DNA of 64,000 nucleotides from Octopus bimaculoides (Eukaryota). Both the position numbers and the translations under genes were made by a program. Positions 1 through 64,000 of the stretch are shown here, one piece after another; positions within the stretch are counted from its first letter, which is position 1, and each line of letters begins with the position of its first letter. Under the pieces are notes generated by a model. It saw only the letters and a program-made list of their open reading frames with translations, was not told where the DNA came from and did not search any database. The stretch is taken from the NCBI RefSeq assembly GCF_001194135.2, contig NC_068984.1, forward strand, positions 114,585,986 through 114,649,985, read 5' to 3'.

Positions 1-49
<49 letters not shown>

Positions 50-78
50 TATATATATATATACACATATATATATAA
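1..78. repeat. (TA)n/(TACA) microsatellite
   Basis: Direct reading. Confidence 0.95.
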
Positions 79-713
79 AGATAAAATATATCACCAATTT
101 TTAGAACGAAAATTAGGTGATTGCATTGTACTTGATTTAAATGCCATATCAACATAATGTCTTTGGTAGCAAACACATACACGCTCACTCTCTCATTTAA
201 AACTGTACCTTCCAGCTTTTCCTTAATCAAGATCGCATTATACTTGAATAAATATGGTAAGACTCTATATGAAACAAACCGTCATATTTTTAAATAGATC
301 TGTCAACATATTCCAGTCACCTAAAACTATATTCTTTGAAAAGCAATGTTTATTCTATCTTATTTAATGAGTCACTGTTCCAATTTTAAAATTCTATCGC
401 TAAAATACTAATATTGTATATATGAAATGGCTAACAACCTGATACTGCTTGTTCAAAACATGTTTTCTTGTCCTCCAGCAAAATCAACCAATGTCATCTA
501 GAAATTTACACTGCTCAGTTATAAATTTCACACATTATACAAGAGTTCATTGATTCATTTCTTTGTTTTAACATCTGATTCTCCATGCTAACATGGCTTA
601 GAACGAGGAGTTATTTGAGGCAGGATTTTACAGCTGGATGCTCTTCCAGTTACCAACCTTAACTTGTTTTTAAAGGAAAGGATATTTTCTTCTTCATTCC
701 AAAATAAAATTAA

Positions 714-950
714 CCCTTTGGTTTAAAACTTTTGGCATTTAAACCAGCTATATCTAGTCCAAATATTCTATTTGCTTTATGTTCAAGCCAGCCAGATTCA
801 GCCTCTCACACCCTATCCTACAAAGTGACTATAAAGATAAACAATCACATCATCAAAATCTTGAAGCTACAAGATAATGCATGATTAATTCAAAACTATG
901 TGAATAAACAAGCATTGCATTTGACACAGTAATGTGAATGCCCAAGGATA
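714..950. mobile_element. TTAA-specific (piggyBac-like) MITE, family A, degenerate
   Basis: TTAA+CCCTTT start; body matches 17093-17314 and 24811-24975 (…gataatgcatgattaattcaaaac…gaatgc); right TIR decayed. Confidence 0.7.
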
Positions 951-1169
951 AAGCTATGTCTTTTCTCAATATTTCTAGAAAAATCCATATCAACATAACG
1001 CCTTTGGTAGCAAACACACACACACACATTATCTCTCTCTCTCTCTCTCTCACTCATTTAAAACTGTATCCTTCCATCTTTTCCAAAATTCATCATTTTC
1101 ACTGTTGCCAAGAGGATTTAACTATTCTCAGTTTAACCATGTAACAGAACACTCCATCCCAAATGATTC

Positions 1170-1677
1170 TTTCAACAGTTGTGTGCAAGAGAGAAGACTG
1201 TGTTGGTTTGATCATGTGGTTCATATGGATGAGGACAGCTGCATAAAGAAGTGCCAAGCTCTAATTGTGGAAGGTACCTGCGGAAGGAGGAAACCCAGGA
1301 AGACATGGGGTCTTCAGATGCTGGGTCTCACTGAAGAAATGACAAGAGACCGGGTTATTTGGGAATTTGCTGTGCTTGATAAGACATGTCAATCTAGGTA
1401 AAATCATTGTCTTCCACACATACAGGCTTGTCCTTTCAGGTGCCAGTGCCCCTTAAAAAGCACCTGTGTTGGTGCTGCATAAACACACCAATACCATTGG
1501 CACGTAAAAATCACCCAGCACACTCTGTTAAGTGGTTGGCGTTAGGAAAGGCATCCAGCTGTAGAAATCATACCACAACAGACAGTTGTAGTCTGGGCAG
1601 CTCCCTGCTAGCCAGTTCCATGTCAAACCATCCAACCCATGCCAGCATGGAAAGCAGATGCTAAACAATGATGATGA
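1170..1677 (+). mobile_element. RTE-clade LINE, 5'-truncated: ORF C-terminus plus 3' UTR
   Basis: Translation RRLCWFDHVVHMDEDSCIKKCQALIVEGTCGRRKPRKTW matches the RTE C-terminal RRLRWFGHV-RM…G-R-RGRP-KTW motif; followed by gcatccagctgtagaa…ccatgccagcatggaaagc and a (GAT)n tail. Confidence 0.85.
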
Positions 1678-1881
1678 ACAGTTGATTGACTACTATTACC
1701 TCCAAAATTACTCTGGCAATAGAAACTTCCATCACCCAGTAGTTCTTCAAATCATCAACCATTATTCACTAAACTCCGGCATAGCTTCTATCATAATCAA
1801 CTATTGATTGTTTTTCTTGTTCTTTTGGATTGGAAATTTCCTATCAAATATAAAGGACAAACTTTTTGAATACTATTGCAG

Positions 1882-3398
1882 CTAATCCTTTTTCTCTTTT
1901 TTAACAATCCTTTCTATTATTAATATCTTCTTATCTGTTAATGAGAGAACCACAGCTGGCCCAATTGATAAAACTTGAGTCTACTAGCTGACAGTTGATA
2001 ACCTGAGTACCAGTGAACTAACTGGTACCATGTGGTAGTGCAATCCCACCAGCAGAAGCACCAAAAACAGTATATGACTAATATTTTTGCACTGCAGAGT
2101 TTAGCCCACCTCTAACCATTATTCTTCATTCTTATCTTTTAAACTTAGGTGGGCCTGCAAAGATCATAGATGGTGACCCCTCTACCATCAACTATATAAT
2201 TACAAAATTGTGCAAATTAAATCCATCTTAAACTTGAAAGCTACTTCATAAGCATGGCTTGCCAAAAGCTTATTTCTCTTATACATTAAATATTAATCAA
2301 GGTAATATGAAATTAATATTGAAAAAAAATTAATATTTAAAAATGTCTTCTAAAATTCCTTCTAGAGCACCACCTTGAAGAATTTTTAGTCGAATAAATT
2401 GATCCCAGTACTTATTTTTTACAGCCTTGTACTTATTCTATCAGTCTCTTTTATCAAATCACTAAGTTACGGGGAAGTAAACACACCAACAATGGTTGTC
2501 AAGCAGTGGTAAGGGACAGACACATACCGGGCTTCTTTCAGTTTCTGTCCACCAAATCCACTCACAAGGCTTTGATCAGCATGAGGCTATAGTAGAAGAC
2601 ACTTGCCCAAGGTGCCACACAGTGGGACTGGGTTACAAAGCAAACTTCTTACCACACAGCTGATTTCTATAAACAAAAACCACTACTCTTGTTTAGTTTC
2701 AGTGATCTGGGTTAGCTTTGACTGAAGAGACACACAATGAGGTCAAAACCACATTGTGTAGCCTCCAAGTACGAATAGGTATGCTATTGTTTATGATCAT
2801 CAATCTATTTCTTCTTTATGATATCCTCAACATGACAATTTTTATTTCCAAATGCATCATTATTCTCACTATTAATTTCCACCAAAATGCTTCTAATTTG
2901 TCTAATTGACTTCGTAGCCAGAAAGAAGACAGGAATAGATGGATGGATACAAGATTAATTTACAAATTGTAAATACGAAATGTAACAAAGAGAAACTGAA
3001 TGCAATAAATGCATAAATTGATAATTTATAAACAATGAAGATTTTTCAGTTTAGCACACAGAGAACAATGCAAGACAATCAATAAAACAACAGACTCGTT
3101 AACTTTTTGGTATTAAAAAAAGTTCTAAACGATAAAATGATTTCACTACATTAAAAAAAGGGGTGGGGAACAAAAGAAGTCAACCTTCAGCTAGTTATGC
3201 ATTCTATTAAGTGAAATAAATTACTTCCAAACCAGAGTCCCTTAATAGTATATCATAAAGGATATAATAAATGTAATAGACTGTTAAAACAGTCAATTAC
3301 TCACTCATCTCTATGCAGACAATAGAAGGATTTTCAATTGACACTGGGCTGCTAGATTTTCCACATTTCTCAATTACAATTGCTTCAAACATCTCATT
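1882..3398 (-). CDS. Candidate last two coding exons of an unidentified minus-strand gene (3305-3398 and 1882-1934)
   Basis: Exon 3305-3398: poly-T tract…ttaacttag acceptor, GA|gtgagt donor, NEMFEAIVIEKCGKSSSPVSIENPSIVCIEM, phase 0 to 1. Exon 1882-1934: ttctctcattaacag acceptor; only its phase-1 frame runs past a few codons, giving NKKILIIERIVKKEKKD*. No homolog recognised. Confidence 0.3.
2355..2660 (-). mobile_element. tRNA-derived SINE family A, degraded
   Basis: Colinear with the young copies at 8803-9193 and 22060-22475. Confidence 0.85.
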
Positions 3399-3501
3399 CT
3401 AAGTTAAAATCAATGGGAGAGAAAAAAAAAAAAAAAGCAACAGATTCATGCAATAAACCTCTTTTTCTTCATGTATCAAACACTGCCAATTCTTTGAGTA
3501 A

Positions 3502-3504
<3 letters not shown>

Positions 3505-3592
<88 letters not shown>
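3505..3592. repeat. (TG)n microsatellite
   Basis: Direct reading. Confidence 0.95.
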
Positions 3593-3599
<7 letters not shown>

Positions 3600-4852
3600 T
3601 TGTGCAAGTGTGCATGTGAGGGATATTTTAAACAGAACTGTAATATTGACTGAATAAATAACTAAAGACTTATTTATTTATATATTTATTTTGCTCTTAC
3701 GAAAGGGTGTTTTAACTAACTAGGAAGAAATAAGTGCCAAGTATGTAAATACTTAATTGTATAGCTCATATCTATTTCCTACAGAAATATAAGCAACTTG
3801 TATTTGTATACACATATATATATTACACACTCACACACTTAACATAGATACATCTATTTATACACATGCATACACACATACACTGAGTTTATGTTAATGA
3901 TGAAAATGCTCTAGTAGCTAATTACAGTTGAGCCTATTAACACTTTGCTCCTAAACCTGGGTGTCATACCATTAAGGCCTAAACATCATCCCTGATGCTG
4001 TACTAAACTTACTCTAATCATAGCTTCCATCAATAATTTTCCTTAAATTAGGAGGAAGTAACTCAATCCTTTCATACAAGAGCATGTGTAGGTACGTGCA
4101 CGCATACACACACACACACACACATACATACACACAGAGAGGCTTGCTCTCTCTCCTCACTTACACACACACAAATCAAATGAACTTATGACATTTCAAA
4201 GATTTTATAATGGAGGTGGAAAGCTAAGCCATTCGTATGAGAAAGTAAACTGATACGTTTTGCTCTAGGTTTCAAATGCAGCAAGGATGACACTTTCGAA
4301 CAGACAATAAACAACAACAACACACTATCTAGCATTTTCTAACAGTCAATACAAAGTATTGATAGGTTTAAATAGGAAAAAGAGGTGGGGGGAGAGACTG
4401 AGCAAAGATACTTTTACATAGAAATCAATGCAAAAATACTATTGACAAGAATTCAACACACACACACACACACACACACAAGGAAAAAAATGCCTACCAA
4501 CTGAGACGAAACGTATAAAGATACTTAAATTATCCAAAGCAAAAATCTTTTTTGAATCACAAAAGAGACTCTAAAAAGAAAAACGTACATAACTAGAGAG
4601 AGAGAGAGAGCAAAAAAGATTTATTGTAGATTGTTATTAACAAATTCCAAAATATGCCAGAGAGAAAGAAAAGGTAGAAAAAAAAAAGGATCTATATAAT
4701 AAATGTGATTTATATTCAACAATATCCTATTTCAGAAAACCTGAAATTTCCACTCTGCTTCAATAACAATAATCCTCCTCTGCTATTATAATCATTAATT
4801 CTAGATGTTTATGTGATATGATCATTATCATTATTGAGGGAGGGGTACACTT

Positions 4853-5080
4853 GGTGAAGCAGGAATCATTAGCATGCCAGACAAAAGGCTTAGCAGATTT
4901 CATCTTTACATTTGGAGTTCAAATTACACCGAGGTCAACTTTGCCTCTCATCCTTTCGGGGTCGATAAATTAAGTGCCAGTGAAACACTGGGGTCGATGT
5001 AATCAACTAGTCCCCTCCCACCAAATATCAGGCCTTGTGTCTTTAGTAGAGAGGATTATTATTATTATTATTATTATTAC
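4853..5080 (+). mobile_element. tRNA-derived SINE with Nin/Deu-like central domain
   Basis: B-box-like gagttcaaatt, then ctttgcctctcatcctttcggggtcgataaattaagtgccag, (ATT)n tail. Domain name is from recalled consensus. Confidence 0.75.
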
Positions 5081-5334
5081 CATTTGGAATTGGCACAATC
5101 AGTGAAGCAACAGATTTAGTATCTTAGTGTTTAGTTATATCTCTTTAGAATCTGAGATCAAATACTGTCAATGTCGATTTTGCCATTTGACTTTCTGAGG
5201 ATCAATGAAGCACTAGAGGGAAATATCATCCAGTATAATCCTCTCCCTAAAATCTGTGATCATGAGTCCATGTTAAAAATCCATCTTATTCTTATTATTA
5301 AGCTGTTACATGTTAATTTAATTGGCAGGAATGT

Positions 5335-5722
5335 TATTTTGAGGTTTGGTGACAAGTCTCCTCAAATCTCAAGCACTTTAGAATTCTTGCAAAATACAGG
5401 ATGATACTTTTCAGCAGGTCAACAATACAAGTCTCAATTCCATAACTTCAGTCTCTTGGGTAGCAGTCTGGGTATTGTGTCAAACACACCAATTATCACA
5501 TGTATAACATAACTGCTGTTTTAGTTACCCACAGTCTCTTCAGCTCTCTGGTTAGGTCCTTATATTTTTCATTTTTTTTTTTCAATTTCTTTGGTATCAA
5601 CTCTTATCATTAGGAATCATAAAATCTATGATTTTACAGAGTTTGTTTATTTTTTTCTTCTATAACCCTATCTGGTCTTCTTGTTTCAATATGGTCAGTC
5701 TTTATAGGGAAGTCCCTGTTAT
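5335..5722 (-). mobile_element. R4/Dong-like non-LTR retrotransposon, restriction-like endonuclease fragment
   Basis: Minus-strand reading across frameshifts: DFPIKTDHIETRRPDRVIEEKINKLCKIIDFMIPND…DLTRELKRLW…VIIGVFDTIPRLLPKRL, matching WDF-IQTD…RPD…IID…DL-RE-KRLW…IG-LG of RLE LINEs. Confidence 0.75.
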
Positions 5723-6427
5723 CATTATTATTATATTATCATCATCATTATTATTATTGATAGCTGCTTCAAGATCAATTATTATAATAGTGGTGACACA
5801 TAGGCAGAATCATTAGAGTACTGTCTTGCACTATTTAGTTATGGCCTTTTATGTTCAGGGTTCATCTCTGCCTTTCATCCTTCCAATGACATATAATACC
5901 AAGTCAAGTATTGGAGTTGATTAAACTCTCTACAAATTTCTAGTCTTCTATCTATATTATAACTTACTGTTGCCTTTACTTAGGAAGTGACAAGAAAGAA
6001 ATGATAGATGTTTGGACTAAATGCTCTCCAACATCTAAATCCACTTTATATCACTTAAGAGTCAACAGAACAAGTATTAATCATGTACTAATTTTGATTC
6101 AAATGACTACACTACCATACAAATTATCAATATTATACCCATATAAAATATTACATATAAATTCTGTATATGCAAGTATTTAACAATTTGTGGGTTATAT
6201 AATCCCTAGAGAGAACAAACATATCTAACAAACAAAGGAACTGGGATTTCAACTTGAGTGGGTCTCCTTCCAGTATAGTTAAAATTACATACACACTCTT
6301 TCAGACTGTTTATCTAGCAATTAATACCTACAGTAGATTAACTGGTGTAGATTAGGCAATTGATAATTAAGAAAAGTTACAACACAAAGACATGTGTACT
6401 AAGAATATATTTTTTATTAATAAAGAC

Positions 6428-6812
6428 TCAGGCATAGCTGTATGGTTAAGAAGTTTGCTTTCCAACCATGTGGTGTTGGGTTTGGTCTCACTACATTGTC
6501 ACCTTGAGTAAGGGTCTTCTACTATAATTCCAGGCTCACCAAAGTCTTGTGAGTAGATCTAGTAGATGGAAATGGAAAGAAGCCATATATGTATGTGTAT
6601 CTTTGTTTAGACTGCCACATTGTAAAGCAAGTGTCACTGCCATACAGTGCTGTTCATTAACAATGTTCCATGAAATCATGTCTGGCCATAGAGAAATATT
6701 ACCTTGTTTGGAAACAGGTGAATGTTGGTGACTGGAAGAGTATCCAGCCATAGAAAATCTGCTTCAACAAATTCTGTCTAACCATGCAAGCATGGAAAAG
6801 TGGATCTGATGA
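6428..6812 (+). mobile_element. tRNA-derived SINE family B (family-A head, RTE-type tail)
   Basis: Head gctgtatggttaagaagtttgc…caccttgagtaagggtcttctactata; tail atccagccatagaaa…catgcaagcatggaaaagtgg…gatgatga. Confidence 0.85.
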
Positions 6813-6909
6813 TGAAGAGGAAATAATTGTCTTCCATTTAATTACATTGAGGTTTTAAACAAATAAATTGAAGGACTGAATGGTTACAGGGTTTCTGCTG
6901 TCAGTGACA

Positions 6910-7345
6910 GATCATTATCATCATCATCATTTTAACATCCACTTTTCCATGCTCACACAATTCAAAATGAATCCACTGAGGCAGATTTTCTACTGTCAGC
7001 TGCCTTTTTGTTGCCAACCTTCACCTGTTTTCAAGCAAGTAATATTTTCCCAAAACCAGGTATGTTTTTTTTTGTTTGTTTGTTTGTTTGTTTTTTCCCT
7101 CCCAGCATGATTGGAAGCAAATAACATTGCTTGTATGATAATAATATAATGTCAAGACAAGGAGATATAAATATACATACCATTAAACATACAAGAGACT
7201 TCTTTCAGTTTCTGCCAACTAAATTCCTGCACAAGGCTTTTTTGGGCCAGGGTCTATAGCAGAAGACATCAGCCCAAGTTGCCACACAGTAGGACTAAAC
7301 CCAAAATCATGTGCTGGGAAGCAAAATTGTTAGCCATACCATCAT
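6910..7345 (-). mobile_element. SINE family B, inverted relative to 6428-6812
   Basis: Reverse complement of the same tail and head modules. Confidence 0.8.
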
Positions 7346-7823
7346 GTATGTTCCTATCTATCATTTTTTCTGACTGGTAGTATATAATGCCCAGTATCGA
7401 TCGATTATTTCCATGGTGGTTTTATCTTAATGAAAGTAATTGTCAACAATATTGTCATTACTAATAATGGTTATCAACATCGTTGTCATTAATAATATTT
7501 ATCCATATGATCAATACCGTTATCAAAATCAATGCCAAATCTTATTATCAAATTTACTGCCATTATCATTAGCAACGGTGTCATCATATTGTCAGCAACA
7601 TTAACCACTAATACTGTTAGCAACATAGTTGTCAATGACAATGTCAACTCTGCTGTCAATGGAACATTTTAAAACAAAGCTGTTTGAGAAGTTTGACACC
7701 ACCCACACATTTCTGTATTAGCTTATTGGAAGCAAAAAAAAAACCCTTTTTTATCTTAAGACTGTCCTTTGTACGAAGTGGAGGATAGCATGAAGAGAAT
7801 TTACGGATACTATTGGTAGTAGA

Positions 7824-8214
7824 TTGTTGTTGTTGTTGGCACTCCGTCGCTTACGACGTCGAGGGTTCCAGTTGATCCGATCAACGGAACAGCCTGCTCG
7901 TGAAATTAACGTGCAAGTGACTGAGCACTCCACAGACACGTGTACCCTTAACATAGTTCTCGGGGATATTCAGCGTGACACAGTGTGACAAGGCTGACCC
8001 TTTGAATTACAAGCACAACAGAAACAGGAAGTAAGAGTGAGAGAAAGTTGTGATGGAAGAGTACAGCAGGGTTCGCCACCATCCCCTGCCGGAGCCTCAT
8101 GGAGCTTTAGGTGTTTTCGCTCAATAAACACTCACAACGCCCGGTCTGGGAATCAAAACCGCGATCCTATGACCGCGAGTCTGCTGCCCTAACTACTGGG
8201 CCATTGAGCCTCCA
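7824..8214 (-). mobile_element. Young full-length tRNA-derived SINE family C with 13-bp TSD
   Basis: tRNA-like head with A and B boxes, (AAC)n tail, perfect TSD tattggtagtaga at 7811-7823 and 8215-8227, CpGs intact. Confidence 0.92.
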
Positions 8215-8425
8215 TATTGGTAGTAGAGACTAGCAAGTAAATATCAAAGCTCAATTTTTAGCATGTGAGAATTATAATAACTTTTAATATTATTACTCAA
8301 ATTAATACAAACAAAATTTTGTGAGGATTCAGTCCTTCAGTGAACAAAAAAAACAAACAAACCAGTCTACTTTTGTGAGACTTAAAATAAGAGCATACAG
8401 AGGGATACAACTTGATACTCTAAAG

Positions 8426-8657
8426 CAGTGTTTCTCAACCATTTTTTAACCGAACGCCTTTGATTCCTACTTTACTTGGATGAACCTTCTTAGACATTCA
8501 ATGTTAAAAAAATCCCATTATATTTTTATAATATTATTAGGAATTGTTTAAAAATAAGTCAAATATTTTGTGTATTCAAGAAGTATAACCAATTTGTTGC
8601 AGATAAATTTTAATAACAAAATTTTATATGGACCCCTAAGGGTCATATGAACGACTG
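8426..8657. mobile_element. hAT (Charlie-like) MITE
   Basis: cagtgtttctcaacc left TIR, decayed right TIR ending gactg, 8-bp TSD ctctaaag/ctcttaag (7 of 8). Confidence 0.8.
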
Positions 8658-8802
8658 CTCTTAAGCAACAGTCTATATTTCTTAGGGTCTCTCATACTAG
8701 CACAATTTGTTAGAGAAGATTACTTATATTTTACTGACTTCCAAAGGGCAAAATGTATATCGAAGGAATTAAACTCAGGATAGAGATACATACTGCATTT
8801 TC

Positions 8803-9193
8803 TCTGTTTACTTGTTTCAGTCATTTGACTGCGGCCATGCTGGAGCACCACCTATAGTCAAGCAAATCGACCTCAGGACTTATTCTTTGGAAGCCTAGTA
8901 CTTATTCTATTGGTCTTTTTTGCCTAACCGCTAAGTTACGGGAACGTAAACACACCACCATCAGTTGTCAAGCGATGTTGGGGGGGACAAACACAGACAC
9001 ACACACACACACACAAACACATATATATACGATAGGCTTCTTTCAGTTTCCGTCTACCAAATCCACTCACAAGGCTTTGGTCGGCCCGAGGTTATAGTAG
9101 AAGACACTTGCCCAAGGTGCCATGCAGTGGGAATGAACCCGGAACCATGTGGTTGGTAAGCAAGCTACTTAACCACACAGCCACTCCTGCGCC
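8803..9193 (-). mobile_element. Young full-length SINE family A
   Basis: Minus strand begins ggcgcaggagtggctgtgtggtt (A box), B-box-like ggttcattccc, internal (TG)n, tail …ggtgctccagcatggccgcagtcaaatgactgaaacaagtaaa. Confidence 0.92.
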
Positions 9194-10794
9194 GATTTAT
9201 TCAAGTATGAAGTGGAAAAAATTTAATATAAAAGATCACAGTCAAAATTAGGGATTAGCATTATAATCAGTGTAATAAAAATAATAAAAAAAGACTAACA
9301 TTAAACCTATGGAAATGAAGAAACTGAGAGCAGTAGCCCCCGAGACCATCTAACAACTTATACACTTCACTGCCTGCAATTATTTATTAAACACTGCATA
9401 CATAGCAAACACATCCAATGGCAACGGTTCACTGTAATCAGAAACATTATTGATAGTGTGATCATACATACTGTTGTTGAAAAGGGATTATTTATAGGAT
9501 TACAATTTAAAACATGGAAGTTACATTACTGATGTATGCTAATTGTAAAAAGGAAAAGAAAAAAACAGAGACAATAAAAAAACCTTTGGCCTTTATATAA
9601 CAAAAAAAGTATGGTTGTAGAAAAGAGATATAATGCTACAGTGCAAAATTTAAACTTAGAATTTCGTCGAAATTTAAACTTAATCCTTTGTCTGTCAAAA
9701 GCATTATCATAATTTTATCTGAAACATCCAATGCTTAGTCAGCCCTTGTTTTATACATTCAGAGTAACATAAAGTATAGTTACTCTGGTGGTTGAAAAAA
9801 ACTGGGTATGTGTGTCATGCATGATGCACAGATGCCAGGGAAATATGTCTTGTGTGTCACATGTGATACACAGAACAGGCAAAGTTTAATGTCATGAAAG
9901 ATATGATGATAAACTGTATTACCAATTTTTTAGCTACAAAAATTGGTCATATACTGGAGATCACATAGAAATTGAGTAAATATGATACTAAATACTCTGC
10001 CTTGTAAATAACTACAGCTGTAACAATAATCTCTGTTTAATAATAGCTTAATATAAATGCCAGTTAGTTCATCAGTTGATTTTTCTCCAATTATGCTTTA
10101 CACCATACAGATTTGAGAGAGAGAGAGAGAGATAGAGAGAGAGAGAAAGAGAGAGAAAAAAAAGTACAGTTAATATAAGAGGTGCAGGTGAATGCACATA
10201 TAAGGCTTGGTGACAGGCAATGAGTAAAAGAATGCTGCAGGCACACACAGAGCATCATAGAGGAGGCGGTGTTAAATGATAGGATAATTAGCTGTAGCTG
10301 AAAAAAGCTCTGCAGTAGTTAGTATTCATTGTAATGAATATTTTTCTTTGATGCTTTTCAGGTTAGATGCGCATCAATAAAGGATTTTTTCTTTCTTTTT
10401 TCTTTTTAGCATTAATCACTAGGGTATTTGCTAACTTGAGAATTTATAACAACCTGTTCCAAATGAATATATCACTACAATTACTACAATATATATTTTG
10501 GCCACCGTGGGTAATATGAAATATTGCATACATTATAATTAATTAAATTACCCAATGTAGTAAACGTATACTTCCAAAGTTACCTGTTGTATGACATAGG
10601 TAACATTCTAGTTATATAAAAAAAAATTACATCAATGGGTTTTCAATTTTTGCCTAATCTTTTTCCATTAAAAACTAGATGCAATATTCTTCCAATTGCA
10701 TGTTTATAACATATACAACCAAGTCATAAAAAGAGCAAATTCATGGTAAATTTCATTAACTGGATTAAGATTTGATGGATTGCCAGTTATTGTA

Positions 10795-12130
10795 CAGCGT
10801 AGGGCAGAGAGGACAGACATTTTTGAAATGGCTATTACTCAGCCCCAGGGGGAAGGGCATATGTCTGACAGGTACCATTTGGTCTGTGGTGTCTTAGCAT
10901 TTTTTTTCTTTTCAGGTGAAGCCATGACACTGTGGACGATAGAGCAACCTCTTTTTATGCCTACGACAGGTACGTGAAGAATAACGAGTCTGTCACAGCA
11001 GTTCAGCCTGAGTTTCAGTGCCACTTCAACATTCACCGAAATCAGGCTGTTCCCACCCCATAACACAATCTTATGTTGGATGAATGCACTTTGTGCACGA
11101 GGTACACTAATGAATACGAGATCGGTGATGGTGCCACAAACAATACGGACACTGGAAAATGTGGAACACATCAGACAAGCTTTGATACAGAGTCCTGAAT
11201 CACTCTGCTCAGAGGCATTCCATTGAACTTGGCATCAGTAATCAATTAGTAAAGCATATTTGGCATGAGGGCCTGCATTTCCATCAATACAAATGGGCAA
11301 CAGTTGACACCATGGGACTATACACAGCAGCTTAACTTCGCACATCAAACGGAAGCAATTTTTGAGGCAAATGACAACCTCATTTTGTTAATGAATGAAT
11401 GATGAAGCTCATTTTCATCTCAATGGCATGGCGAATCAACAGAACTGTCATTATTGGGCTTTTGAAAATCCGAGAGAACTGCCCGAAAGACCACTGCACA
11501 GTCCAAAAGTGACGATCTGGTGTGCTGTTGGAAAAGCTGCCGTCATTGGGCCTTACTTTTTTGAAGACAGTAATGGAAATGCTGTTTCTGTGAACTCCGA
11601 GAATTACATCAAGATGATAAACAACTTCTTTGTGCTTGAATTACAACAAAAACATGCTTATTCCACATGTGTGGCTTCAGCAGGATGGGGTGACAGTCCA
11701 CACAGCAAGAGCATCAATGGATGTTCTTCACCCTCTCTTCAGTGACCGCCTCATTTCCAGGTTTGCTGACATCCCCCCACCCTCAAGTCCTTGATTTGTC
11801 CATGTGTGATTATTTCTTGTGGGAAAATCTCAAGGCACGTGTGTATGTACATAAGCCTCACACATTGGACAATTTGAAGGAAGCTATACATGTGGAAGTC
11901 GCCCAAATCGACAGAGCAATGCTGGAGAGAGTGGAGGCCAACATCCAAGAACACCTTCAGAAATGCATCAATGAAACCGGAGACTACATGATGGATGCTG
12001 TTTTCCTCACTTGATTTTTGACAAATGCTAATCTGATATGAACACATTGATGCTAATTCAATATGAACACTGCCAAAATTAATGATTTTATGAATTTTTC
12101 AAAAACGTCTGTCCTCTCTGCCCCACTCTG
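10795..12130 (+). mobile_element. Full-length Tc1/mariner-superfamily transposon, DD41D (rosa/Visitor)-like
   Basis: About 33-bp imperfect TIRs (cagcgtagggcagagaggacagacatttttgaaa vs reverse complement cagagtggggcagagaggacagacgtttttgaaa), TA on both sides (10793-10794, 12131-12132), 1336 bp. Confidence 0.92.
10924..12014 (+). pseudogene. Frameshifted transposase (N-terminal HTH plus DDD domain)
   Basis: Motifs across frames: YVKNNESVTAVQ, DEAHFHLNG…QNCHYW, IGPYFFED, QQDG, SP[frameshift]DLSMCDYFLW. About 40-41 residues between the 2nd and 3rd Asp after repairing indels. Confidence 0.85.
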
Positions 12131-12703
12131 TATTATAACTCGATGGTCAAGCTGGATAATTCAGAGTTTTGAATAAAAGCATCCCAGTCATCATCTAATA
12201 TATCTTTTTTTTTTCTTTGTAAAATGGTGGTGGTGGTGGTGGTGGTGGTAGGGAATGGAGGATAAACTAGTGGATCTAGTAGCCATGTAGAAGTTTCCCT
12301 TGCTGGTTTGTGATTAGTTTAGCTGAGTCATACAGGTCTAGGCACTGTTTAACTGAACAACTCATAAAATTTGTCAACATTATCATCACTATTTAATGTC
12401 CACTTTTTCATGGATCAGAAGGAATTCGTTGAGGTAGATTTTCTTCTACAACTGAATTCATTTCCTGTTGCTAATTCTCACCTGTTTCCAAGTAAGACAA
12501 TATATTTCCCCCACGACCAGACATGTTTTTCATGGAAAACTGGAAATAAACAACCTCTTGTATGAACAGTGATGCTTACTTACAATCATGTCTGTCCATG
12601 TCAAGACACACACACACACACGCACATGCACACACACACACACACGCACACACAAACACACATACACGCACACAAACACACGCATACATGTGTGTGTGTA
12701 CGT

Positions 12704-13133
12704 CATCATCGTTTAACGTCCGCTTTCCAGGTTAGCATGGGCTGGACGATTTGACTGAGGACTGGCAAACCAGATGGCTGCACCAGGCTCCATTCTGATC
12801 TGGCAGAGTTTCTACAGCTGGATGCAATTCCTAACGCCAACCACTCCGAGAGTGTAGTGGATGCTTTTACGTGGTACGAAGGCTAGTCAGGCGGTACTGG
12901 CAACAGCCACACTGAAATGGTGTTTCTTACGTGCCACCTGCACAGGAGCCAGTCCAGCAGCACTAGCAACGACCTTGCTCGAATGTTTCCTTTCGTGCCA
13001 CCGGCACTAGTGCCAGTAAGGCAACGCTGGTAACGATCACGCTCGAATGGTGCTTTTCACATGCCACTGGCACAGGAGCCAGACAGTTGCTCGGGCAATG
13101 ATCACACTCGGATGGTGCTGTTAGCGCTGAGCT
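12704..13133 (-). mobile_element. Young RTE-3'UTR-derived element with internal ~65-bp tandem units
   Basis: catcatcgtttaacgtccgctttcc…ctggatgc…cctaacgccaaccac, then about four gtgccac…gcac…gctcgaa units; CpGs retained. Confidence 0.85.
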
Positions 13134-13477
13134 TCTTTCAGTATCCATCTACCAAATATACACATGAAGCTTTGGTTGGTCAGGGCTACAGAAAAAACTT
13201 GTAAAAGGTGCTGTGTAGTGGCACCTTGGGCAAGTGTCTTCAACTAATGCCCTTGCTAAGTTACAGATTATAAGAATACAATCATCAAATATTATTTTAT
13301 TGGTGTGTCTATTATCTGAAAGAAGGAAAACTCGTAGGGGAATGTGAAGTTTATTCCTTCTGAACCTTTTTCTCTTTTCCCTTTTAAGCAATATGAGCCA
13401 TTTACACATCCAATTTTTACCAATGAAGCAGATCTGTAAAGAGAACTGCTGGAGAAGCCCATGAAGGAACCTCCACA

Positions 13478-13690
13478 AGTTTACTTGACTTGTTAGAAAT
13501 AGCAGTCAAATTTCTTTCAAATCTCTCCTACAGGGTCTTGAAAAAAAACGGGAAGTAAATATTGGATAAAATAGTCCTATATGAACTGTCTTCAGAAAAG
13601 ATGCTATGGTCACAGCTGAAATGCCTTTGATCAGAGGCCTGCTTGATCAACATTGACCTAGGGCTAAACAACATAACAACCACCACCTGT
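13478..13690 (+). mobile_element. Retroposon 3' tail with (AAC)n end; further copies about 26680-26885 (+), 36290-36400 (-), 43940-44110 (-)
   Basis: Shared ttagaaatagcag.caaat…cctttgatca…gggctaaacaac motif in four places. Confidence 0.7.
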
Positions 13691-14259
13691 TGCAGATGAG
13701 ATTGAAGTTTAGGTAAACTTTTTAAGGCCTAGTCTCCAACATTGTGAACTATGATCTAATTACAGATGCTCTATCACTAGCAAAGCCTCTTTTGACACGT
13801 GTCATCTCCTGTTTCATGAAATTATTAACTAATTACAGGAAATATGATCAGCCAATGGAAACTAAATGATAGAACAATTAATTTTTTTTAAAATTGAAAA
13901 ATAAGAAAGAAAAGTCAGTACTACTAATTACGGCATTTGATACACTATAATTCTTCAAATTATTGTCCCCATTTCATTCAGTAATTCATACAAGTATTTT
14001 AAATGAAGTAATATGTAATTATCACCAAACCCTAAGAAATGAGAACTGCTATTTAATGTCAAAAATGAGACTCCATATAAATATGAAAAGCTGCTTACTT
14101 TTAATTATTTCTATATTTTTTTTTTTTACCTATTTTCATATCTGCTTAAAATTACAGCTAAGCATTTTTGTTTCATTGCTTTTTCATATTATTTTGCAGG
14201 TAATTTTTATTCATTAGAACACATTTAATAGAAAAGTATAAATAAAACAACAAAATTCA

Positions 14260-14261
<2 letters not shown>

Positions 14262-14316
<55 letters not shown>
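14262..14316. repeat. (CA)n microsatellite
   Basis: Direct reading. Confidence 0.95.
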
Positions 14317-14318
<2 letters not shown>

Positions 14319-14514
14319 GAAGTTAATGGATTCTATATGTCAAAATGTTTAAAAATTGCTACAGCTGTTATATACTGCTATTGTGATTTGATTAACAATT
14401 CTGCGTGTAAAGTTTTACAATTTGCATTCCAAACAAATTTCTAATTTAACTTAACAAATGCTTTCTTTTACATGGCTTTTTCCAAAACATGTGTGAAAAA
14501 TTTAACACTAACAA

Positions 14515-14885
14515 TCATCTTCACCATCCAACATTCATTTTCCATGCCTGTATGAGCTGGATGGTTTGACAAGAGCTGGCAAGCCAGAGGACTGCACCAA
14601 GTTCTGCTGTCCGCTTTGGTATAGTTTCTACAGCTAAATGCCCTTTCTAACACCAATCACTTTACAAAGGGTTACTGGCTGCTTTTTAACATGGTACCAA
14701 CAACGAGATCATTAAGTAACTAACAAGACAGGACCCCTCAGTTGCAGGGTGGCTTTGTGACTAAAAATGAGAGATTAAAATATGATAGAGGGACAGAAAC
14801 AGATGTCATGTTGTAGAGGAGATGCATGGCTAAGGATAGAGAAAAGGAAAGGTTAGAAAGAGAAAAGATGGTGAAGAAGATGTGT
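14515..14885 (-). mobile_element. Non-autonomous RTE-tailed element truncating mariner 2
   Basis: RTE 3' UTR motifs at the left, purine-rich segment at the right, abutting mariner codons. Confidence 0.75.
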
Positions 14886-14889
14886 CAGA

Positions 14890-16093
14890 ATGTACCATCA
14901 ACTTCTGGAACATCATTAGTGAAGTGTGTGGTCAAGCATTGTCCTGAAGAATGATTGGCCCTCTTCTGTTGATCAGTCTGGGATGGAGGAGTACCAGTTT
15001 TTCATTCATTTTGGCAATTTCATGGCAATATGTTTCTGCAGTAATGGTTTTTCCAGGTTTTAAGAAGTCATAGTGGATGAGTCCAGCAGTACACCACCAA
15101 ACAGTCACTATAACCTTCTTTTTGAAGAGCTTAGGTTTAGGGAGGGTTTTCAGTGCTTCATTTTGGTCCAAGCTTTGTGAAGAACACTTTTTATTATTGT
15201 ACAGAATCCAGTTTTCATTGCAAGTTGCAATACGGTCAAGAAATGGATTGGTCTGGTTACATTACAGAGAAGAAGCAACGAGCAAATTTCATATCTGCAC
15301 ATTTTCTGATTTTCATTCAAATCATGTGGTACCCATTTGTCATGCTTTTTTGATTTTCCAATCACATGCAAATGGTTGCAGGCAGTTTTCTGGCTAACTT
15401 GAAATTCTTTTGCCAGTTCTCAAGTGGTTTTATGTGGATCTTTCTCCATGATGGTCTTTAATTGACCATCATCGAGGATAGATGAGCATCCACTATGCTC
15501 ACAATATTCAAGGCTCAGGTCTCCACTCACTACAAAATTGTTTAACCTTTTCAGCCCGGCTGGTACATATTTGCAGTCAAAAATTTTATAACCCAAATCT
15601 TTAAAATTCCCATTGTATGTGATGTAGTATAGTACCGCTCCAGTTTTTCTGGTAAGTATGTAGTGCCAAGATGTATGATTGAAGTGCATGACACTATAAT
15701 GACAGCTCAAAAGGTTCGCATGCATACAAACCTTGTGCCATTTCCGACTTGAGAAAAAATTCCAGGGTTAAACCATTTTCAAGCTGACCACTCACTGGTC
15801 ATTTCCTCACAAACGTTTAGTTGATATCGCAAGCAGTTTCAGCTGCTTTACATCCTTTTTTTGAAGTTGAATAGCAAAACTGCTTGAATATCGCACTTTG
15901 ACAGTTCCATTTCAGATGATTGTAACAACGGTGAAAAAAAATATCAATGTTAATTTATTGATGCATTTGAGCAAGTCTATGTCTGTATTATCAGACAATT
16001 GCAAAACATGTTTAAAAAAAATTCAAAACTCTGCAAAAATCTGGTACAAATTCTTCATGGTTCAAAATGTTGCTTATTTTTTACCCAACCTGA
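14890..16093 (-). mobile_element. Mariner transposon, 3'-truncated, transposase pseudogene
   Basis: TA+tcaggttgggtaaaaaataagcaac TIR at 16093; MELSKCDIQAVLLFNFKKG…KWF…GDLSLE…WVPHDL…TVWW…IILQDNA across stops and frameshifts. Confidence 0.92.
15546..15767. mobile_element. 222-bp TTAA-flanked insertion nested in mariner 2
   Basis: TTAA at 15542-15545 and 15768-15771; removing it restores K-W-F-K-Q-F-C-S…G-D-L-S-L-E. Confidence 0.85.
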
Positions 16094-17092
16094 TAGTATC
16101 TATTTGAGTTTAAGAAACACAAGGATGAAATGAGCTGAGTGCAAATGAGTATGTCCGTAAAATAGAAAGAGAGAAGAAAACAAAATACATGTGTGTATTT
16201 CTTGGACTTCCTCTCTAAGTCAGGTGTAATAAACATGTATGATATCTATTTCAGAACTGTTACACACACTACAACCATATCCATCAAAACCAAAATAATC
16301 TTTTCCAGTAATATCTTCCTATAAATGTCATATTCCTGGTCAAAAACACTTGGTTTCTTACTTAATACATGACCCAAATTTGTTCCACTAACAAAAAAGA
16401 AAAATAATAATAAAATGAACAAATTTGAAGAATACAGAAACATTACTATTTACAAGTGCCACTCCTTCAAACATATTTGCCCCAATCCATCCTCAAGCTA
16501 CCTATTTTGTAGCAAGCTACCTATTTTGGAAGTGTTGCCAAACTGTAGTACTATAAACCAGAGAACCAGTGACATTTCAATAAAGCTAACTATTTACATT
16601 TATATTTTTCACACTTATTTTTCACTTAATTTATGAATTCAAAATTAGGGTAGTGGCACTTGTAACCTTTCCTAGTCAAATACTATTGTCAGTACTTATA
16701 ATGGCGATTGAACATAATCCCTCTAACTGTAAACCATAATAAATATGCTATAGCAATGCCCGAAACAAAGTATTCAGAAGAGGAAATACTTGGCCTTTTA
16801 ATTAATTGGTCTTTCTGATGTCAGCTGATGAAGATTCAACCATTTACTAAAAAATGCAATAAAGAAGTTAAAACTAATGACTTCTTTTAGGCAAATGAAT
16901 TCTGCAGGGAAGGGTGTGTGTGTATTAGTTGATTTAAGTGACATACATCTGGTACTTATTTTTAGCAATGCTAAATGAAATGAAAGGAAAAGCCAAGTTT
17001 AAAAAAATATTTGAAATTATACTAAACTGGATACCATAATCATTAGTTTCACTGGTACCCTCATTGCCATCATCATCATCATCATAATTTAA

Positions 17093-17314
17093 CCCTTTAA
17101 CATTTAAACTGTCTATATCTAGCTTAAATATTCTACTTGTTTTTTTTATTCATACTGGCCCTATCAGGCCTCTCACACATACCATAAGATGTCACTCTCA
17201 GTATATACAATTTCATCATTGAAGTCTCAAAGTTATGAGAGAATACATGAGTAATTTAAAATAATGTGAATAAAGAAACATAACATATGACAAAATAATC
17301 TGAATGCTAAAGGG
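17093..17314. mobile_element. piggyBac-like MITE family A, intact
   Basis: TTAA|ccctttaacatt…aatgctaaaggg|TTAA. Confidence 0.9.
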
Positions 17315-17589
17315 TTAACATCCAGCTTCCATGCTGGTGTGGGTTGGACAACACTCTTGAAAAAATGCAAGGCAAAATAGAACATTTCATATATTACTCC
17401 ACTTCTAACCTTACTCCTTATATGTTCTTGCAACCTCTACTCACCGATACTCCTGGTTCATCTGTCCCCCATTCACTTTTACTCACTTGTACCTTGAGAA
17501 TCTACACAGATGACTTTTTGCTTATTTGGAGCATTGCCTCAAAGAATTTTTAGTCAAATGAACTGATTCCAGGATTGCTTTCTTTTTAT

Positions 17590-17855
17590 TTTTTTTAAAG
17601 CCTTGTACTTATTCTATGGATCTTTTCTGCCAAACTGCTAAGTTATGAGGACATAATCTCATCAACACCAGTTGTCTAGCAGTGGTGAGGGACACACACA
17701 TGACAGGCTTCTTTCAGTTTCCATCCACCAAATCTACTCACAAAGCTTTGGTCAGCCTGAGACTATAGTAGAAGACACTTGCTCAAAGTGTTATACAGTG
17801 GGACTGAACCCAAAACCATGTGATTGAGAAGCAAGCTTCTTACCACACAGCCACC
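17590..17855 (-). mobile_element. SINE family A, degraded
   Basis: Colinear with 8803-9193. Confidence 0.8.
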
Positions 17856-17859
17856 TCCT

Positions 17860-18240
17860 CATCACTATTTTATACCTTCCCCACCTTGATCATCTTTACT
17901 TTCTCTTCTAAAATGTGAGTAGCCATGTGGCCTCTCTACAGCAGGAAGCCTATTTCTGCTCTGGCCTTTTCCCTCGCATTTTAACCCTTCCTCTCCTAGT
18001 ATAGTGCCACCACTCTCTTTGGGTTCTTAGTCTCACAAGCTGCATGGTAATCTCACTAGTGCTGATGCACCAAAAATAAAAGAACTGAGGACATACTGTA
18101 AAATAGTTGGCATTAAGAACATCCAGCTATAGAAACCATACCAAAATAGACAGTAGAACACAATGCAGTGCCTGAAATCATTGGATCTTGTCAAACTCCA
18201 ACTCATGCCAGCATGGAACATAGATGCTAAATGATGATGT
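17860..18240 (+). mobile_element. Non-autonomous RTE-tailed element; similar copies about 20335-20760 (+), 33400-33810 (+), 40700-41090 (-), 58430-58690 (-), 60000-60230 (+)
   Basis: Pyrimidine-rich 5' part, then gttggcatt…catccagct.tagaaaccat…catgccagcatgg…gatgatg. Confidence 0.75.
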
Positions 18241-19117
18241 TCTCAGTGGAACAGTACACTCCACTGAGAAGATCACATGAATTTAGATAAATGCTGGGTA
18301 AATCTACTGGATAAATCATGTGGATATAATTTAAACAAGATTTATTAATGTTACTGAATTTATTTCATTTCAAACACATATGAAATGATAGTTGCTACAA
18401 AGAAACTACAGCTACCTGAGAGTTTTCTAATGAAAGAACAAATTACAGAAACAAATATACACACAAGTCTAGTCTAGGAATATATTGCGAGAGCAACAAC
18501 CTGGTGTACAAAACATTTTAGAAGAAGGATAAGAGTGAGAGAAAGAGAGAGAGAGAATGCATTCCTCTGAAAATTTCTTATTGCATAAGATCAGCTACTT
18601 TTGTTTATCGTGTTTGTAGCTACAATGATATAAACCATCCCTCATAAATAGGCTTAGCATTCAAAAGAATCTGCTCAATACATTTTCATATTTTGTGCCA
18701 ACGTCATTCTCGTGCAAAAACAACAAAAAGGAAGAAAAAGCGAAAACAATAAATAAATAAAATAACAATCATTCATGTCATTTGTTATATTAGCAAAAGA
18801 CTCAAAATACTGAAAACAATTCTTTTACAAAACAATGATGGCACCATTGTTTTATGTTTATATGTTTCCAAGTTGGCATACTTTGGGAACAAAAACAAAA
18901 GACAGAAAACAAAAGCATAAAAAGTTTTTTTTTTTTTCAATCGGTCACTGATGTTCATTTATTTTCTTTTTTCCCTTGTTCACAACAACAAAATGTTACA
19001 GTTCATGAAAAATTATTGGACTAATTCTTTTTTGACAAGGGAAAATGAAGTATCCACATTCATCATCTGTAGCACTTAGATGAATGTATGTCTATGCTTC
19101 ATACACAAGTACGCATA

Positions 19118-19438
19118 TATTGGCACTGTTGGTTACAACAATGCGGGTTCCAGCTGATGCAATCAATGGATCAGCCTGCTCGTGAAATTAACATGCAAGT
19201 AGCTGAGCACTCTACAAATACATGTACCCCCAATGTAATTCTCAAGGATATTCAGCATGACACAGAATGCGACAAGACTGACCCTTTGAAATACAGATAC
19301 TACACATTTTTACCAACTGAGTGAACTGGAGCAACATTAAATAAAGTGTCTTGCTCAAGGACACAATGCATTGCTAGGAATCGAACTCATGACCTTAAGA
19401 TCGTGAGCCAAATACCTTAACCACTAAACCATGCACCT
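19118..19438 (-). mobile_element. tRNA-SINE with family-C 3' half but a different central module
   Basis: Tail gggttccagctgat…cagcctgctcgtgaaattaac…gaccctttgaa matches 7824-8214; middle is gtgaactggagcaac…aagtgtcttgctcaaggacac. Confidence 0.8.
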
Positions 19439-19591
19439 TATATATATATATATATATACTTTATTAACAAAGCATATTACTCTCCCTCCGGTATTCAAGC
19501 ACTATTTTTCCACCTTGTTTCATATTTATGTGCTCTCTCTCTCTCTCTCTCTTTCTCTCTCATATATATATATATATATATGGGAGAATAT

Positions 19592-20062
19592 ACAAATAAT
19601 AACAACAGACGAGGACAGGTGGTGTAAATAACAAAAGGATGTATTAGTATGACGCTCGGGAATACGGAAAGTCTTTGACGTTTCGAGCTACGCTCTTCAA
19701 CAGAAAGAATACGGAGACAAGGAGAAAAACACGGAGAAAAAAAATTGAATAGTGTTCAGTCAACGGTCAATCATAATAATGATATATGAGCATATGGATG
19801 TATACATACATATATGTACATACCCACATCTACATGTATATATATAGATGCATATCCGGGTACAGGACGTCAAAAAACGTGGACAAAAAAGGAATGGGAA
19901 CATAAACAAAGCACAAAAAAACCGGACTTTTTTTACGGACAACAGAATGAACACATAGGAAAACAGACAATCCACTTATGGAACTTTTCCTTCATCAGCT
20001 GCCTCTATTCTAAACTAGGCATTTCAAAGATGATATATCATAGGGTAGCATGTCATAGACAA
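19592..20062 (-). mobile_element. Penelope-like element terminal-repeat remnant
   Basis: CpG-rich young repeat containing a minimal hammerhead motif; left part homologous to about 32420-32530. PLE assignment is inferred from the ribozyme architecture; no RT or GIY-YIG seen. Confidence 0.55.
19672..19708 (-). ncRNA. Minimal type-I hammerhead ribozyme motif (U6 variant)
   Basis: Minus strand: UCUUU-CUGUUGA-A-GAGC(GUA)GCUC-GAAAC-GUC-AAAGA. 5-bp stem I, 4-bp stem II, palindromic ACGU stem III, GUC site. Confidence 0.7.
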
Positions 20063-20290
20063 TAGATGAAGGTTCCACAGTTTCTTCTAGCAACTTGTAC
20101 AGGTGATTTGTTTATAGTGACCATATGTTTGTACTCTATGTACATTAGCTCACTCCCTCCACCAAATCAACATTGCCCGTGCAGGTGTACAGTGAGCCAC
20201 ACATCAGATGTTGAAGTGATCACAGAGCAATGCAAGATTTACTCAAGTGTCATCCAGCCCAAGAATCGAAACTGTAATCTTACACAATTA

Positions 20291-20321
<31 letters not shown>

Positions 20322-21035
20322 ACCCTCTGATTGAGTAACCGTGTATCTCCTCTATAGTAAGACACCTGTTTCTGTCTCTGTCACACTCTAACCTCTCATC
20401 ACCTAGCACAAGGTCACCTCCTCCAAACCCCCCCCCCCCATTAAAGGATCTTAGTCTTGTGAGTTACTTGGTGACCCTGATAGTGCTGGTGCCAAATAGA
20501 AAGCATCCAGTCCATGCTGTTAAGCGGTTGGCATTTGGAAGGGCATTCAGCTGCATAAAAATCATGCCAAAACAGTCCTCACAGGTACTGGTGCCACATA
20601 AAAAGCATTCAGTCAACTTTGTAAAGTAGTTAGCATTTACAAAGGGCATTCAGTCATAAAAATCATGTCAAAATGGACAATGAAGTCTGATGCAGTCTTC
20701 CAGCTTGCCAGGCCCTGTCAAAGTGTCTAACCCATGCCAGCAAGGAAAACAGACATTTTATAGACACACATACACACACACACACATATAAGGATAAGCC
20801 TATTAAAAGGGGTTCGTGGGAAAACTCATTTCAATAAAAGGGGGGGTCCTTGGTAGTGACAAGGTCGGGAGCCACTGATTTATATAATGGAAATGATTAT
20901 GTAACTCATGTTCTTTTGTCATTCATTAATTGTTATTACACTCTGTATTAATTAACCTGATTTAATTACTGCTGCATCTAAGTTACTGAGTTCTAACAAC
21001 TGGTTAATAGCATTGTTATGCCAAGGTGGAATTGT

Positions 21036-21078
<43 letters not shown>

Positions 21079-21084
21079 TGTGCA

Positions 21085-21128
<44 letters not shown>

Positions 21129-22059
21129 ATAGATATATGTGTTTTGGTCCTATTGTTCTTAAATTCAGTTGGAGTTCATGTGAAAAACTATGTCAAAATC
21201 TGTTTTCATCAATTAGTAACCATTACAGGAGAGTTCAGTTCAATGTAACGTAATACACAAAAAAAACGACATGAAATATTCATGTTTTACAAAACTAATA
21301 CAATTAAACAGATATGATATATAATAGGTTTTCTCTACACCTACACTGAGGTAAAATAAACCAATAAACTAGCCAATACGAAAGCCAATGGTAACATACC
21401 AAATCACCATCTGCAACCAATTTTAATGATGTGGACTACCATGGAAAATATACACTAATTGTACAATTTTTTTTCCTTCTTTAAAATGCTGAGAAGACAC
21501 CTGCTGCTTTTATCAACTGAAAGTACCAACTGATCCCTCCTCCTCTAGAAGTAGCAAAAAGAGAGAACTGCATACCAAATAATTCAATGAATAATGATGT
21601 CACAGTTCAACATCCTGCTTAAGCAAGAAAGAACACTCGCCCATTACATGGTACACTGATTATTAAAGAAACATGGCTGGTTTTGGTAGATGGAAACTGA
21701 AAGAAGCCCAGTGTGTATGTGTGTGTGAACTATAAAGCGAAGTCGAACTCAAATGTACCACAGTCCAATGAAGGCTAGCATGCCAAAATTTCAAAGCTAC
21801 TATCAACACTGTTCTTGTAAAAGGATAATAAATATGTACTCTATAAAAAGTATTGAGCAATCCTTCAGTTTAATGTAAAATTGTTTATTATACTTGATAT
21901 AAAAACAAATATATGCATTTATGTATGTACATATATAAGTGTGCATGGGTGTGTGCGTGTGTGTGTGTGTATGTCAAGTATCTCCTCAACACGATAGGGT
22001 AAACCAGTGTCAGTGTCATACACGCAATATCCTTGGCTTACAATCTTCCATGAAAATAT

Positions 22060-22269
22060 ACTCTTTTATTCTTTTATTTGTTTCAGTCATTTGACTGCGG
22101 CCATGCTGGAGCACCGCCTTTAGTCAAGCAAATCGACCCTAGAACTTATTCTTTGTAAGCCTAGTACTTATTCTATCAGTCTCTTTTGCCAAACCGCTAA
22201 GTTACGGGGACGTAAATACACCAGCATCGGTTGTCAAGCGATGTTGGGGGGACAAACACAGACACACAA

Positions 22270-22304
<35 letters not shown>

Positions 22305-22475
22305 CATATATACAACGGGCTTCTTTCAGTTTCCGTCTACCAAATCCACTCACAAGGCTTTGGTCGGCCTGAGGTTATAGTAGAAGACACTTGCCCAAGG
22401 TGCCACGCAGTGGGACTGAACCCAGAACCATGTGGTTGGTAAGCAAGCTACTTACCACACAGCCACTCCTGCGCC
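22060..22475 (-). mobile_element. Young full-length SINE family A nested in an older family-B tail
   Basis: Near-identical to 8803-9193 and 27105-27506; flanks rejoin as ttccatgaaaatat/gtcaagc. Confidence 0.9.
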
Positions 22476-23304
22476 TAATATGTCAAGCTATTTGAAATAT
22501 CATCTTACATAGAAACAAGTGAGTGTTAGCAACAGGAAAAGCATCTAGCTGTAAAAAAATCTCTACTTCAACAAATTCTCTCCTGCCCATGCAAGTAATG
22601 GAAAGTGGACATTAAAACATTCTCCACCACTACCACTAAAAATTAAGATATTAAGATATTGTGAAATTAGCAAAAGTTCCAAGGAGTTACCACATAAAAT
22701 GATATTATTTAAACACAAGAAGGCAGGTTGAAGATTATCCTGCGAGATAATTTTGCCCATCACTCATTGAAAATATGCCATGGTAGTCATAATGCCAAAT
22801 GAAAGTCTTGCATACTGATACAATTGTTCCAAGGCTTGAAAAGAAATATATGGATGGACTTTAAATTACCAGTGGTAGCTAATAATAGACAGGTTTCGTA
22901 TTGACCTTGCTAAGATATAAATGCTACAATATAGTATATATTAACTTCTCAATGACAGACACTGGAGAAAGAATTGAGAATAGTATAAAGATTAATAGTG
23001 ACTGACAAATCAATGACAAAGCACTGCTTGTGACTTTTCACTTTTTGTTACTACAATAACTCTCCATAAGTTACATAGTTCTACAATGCCCTCTCTTTTA
23101 TTAGATATTTTATTTTATGTCTAATAAATTTTCTATCATCTGTAGAATACCTTCAAGTATAGCAATATATTTTATGTCTGGGATTAAATTAATGAAGGCT
23201 ATAAGAAGTGGAATCATCAAACAAACAAAATCTGACAACACAAGAAGGACTTCAGGGCCATTAACCCTTTCGTTACCATACTTTTTGAAATTCACTATCT
23301 TTAT

Positions 23305-23812
<508 letters not shown>

Positions 23813-24365
23813 CTACGTTTCAATTAATTTAGAAAATAGTGAATAATTTAGAAACTTAACCATGTCATTATTATTAATCTGGTGTTTAGAACATAAATTA
23901 ACATAAAGTTATGATGGGCAGTTTTAATCTGGATCATTTGTATCATAGAACCAAAAGCAGTCTCAGATGTAGCTGGAGTCAAAAGAATTAAAAGTAAATA
24001 CCACTCAAAAATGCTGAGACATGAAGCTGTGTCAAAGTATAACACCCGGAGACAGAATATAACTGAAGTATAAAGTATAACATCCAAGAAGAGACTGTAA
24101 TATAACTAAAGTGACTACTGTTTGCGCAACTTTTCAACATTCGAATGTCAACTTCACATATTCCCATCATTCAAGAACTAAGCTGAACTGACATCTCCAC
24201 ATGATTCTAAATTGTTTAAGGATTAAAACATTCTATTGAGAAATATCAGCTTTGATTAAGTTGTCAGTGCTTACACAACTAAAGCTTGCATTGATTGATT
24301 GTTAATTACAATATTAATGAGTGCATAACACAAGATGTTCTAATACAGCTGGAGAAGCTAATAAT

Positions 24366-24581
24366 TTTTTTTTACTCTAGGCACAAGGCCCAAAATTTTG
24401 GGGGAGGGGGCCAGTCAATTACATCGACCCCAGTACGTAACTGGTACTTAATTTATCGACCCTGAAAGGATGAAAGGCAAAATTGACCTTGGCAGAATTT
24501 GAACTCAAAACATAACGGCAGATGAAATACCGCTAGCATTTTGCATGGCATGCTAACAACTCTGCCAGCTTACCACCTTGA
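24366..24581 (-). mobile_element. Nin/Deu-like SINE with 13-bp TSD
   Basis: TSD agaagctaataat at 24353-24365 and 24582-24594. Confidence 0.88.
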
Positions 24582-24810
24582 AGAAGCTAATAATGCCTTA
24601 TAAATTTGTCTATAATGTCGTCCTGGAGGCTTATTACATAATTTGCACACTTGTGATATATGACAAACCTCGCTAGACATTTCCTGCAGTCATGAAAGAA
24701 GATGAAAAAAGGGGGGGGGGATTCTTCTATAAAACCATCTTTTTGGTTTGGTGTCCTCCTTTGTAACAGTAATAATATTCACAAGCATATCCTGATTATA
24801 TATGCAAGCA

Positions 24811-24975
24811 CCTTTTAGCATTTAAACACCATATTCAGCCAAAATAAAATACAATGTTAGTCTGAAAATAATCCTAGTATTGAGATTTCAAAGCTACGAG
24901 ATAATGCATGATTAATTCAAAACAATGTGAATAAATAAGCATTACATTTGACAAAGTAATCTGAATGCTAAAGGG
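24811..24975. mobile_element. piggyBac-like MITE family A; an inverted copy lies at about 25419-25634
   Basis: ccttttagcatt…aatgctaaaggg|TTAA. Confidence 0.8.
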
Positions 24976-25755
24976 TTAAAGCCTAGTCCAATCATCCAGT
25001 TTGTGCTACTACTGTTTCTAAGTCCAGCATTTCATTTGATTAGCCTGAGTCTTATATACTGGCTGATATTACTCCAGAAATGAAGTCATCTATTATCTAA
25101 TTCTACAAATGCTGTTCACACAGCAGTGCTTCTTTAAAGCATTAACTAAGAGTTGTAAAGTTTGAAAAAAAATTAATCCAAGGATTCAGTAGGTTGTTTG
25201 CAAGTCACATGTCAATGTTTCACAAAATCCTCATTCCCACAGTTTAACTGGCAGTAAGAAATACTGGTGAATGAATATATTTTCAAATATAAGTAACCAT
25301 TATATGGATACCAAAAATGGCAAGGCCAACTGAGAAGGAACCGTACTGAATCTTTCGGGAAAAAGAACCCTGTCCATATTTGATTTGTGGAATAAACTGT
25401 TGCAAGAAGTATCGTTAATCCCTTAGCATTCAGATTTCTTTCTTAAAAGTATTTCTTATTTATTTACATTGTTTAGAATTAATCATGCATTATTTTGTAG
25501 TTTTAAGATTTTAATAGTGTGTTTGTAAACTTTTAGTGACATTGTACGGTAAGAATGAGTGTGAATCTAGTCAGTTTTAACATAAATCAGGAAGAATATT
25601 TGGGCTGGATATGGCCAGATTAAATGCTAAAGTTTAAGAGATCCATATCAAATACTTTATGCAACAAATAAAGCTACAATTCAATACCCGTCTCAAGCAT
25701 AAGAAAGCACTCACTTATCACTTGATATATGTAATAATACCTGATATTAGTTTAG

Positions 25756-25888
25756 CAGTGATTCTCAACCTTTTTACCCTTGCGTAACCCTTAAAATAAA
25801 TTACATGTCTCAAGGAACTCCTGCACAAAAAAAAATTATATTCCATATCTTTCTCATTTTTTTCTTCATAGTTCACACAGTAAATATC

Positions 25889-25931
<43 letters not shown>

Positions 25932-26191
25932 NNNNNNNNNNNNNNNNNNNNNNNNNNNNNNNNNNNNNNNNNNNNNNNNNNNNNNNNNNNNNNNNNNNNN
26001 NNNNNNNNNNNNNNNNNNNNNNNNNNNNNNNNNNNNNNNNNNNNNNNNNNNNNNNNNNNNNTGATTCTCAACCTTTTTACCCTTGCGTAACCCTTAAAAT
26101 AAATTACATGTCTCAAGGAACTCCTGCACAAAAAAAAATTATATTCCATATCTTTCTCATTTTTTTCTTCATAGTTCACACAGTAAATATC

Positions 26192-26236
<45 letters not shown>

Positions 26237-26466
26237 TACATACAGGCATCACTAAATATATCCCCAATGGTTGTTATATTTTTTTGGAAAACGCAACAGG
26301 ATGATGTCTATATTACATTATTACAATAACCAATAATATGTCGTGCATGTATAGTAATATTACGATCATGAAATAAGCATTAGCTTATCTGACTCTTTCC
26401 TTCGGAACCTCTAGGAACCTTTTACAGAAACCTAGGGTTCCCCAGAACCCTGGTTGAGAAACACTG
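25756..26466. mobile_element. hAT-type MITE spanning an assembly gap
   Basis: TIRs cagtgattctcaacc…ggttgagaaacactg; internal part is duplicated across the N gap; TSD not evident. Confidence 0.7.
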
Positions 26467-27104
26467 GTTTATAATGTCATCCTGGGGGAGGGGGTTATTA
26501 TGTTATTTGCACAACTGAATAAAACTTTCTTATTCACACTTGTGACATATTAAAAGAATGTAAAATCAGGATATTTCCCCACATTCCTGTTGTTTCTCTC
26601 TGAAAACCACTGAAGCAAATCTTTCTTCCTTTTTCCAAGTTTCATGTCAGACACAGAACAACTATAGTGTGAGTCAATGACTAACCCTACTAGAAATAGC
26701 AAATATCTCTCAAGTCTAACATCTGTTGTTTAAAAAAAAAAAAAAAGAGGACACATTGGACCATGTAGTCCTAAGTATACTACCTTAGAAAAGGCAAAAA
26801 TAGGATGGCCACAACAGGAATGCAATGGAAGATAAGTTCTGTTTTATCAAAACTGACATGGGAGCTAAACCAACCACCACCACTAAATATAGTGAGAAGA
26901 CAGGAGTTATCAAATTTATGGAACTTTACAAATCAAAATTGAAAGGAAAATGCTTGTCAATGAAATTTAACTATATAGTAGCTTAACTAATACATATATA
27001 TTATGGAGTAAAATATGATAGCAAATATATAACACCTTAACTCTTTTGACACCAACCTGCCTAGGAACACTTCAGGTTCTGTTATTAAAAAAAAGTTGTT
27101 TTAA

Positions 27105-27506
27105 AATACTCTTTTACTCTGTTACTTGTTTCAGTCATTTGACTGCGGCCATGCTGGAGCACCGCCTTTAGTGGAGCAAATCGACCCCAGGACTTATTCT
27201 TTGGAAGCCTAGTCCTTATTGTATCGGTCACTTTTTGCCAAACCGCTAAGTTACGGGGACGTAAATACACCAGCATCGGTTGGTTGTCAAGCAATGGTGG
27301 GGGGACAAACACACACACACACACATATATATATACATATATACGACGGGCTTCTTTCAGTTTCTGTCTACAAAATCCACTGACAAAACTTTGGTCGGTA
27401 CGAGGCTATAGTAGAAGACACTTGCCCAAGGTGCCACACAGTGGGACTGAACCCGGAACCATGTGGTTGGTAAGCAAGCTACTTACCACACAGCCACTCC
27501 TGCGCC
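27105..27506 (-). mobile_element. Young full-length SINE family A
   Basis: As for 8803-9193. Confidence 0.92.
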
Positions 27507-27874
27507 TGTTCATATCTCAATAAAATCCATCAGTTATAATTTTTGTTATTAGTTATATTTCGTACATCAACTTAGTACTTTTATTACCATATATCTGTTG
27601 AGATACTCTTTTTCTGTTTTAATTAATTTCAAAAACAATTAAGAATTTAGTGAAATAACTTTGTTATTATTGTTAAGCTGATGTTTCAAATATAACATGA
27701 AATTTTGAAAGTAGTTTTTAATTTAGATCAATTTAAAATAGGAAATTTATATTATAGAACCTGGGGTAATTTTGAGCAGGTTGCTAACAAAAGGATTAAC
27801 AATGAAAAATCCCTCAAAATTATCTATTTCTTAAATTAATTAAAATACACAAGCTGCGTATTTATTAGGTGTCA

Positions 27875-28245
27875 TAGGTGTGTGTGGCTGTATGGTTACA
27901 AAGTTTGCTTTCTAACCACATGATTTTAGGTTCAGTCCCATTGCATGGCACCTTGGAAAAAATACCTTGTGAGAGCATTTGGCAGAGGGAAACTAAAAGA
28001 AGCCCATTGTACATGTATGTGGGTGTCCCCTTGTTTTGACATTGCATGATAGTTGTTTCAAACAAGCAATGTCATTCATTCCCAAATATTCTGTGAAAAT
28101 ATATTTAGCTAAAAGGAAATATTAGTTTGGTGATGATTGGTAATGGGAATAGCCTCCAATCATAGAAAATCTGTCTCAATAAACTCCAAGTGACTCATGC
28201 AAGCATGGAAAATGTGGACATGAAAGCCATGATGATGATGATAAT
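27875..28245 (+). mobile_element. SINE family B; other copies about 31302-31890, 44925-45365, 61702-62075, 63690-64000 (+) and 41570-41830 (-)
   Basis: Family-A head followed by ttctgtgaaaa…ttggtga…agaaaatctg…catgcaagcatggaaaa tail. Confidence 0.8.
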
Positions 28246-28840
28246 GAAAGTGTTAATAAATACTCTGTGAAGTCTACTGGTCAAAACATTAAAATACAGT
28301 TATTCAGGTTTCTCACAATTCCTTTACAGAGTATAAAAAAAAAACAAATAAATAAAAAGCTTTTTCTAGTTTCAAAATATTGCCAGTCAAAAAGTAGTTT
28401 TGAAATACATTGAAGAAACCTTAATAGTTAAAAAAAAAAAAAGAAAGAAAAAAAAAGACTTTATCCTAAAACCCATTCACAAGAAACATTTTTTAAAATA
28501 GTATATAAAACAAACTAAAAACAAATTGTTTTCTAATAACTGATAGTAAATTCATGTCCTTCAAAAGGAAGAAAAAAAAGAAAAAATGTTAAATTTAAAG
28601 TTTATAAATTTAGAGTCAGATTGTAAACATTATCATCACAGATTTGATTAAATGTTCATTAGTAAAATAAATTATATGGTAGCCTATTTAGTTCTTAATT
28701 AGAATGGACTACAATTTACACAGCACACAACCTTTGCAAACAAGATAAAGAAAAACAAAAAAACTTATGTCCTCACAAGATGATATAGTTAAAAATCTGT
28801 TCCTTATGTCATATTTAAATTAGGAAGAAAAAATAGCTCA

Positions 28841-29236
28841 AACTAGAAAAGCACTCGGAGAGCACAGACCTCTGCCAAGCAGCTCATTTTAAGATAGATA
28901 TGTGAGTAAAATTACTAATAGAGAAACTAAAATAAACTTTGGAAACAGCAATGCCACCATAGGTTATGTGGAAACAATGAACATGTTTTCAAGGGAGATA
29001 ATCAAAGAATGTAACGTAATGCTTCATGTAAAGTAAATATAAGAAATGAAAAATCCTTCAGGAATCCATAAAAATTCCTGCATCACTACCAAAATTTCAT
29101 TATCTGTTCCTTGTATCATTACCAACTTTTCCTGCAAATTTCATCAAATACCGTTCACAACTTGTTGAATTATTCTGCACACAGACGGACAAACCAATGC
29201 CGATGGAAACATAACTGCCTTCCTTGGCGGAGGTTA
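28841..29236 (-). mobile_element. Helentron-associated non-autonomous element (HINE/DINE-1-like)
   Basis: Minus strand starts taacctccgccaaggaaggcagttatgtttcc and ends cttggcagaggtctgtgctctccgagtgcttttctagtt: 12-bp sub-terminal IRs, gtccgtctgt micro-repeat, CTAG end. Confidence 0.75.
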
Positions 29237-29404
29237 AGCAACAGCTTAGAAAATGCTTTTTTTCTTTGTTTTGTTATTGATGACAATATATTCAATGTAA
29301 ACCACTTTAAAATTCTGTGGGGGGGGGGGCGCACGCGTCTTTTATGTTTTACTTGTTTCAGTCATTTGACTGCAGCCATGCTGGAGCACTGCATGGCCGT
29401 GGTG

Positions 29405-29576
29405 ACATGTAAAAGGCATCCACTACACTCTTGGAATGGTTGGCATTAGGAAGGGCATCCAGCTGTAGAATCCAAGCCAAATCAGACTGGAATCTGGTAC
29501 AGCTCTCCAGTTTACCAGTTCCAATCAAACTGTCTAACCCACGTCAGCATGGAAAGCAGATGCTAAATGATAATGA

Positions 29577-29614
<38 letters not shown>

Positions 29615-29725
29615 TGAGGACTGGTGAAACCGGATGGCAACACCAGGCTCCAATCTAATTNNNNNNNNNNAAATCGTCCAACCCATGCTAGCATGGAAAG
29701 CGGACGTTAAACGATGATGATGATG
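29405..29725 (+). mobile_element. Two RTE 3' tails; the second has an inverted 5' piece
   Basis: 29410-29580 degraded tail; 29612-29660 inverted segment; 29671-29725 young tail with (GAT)n. Confidence 0.8.
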
Positions 29726-29732
29726 ATATATA

Positions 29733-29772
<40 letters not shown>

Positions 29773-31577
29773 TACAGAATAGGTTTCTTTCAGTTTCCAT
29801 CTACTAAATTCACTTAGAAGGTTTTGGTTGGCCTGAGGCTATAGTAGATGACATTTGCCCAAGGTGGCATACAGTGGGACTAAACCTAGAATTATGTGGT
29901 TGGAACACACAGTGATGCTTGTGCCTAAAGCAAAGTCGACCTTGGCAGTATTTGAACTCAGAATGTAAAGATGGACAAAATGCCGCTAAGCATTTTGCCC
30001 ACCATGCTAATGCTTCTGCGGAGCCCTGCATTGAAAAGTTAATCAAAACAACCCCAGTATTTTTTAAGTACTTATTCTGGTATTTATTCCAACATTCTCT
30101 TTTTGCCAAAACTGCTAAGTTGTAAATACACAAACACAACAAACCAATCTGTCAAGCAGTCAGTAACAAATACACATAACAGGTTTATGGGTACTTTCTG
30201 TCTACCAAATTCACAAGGCATTGGTCTGCCCGGAGCTGAAGTAGCAGACACTAAAGGTGCCGCACAGTGGGACTGAACCCAAAACCAAGTGATGGCAAAG
30301 CAAACCTCTTAACCACACAGCCATCGATGTGCCTTTTTTTTCTGAGTGCATCATCATCACTGTTTTTACATCTGCATTTTTCATGCAGGTATGGGTTAGA
30401 TGAAATATCTTGAGGCAATATTCTGTGACCATTGGGCAACCTGAAGCAGTAGTAGGAGACACTCATGCAAGCTGCCATGCAAAAGGATTGAAACCGAAAT
30501 CACATGGTTGTGAAGTAAATTTCTTGACCACACAACTATGCCTATATCTGACCTATTCAAACAGCATCATCAAACATGCTTACATTATTATAATACAAAA
30601 TATCATTTTTCATTTTTAAGAGAAACAATTATCTAAATTTATATTGCAGTCATATTCATTTTGCAAATTAGCTGAAATACTTCTATGGGAAGCTATTTAA
30701 TATTCTAAATGTAAGCCCTTAAAAGATTTACACAGCACGGTGCCATAATTTATCAGTCAGTTTGCCAAAATTAACCAGTCATCTGATGAAAGAGAGAGAT
30801 GAATAGTAATCAATATTTTTAAAAAGCAATTAACCAAAGTCTTTAAAAAAAAAGAAGACTTACTAAAGGAAGATATCAAAAATTAGTGATCAAAAATAGA
30901 TGAACAACAAAATTCAAAAATGAATTCAAATTTGTAGCTTCAGTTTCAGTCTGTTTCAAGTGATACCAGAAAAATCACAATTCTTTCTAAATGAAAAAAT
31001 TCAGTACCATTTGATTTGGCAGTTATACCAACTCCACTGCAAATCTGTCGTCATATAACTATAATGCTTCTCTTTGTTTTTAACAAGATGCTATTCACAA
31101 GTAACCTTTTCATAATTATGTTTCTAAGTCCTCAACCAAGTCTTTTAACTATTCCTATCAAGTTAACACAATACCAGCTTCCTTGCATTCAGATTTTACT
31201 CCAAATACACATTGTCATACATACAGCAATGCTGCCTGTTGGTTTGAAAAAGAAATGAACAAACATATTCATTCTTGAAAAGAGAATAATTTTATTCAAA
31301 AGGTGCAGATGTGGCTGTGTGGTGAGAAGTTTATTTCCCAACTACATGGCTCTGGATACAGTCCCACAGCGTGGCACATTGGGCAAATATCTTCTACTAA
31401 AGCTCTAAACCAAACAAAGGCTTGTTAGTGGACTTGGAAGATGGAAACTGAAAGAAGCCTGTTGTATGCGTGTGTGTGTATGTATGTATGTATGTATGTA
31501 TATATATACACACACACACACACGCAAGCGCGCGCGCGCGCGCGTGCGTGCGTGCGTGCGTGCGTGTNNNNNNNNNN

Positions 31578-31639
<62 letters not shown>

Positions 31640-32338
31640 ATATATATATATTTTTATATTTGCATAGGTGTGTTACTGTCTTCTTGCTTTGGCATCATGA
31701 GATAGTTGTAAAGCAAATCTCACTGTCATGCAAGCAGTGCCCTTCATTACTAAACTTCTAGAAAAACATGTCTGCTCATGGAGGTGAGGGTTGGTGACAG
31801 GAAAGGCAATCAGCTGTGGAAAACCTGTTTCAATAAATTCTATTTAATCCAATGCAAGCATGGAAAAGTGGCTGTTGAAGCCAGGATGATTTGCTTCATT
31901 GTTTTTACAATGTTTTTTTTCCATGCTAACTAGGCCAAACAAATATATTACTGAGGTATTGTTTTACAGCCAAATAACCTTCCTGTTATTTACCTGTCTT
32001 TCAATAAAGGATCTCTTGTTCTATACCTCTTCAAAGGCACAAGGCCAGCAGACAATTTGTTAACAAAGAAAATGACGTCAACTTTCGTAGCTTAAGGATT
32101 TTCATAGAACTGAAAACAAACACATAGACATATAAACGCACACATACATAAGTCCTTTCAGTCTACCAAACCCACTCAGTAGGCTTAGATCAGCTCAGGG
32201 CTGTAGTAGAAAACACTTGCTCAAGGTATCATGCATTGGGACTGAACCAGAATCCACATGATCTGGAAGCAAATTTCTTAAACACAGAGCCATGTTTGTG
32301 CCTACTTCTATATATATATGTGAGTTGAAATTCATAGA

Positions 32339-32600
32339 GAAACAAAAGATAGAGACAGGTGTATGAACAACAAGCGTGTGTGTGTGTGTGCGTGTGCGTG
32401 TGTATAAGTTCAAATTTACAGAAAACAAAAGATGAAGGCAGGTGTAGGAACAACAAGTGTATTAGTCGAACACTCGGGAAGAATGGAAAAGTCTTTTACA
32501 TTTCGAGCCTATGCTCTTCGACAGAAAGGATTAAAAAGAAAAAATAGGAGAAAGAATGAAAGTGGAGAGAGAAAAAAAATGTGTAGGGATTAAAAAGTTT
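32339..32600 (-). mobile_element. Penelope-like terminal-repeat remnant with partial tandem duplication
   Basis: aacaaaagat…caggtgta.gaacaacaag occurs twice (about 32340 and 32424); homologous to 19592-19740. Confidence 0.55.
32493..32528 (-). ncRNA. Minimal hammerhead ribozyme motif, second copy
   Basis: Minus strand: CUUU-CUGUCGA-A-GAGC(AUAG)GCUC-GAAAU-GUA-AAAG. Confidence 0.6.
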
Positions 32601-33185
32601 AATATGATCAAATAGCCAGAAGAAAGAGCCTGAATGAAAGGGAGATAACGATGGTGACCTGGTCAAACAAATTTGCACACACACAAATACAGAGGGAGAG
32701 AGAGAGCTTGCACATGAGCATAATACAATTTTAGTTCATCTAGAGATAGGCATTTAATGACAGAATGAATCACTCAACAACTGGTTGGTGATATGACTTA
32801 ATGTGAATTAAACAAGGAAAATGAGAGCTCAAACATACCACAAAGGAAATATGGAATTTTTAACACCTGTTACCTTGCAAGACATCTAGAATATTCACTG
32901 CATCATGCACTATTGAGCTAAAGGCAGTAGTTTAGCCAGGAGAGTGAGAGAGAGAGAGAGAGAGAGAGTGAGTGTGTGTGTTTGCTTATGTTTATGTATA
33001 AAATAGTGCAAAACTTGGTGTTGTAACAAAAAGTGAGACTTAGCCAATACAAGTTAAAAGGTTGTACATTAGTGAAGCAATGCCAACAAAAACAGAACCA
33101 AAAAAATATGATACCATGAATATCATGTTATAGTTAAGGTCATGTAGAAACAGGAAGAAATATCAGTAAAGTATTGGTCACTTAC

Positions 33186-35097
33186 GAAAAGATTGTGAAA
33201 AGTTAAAAAATAACTGTATAGTTTTGAACTTATAAAGACTTTATAAAAGGGTATATTTTCTATCTTTAAAATATCTATATCTTTAACATCACCCACATCA
33301 ATCCACCCACTTTCAGTAGGCCTGTGAAGGCCTACAGTACAACTCCTTCTTGAGCAAAACAATTTTTCTATTTTTTAAATACATACCACCTAGTTTCTTT
33401 TTCCACTCACCTCCTCGTAACTTGAGGTGCCACTTGGACACTTAATAACCACTATCTTTTTGCAGTTACATCAGATTCATTTCCCACTCTCTTTAATGTG
33501 AGTAGCCATGTAGCTTCCCTGCAAGAACTTGCTCTACCCCACCCCTTCTCTCAAACCTTAGCTTTCATCTGCTAGCATAAAGTCCTTTTCTTCAGGTTTC
33601 ATAGGCTTCTAACCTGCATGGCAACGTTGCTAGTGCTGGTAGCATGAGAAAAGTACCTAGTACACACTGTAAAGTGGTTGGCATAAAGAAGGCATTCAGG
33701 CACAGAAACCATGCCAAAGCAGTCACTGGAGTATGATGCAGTCCTTGGACCCATCAGATTCTATCACATTGCCAACCCATGCCAGTATGTCATGGATGTT
33801 GATGATGATGAACTTATAGCAGCATGTAAACAGCCAGTGTTTCACTCAGTTTCATAGGGTTTACTGGTTGAGAGGTACATTTTTTTATATTAAACACTAG
33901 TTTATTGCAAGTAACACTCTCAGATGATTGAGTACTCACTTCTGACAAATGTACTGAAGCAACCAAATGTCTTCCACAGATTTGAACTCTATAATTTACA
34001 AACTGGTAATCTGACACCTTATCCACGTCAACATTTTACCCTCTTCTAAAATACCTGCATTGCTTTCCTGTTGCTAAAGTACAGTTCAACAGGAAATGTA
34101 AGTTATAAAATATAGAAACCAGTCTGAATATAATGTGAATGTATGCTTGGAGTGGTATCACTTTACAGTTAATAATATTACACACACTTTGCTTCATATA
34201 ATAATATAAGGGCAAGTAAAGGCTAAAGATAGTTTTATCAATGCCAACAATCATCATATTTGATAAACTAATTTCTAATGAAATACACATTAAGAAGCGC
34301 TGTGAAGCTTCTACGCAACACAGGTTTGCCAATATACATGACTTTGAATCAAGCCTTTATTAAAGCTTATGGTTATTTTCCATGTCAATATTGATTAACT
34401 GAACATGAATATCATAATTGCATGCATGCTCGCCATATCATTGCATTTAAAAAATAAAAAAACCTCCAGCCAAACTCAAGATTCTAAATCTGCCTTTTAA
34501 AAATATTCTGTATATAATCCTATTTTAACTTCACACCTGCCACTACAGAGAAACAGACTGACTAAATTCTCTCATAAATCATTCAGTATTATGTTTTCAT
34601 AATAAAAATGGTGTATAACACCAGTGATAATAAAAAAGAATAAAAAAGGTACTACATAAAAGTTCTAAACAATAGTGTACTTCCCTTTATAACTCTATAC
34701 TTTCTGTGATGACCTTTGCAACTCCTTTATTGAGAGAAAAACCTTTAGTTATAGAGGTAGAAGGCTATTACTCCTCACTGTAAAGTATAAATTGATCCAT
34801 AAAAAATCATTAATTCCTAGCCTATATAATACAATTCATAGATTCAACTGTATTCCTTCTCATTCACATTTTCTTGTTCATATATCTCAATGAAAAGTTA
34901 CAGTGAAAATCAGTTCTGTTATACTTTGCAAGCTTTTCTCAGCAACATATTTTAGTTTATCTCAAATGACATTATGTCACCATATCTCAGAGATTTTTGT
35001 GGCCCCAATACAGAGTTTCAGTGCCCTTAAACTATCATACCATTCCAGAGATTCCAATGTTCTTAATCTTATACAAGAAACAGTTTTCCACAATGTA
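33186..35097 (-). CDS. Candidate four-exon chain of an unidentified gene (35041-35097, 34055-34073, 33940-33988, 33186-33321 or -33348)
   Basis: Donors gtatga, gtattt, gtgagt, gtaagt; phases 0/0, 0/1, 1/2, 2/0 give YIVENCFLYKIKNIGISGMQQESNAEFKSVEDIWLLQYICQKPTESGWIDVGDVKDIDILKIENIPFYKVFISSKLYSYFLTFHNLF. A second frame chain is also open for the first three exons; no family recognised. Confidence 0.3.
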
Positions 35098-35156
35098 CTT
35101 TTGGGAATATATATAAATATAAACTTACATTTATTGATTCATAAATACATAGTTAC

Positions 35157-35195
<39 letters not shown>

Positions 35196-35784
35196 AGCAT
35201 ATTTTTGTTGAAGCATACTACCTTTGTTTTAATTAATTTAGAAAATAATGAAAAATTTAGTAAAATAAATGTCATATTAAGTTGGTGTTTGAAACAATTT
35301 ATGAATACTGAGGGAAGGTTTTGAATCTAGATCACTTTTAAACAGAAATTTCGTATCATATGACCATGAGCAGTCTCAGGCGGGTTGGTATCAAAAGCTA
35401 CACACACACACACACACACACGCATTTACTTTCATATATACATAATGTAAAGAACTAAATTCCAACAAACCCATGTAGCTATTCCACTTTTCTTATATCA
35501 TTAATACATAGTTATTACCACTTCCATTTTCCCTCTCGCCTTAAAGTTAATAGGGTTGATTAGAGCTGATGATTCATTGATGAAGGCCTCTTAATCAGAG
35601 ACATACTTGAGATAATTATTTCTTTATTTACATACACACAGGCACTGCTTTGATATCATGCTTGCTAATCTTTTTCCTCCAGAGGTTAAGGAAATTCACT
35701 AGGTGTTGTTTTGATATAAATGAGGGGAAAAGTGACATAAGTCTTTTGTACAAACCAAATAAACACACACGAGCTTCTTTGAGT

Positions 35785-36016
35785 TTCTTATTTCTTTACT
35801 GCCCACAAGGGGCTACACACAGGGGGGGACAAACAAGGACAGACACATAAATCGATTACATCGACCCCAGTGCGTAACTGGTACTTAGTTAATCGACCCC
35901 CGAAAGGATGAAAGGCAAAGTCGACCTCGGCGGAATTTGAACGCAGAATGTAGCGACAGACGAAATACCGCTAAGCATTTTGCCCGGCATGCTAACGTTT
36001 CTGCCAGCTCGCCGCC
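35785..36016 (-). mobile_element. Young Nin/Deu-like SINE
   Basis: Minus strand ggcggcgagctggcagaaacgttagc…gtcgactttgcctttcatcctttcggggtcga…; CpGs intact. Confidence 0.9.
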
Positions 36017-37348
36017 TTCAGCTTCTTTCAGTTTCTGCATACCAAATCCATACACAAAGCATTTGGTTGGCCTAAGGCTATAGAAGACACTTACCCAAGG
36101 TACCATACAATGAGACTGAACCTGAGACCATATGGTTTGGAAGCAAGCTTCTTAGCCATAAACACACACACACACACACACAAAATGAAGGCAACATATA
36201 ATAACAAAAGCTTTAATAAAAAGTTGCAGTCTGCATCTTTACTGTCGCTATAATTAAACTCTGGTCAGTCTTCATGATCAAAGACAAACTTTTACAGACA
36301 TTGCCTAGCCCTAGCCAAGACAATGTTTCCTTTTTCTTTTTCTTTTTTCATTTTTTGAAGATAACAGGGTGTGATTTGAGGGAGATTTGGCAACAAATTC
36401 GAGTACTTCAATTTAGCCCTTATTGAATTGTCAATTTGCATGTTGGATATTGTGGTAATTTTCACTTTAGCACAGACCAATAAAAAAAAAAAAATTTTTA
36501 AAAATCGAGCATAAGACATTCATTTTAAAATTCAAAAATTTCTACATTCATTTTTTTTTTAGAAAATGATCAATGTATGTGCAATCATCATCAACATCAT
36601 GGTGATGTTGTTGCTAATCTAGAACAAAACAGGCCCTAGAAAAGCAGTATTTCAGTTTTCTTTAGATGAAGCAGGAAGGACAGAATCAATAAAGATAAGA
36701 GGGTTGGATTTAGTTATGTTTAGTTAGATTAGTTACAGGCAAAATTTAGTTAAAATTTGAGTAGCATCAAACAGGATATCAAATTCAAATATGGACTGTT
36801 CATAGGGTAAGAATTTAGCCATTTGTAAACAGAGATTGATAAAATAAATATCAGACGAAAAATACAGGGATCAGTTTAATCAAGTAAAACATTTGAAGAT
36901 GGCACCTGCACATGGCTATAGCCCAAAGAGAAAGGTAAAAAGAATCTAGTCAAATTAGCTTTTTGTTGCAGAATAGCAGAATACTATACCCTGTTCAGCA
37001 CATGTCAAAGCTTAAATCAAGCATAAAATAACCCACAGCTTTAAAACAGCAAAGTAACAGCAAATCAATATAGCAAACAATGGTAGTCAATGAAATCAGA
37101 AGACAAAGAAATAAAAAATTTTAAAAAAAATAAAATGGAAAAAAAAAAAAAAACAGGATAAAAAATACTAAAAACAAATGTGACCTATTTAGCAAGCAGC
37201 CCTATGAAGTTTCTAAAAGAGTAACAGACTAAACGTGTTTATAGAATATTTACATCCTCATTTGTATGCATGTTTACCTCCAACCACCCCAATCAAAACC
37301 AACAACAACAAATGAAGAATGCCCACACCAAATGGTGAATTATTTTCC

Positions 37349-39158
37349 TTTTAACTTCCACCCAAGATTACTCCTGGCTATATAATCATACAAACTTCTG
37401 ATTCTAAAGTAATCTAAATTAAAACCTTCCATCAAAATTTCATGTTTATTTTTTTTCCAATGATAATAACCTTAATAACAACATATTTAAGTAAATTCTT
37501 CCTCATTTTCAAAAATTATTGAAATAACGGCAAAACCTTCAATCTAACATGTTAATTTATGTTCCAAACACCAGCTTAACAATGACAAAGTCATTTTACT
37601 AATTTCTTCATTATTTTCATAATTAATTGAAACAAAAATTCATTTCAATAATAATTTAATAACGAAAGTGTTAATGTTAGAGATATTTTTTAAAAGTCAC
37701 ACAAAACAATACTGACTGTTTATATTCCTAAGAAGTTATTTTCAATTGAGAGCTCAACCTTTTAACTGAAAATTTTGTAGTTGAGGATCCCAAATGAATC
37801 AGCAAGATAAAGGTCCTGGGGTGGGGGTAATTTTCTGACCTAGCTATTTCTTTCAGCTGAATCCTTTCACTTATTACATCTACTAAACACCTAAAGGTAC
37901 ACACAGCTTGACACACATGTTAAAAAGAGTATTGTCTATATGGTTGCTAGACCATGGACAAACTATAGCACTGGTAGCAACTACTACTATTCACTAAATC
38001 TTAAAATTCTGGGTGCTGCTACCTGCTTTAAATATGACTAGTTTCATGAACAATAACCTGTAAAAGAATTGGTAAAAAAAGAAACAAAATAAACAAAATC
38101 AGTGGATAAAAGGACTATGGTGTTTGGTGGTATAATGTTTAGAATTATCTGCATACTTGACTGTTTTTGTTTTAATATTTTCAAGCTGCAGAAACAATAA
38201 GAACTAACATTAACAATCCTGAATAGCTTAGAAGCTTTAGAAAAACAAAATGTTATCCTTGAATCTAATACTAAACATGAGTCATCATTTGGATTTAAAT
38301 ATATCAAATGCGTAAATATTTAAAACACCTTCGCCATTAGCTAAAAATTGCTAACAAAAGTGAAACAGTCAAACTAAAAATGCACCTTAAGGCAGGGCTG
38401 AGTCATCATAACTAACAGTGAGAACACTGAATATGATTTTTTTCTTTTTATTAGACGACCTCTAAAATTTACTTGAGATTACTATTAAATATTTCAAGCC
38501 TCAATTGAAGTCATGATCAAATCTGCAAAACAGTTTATTGATTGTACCAGGTGCCAAAACATTTTCACTTATTTTTAGAGAAAGGCGAGCAAGTGAATGT
38601 GCATGTATGTGTGCTATCTGGCTTGAATTACAGGATAAAAAAACTATAGTAGCAACTGAGGTTGTTGATTCTCAGGTTAAGCCAACAGAAAACACTGGCA
38701 TGAAATTAACTCATAGGTACAAATCCACTTGAGACCACCATTGGTTCTATGATGCAGACTGCCAGCTTTAAAGTGACCTAAACTAAAAACCTTTCATCAA
38801 AATTCCATGTTAATTGATAGTCCAAACACCAGCATAATAAAGACAAAGTTATTTTACAAAATTATTTTCAAAATTGACTGAAACAAAGGCAATGTATTTC
38901 AGCATAAATATAGTAACAAAAGGATTAACAACCTTTTTCATACCAAGCTGAGCAAGACCACCCCCTTGTTCTATGACACAAACTTCCTATTTTAAAGTGA
39001 TCCAAAAAAAAATTGCCATCTAAATTCCTGTAAATTTATGTTCCAAACATTAGCTTAATAATGGCAAAGTTATTTTAATAGATTTCTTTTTATATTTTCA
39101 AAATTAATTGAAACAAAGGCAATGTATTTCAGTATAAATATGGTAACAAAAAGGTTGA
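37349..39158. mobile_element. piggyBac-like MITE family B copies (about 37349-37676, 38700-38925, 38930-39158); also about 23815-23960, 27570-27798, 35213-35400, 43614-43842
   Basis: Shared body …aaaaccttccatcaaaatt…ttatgttccaaacaccagcttaat…ttattttac…attgaaacaaag…gtaacaaaagg.ttaa. Confidence 0.75.
38024..38185 (-). CDS. Candidate small exons 38157-38185 and 38024-38057
   Basis: tttctgcag/gtatgc and cttttacag sites around a 99-nt intron-like spacer; LENIKTKTVK-LLFMKLVIFKA is in phase; the second donor (gtagca) is weak. Confidence 0.2.
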
Positions 39159-39873
39159 ACAGTTCATAATTATATAAGCATTGGCCCAATTAGTATTTAT
39201 ACAGTTTCACTTTTTCCTTTATTAAAATATAGCAAAATTTACTACTCCCAGTTTGTTCTATTTTTCTATTTCACAGTTAATGAAGAACAGATATGTTGCA
39301 GACATAAAAACACAACAGAGGAAATAGTAGTAGGTTTCCTGGTATACCAGCATCATTTCTCATATTACTATCGATGCATCATCAATATTGAATTAAACAT
39401 ACTGTAAATAGGATGTTCCAATATTTTAAAAACAAACAAAAATTCTAAAGGAAATATCCCTCCAACTGTAACTAGTTCAAATTATAGTGTTTGCTCCACT
39501 TTTGTTAAAGTAGTAATCACCACAACCATTGCTTAAGAAACCTTTAAGTCACACCAAACAACTTCATAAAAAAAGAAAAAAATAAGCTACCCCCAAGTTA
39601 CCATTATATCATAATACCGTTTAAGAAAGAGTTAAATTACCCCAAAACTATTTTGTTATTTATCAAAATGATTACCATGAGAAAGTTTACTTTAATAAAC
39701 ACACATTCCCTGTTATGTAACAGATTTACAACACATTCAAAATAAGAGGGATAATCTCCAAATATTCTGTATTTTCAGCAGTATGGTTTAATGATTATTA
39801 ACACACGTACAGCTGCCTCAACAACAAACAAAATCTAGAATTAAATTTTCATGCTTATGATGCTTTAGTAATA

Positions 39874-39920
<47 letters not shown>

Positions 39921-40608
39921 GGGGCGAGAGAGTTGTGGTGTAACAATCAAGTTCAGCCAATAAAGTGGTAATTATAAAACTAATATCACATTTTGTTAAT
40001 TAACAGTAGTGGAGAGCTCAACAAAACAGCATTTACTATAATGTTTATCACACAATAAAGAGCTAATAACAATGCAAAACATGTCCAAAGCTCTCCATGT
40101 TCTATGTAATAGTCTGTAGTGCTTAAGCCACAATAGAAAGTGTTTGCGAATGTCTTATTTTGTATTATGTTTAAACCCACTCTTTACATGTTGGCATGGG
40201 CTAGATGAAACTTCTTGAGGCAGTATTCTATAGTTAAATGCCATTGTCAGTTCTTACTAGTTTCTAAGTTAAATACCTTATTCCACTTGTCATAGTACCC
40301 CTGGGCTGCCAGACATGTTGTTTATGCAGGACACAAACAAAATGTTAAGTGTTAATGAAAAAACAGAGAGAGACAAACATACACACATGCATGCAGGTGC
40401 ACATATACACAAGCACACTCAAATGACAGGCTTTCATACAGTTTCTGTCTACCAAATTTCACTCACAAAGCATTAGTTAGTCCAAGGCTAAACTAGAAGT
40501 TACTTGTCCAAAATGTCATGCTGTGAGAGTGATCCTGAAACCAAAAGTTGTGAAGCAAACTTTTTAACAATACACCTATGCCTGCAACTGTTTATATATG
40601 TATATATG

Positions 40609-40654
<46 letters not shown>

Positions 40655-43600
40655 ATACTTATAGCAATTCATGTACATGCTTGTTGAGATGACTCATTCT
40701 CATCATCTTTGTTTAATGTCTGCCTTCCATGCTAGCATGGGTTGGATGGTTTAACCAGCCAGGTAGAAGACTACACCAGGATACTGTACCTGTTTTGGCA
40801 TGGTTTTTACAGCTGGATGCCCTTCCTAACACCAACCACCTAGTAGAGTGGACTGAGTACTTTTTGTATGGCACCAGCAGAGGTATGGTCAGTTTTGGCA
40901 TGGTTTTTATGGCTGGATGCCCTTCCTAACACCAACCACTTCACACTGTGGACTGGATGCTTTTTATGTGGCACCAGCACCACCAGGGTCACCGAGTAAC
41001 TTACAAGACAAGGAATTTCAAGAGAGGAGGGGGCATTGGAGGAGGTGATCTTGAGTCAGATGATGAAAGATTAGAGTGTGACAGAGAGGCTTGTTTATGT
41101 GTGCATATATTACACATATAAAAATATATATACATGCTTGTTTGAGATGACTATATATATATATATATATATATAATTGCTTTTGTATCTGCTTTTTCTT
41201 CTAAAGGTTTGACTTGAGGCTGATTTCGAAAATAAGGTGCCCATTGTGTCATCAACTCTTATTTGTTGCCTATCACCTATCTTCCCCCCACACCTTTTTT
41301 GCAACTGGACATGATTCTATAACAGGTGTAAACAGTGACACAATCTACATTGTGTCGCTGTTTTTATGCCTTACATGCATAATATCACAACACAGATGGG
41401 GACAATCAGATATACATATACAGACGCATGTGTCAGGTTGCTGTACAGTTTCTGTCCACCATTAAGGCATTTGTAAATCCAAAGCTATACCAGAAGTCAC
41501 TTGCCTATGGTGCCATGCAGTGGGAACAAACCAGGAACCATAAAGCAAACTTCGTCCACAGAGTCATATATTATCATCATCATCATTGTTTTAACATCCA
41601 CTTTTCTATGTTTGCATGGGTCAGGTGGAGTTTACTAATGGCTGGATACCTTTCCTGTCACCAATGCTCACCTGTTTCCAAGCAAGATAATATTTCTCCA
41701 TGGCCAGACATGTTTCCACAAAATATAGGAAATGAATCACACTGATTGTTTGACAGTGACACTCATTTACAACAACCACACGATGTCAGGACAAGGAAGA
41801 CAAACATACATACACTCACACATATATATATATAGATACATACCCTGGTGGCTCATTAGAAGTATTAGATAATTTCTGCTACCTAGAAGACCAAATTAGT
41901 AGCTATTAGTGGCTATAAAGCTAGTTAGCAGAGGGGTGAAGGAAAAGTCCATCTACACTCTTTTAAAATATTGTAATTAACTTATAAATTGGAACATTCT
42001 AAAGAAAAGTCTATAGCTGGTCAATAGTCATAAGACTTGTCCTGATTGAAAAAAGAAATTTGCTGCTTCACTCACAACCATGGTATTAGCTGCAAGCAAT
42101 AATATATATATGGTGTAAAACTTACAAGTGATGTTTACAATGACTGAGAAAATTTTGTTTCGCAATAGATTAAATGAAGTTCAAATATAGAAACTTGTTG
42201 TCAGTATGTCATAAAAAGTAGGAAATAAATATTATTCAAACAATAACTTACTAATTTTATCAGCTGATATTTTTTCTGGTTAATTAAAAGTAATGAAAAA
42301 TGTTAACAAACAAACTAAGTATACCTTGAAGTTAACTGACATGTTTAAAAAAAAAAAAAGAAAATCAATGTAAGTCAACAATGGATGCCATTAAAAAAAC
42401 AGCATATCTTATAACTAAAATTCATTATGACTTTACTATTTAAATATTTTTGGAGTGTTCTGACTCACTTCCCTCGTGAGTCTCATTTCTTAGATCAGGC
42501 TAAAGTCTGCATCACCCCATATTTTCTCAACTGATCTACTATGTTCAGTACTCCCTCCTACACTTGGCTTTTAACAAGTGGTGAGAATGTCCTTTGTCAA
42601 AATAAACAGAACTTCTAAACAGGTTTCAGGGGTTGTATCGTTATTGTCGTAGAATTTTTCTACAGAATTGAACAAAATGTATTGTGGTATTTAATGTGGG
42701 CCTTAGTGAATTTTCCTTTCATTTTTCATTCCAGAAGCCATAACTTAAGACCATTTAGCTAACTGGATCAATTATATCAGCTAAACTTTCTCATCAAAAT
42801 GTGGGCCTTACTCTCTATATGAAAGGCATATAGAGTTTTAGAGGAGGCAAAACAGTAAAGATGAGAAGTGAGAAGTGGGTTGGAGTAGTACTAGCTCAGA
42901 GGAACAAGGACTATTGTAGTAGTGTTAGCAAACAGGAAGATACAGTACGTGTAGAACGTAGTACAGGTAGTGCATTTAGGAGTCATAGGTTAACTATTAA
43001 TCAGATTTTCTTTGATTGCAATTGAAAATGTATGACTGTAGCAGCTGTGAAGTCCCAGGCATGTAAACATTACTTTAATGTAGTATCAACATTTGCGCTT
43101 TGTAATGAGCTAGTACCTGTTCAGCAATTCTGTATTGCTCGACTCTGGATATCAAATCCAGCCTTGTATACTATTGTTGTAACAGCTTATAGACAGAGGA
43201 GGAAAGGCAATACCCATGAGCTTTTGTAGAGTCACCAGAATTAATGTAGGGGAAAGGAAGGAAGGAATAAACAATGACTTATGGTCTATTCTCAGAACAG
43301 AGACCTAGTCTAAACATTTGCTACGGAATGCATTCTGCTGAAAAGGCCACAAGGCTCATGTGGTGGCAATAGATTTAATCTACCACCCATTAATGTCTAG
43401 GCCAAGTTGTAGATGTGCAGTTTCGATTAATGATCAATAGACACTGTACAGCTTAGCATTTGAAGTGAGTTTGAAGATTTGCAGATCATCACTTCTGGAA
43501 TCTTTGATGTTCTTCAAAATCATATACATTTTAAGGAGAAAATATCCAACAACCCTCAAATACTTTACAAAATGTTAATAGCTTAAACTTTGTTTGATAT

Positions 43601-45071
43601 TATTTTACATGAGTTTAATACTCTTGATACCAACCGTCCTGAAACTGCTCCTGGTTCTATGACACAAACTCCTTGTTTTAATGTGATCCTAAAACCTACC
43701 ATCAAAATTTCTTGCTAATTTATGTTCCAAACATCAGCTTAATAATGATAAAGTTACATTTAATAAATTGTTGTTTATTTTTTAAAATTTATTGAAACAA
43801 AAGCTGTGTATTTCAACAGAAATATAGTAACAAAATGATTAACAAAATATATAAGTATAGTTAAGTCATTAGCATAGTGAACTTGATATTTCTGGCCCAA
43901 AGAGGGAATTCACTTATTTTTAGTTTGATAGAAGTCATTTAGTTCCAGGTTAGCCTTGATAAAGTAGCCCAATAATCAAATGTGTTCCTGTTATGACCAT
44001 CCTTGCTTTTATTCTGACACTGTAATCTAAGGCTACATTTATTCAATGTGGGATGTGATTTGAGGAAGATTTGTTTGCTATTTCAAGCATATCGAGTGAC
44101 CAAACAGGAGTTCAACAAGCTTCAATAGTAATAGGGTATCAATAATCCAGTATGTTTATACTAAACTGCTTAATTAATTACTTGTTTATCTAATGTATAA
44201 GTAATATTAGCCTCTTAACCATTTCCATTAGGTGGTCATTAATGTTAGCCAAGATTATCATTCTTGCTTTTAATAAGTTGCCAACAGGAACACATGGGAT
44301 TAATAAGATAGAGTAGTACAACAATATATTGTAGTCGTGATCTAACAGTAAACTCCTAGAAAGGAATCTAATAATATTTCAGTCAAATATCTTGATCAAA
44401 GTAAATTATTGATGTTTATTTAATTAATCTCAATGGAACAAATATCTAAGTGGACAGCAATAGAATAGAAATGAAAAAGGTGGGAAGTACTTAAGCTTCG
44501 TGTGTTTCTACAAATTTGGCTCAATGTCTTTTTATGATATTTTTGCCTGAAGAAGAACTGTAGTAGCCAGAGTCTTACCAGCCACTCTACAAATGGAAGA
44601 TGAAGACAGCTGAAATTAACAGAGCTAATGTTCACTTTGAACTTTTGAAGGACAGTACTGAAGAGAAAATATCCACAGATACTGGGAAAGGAAAAAGAGA
44701 AACTTCCTCCAATTATTGCTAATTTGAGAGAGAGACAGACAGACAGAGAGGGAGTGTGTGTGTGTTTTCATTATAATCATGAATTTTGGATTAGTTTTGT
44801 GAGAAGAGAAAGACAGCAAATAGCCCGATTGGAAATCAGTAGCTTCAGGTGAACTTTTTATACAATCTTGTACCTGCTGGAGAGACACTTGTCACAAACA
44901 GGAAATAGGATTATGTGGACGTAGGCACAGGCATGGTTAGTTCACTACCCAACCTCATGGTTCCAAGTTCAATCCCACTGCACAGCACCTTGGGCATGCA
45001 TCTGTTATAGCTCCAGGCCAACCAAAGCCTTGTGAGCAGATCTGGTTAACAGAAACTGAAAGAAGCCTGTT

Positions 45072-45133
<62 letters not shown>

Positions 45134-45719
45134 GTTTTTTTGACTTGACGTTGCATGACAGTTATAAATGAATGTCACTATTACGCAGCAAGCATTGCCT
45201 TGCGTTCCAAATATTGCGTAAAAAACATGTCGGGTTATGGGGAAATATTTACCTTACTTGGAAACAAGCGAGAGTTGGTGACAGGAAAGGCATCTGGCCA
45301 CAGAAAATCTGCCTCAACGAAATTCCATGCAAGCATGGAAAGGTGAACATAAAAACAATGATGGTAATGAGGATAAAGATATCAGAGGCCTTAGTTTAAT
45401 GTTCAAGCCTCTGGAGTCTTCCCTCTGCTAGTAAAGCTCCACTAAGAAACCCTTTTCACCATTATCCTCTGATGATCATGGGTATAACTGGAGGAACAGC
45501 CAAAGTGAAATGCAACATCAGAGATATATTTTCCTCAGAAAAGGTGCCTGGACCAAGTACTGGCAAAAGATGAATTCTGCAGGGTATCCAAGGGCGAGAA
45601 TGTTTTTTTTTAATGCATTTTTCTTTTAATGCATTGTTGAATAAAATCAGTTCAGGTTATTTAGGTACCAGCACTAGATGAGTGCTCAACTATCATTTAT
45701 ATTGCCCAGTTATTTACAC

Positions 45720-46001
45720 CAAGGGTTTTCAAACTGTGGTCTGCGGACCACAGGGGGTCTGCAAGGACAAGACAGGGGGTCCGTGGACAGCAAATACTTT
45801 TTATGGGCAATTTGATTTTATATATGTTTTTTAATCGAAATCTTTTAATTGACAATAAACCTATTTGTTAAATACTGTTAAATAAATAAATGTAAAAATG
45901 TTATTTTAAAGCAAATATTTATGTATAAATTTCATAAGCGTTTATAAGGTAAAGCCTGAAATATAAAGGGGTCCGCAAGTCAAAAAGTTTGAAAACCCCT
46001 G
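45720..46001. mobile_element. hAT MITE with perfect 8-bp TSD
   Basis: TIRs caagggttttcaaac…gtttgaaaacccctg; TSD atttacac at 45712-45719 and 46002-46009. Confidence 0.92.
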
Positions 46002-46404
46002 ATTTACACTACACTAACTACAATGCATCAAGTGGCATGATCTGCAGTTTTATGTTACTTGTTGCATAAATAACCTCATTTAATTTTACTCAAAAACACA
46101 ATAGAGATATAAATTATAAATACATGTGCAGTATTTCAGTTTTACTAAATGGCTTGTTAATGTAATGAGATTAAACAGCAGGAAAGAGCCTTTCGAAAAC
46201 GTGTGTGTGTGTTAAAATGTTTAAAATATGTAGGTTGATGGGAGATGATTTCAATAACATGGACCGTCAGTAATGCACCACCACATTTATCTATCACCAA
46301 CCAGCTCTGTCTTTTTTCTCCATCTGATACATTATGATGGTACAGGATGAGAAACCAATTCATGAAGAGCAGAAGCAATAAGAAATTTCTATCATAAAAG
46401 AAAG

Positions 46405-46412
46405 TGATAATG

Positions 46413-46464
<52 letters not shown>
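46405..46464. repeat. (AAT)n microsatellite
   Basis: Direct reading. Confidence 0.95.
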
Positions 46465-46470
<6 letters not shown>

Positions 46471-47565
46471 GCTTCAATAGACGTTTGCTATAATGATCCA
46501 GTTAGTTAAGTAGGAAAAATGGGAGATAAAGAAAAGAGAAAGAGAAGGGAAAGAAGAGGAATTTAGGCATTTATTAAAATGGTTTAAATGAAAATAGAAT
46601 TTTTACATTACCACCAACCAAACAAATTCCAGCGAGGTTTTCAGTTTATGGGGGGAGGGTGTATTTTTTTTCTTTATATTTTCAACTGTTTTAAAAAAAA
46701 AACACAATGAAGTGTTCCAGTTTTTGAACTCTCATGACAAAAACAAATATTATTTAAAATGCCTCAGTCGATGAGATTTAAAACCTTCGCTCAACGGACT
46801 TGATAATGATTAATTTATTAATTTTCTCATTAGAATTATTTTTTTAAATAAANNNNNNNNNNNNNNNNNNNNNNNNNNNNNNNNNNNNNNNNNNNNNNNN
46901 NNNNNNNNNNNNNNNNNNNNNNNNNNNNNNNNNNNNNNNNNNNNNNNNNNNNNNNNNNNNNNNNNNNNNNNNNNNNNNNNNNNNNNNNNNNNNNNNNNNN
47001 NNNNNNNNNNNNNNNNNNNNNNNNNNNNNNNNNNNNNNNNNNNNNNNNNNNNNNNNNNNNNNNNNNNNNNNNNNNNNNNNNNNNNNNNNNNNNNNNNNNN
47101 NNNNNNNNNNNNNNNNNNNNNNNNNNNNNNNNNNNNNNNNNNNNNNNNNNNNNNNNNNNNNNNNNNNNNNNNNNNNNNNNNNNNNNNNNNNNNNNNNNNN
47201 NNNNNNNNNNNNNNNNNNNNNNNNNNNNNNNNNNNNNNNNNNNNNNNNNNNNNNNNNNNNNNNNNNNNNNNNNNNNNNNNNNNNNNNNNNNNNNNNNNNN
47301 NNNNNNNNNNNNNNNNNNNNNNNNNNNNNNNNNNNNNNNNNNNNNNNNNNNNNNNNNNNNNNNNNNNNNNNNNNNNNNNNNNNNNNNNNNNNNNNNNNNN
47401 NNNNNNNNNNNNNNNNNNNNNNNNNNNNNNNNNNNNNNNNNNNNNNNNNNNNNNNNNNNNNNNNNNNNNNNNNNNNNNNNNNNNNNNNNNNNNNNNNNNN
47501 NNNNNNNNNNNNNNNNNNNNNNNNNNNNNNNNNNNNNNNNNNNNNNNNNNNNNNNNNNNNNNNNG

Positions 47566-48597
47566 GCACTTTTTCGATACAGTAAGGAGGAATGAAAGGT
47601 AAAGTCAACCCCAGCGGGATTTGAACTCAGAACGTTTAATACTCAGAGGAAATGCTGCAAAACATTTTGTGCAACACGCTAACGTTTCTGCTACCTCACC
47701 GCCTTAATATTATTTCTTCCTGGTTTTTGGCACAAGGACGGCAATTTTGAGTGGAGAGGGGGGGTCTAGTGGATATCAACGACTCTAGTACTTGACTGGT
47801 ACTTTATTTTATCGACCCTGAAAGAATGAAACACAGAATTGATCTCGGCGGGATTTGAACTCAGAACTGAAAGACGGTAAAAAAATACCGCAATGCATAT
47901 TGTCCGACGCTCTGACGACTCTACTAGCTCGCCGCCGTAACTATAAGAAATTTAAGCACAAGGGCTTGCAACTGGGAATAGTCATTAAATCAACCAGCGG
48001 TACTTCATGGGTAGCTTTATTTTGTCGACCCAATAAAGATAAAAAGCAAAGATAACTTCGAAGTGATTTGAACTCAGAACAAATCCCACAAGACTTTTTT
48101 CCCAATGCTCTAACGATTCTACCAATCCACTACCCTCGAACAACAACAACAATAATAATGGTTTCAAATTTTGGCACAAGGCCAGCAAGTTCGGGGGTGA
48201 GGAATAAGTCGATTACACCGACCTCAGTGGTTCAACTGGTACTTATTTTATCGACCCCCGTAAAGATGAAAGTCAAAGTCAACCTCGGTGGAATTTGAAC
48301 TCAGAACGTGAAGATGGACGAAATGGTGCTAAGGCGTACTAAGGATTCTGCCAGCTAACCTTTCTGCTATTTATTTGTACAAGATCCGAAATCTTTGTGG
48401 GAGGAGACTTGTCGATTACGTCGGCCCAGTGCTTAACTGGTGCTTATTTTATCAACCACAAAGAATGAAAGGTAAAGTCAACCTCGGCGGAATTAATGAT
48501 TCCAAATTTTAGCCAGCATTTTTTTTTTTTAAGGGAGTAGGTTGAGTCGATTACATCAGCTCCAGTGCACAACTGGTACTTATTTTATCTACCTCGA
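47566..48597 (-). mobile_element. Cluster of six co-oriented Nin/Deu-like SINE fragments
   Basis: Repeats of ggcacaagg…gtcgattac…actggtacttattttatcgaccc…gaaaggtaaagtcaacc…atttgaactcagaac start near 47566, 47724, 47955, 48160, 48375 and 48497. Confidence 0.85.
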
Positions 48598-49242
48598 GAC
48601 AAGTAATCCATAGGACATGCTGCAGTTTGTTTGTCGTTAAGCCACTGACAAAACATTATCAGGGTGAGTTTTGTTTGCCAGAAAAATTTTGCAGAAACGA
48701 CTTCGAAAGAAAAACAAACAACGGTGTGAAAAAAAAAAAAAGTAGAGATTTCATCAAAGATATGACAAAAATTTAGATCAAAAACTTTTTTTTTTTTTTA
48801 GAAATATAATATTTCTAAATCTCTAAAAATGAAATAATACATTTCTAAATCTCCCAGAGCTTTCTTCTATGAAACTAAGAAATGAAAAAAAAACAAACAC
48901 AAAAGCGATTTGATAAACGTTTATGGTTGTCTAATAACTTTAGATTTCATAAAAGAAAACAATAACCAAAAAACACCATAAAACTATGACTTCTTTATAT
49001 TGGGCAAATATGATAATCCAAGTAGACACCGCGTGAGCAAGTGATTGATACATATTGTGTAGAAATATGTACATGTGTGTGTGCGTGTGTTAATATATAC
49101 AAACACGAACATGAGATGCATGCATGTATGTATGTATGTATAGAGACAGACAAACATTGCGAAATAGACACTTCTTGAGAGATTAATATTCACAGTAGAT
49201 ACATGTGGGTATAGATGTGTGTGGGGGAGGTGTATGGCTATA

Positions 49243-49293
<51 letters not shown>

Positions 49294-49522
49294 NNNNNNN
49301 NNNNNNNNNNNNNNNNNNNNNNNNNNNNNNNNNNNNNNNNNNNNNNNNNNNNNNNNNNNNNNNNNNNNNNNNNNNNNNNNNNNNNNNNNNNNNNNNNNNN
49401 NNNNNNNNNNNNNNNNNNNNNNNNNNNNNNNNNNNNNNNNNNNNNNNNNNNNNNNNNNNNNNNNNNNNNNNNNNNNNNNNNNNNNNNNNNNNNNNNNNNN
49501 NNNNNNNNNNNNNNNNNNNNNN

Positions 49523-49561
<39 letters not shown>

Positions 49562-51360
49562 GTATATATATATATATGAAGGAGAGAGACGAGTGTGTAT
49601 CCATGCATATTGCTAAACATGTAAAATGAGAAAGAAACATTCATTCACATGTTTACATGCCAAGATAAATAACTATTGGAGACTAGAAGTTGTTTATACA
49701 ATACAGACAATGCATACATAGGTATATGCACATATCTATGCACACACGCACCGAATCACATAGCGATGCACCGACACCAGAAGATGCATATCACACACAC
49801 CTAGTACAGTGTGTGAGAGAGAGAGAGATCGTGCACACAATAATTTCCGTATGGTATTCTTAATAATACAACAATGCATGAGGCGAGCAGGCTGGTTGAT
49901 TGGCTGGCTGGCTGCAACATGTCAATCGTACGGGAAAAGTACAGTGTTGTGTGATGCATACGAGACAGATATGAATGGGAGTCGGAGACGAGATGGCAAC
50001 AATCATGTGTGTCCATTGTTAGAGCGTAAACTATGAAGAGCAAAAAAACGGAAATCTTCACCCAACGTCCATTTTTTTTTGTTTTGATTTGTTTACAAGA
50101 GTAACATACATTTCCTCGCCACAATTTAACTGGAACAGATCTTAAACATGTCGACGTGCAGCAGCCCTAACCAGCAATTATAATACTAAAGCAATATATA
50201 TATACTACTTTAATACTATACAATTCTAAGCTGCAAAGGAACTCACTAAGAAAAATACGAGAAAGAACCTTATAAAAATAAAGATGAGATAAAGAAAATC
50301 TACAGTACATATCTTTCTCAAGCTAACGTTTTTCTTTTTTTTTATATATATAAAAGGTTATTCCCAATATATATGTATGTGTGTGTGTGTGTGTATGTAC
50401 ACATATCTACACACACACACAACAACAAACTATAAATAAACTAACAAAATCAGGCGACCAACTTGTAGTAAGGTGCTTGTTATAATTATAGGCATACGTA
50501 TGTGTGTGTGTGTGTGTATGTATATATATANNNNNNNNNNNNNNNNNNNNNNNNNNNNNNNNNNNNNNNNNNNNNNNNNNNNNNNNNNNNNNNNNNNNNN
50601 NNNNNNNNNNNNNNNNNNNNNNNNNNNNNNNNNNNNNNNNNNNNNNNNNNNNNNNNNNNNNNNNNNNNNNNNNNNNNNNNNNNNNNNNNNNNNNNNNNNN
50701 NNNNNNNNNNNNNNNNNNNNNNNNNNNNNNNNNNNNNNNNNNNNNNNNNNNNNNNNNNNNNNNNNNNNNNNNNNNNNNNNNNNNNNNNNNNNNNNNNNNN
50801 NNNNNNNNNNNNNNNNNNNNNNNNNNNNNNNNNNNNNNNNNNNNNNNNNNNNNNNNNNNNNNNNNNNNNNNNNNNNNNNNNNNNNNNNNNNNNNNNNNNN
50901 NNNNNNNNNNNNNNNNNNNNNNNNNNNNNNNNNNNNNNNNNNNNNNNNNNNNNNNNNNNNNNNNNNNNNNNNNNNNNNNNNNNNNNNNNNNNNNNNNNNN
51001 NNNNNNNNNNNNNNNNNNNNNNNNNNNNNNNNNNNNNNNNNNNNNNNNNNNNNNNNNNNNNNNNNNNNNNNNNNNNNNNNNNNNNNNNNNNNNNNNNNNN
51101 NNNNNNNNNNNNNNNNNNNNNNNNNNNNNNNNNNNNNNNNNNNNNNNNNNNNNNNNNNNNNNNNNNNNNNNNNNNNNNNNNNNNNNNNNNNNNNNNNNNN
51201 NNNNNNNNNNNNNNNNNNNNNNNNNNNNNNNNNNNNNNNNNNNNNNNNNNNNNNNNNNNNNNNNNNNNNNNNNNNNNNNNNNNNNNNNNNNNNNNNNNNN
51301 NNNNNNNNNNNNNNNNNNNNNNNNNNNNNNNNNNNNNNNNNNNNNNNNNNNNNNNNNNNN

Positions 51361-51405
<45 letters not shown>

Positions 51406-51815
51406 TTGTGGGATATATATATATTTGCGTATGTATTAATCAGTGATCTTAAGGAGTTGCACAGCGAGCAAAGATATGCACTACATTCGACATAAATATA
51501 TCAAAAACAACTGGACCTTGCATAAGATACATCCCCCCCCTCTCAATGACCTAATTTCTAATTACACCATTTCACTTCTCATATTATAATTAATCTGATT
51601 AATTATTATCATCATTATTTAGCATATTAGTTAATTATTACGATTTGGTAGCGTTCTTTCCAGCGATATCGTTTGCTTAATTTTGTTTACTTTCCGAGAA
51701 TAAATTCAGTGGTAACTGTTAAAGACGATCAGGTTTTCACAATGAATCATATTAATGCTACTACAGTTTATTTCAAACTTTCGACGATGGGGAATGAATA
51801 TACAAATCAGGACGA

Positions 51816-51861
<46 letters not shown>

Positions 51862-52798
51862 NNNNNNNNNNNNNNNNNNNNNNNNNNNNNNNNNNNNNNN
51901 NNNNNNNNNNNNNNNNNNNNNNNNNNNNNNNNNNNNNNNNNNNNNNNNNNNNNNNNNNNNNNNNNNNNNNNNNNNNNNNNNNNNNNNNNNNNNNNNNNNN
52001 NNNNNNNNNNNNNNNNNNNNNNNNNNNNNNNNNNNNNNNNNNNNNNNNNNNNNNNNNNNNNNNNNNNNNNNNNNNNNNNNNNNNNNNNNNNNNNNNNNNN
52101 NNNNNNNNNNNNNNNNNNNNNNNNNNNNNNNNNNNNNNNNNNNNNNNNNNNNNNNNNNNNNNNNNNNNNNNNNNNNNNNNNNNNNNNNNNNNNNNNNNNN
52201 NNNNNNNNNNNNNNNNNNNNNNNNNNNNNNNNNNNNNNNNNNNNNNNNNNNNNNNNNNNNNNNNNNNNNNNNNNNNNNNNNNNNNNNNNNNNNNNNNNNN
52301 NNNNNNNNNNNNNNNNNNNNNNNNNNNNNNNNNNNNNNNNNNNNNNNNNNNNNNNNNNNNNNNNNNNNNNNNNNNNNNNNNNNNNNNNNNNNNNNNNNNN
52401 NNNNNNNNNNNNNNNNNNNNNNNNNNNNNNNNNNNNNNNNNNNNNNNNNNNNNNNNNNNNNNNNNNNNNNNNNNNNNNNNNNNNNNNNNNNNNNNNNNNN
52501 NNNNNNNNNNNNNNNNNNNNNNNNNNNNNNNNNNNNNNNNNNNNNNNNNNNNNNNNNNNNNNNNNNNNNNNNNNNNNNNNNNNNNNNNNNNNNNNNNNNN
52601 NNNNNNNNNNNNNNNNNNNNNNNNNNNNNNNNNNNNNNNNNNNNNNNNNNNNNNNNNNNNNNNNNNNNNNNNNNNNNNNNNNNNNNNNNNNNNNNNNNNN
52701 NNNNNNNNNNNNNNNNNNNNNNNNNNNNNNNNNNNNNNNNNNNNNNNNNNNNNNNNNNNNNNNNNNNNNNNNNNNNNNNNNNNNNNNNNNNNNNNNNN

Positions 52799-52838
<40 letters not shown>

Positions 52839-53066
52839 AGAACTCTACACTTTCCGTCAAAAAAATATGTAACATATACATGCTTATGCGTGCGCATGTG
52901 AGGAGGGGGGATAGTTTGTATATATACAAGAATATATTAGAAATATACACAAATTATATACACATTAGCACATCTGTACACATAAAAGACGTGTTGAAAT
53001 ATACAAATACATACATATCGATACAAACACATGTAAGCATAAGCATATACATATATTACACAGCTG

Positions 53067-53108
<42 letters not shown>

Positions 53109-53114
53109 TCAAAA

Positions 53115-53200
53115 TTTCGGCTGATATACCCTCCAGCCTTCATCAGGCTGAAGGGTATATCAGCCCATACGTTGTGTTAACAACAAACAAGATTTGAACA
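53115..53200 (-). ncRNA. Fold-back containing a hammerhead core (Penelope-type inverted remnant)
   Basis: 21-bp stem with one mismatch (53119-53165). Minus strand reads CUGAUGA-A-GGCUG(GAGGGUAUAU)CAGCC-GAAA; stems I and III are incomplete. Confidence 0.5.
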
Positions 53201-53265
53201 AATATCAGTCAAATGTAAATATATGTATATATATATATCATTATACATATCTATACACCTATGAA

Positions 53266-53311
<46 letters not shown>

Positions 53312-53324
53312 AACACACATATAT

Positions 53325-54330
53325 CATCACCATCATTATCTTTTAACGTCCATCTTTCATGCTGGCATCTGATGGGTCTGATAACAGTATCATGCTCCAA
53401 TGTGTGCTTCAGCATGGTTTCTATGGCTGGACGCCCTTCCTGACACCAACCACATTACAGGGTGTACTGGGTGCTTTATTTTTTTTCCTTCATGGATGAA
53501 CACAAGTGACATTGCTATGCAGCTTGCAACTTAAGATCTCCTTCAACTGAGTATAAGGGAGGTGGCTTTATGCTAAGAGATGAGAGTAAGGTATGAGAAG
53601 AGACCAGACCAGAACAGCTTTATTGTATGGCTATTTATGTTGTAGAAGAAAGTGTGGGAGTAGCAGAGATAGTACTAGAAAGTGAAATGAAATAGTGGAG
53701 ATGAAGTGTCAGGGAAGACCTCAATATACAAAGTGAGCAGAAGTGAGTGAGCACAGAAGAACAGTGGTAGGTAGAGGTTGCAAGAATGTATGAGGAGAGT
53801 GAAATGGGTGAGGGGTGAATATAATGAATGAAGAACAAGTGTTGAGGGATGCATAAATATATGTTGGAGGGAAGATAGGCAAGAGTAGGTGATGACTGTA
53901 GAGATTGGATAGGGTTGAGGGGTGGATGTAATGAACAGTGGACAAGGGATGAGGGGGATCAAATGATAATATGAAGTGAGGGGAAAAGAGGTGATGACTG
54001 ATAGTACAGAAAGGGTGAAGAGCAGCAGTGTGTGATAATGATACAGTAGAGAGGGGAAGGATGAAAGAAAGAGACATGATGTGTGGTTGGATAGGTTGCA
54101 AGAGTGGGAGGTGTAGTGCATAGGGAGAGTGAGTGATGCATGGAGAGGGAGATATAATCTGGTGGCATAGAAGGGTGATCAATGTAAACACTGAGTGAAG
54201 AAAGGCAGTATTAAGAATGGAGGAGAAGTATCAAGTGAGGTGGTTCAAGGTAGTGAGAAAGACAAGTGGTATTAGGGAAAAGCTATTGGAGTATACATTT
54301 TTGCTCACATTTAATTACAGCAGCAGATTA
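53325..54330 (-). mobile_element. Long non-autonomous RTE-tailed element with a purine-rich plus strand
   Basis: RTE tail motifs at 53325-53470, then about 750 nt of G/A-rich sequence with no protein-like frame. Confidence 0.6.
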
Positions 54331-54434
54331 TTAAAAGTTAGGCAGGTCATGGAAAGGGACAGTGATAGAGAGATGAGTTTTGTGATCAGTTTGAGAAGGA
54401 CTGTGGGCAAAAGGCCCAGTTATGTGTGTCTATG

Positions 54435-54794
54435 TGGAGGCACAATGGCCCAATGGTTAGGGCAGTGGACTCGCGGTCATAGGATCGCAGTTTCGATTCC
54501 CAGACCAGGCATTGTGAGTGTTTATTGAGCAAAAACACCTAAAGATCCATGTGGCTCCAGCAGGGGATGGTGACGAACCCTGCTGTACTCTTTCACCACA
54601 ACTTTCTCTCACTCTTACTTCCTGTTTTTGTTGTGCCTGTATTTCAAAGGGCCAGCTATATCACACACTGTGTCACGCTGAATATCCCCGAAAACTACGT
54701 TAAGTGCCACTTGCACGTTAATTTCACGAGCAAGCTGTTCTGTTGATCGGATCAACTGGAACCCTCGTCGTCATAAGTGACAGAGTGCCAACAA
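54435..54794 (+). mobile_element. Full-length SINE family C with 10-bp TSD
   Basis: Colinear with 7824-8214; TSD tgtgtctatg at 54425-54434 and 54795-54804. Confidence 0.9.
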
Positions 54795-54872
54795 TGTGTC
54801 TATGTGTATATATATAGATATATATGCATGCATGAAAGATGGATGTTAAACAATGATGATGATACACCTATA

Positions 54873-56115
54873 CAAAGGGGGTACTCAAAAGTAAACAGAA
54901 ACATTTTCTGTGCCTCAAACAGCTTACATGGACATTGCCATGAGCAAAACACAAGTTTACAAGTAGTTTTCATGCTTTAGGAATGGTCACTTGTTGCTTG
55001 AAGCCCAACCTCATTCTGGGCGACCGTTGACCTCCCAAATGAATGTACATATCACGAAAATTCATGAACTGATCTTGGAGGATCGTCACCAAACAAACGA
55101 CAAACTTTTTGATATGAAGCTCCTACCAACGAATTTTGAGCAAGGAATTGTGAATGAAAAGAGTTGCAGCAAAATTTGTGCATTGCTTGCTCACGGAAGA
55201 TCAAAAGCAGTCACGACTGTATGCATGTCATGAACTGAAAGAACAGTTGGAAGTTGATCTGGACCTCTTTTGGAAGCTCATCACTGGTAATGAAAGCTTC
55301 TGCTATGGCTAAAACCCAAAAACAAAGCAGCATTCAAGTCAATGGAAGCATTCGATGTCACCATACCCCAAAAAAAGCACATCAGGTGAAGTCCAATGTC
55401 AAGACAATGCTGATTTGTTTTATTGATGCAAAAGGAATTTTCTACACACAATTTGTTCCTCCTGGTCAAACTGTTACTTGGCAGTTCCGAAGCATTTGTG
55501 AGACGCAATAAAATGAAAATGCCCCGACCTGTGACAGAATGGAGAGTGGTGGTTTCATCACAACAATGAACACCACCTTGAGTGTGAGACAGTTTTGACC
55601 AAACATGGCATGACCCTGCTTATCCACCCTCCCTATTCATCCAAACTTGCTGCCTGTGACTTTTTTTTTTGTTCTCCTGAATAACAAAATGTCCTTAACC
55701 CTTTTGATACCAACCCGGCTGAAACCGGCTCTGGCTCTGAGTAAAAATGACTTATCTTCATAAATTTTGAATTAAAACCGTCCATCAAACCTTAGTCACA
55801 ATTTATGTTCCTAACACCAGCTGAATGATAACTAAGTTATTTTACTAAATTCTTTGTTATATTTAAAGTGATTGAAATATAGAGCATGTCAAAATAAATA
55901 CAGTAACGAAAGGGTTAAAGGAAAACATTTTGCAGATGAGGAAGAGGCATCACTTTGCAAGATTTCAAGGACTGCTTTGAACAATGGAAAACGTGTCTGA
56001 ACCGATGCAATGCTTCAAATAGAGAATACTTTGAAGGCAGTAAAAGTAAATACATGTAAAACTAAGTGAAGAAAATAACATTGCAAAATTCCAGTTTCTT
56101 TTGGGTACGCCGTTG
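54873..56115 (+). mobile_element. Mariner transposon, internally deleted pseudogene with both TIRs
   Basis: TA|caaagggggtactcaaaagtaaac…gtttcttttgggtacgccgttg|TA; PKKAHQVKSNVKTMLICFIDAKG…FVPPGQTV, HHNN, HPPYSSKLAACDFF, LKGKHFAD. Confidence 0.9.
55699..55914. mobile_element. piggyBac-like MITE family B nested in the mariner at 54873-56115
   Basis: TTAA|cccttttgatac…gtaacgaaaggg|TTAA; excision restores ctt aaa gga aaa cat ttt gca gat (LKGKHFAD). Confidence 0.92.
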
Positions 56116-56457
56116 TACATACATAATGATTCTGGAATCTGTTTCATCATGATAAACAAGTTTCCTCAAATACCACATACTGGTCATTTCATATGCATTC
56201 ATATACATACATACACACATGCACATTCACAACCAAATATATATAGATATGCTCATCAACATATGTATAAATACATATGTACACACATATACACAACATA
56301 CCTACATATATACATACAGGTATGACATATTCATACATACAAATACACATACATGCACACAAATGGGTGGGGGGGAAGATACACAGAGCAGAAGCATGCT
56401 TATTGTTATCCCCATTTTTAATAGCATGTCAATTTTAGAGAATTCTTGATTTTTGAG

Positions 56458-57180
56458 ACTATCTCCTCTCCTCGAAGGCGGTCCCAATTGTAATGACACA
56501 ATTGGCTTGCTCGTTCTGGAAGTGAGAATAATTTCAATAAATCAACAAGACATGTTACTGGCCACACTTAGCTCATTCTCATTTCATTTACAAATACACA
56601 CACACACACACACACACGCACACATATATATATAAAAGCCATTGTCTTCTGTTGTCTTGGGCAAATCAAAGCCTTGTGAGTGGATATGGTAGATAAACCA
56701 AAACAAGCTTGTCATGAGTGTGAATGTGTGTCTCCTTGTCTCAACATTCCTCAAAAGTTATAAATGAAAATCACTATAACAAAAGTTGTGCTGTTGGTTT
56801 CCAATTTTCTGTGAAAACATGCATGCATGGGCATTATTTTAATAAACGTAACTTTGAATTAATTCAATGTTGTTGGCTGTTCATTGTAGGTTGATGTTGA
56901 CTGTTCTTGTTCTGTTATCATTGGCCTGATGTGTAGCCTGTGGTGTACACCTCATTTGGATATTTACCACTTGCAAGGTTCTGCTTGCTATGAAACATAT
57001 GTAGACCAGGTTACAAGGCCTGCTCTTGATCTGCAGCAGGTAACATTGATGTGATGGAGGGAAGGAATTAATGTAGAGCACAAACATTTGATCACAATAA
57101 ACAAATCATTTGTGCAGGTTGTTCAACAAGAAACTGCAGAGCTGTCTTTCTTGGACTATGAGAACCTACCACCACCATAA
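56458..57180 (+). CDS. Candidate three terminal exons of an unidentified plus-strand gene (56458-56521, 56890-57039, 57118-57180)
   Basis: Donors AA|gtgaga and CAG|gtaaca; acceptors ttttgag (atypical), cattgtag, ttgtgcag; phases 2/0, 0/0, 0/stop give LSPLLEGGPNCNDTIGLLVLE-VDVDCSCSVIIGLMCSLWCTPHLDIYHLQGSACYETYVDQVTRPALDLQQ-VVQQETAELSFLDYENLPPP*. No homolog recognised. Confidence 0.25.
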
Positions 57181-57886
57181 TATTTATGTGTGTACATACA
57201 TTCGTGACTGTGTGGTTAAGAAGTTTGCTTCCCAACTATGTGGCTTAGGCAAGTATCCTCTACTATAGCCCCAAGTCAACCAAAACCTTATGAGTGGATT
57301 CAGTAGATGGAAACTGAAAGAAGCCTGTCACATGTGTTTGTGTGTCCATGGATCAAACAGAGTTTATTGACACAGATTTGCTACGATTCATCTTGCCTAC
57401 CATCACTGGTTTCCTGATGTTGTATATGGTTTAACAGAAGACTGAAAATGAGAGATACCATTTGTATGATGATAATGTTCATTAATAACTATGATGTGAT
57501 ATCAAGACAAGGTGACACGTGTGTGTGTGGTGTATATATATGTACATATATATACACACACATGCATATATACACACACATATACTCACACACATGCATA
57601 TATACACACAAACATATACACACACACACACACATACACACAAACATATACACACACACATACACACAAACATATNNNNNNNNNNNNNNNNNNNNNNNNN
57701 NNNNNNNNNNNNNNNNNNNNNNNNNNNNNNNNNNNNNNNNNNNNNNNNNNNNNNNNNNNNNNNNNNNNNNNNNNNNNNNNNNNNNNNNNNNNNNNNNNNN
57801 NNNNNNNNNNNNNNNNNNNNNNNNNNNNNNNNNNNNNNNNNNNNNNNNNNNNNNNNNNNNNNNNNNNNNNNNNNNNNNNNNNNNNA

Positions 57887-57929
<43 letters not shown>

Positions 57930-57931
<2 letters not shown>

Positions 57932-58185
57932 AGAGTTAAGGAATAGAGAAGGTAAAATCTGGTCTACATATGTTTCATAGCAAGCAGAACCTTGCAAGTG
58001 GTAAATATCCAAATGAGGTGTACACCACAGGCTACACATCAGGCCAAGGGTATCTTGATTGAATGAAAGTTTACATTGTCACAAGGAGGTACTTGTTAAC
58101 ACATGGAAGAATCGAACTTCTGAGGTTCTGCTTGCTATGAAACATATGTAGCCTGGATCTTATCTTCTCCATTTCTTAACTCTTA
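57930..58185. mobile_element. MITE-like fold-back with about 64-bp imperfect terminal inverted repeats
   Basis: 57930-57992 is the reverse complement of 58122-58185 with about 9 mismatches; no clear TSD. Confidence 0.65.
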
Positions 58186-58691
58186 TATTTTTATGCGCAT
58201 ACCCGGCAACCCTGGTCACCTACTGTGAAATATAAAAAGAACTCTTTTCAGTTTATCGTACTTCAAAACGAAAAAATCCACAACCTTCCATCTCAATGAA
58301 CCACTATCCCTGAAAATTGTTTTTTATATTTACTACTCATTGCTTGAAGCTTTCTTCCTACACCTTGATCCATACACACACCTATATAATTACATATACA
58401 TACATTTATACATAGACATCATCCTCCTTTAATATCCAATTTTGATGCTGGCATGTGTTGGACGGTTTGACCAAAGCTAGCAAGCCAGAGAGCTGCATTG
58501 GGTCCCATTTTGATTTGATTTAGTTTCTACAGCGGGATGCCCTTCATAACACCAACCACTTTACAGTATGTGCTGGGTAGTTTTAACGTGGCACTGACAC
58601 AAGTGTTTTTATATGGCACCAGCACAGGACTCTTACAGGAAAATCCTCTTCACCAGGGGATGTGGCTTTAACACTTCTGTAGTGGAGGTAC

Positions 58692-59216
58692 CAACTTGTT
58701 CAGCTTCTTCACCTTGCTGAATTGTTTTAGATGGTCCAATACAATTGGAAACGAAAACTCAAACTTTGCTGTTAACCCATGCATAGTTTGAGATGTATCC
58801 ACTTTCACTACAGTTTCCAGCTCATCATTATCCACCTTGGTTTCAAGTCTACCACAGGGCTAATTTTCAAGAGTAAAGTCACCAGACCAGAACTTCTCAA
58901 ACCATTGACATACAGTGCGCTCATTCGCTACATCTTCACCAAGCACCTCATTGATGTTTCAAGCTGTCTGGGATGCATTGGTTCCACAATGGAATTCATA
59001 TTCATAAACAACACAAATTTTTTTATCTATCCATAGGTTAACAAAAATTGATTTACAAGCAAAAACTCACAATATAATCAGACACCATGAATAGCATTTC
59101 GAAAGTGATGTAATTCTTCAATGTTGTAAAACAAAGAATTGTCAGGATAAAACATTAGAGTTAACAACTGTCAAACTTGGTGCATAAGAAAATCAGACAT
59201 TTCATTCTTAATGATT

Positions 59217-59219
<3 letters not shown>
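58692..59219 (-). mobile_element. Mariner 5' half inserted at a (TA)n array
   Basis: YEYEFHCGTNASQTA*NINEVLGEDVANERTVCQWFEKFWSGDFTLEN…KVKKLNKLVP; decayed TIR next to the TA array. Confidence 0.88.
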
Positions 59220-59295
<76 letters not shown>

Positions 59296-59785
59296 CATGT
59301 ATATATGTATGTATGTATATATACACACACACACACACATACTCTTGTGTGTATTTAGTGTACACTTGTCTCGACACTATTTGGTGGTTGCAAACAAGCA
59401 TCATCATACAGGTATGGTTATTCATTCCCAGTCTTCTGTGAAAAATACATCTGGCCATGGAGAAATATCATCTTGCTTGGAAACAGGTTGACTTCTGGTA
59501 GAAAATGTACAGACATCCAAGAAGACATGTGACAAACTAGTGAAGAAGGACATCAGGATGCTGAGTCTAACAAATGAAACAGAAAAGACTGAAATGATTG
59601 CTGATTTGCTGTGCTTGAGAAGATCCATTCATCAAAGCAAAATTAAAGCCCTAAAAATATATTATGTCTATGCTCTTTCATTCATGGTTCTGGGTTCAGT
59701 CCTATTGCATGGCACAGATACAAGTGAGCGAGTCTAACCACAGAAAATCTGCCACATCAAATTATCAGCAGACATTAGATAGTAG

Positions 59786-59831
<46 letters not shown>

Positions 59832-60259
59832 TTCAATGTACACTGTATTAAAATAAGAGCTACAAATAGTTTCATGCCACTGAAACATGTAGTTAAGCAG
59901 ATTTTTATAATGTGCCTTGTGTATAATATCCCTTACGAATGTATGTGTCTAAAAAAAAAACTGTTTGCATTTGGTCCCACTGCCTCAATGGGCTTCTCAA
60001 CTAAGAGGGCTTTGTCTTGCAAGTTACTTGGTGACCTCACTGGTGCAGGTGTCACATAAAAAGCACCAGTGCTGGTGCCATTTAAAAAGCAACCAGTACA
60101 CTCTGTAAAGTGGTTAGCATGAAGGGTATCCAGCCATAGAAACCATGCCAAAACAGACAATTGCTAGCTCCTATGAAACCATCAAAACCGTGCCAGCATA
60201 GAAAACATACATTACTTGATGATGACGATGACACACACACACACACACACACATACATA

Positions 60260-60301
<42 letters not shown>

Positions 60302-61309
60302 TATGACACAGTTCCATTTTGTGGGCATGTAGGAAACATCCATCTCATCACCATGGCCACAGCTTCTAGTGTGAAACCAATAAAGCAATAAAGGAATACA
60401 CAGACAATTTTATTCTGTACACCTATTTATTGTTTTATTATTGATGGATTGGTAGAATAGTTAAAGTATTAGACAAAAAAGGCCTTGACGCATTTTTTCC
60501 AGTTCTTTATATACTGAGTTCAAATCCCACCAAGATCTCTCTGAGATCTATAAAATACACCACTTGTCAAGTATTGGTATCAACTAACCCTGTACCTTCA
60601 AAACTGCTGGCTTTGTGCCTAAATTAGAAGCATTTTTTTCATCTCTTTGTCTCCCTTCTTAAATATTTTTGCAAACAGCAGTTGCATTAGGCTAACAAAA
60701 ATTTATCTGACAGTTTCTTCAGCAACTAATCAGAACCAGTTACGATATTCAAATATTTTCATGTGTTGCATTATATACAGGTTTCCCTTATTCTGTTGAT
60801 CACAACCACTTGAAGTTCAGAAATAATATACTAGAGGTAACAACTTTCAGCTTCCAAAAGATATGGCTGTGTAGGTAAGAAGTCTGCTTCACAATCACTT
60901 GGTACTGGGTTCAACCCCACTGTGCATCACCTGCACAAGTGCCTTCTACTATAGCCACAGGGATCTATCACCTTGCTTTAGCATTATTTGCTAAATGTAA
61001 ATAGACATCACCGTCCTGTGGTACTGTCTGTTTGAAATCGTCTATTAAATCATGCTAACCCTCACTTATTTCCAGGCTAGTTAATAATCTCCCAGTCTAT
61101 TACACAACAAACAGCCTGGATTTTTTAATACAGAGAACTAGAAACAAATGACACCATATGAATAAGCCTTGTGTTTACAAAGATTGTTCAACCTGTCAAG
61201 GCATGTCAAAAGGCTTGGTCATCTGCAAGTAAACAGTAGAGTGAAGATTGTTTACAAAAGTAAACATATATGAAGACAAAGGATTTACAAGCTCACACAC
61301 ATGTATCTT

Positions 61310-61700
61310 TTACTTGTATCAGTCATTAGACTGTGGTAATGATGGGACACCAATTTGAAGAATTTTAGTCAAATGAATCAATCTCAGTACTTCTTTTTTA
61401 AGCTTGCTACTTATTCTGTCAATTTCCTTCTGCCAAAGTACTAGGTTATAAAGATGTAAACACACCAACACCAGTAGTCAAGCACTGGTGGGGGATAAAC
61501 ACAGACACAAATACACATACATATATTATATTTTATATCATATTATATTATATATATGGGTTTCTTTTAGTTTCTGTCTCCCAAATCCATTCGCAAAGCT
61601 TTGGTCAACCTGAGGTCATAGAAGATATTTGCCCAAGGGGTCATGCAATGGGACTAAACCCAGAACCACGTGGTTGTGAAGCAAATTTCTTACCACACAG
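61310..61700 (-). mobile_element. SINE family A, head-to-head with the family-B copy at 61702-62075
   Basis: Tail and head modules recognisable though degraded. Confidence 0.8.
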
Positions 61701-62719
61701 GAATGGATGTATGGTTAAAAAGCTTGCTTTCCAACCATGTGGATTTTGGCTCAGTCTTGTTGTGCAGTACCTTGGGCAAGTGTCTTCTATTATAGCCTCC
61801 AAGGCTTTTTATGAGTGGATTTGGTAGACAGAAACTGAAAGAAGGCTGCCATGTATGTATGAGTGTATTTGTGTCTCCTTGTCTTGACATTGCATAATAG
61901 TTACAAAAGAGTAACTATCTTACAGAGTGTCACTCATTTCCAAAAATCATGTCTGGCTATGAGGGAACATTACTTTGCTTGGATACAGGTGATAGTGTCT
62001 AACCACAGAACATCTGCCATACCAAATTTCATTTGATGCATGCATGCATGGAAAAGTGGACATTAAAACCATAATGTATGTCATTGCAATCATGTAACTG
62101 ACTGCATAATAAGATAACAAAACAATGAAGAATTAACAGAAAGCTGTTGAAGGGAAGGCTTGTTCTTAGTTTAAGATCTATTACTTAACCACCAACAATA
62201 AAAGCTTTCGAGATTTTAACTCTCCATTCCCATGAATAAGTTGTAAAATATGGAGTTGGATACACTGGAGTATATATTTTTATTGTTCAAAGATATTAAA
62301 TTTGAGATTTCACTTGTGAAATGCTTCTACTGCAGTTCAAGGTGGTTTAACACAATACTCTCTTCTGAAACACTGCACAATGTTTTCTTGTCTTCAAAAA
62401 TTGTACATATATTTTGTAATGTGTAACCACTGTTTTGTTGATCTGATTATACATGTCACTGCATTGGCAAATTGACTTATTTTAAATATATTGACCGGAG
62501 ACTGCTTGGTGATTCATTCTCCGATCCAATTGGACATTGACTAAAAGAGCATGTTCCTTGTGTAGTGTTCTGGTTAAATGACCGGTCATTGTCTTGGTGG
62601 AATAACAAGGCACACCTTGTTATTCCAATTAGTAGATTAGATGTCATTACATAACTTTGTCAGTTTTTCATGTTCCCTTTAGTGATGAAGGCTGATGTAA
62701 ACCCTATAATTTGCTATCT

Positions 62720-63440
62720 TTCTCTTTTTCAATGTCTGCTGCTATGCCTCCCCCTCCAACCCAGCTGACTACAGCAAGAGGTGGTCTGTATACTTGTCAT
62801 ATAGACTAACAGATAGCATCTCTCCCAATGATTCCTATACAGAGCTTGCAAAGAAAATGGATAGGCTCTTTGTGTAGCTATTCAAACTACTCACCTCACA
62901 TATACCAACACACCTTGAAAGCAATCAGCAACCAGTAGAACTTCTCCAGCTTCCCCAAGGGTCACAAGTGGACAACAATTACACCTTCATCTTGGATGTA
63001 TGCTCCTTGTATATCTGCATAACTACTAGTAAAAGTCATACAATCAATCCAATAGCACTAGAGCACCAGGACAGATGACTCCGACTTACAGTAGGTTTTC
63101 TCTCAACAAAATTAAGCTCTCTTCTAAATTTCTGCAATGCCAGCATATTCTTCATGTACAAAAGAACTACCTCTTGACATGACCTTCCGATGGGATCTGG
63201 ATTAAGTGGGAAGCCAACTGCACAAACACTGCAAGGTTCAGAGTGCAGGGCACTGAAGTTTGGATCACCTTATATGCAGTAGTTAATTTCAGAGATGGAG
63301 GCCATGAAAATCCATGAAAACTTCAATACACTCTACAACAAAGAAGATTCATACTAGTTATCAAGCAGCAGATGGTTCCTTAAAAATCTGTTTGATTTTA
63401 CCACAACTTTCTTTTTAAGGCATGCCAAAATGCAGCTCTA
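62720..63440 (+). mobile_element. Possible highly decayed APE-type (CR1/Jockey-like) LINE fragment
   Basis: Only weak motif echoes (YRLTDSISPNDSYTELAKKMDRL; RTTS*HD); many stops. Confidence 0.3.
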
Positions 63441-64000
63441 AAACCAGCAACAAAACTTCCAGTTATTTTGTTAATATAATTTCTTTTGCTTCTTTATTAT
63501 GCTGTCAGTCAGATATATTCAATGACTAAGTATACATATAAATAATTATGTATGTGAGTATACTGATGTAAGCAGGTATGTGAGAGAGTATACATATATT
63601 AATATACATCTATATGCATGTACATTAATATATGTGTGCATGTTTGTGTGTGTGTATACACACACACACATACCAAACTGGTACTGGCATGGTTCTGTAT
63701 TTAAGAAGTTTACTTTGCAATGCCATGGCTTCAAGTTCAGTCCTAATAACATATGCCACTTTGGGTGAGAATCTTCTATCAATCCAGATGAGCAAAGCCT
63801 TGTGAATGAATTTGGTGAGAATCGAAAAGGGCGTTTTGTGTGTGTGTGTGTGTGTTCTTGCTTTGACATTCCAAGTTAATTGTAAACAAATATCAATGCC
63901 ATACAAGTGAGCACTTTGCTTGTTATCTCCTTTGAAACCACATCTTGGGGGAAAATATTACCTTATTTGAAAACTGGTAAATGTTGGCATCAGGAAAAGC

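What the first reader, a model, noticed from the sequence alone, without database searches (positions are those of the whole stretch)
56921..58047. Perfect 89-bp inverted duplicate linking a candidate coding exon to a downstream fold-back element
Seen: 56921-57009 is the exact reverse complement of 57959-58047 (89 of 89), although neighbouring repeats are heavily decayed. It carries the left-arm-specific variant (ctggtctac) of the 57930-58185 fold-back rather than the right-arm variant, so it relates to this very copy. The upstream copy lies wholly inside a 150-nt open, splice-flanked segment (56890-57039). Inference: a recent local template switch or gene conversion, capture of exon sequence by a MITE, or exonisation of a MITE. 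In a read-through transcript it would make a perfect duplex between exon and 3' region, a ready-made ADAR editing-complementary sequence or endo-siRNA source, and the fold-back's right arm would compete for part of it.
Basis: partly seen in the sequence, partly recalled or inferred. Interest (0 to 1): 0.7.

Follow-up and report, generated by a model that had tools for sequence, protein, structure and literature searches.

The report
Perfect 89-bp inverted copy between repeats
The 89-base perfect inverted duplicate is really in the sequence, but it sits in decayed repeats and not in a demonstrable exon, and it is most likely a recent local copying event (or an assembly error) of a kind reported as common in the octopus genome, so it is ordinary.

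Summary
Observation confirmed: 56921-57009 is the exact reverse complement of 57959-58047 (89/89). Identity stops abruptly at both ends. The upstream copy carries the left-arm variant of the 57930-58185 fold-back.

- The 150-nt open segment has no protein homologue and no Pfam match.
- Sixteen segments in the window are equally open and splice-flanked.
- The candidate exon 1, intron and exon 2 lie inside a decayed copy of a repeat ("X"). A second X copy at about 20.04-20.27 kb keeps neither the splice sites nor the frame.

Both flanks of the 89-mer are adjacent parts of that one X copy, so the 89-mer is an insertion into a repeat. The downstream copy is native to the fold-back, because its arm homology with the right arm runs across the 89-mer boundary.

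Best reading: a recent, local, templated copy from the fold-back into the nearby repeat, in non-coding DNA. An assembly artefact remains possible (about 0.2). The only other 100% repeat over 50 bp in the window is a gap-flanking artefact, and the downstream copy lies 73 bp from a microsatellite gap.

The RNA duplex would be very stable if both copies are co-transcribed. Published data suggest about one such near-perfect local inverted repeat per 64 kb in Octopus bimaculoides. Low interest.

The parts
56921..57009 (+). Upstream copy (U) of the 89-mer. The first ~35 nt ('head') resemble repeat X. The last 54 nt are the inner part of the fold-back arm.
   Evidence: Exact reverse complement of 57959-58047. 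Head matches X at z 3.4. Arm part is not X-like.
57959..58047 (-). Downstream copy (L) of the 89-mer: the inner 41 nt of the fold-back's left arm plus 48 nt of its loop.
   Evidence: Homology of the left arm with the right arm continues outward across 57959 (57930-57958 versus 58157-58185, about 83%), so this copy is native to the fold-back.
57930..58185 (.). Fold-back (MITE-like) element of 256 bp: arms 57930-57999 and 58116-58185, loop 58000-58115.
   Evidence: Arms about 83% complementary, with a 28-nt perfect core GGTTCTGCTTGCTATGAAACATATGTAG. Predicted hairpin energy -115 kcal/mol. No other family copy in the window.
57676..57885 (.). Assembly gap (210 N) between the two copies.
   Evidence: Flanked by a CA/TA compound microsatellite (57520-57675) and by ACAC(TA)n (57886-57927). 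The flanks are not redundant.
56880..57171 (+). Decayed copy of repeat 'X', into which the 89-mer is inserted. 57017-57171 is secure; 56880-56920 is suggestive.
   Evidence: blastn 75% over 110 nt, E 3e-14. nhmmer E 1.8e-15. Left flank is collinear with X, z 3.3, 9 of 2000 shuffles. Edited-site scores.
20043..20271 (-). Second copy of repeat X, in inverted orientation, lacking the fold-back arm sequence.
56890..57039 (+). Not supported as coding.
   Evidence: Open frame. No homologue. One of 16 such segments in the window. The acceptor motif aligns with X sequence.
57118..57183 (+). It lies wholly inside the secure part of the X copy.
   Evidence: The other X copy has AA in place of the acceptor AG and a 2-nt indel.
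57200..57345 (+). Decayed copy of the window's commonest short repeat, immediately downstream of the X copy. A further fragment lies at 56640-56740.
   Evidence: 78-83% matches to 29760-29863, 31379-31479 and 17692-17782. D7.

Best explanation
A recent, local, templated copying event in repeat-rich, probably non-coding DNA. About 1 kb apart lie an old 256-bp fold-back element (57930-58185) and, in the opposite orientation, a decayed copy of another repeat, X (56880-57171). During repair of a break or a replication template switch inside the X copy, a DNA end used the nearby fold-back as template. It copied 89 nt (part of the loop plus the inner left arm) and was then rejoined to the X copy a few bases from where it left. 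The result is an 89-bp insertion that is an exact inverted duplicate of the fold-back's left side.

Shown: the exact identity; the abrupt ends; that the left arm is native to the fold-back; that both flanks of the upstream copy belong to one X copy.

Inferred: the direction of copying (fold-back to X copy); the repair or template-switch mechanism; the idea that a weak resemblance between the first 35 nt of the 89-mer and the X sequence at the insertion point guided the choice of template.

The upstream segment is not a demonstrable exon. Its open frame and 'splice sites' are features of repeat-derived sequence. If both copies lie in one transcript they would form a perfect 89-bp duplex, an ordinary hyper-editing-type substrate and not an exon-specific editing device.
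For: - Identity is 89/89, against 93% or less for all other true repeats in the window, so this event is younger than those repeats.
- The flanks of the two copies are unrelated. This is an isolated tract, not two old paralogues.
- Arm homology with the right arm runs across the 57959 boundary at the same ~83% inside and outside the 89-mer, so the downstream copy is native.
- U's right flank 57017-57171 matches X at E 1.8e-15. U's left flank 56880-56920 matches the collinear, adjacent X positions (z 3.3). Removing the insert restores a continuous alignment at 52.6-58.2 bits, against 51.8 for the full sequence.
- No other copy of the arm core or loop part lies in the 64 kb, so chance adjacency of two members of a dispersed family is unlikely.
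- Templated inverted insertions at breaks and short-range template switches are documented mutation classes (PMC11724301 and PMC7954356, listed).
- No coding evidence.
Against: - Nothing at read level: the assembly is a gapped short-read scaffold, and the only other perfect repeat over 50 bp in the window is an artefact at a gap.
- The downstream copy is 73 bp from a gap edge.
- The documented yeast templated inverted insertions are mostly 5-34 bp (PMC11724301 abstract), shorter than 89 bp.
- Junction microhomology is weak (3/5 and 2/3 matches).
- The head of the 89-mer resembles X better (about 83%) than U's own downstream X segment does (about 63%), so the head could be native to U and the direction of copying is not settled.
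- The X homology of the left flank and head rests on z scores of 3.3-3.4 and a single comparison copy.
- Genome-wide copy number is unknown.
Confidence: 0.55

Rival explanations
1. Assembly artefact. The upstream (or downstream) 89-mer was put there by gap closing, local re-assembly or scaffolding of a short-read assembly, so the genome holds only one copy at this locus; or the two contigs on either side of the gap are not really neighbours or not in this orientation.
For: The window has 8 N gaps. The only other 100%-identical repeat over 50 bp (25759-25921 = 26062-26224) abuts a 130-N gap and is plainly redundant contig ends. So both perfect repeats in the window lie near gaps. The downstream copy starts 73 bp from the gap edge, and the gap sits in a microsatellite the assembler could not cross.
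Against: The repeat is inverted and not at contig ends, unlike the clear artefact. The downstream copy is embedded in a coherent arm homology with the right arm. The upstream copy is 666 bp from the gap, and its two flanks are adjacent parts of one X copy, so the two junctions belong to one locus and are not a chimeric join of two loci. Graph assemblers need junction k-mers present in reads.
Confidence: 0.2
2. Two independent members of a young, abundant dispersed family. The fold-back is a recent insertion whose arms are intrinsically imperfect. The upstream 89-mer is a truncated fragment of another recent copy that happens to lie 1 kb away in the opposite orientation.
For: Arm mismatch need not measure age if the family consensus has imperfect terminal repeats. 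Recently active MITE and TIR families are reported in Octopus vulgaris (PMC13282606).
Against: No other copy, even diverged, lies in the remaining 64 kb. A family abundant enough to make 1-kb adjacency likely should show further copies. The 89-mer lacks both element termini and ends inside the arm and inside the loop, which is not how cut-and-paste elements insert. No match in the metagenome, prokaryote or viral collections, which is uninformative.
Confidence: 0.08
3. 56890-57039 is a real (possibly exonised) coding exon. The inverted copy downstream acts in the pre-mRNA as an editing-complementary sequence for ADAR, or as an endo-siRNA source, with the right arm of the fold-back competing.
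For: The frame is open, in frame with 57118-57183, and has plausible AG/GT signals. The predicted U:L duplex is -174.9 kcal/mol against -91.8 for the fold-back arms, and all 89 nt pair with the downstream copy in a read-through model. Octopus has exceptionally high hyper-editing, which correlates with local inverted repeats (PMC5625713).
Against: No homologue in the 5.8-billion-protein word-indexed search or in the exhaustive HMMER scan of 1.84 billion representatives; the 4 weak hits are tandem-repeat proteins with summed partial matches. No Pfam family. The whole exon-intron-exon unit lies in a repeat copy whose paralogue has GC for the donor GT, AA for the acceptor AG and a 2-nt indel. Sixteen equally good splice-flanked open segments exist in the window, several of them in repeats. 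Three of six frames are open across the 89-mer. Hyper-editing is reported as extremely rare in coding sequence (section heading in PMC5625713).
Confidence: 0.05
4. Ectopic gene conversion in the opposite direction, or between two old paralogues. The head of the 89-mer is native to the upstream X copy and was copied into the fold-back's loop, or both loci are old X derivatives homogenised over 89 bp.
For: The head CTGATGTGTAGCCTGTGGTGTACACCTCA matches X at the collinear position (z 3.4). Keeping the head gives the best X alignment, 58.2 bits. The fold-back interior shares a TTCGATTCTT motif with X at similar spacing.
Against: The fold-back interior outside the 89-mer is not significantly X-like (z 0.2). 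The arm part of the 89-mer is not X-like, but it is homologous to the right arm. Flanks of the two copies are unalignable, which does not fit classical homology-dependent conversion.
Confidence: 0.1

Closest known systems
Nearby reverse-oriented repeat pairs that form long dsRNA and are hyper-edited by ADAR (Porath et al. 2017, PMC5625713)
   Same: A highly similar reverse-oriented sequence within 2 kb. It meets that paper's own criterion (over 95% identity, at least 40 bp). The predicted duplex is very stable. Octopus bimaculoides is singled out there as exceptionally rich in such loci: 4.4e-3 of random 50-bp sites.
   Different: Transcription and editing at this locus are untested. The two arms here are not two copies of one transposon but a fragment copied from a fold-back. 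The species of the window could not be verified.
Templated inverted insertions and short-range template switches at breaks or forks (PMC11724301; PMC7954356)
   Same: An exact inverted copy of nearby sequence is inserted at a second site with abrupt ends and little junction homology. The donor contains a hairpin-forming element.
   Different: 89 nt copied over about 1 kb is longer and more distant than the 5-34-bp events described in yeast. The mechanism here is inferred from the end product only.
MITE / fold-back transposable element
   Same: The 256-bp element has ~70-bp terminal inverted repeats and no coding capacity.
   Different: No identifiable target-site duplication and no second family member in 64 kb. 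The upstream 89-mer lacks both termini, so it is not a transposed copy.
Redundant contig ends at assembly gaps
   Same: Perfect identity in an otherwise decayed landscape, close to a gap. A clear case lies in the same window at 25759-25921 / 26062-26224.
   Different: That case is direct and abuts the gap. This one is inverted, lies inside the contigs, and fits the local repeat homologies on both sides.

Membership tests
MITE / fold-back element (57930-58185) | Terminal inverted repeats | tested here: met
   Arms 57930-57999 / 58116-58185 are about 83% complementary.
MITE / fold-back element (57930-58185) | Small size and no coding capacity | tested here: met
   256 bp. The only translations are short open stretches with no Pfam hit.
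MITE / fold-back element (57930-58185) | Target-site duplication flanking the termini | tested here: inconclusive
   The left end abuts a TA/CA microsatellite. No matching flanking bases could be identified.
MITE / fold-back element (57930-58185) | Multi-copy family in the genome | tested here: not met
   Within the 64-kb window there is no other copy apart from the 89-mer. The genome-wide count cannot be tested with these tools; collection scans were empty.
Protein-coding exon (56890-57039) | Open reading frame with splice-site consensus | tested here: inconclusive
   Present but not discriminating. The window has 380 stop-free stretches of 150 nt or more, 236 of them AG..GT-flanked and 16 passing the stricter filter.
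Protein-coding exon (56890-57039) | Protein homologues or a domain match | tested here: not met
   No hit. The exhaustive HMMER scan gave only 4 spurious repeat-protein hits.
Protein-coding exon (56890-57039) | Frame and splice signals conserved in related sequence | tested here: not met
   The paralogous X copy has GC for the donor GT, AA for the acceptor AG and a 2-nt indel.
Protein-coding exon (56890-57039) | Transcript evidence | not testable with these tools
ADAR substrate formed by local inverted repeats | Reverse-oriented, near-identical sequence within about 2 kb | tested here: met
   89/89 at about 949 nt, a distance that includes an estimated gap. Criterion taken from PMC5625713.
ADAR substrate formed by local inverted repeats | Both arms in one transcript, with clustered A-to-G changes | not testable with these tools
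   No expression data. Only the thermodynamic prediction is available.
Templated insertion / template switch | Identical donor nearby, and recipient flanks unrelated to donor flanks | tested here: met
Templated insertion / template switch | Empty site in a related sequence | tested here: inconclusive
   Only a paralogous copy of X is available. It lacks the arm part, and the alignment closes when the insert is removed. The orthologous empty site cannot be tested.
Templated insertion / template switch | Microhomology at the junctions | tested here: inconclusive
   3/5 and 2/3 matching bases just outside the 89-mer.
Assembly artefact | Redundant, collinear contig ends at a gap | tested here: not met
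   The flanks of 57676-57885 are not redundant, unlike those of 25932-26061.
Assembly artefact | No read support for the junctions | not testable with these tools
   No reads are available.

The most novel reading that the evidence does not exclude
The duplicate is real, only a few per cent divergence-equivalents old at most, and lies inside a transcribed unit. It would then be a datable 'newborn' perfect 89-bp dsRNA that out-competes an older hairpin (the fold-back). It could be used to watch how ADAR hyper-editing or small-RNA production starts on a brand-new substrate, possibly with the upstream arm included in a lineage-specific exonised repeat.
Probability: 0.12. Interest if true: 0.35.

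Novelty: new member of a known kind. Interest (0 to 1): 0.14.

Why it matters
As it stands it matters little. It is one more near-perfect local inverted repeat in a genome type where such repeats are reported at about 0.44% of positions. That corresponds to roughly one pair per 64 kb, which is what this window shows. If long reads confirm it, it is a clean small example of templated inverted copying from a hairpin-forming element into a neighbouring repeat. If transcribed, it is one more hyper-editing-type substrate. It also serves as a caution: open, splice-flanked segments in repeat-rich, AT-rich animal DNA are common and should not be called exons without homology or transcript evidence.

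Tried and rejected
1. Protein homology for the joined 70-aa 'exon' peptide gave nothing. A concatenate of 12 ORFs from 54.2-62.6 kb, meant to reach independent assemblies of the locus through gene calls, also gave nothing, so the look-up of encoding contigs was not usable.
2. The exhaustive HMMER scan of the 50-aa segment gave 4 hits of E 4e-7 to 4e-4. These are tandem-repeat proteins whose many weak stretches add up, so they were rejected as homologues.
3. A third protein search with transposase ORFs, meant to verify the species and whether octopus proteins are in the collection, returned unnamed Logan/ENA/JGI transposases and insect proteins. The species is therefore unverified, and the negatives say nothing about octopus gene models.
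4. Exact-pattern scans of the arm core in the metagenome (twice), prokaryote-genome and viral collections gave 0 hits. This is uninformative for an animal repeat.
5. Rfam reported only sub-threshold mir-297/mir-466-type hits on CA/TA microsatellites and nothing on the fold-back. No tRNA was found.
6. The idea that the fold-back arms and interior are themselves X-derived (TTCGATTCTT motif, AAACATATG anchor) is not significant outside the 35-nt head, so it is left as a lead only.
Only 10 selected ORFs were scanned.

Full report
**1.
- Window 56921-57009 is the exact reverse complement of 57959-58047, 89 of 89.
- The repeat finder reports the pair as 97 nt at 97% (56916-57012 / 57956-58052), and the fold-back as arms 57920-57999 / 58116-58195 at 81%.
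- The arm core GGTTCTGCTTGCTATGAAACATATGTAG occurs three times in the window (56977 +, 57964 -, 58124 +). The loop part occurs only twice. None is expected by chance.
- Identity ends abruptly. Local alignment of 200 nt of flank on either side against the corresponding fold-back flanks is no better than shuffles (z between -0.9 and 1.8).

**2. The gap (operators' request).**
- The 210-N gap at 57676-57885 has a compound CA/TA microsatellite on its left (57520-57675) and ACAC(TA)n on its right.
- Six of the window's eight gaps sit in such microsatellites.
- Its flanks are not redundant, and nothing coding crosses it. The ORFs listed through it are translations of the microsatellite.
- The simplest reading is an unassembled microsatellite. 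Continuity, distance and relative orientation of the two contigs are still scaffolding inferences that I cannot check.
- By contrast, the 130-N gap at 25932-26061 is flanked by a perfect 163-bp direct duplication (25759-25921 = 26062-26224), a plain redundancy artefact.
- In a self-comparison of the whole window, these are the only two 100%-identical repeats over 50 bp. All other pairs are 73-93% identical apart from a few matches under 55 bp.

**3. Which copy is the original?**
- The left arm of the fold-back matches the right arm over about 70 nt.
- The boundary of the 89-mer (57959) falls in the middle of that homology. Identity to the right arm is about 83% both outside (57930-57958) and inside (57959-57999) the 89-mer.
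- The downstream copy is therefore a coherent, native part of the fold-back.

**4. The upstream site is a repeat, not a demonstrable exon.**

Homology:
- The joined 70-aa peptide (56890-57039 plus 57118-57180) has no homologue in the word-indexed search and no Pfam match.
- An exhaustive HMMER scan of the 50-aa segment against 1.84 billion representatives gave four weak hits. On inspection these are tandem-repeat proteins matched in many short stretches.

Null model:
- The window holds 380 stop-free stretches of 150 nt or more. Of these, 236 are AG..GT-flanked.
- Sixteen, this one included, pass a pyrimidine-rich acceptor plus G|GTRA donor filter. Several of the 16 lie in repeat copies.
- Three of the six frames are open across the 89-mer. 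The same frame is open for longer in the downstream copy.

Repeat content:
- The right flank 57017-57171 contains the donor site, the 'intron' and all of 'exon 2'. It is homologous to 20043-20198 on the other strand (blastn 75%, E 3e-14; nhmmer E 1.8e-15). I call this repeat X.
- In the other X copy the donor GT is GC, the acceptor AG is AA, and 'exon 2' carries a 2-nt indel.
- The left flank 56880-56920 aligns with the X positions immediately upstream (z 3.3, 9 of 2000 shuffles).
- Against X, nhmmer scores 51.8 bits for the sequence as assembled. It scores 52.6-52.9 with the 89-mer (or the 89-mer plus 7 nt) removed, and 58.2 when only 56956-57035 is removed.
- The two flanks of the 89-mer are therefore adjacent parts of one X copy, and the 89-mer is an insertion into it.

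Consequences:
- A chimeric join of two loci becomes unlikely.
- The first 35 nt of the 89-mer resemble the X segment at the insertion point (CTGATGTGTAGCCTGTGGTGTACACCTCA against CTGATGTGT-GGCT-CACTGTACACCTGCA, z 3.4).
- This resemblance may be why this template was used. It also leaves the direction of copying not fully settled.
- The arm part of the 89-mer and the rest of the fold-back interior are not significantly X-like.

**5. Surroundings.** The neighbourhood is a repeat graveyard.
- Mariner-type transposase relics lie at about 54980-55800 (+). One ORF hits Pfam Transposase_1 at E 1.2e-6.
- I also read a mariner relic at about 58668-58860 (-) by eye from its translation. It had no Pfam hit, so it is unconfirmed.
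- Decayed copies of the window's commonest short repeat lie at 56640-56740 and 57200-57345.
- A further dispersed repeat lies at 58417-58628.
- Rfam gives only microsatellite noise, and there are no tRNAs.

**6. Mechanism.** Best supported is a recent local templated copy from the fold-back into the X copy, by break repair or template switching.
- Zero differences in 89 nt bound the divergence at about 3.4% (95% Poisson bound, my calculation). That is younger than every other repeat pair of comparable length in the window.
- Templated inverted insertions and short-range template switches are documented (PMC11724301, PMC7954356). The yeast events are mostly 5-34 bp, so this would be a long example.
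- Steps shown: identity, abrupt ends, native status of the left arm, insertion into one X copy.
- Steps inferred: direction of copying, enzymology, homology-guided choice of template.

**7. RNA consequences.** These follow only if both copies are co-transcribed.
- Predicted duplex energies are -174.9 kcal/mol for U:L, -91.8 for the fold-back arms and -115.1 for the fold-back alone.
- In a 1101-nt read-through model with the gap removed, all 89 upstream positions pair with the downstream copy, and the right arm is displaced.
- This is the known class of ADAR hyper-editing substrates.
- Porath et al. report that in O. bimaculoides 4.4e-3 of random 50-bp loci have a reverse-oriented match of over 95% identity and at least 40 bp within 2 kb, which they call 'exceptionally high' (PMC5625713).
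- That predicts about 280 bp per 64 kb. This window has 178 bp (2 x 89), so it sits at the background rate, provided the window is from that species. I could not verify the species.

**8. Rivals and scores.**

| Explanation | Probability |
|---|---|
| Recent local templated copy (best) | 0.55 |
| Assembly artefact | 0.2 |
| Conversion in the other direction, or between old paralogues | 0.1 |
| Two members of a young dispersed family | 0.08 |
| The exon / editing-complementary-sequence reading | 0.05 |

**9. Verdict.** The exon linkage is unsupported. This is an ordinary instance of a known kind. Interest is low, about 0.14.

Noticed in passing
window 25759-25921 and 26062-26224 (gap 25932-26061): A perfect 163-bp direct duplication brackets a 130-N gap. 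The right contig restarts about 170 bp before the point where the left contig ends. These are almost certainly redundant contig ends, so the gap is spurious or negative.
   Followed up: partly
window 20043-20271 (-) and 56880-57171 (+): A previously unflagged repeat family ('X'), about 230-290 bp and about 75% identical between its two copies. The copy at 20 kb is bounded by a (CT)n microsatellite. Its relation to known cephalopod repeats is unknown.
   Followed up: partly
window 57964-57991 and 58124-58151: The two fold-back arms share a 28-nt core without a single mismatch, although the arms overall are about 83% identical. My rough estimate for such a run is p about 0.014. This could reflect intra-hairpin conversion or constraint.
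   Followed up: no
window 54980-55800 (+), 58668-58860 (-), 11395-12014 (+), about 14900-15400: Several frameshifted mariner/Tc1-type transposase relics. One ORF hits Pfam Transposase_1, and the 11.4-kb and 15-kb ORFs have 50-84% identical transposases in public data. The 58668-58860 relic is read by eye only and had no Pfam hit.
   Followed up: partly
window 8790-9208, 22058-22491, 27103-27507, plus 2415-2630, 17591-17859, 61698-61844: The window's most abundant short interspersed repeat, about 400 bp with copies 77-93% identical. Fragments of it flank the finding at 56640-56740 and 57200-57345.
   Followed up: no
window 57515-57600, 59274-59353, 56242-56307, 63585-63680: Rfam 'evalue' hits to mir-297, mir-466, mir-3688 and similar families fall on CA/TA microsatellites, all far below their gathering scores. 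They are false positives of microsatellite-derived miRNA models.
   Followed up: yes
window gaps 49294-49522, 50531-51360, 51862-52798, 31568-31577: Most gaps are bounded on both sides by the same TA or TG microsatellite. The assembly breaks systematically at microsatellites, so gap lengths here are only estimates.
   Followed up: yes
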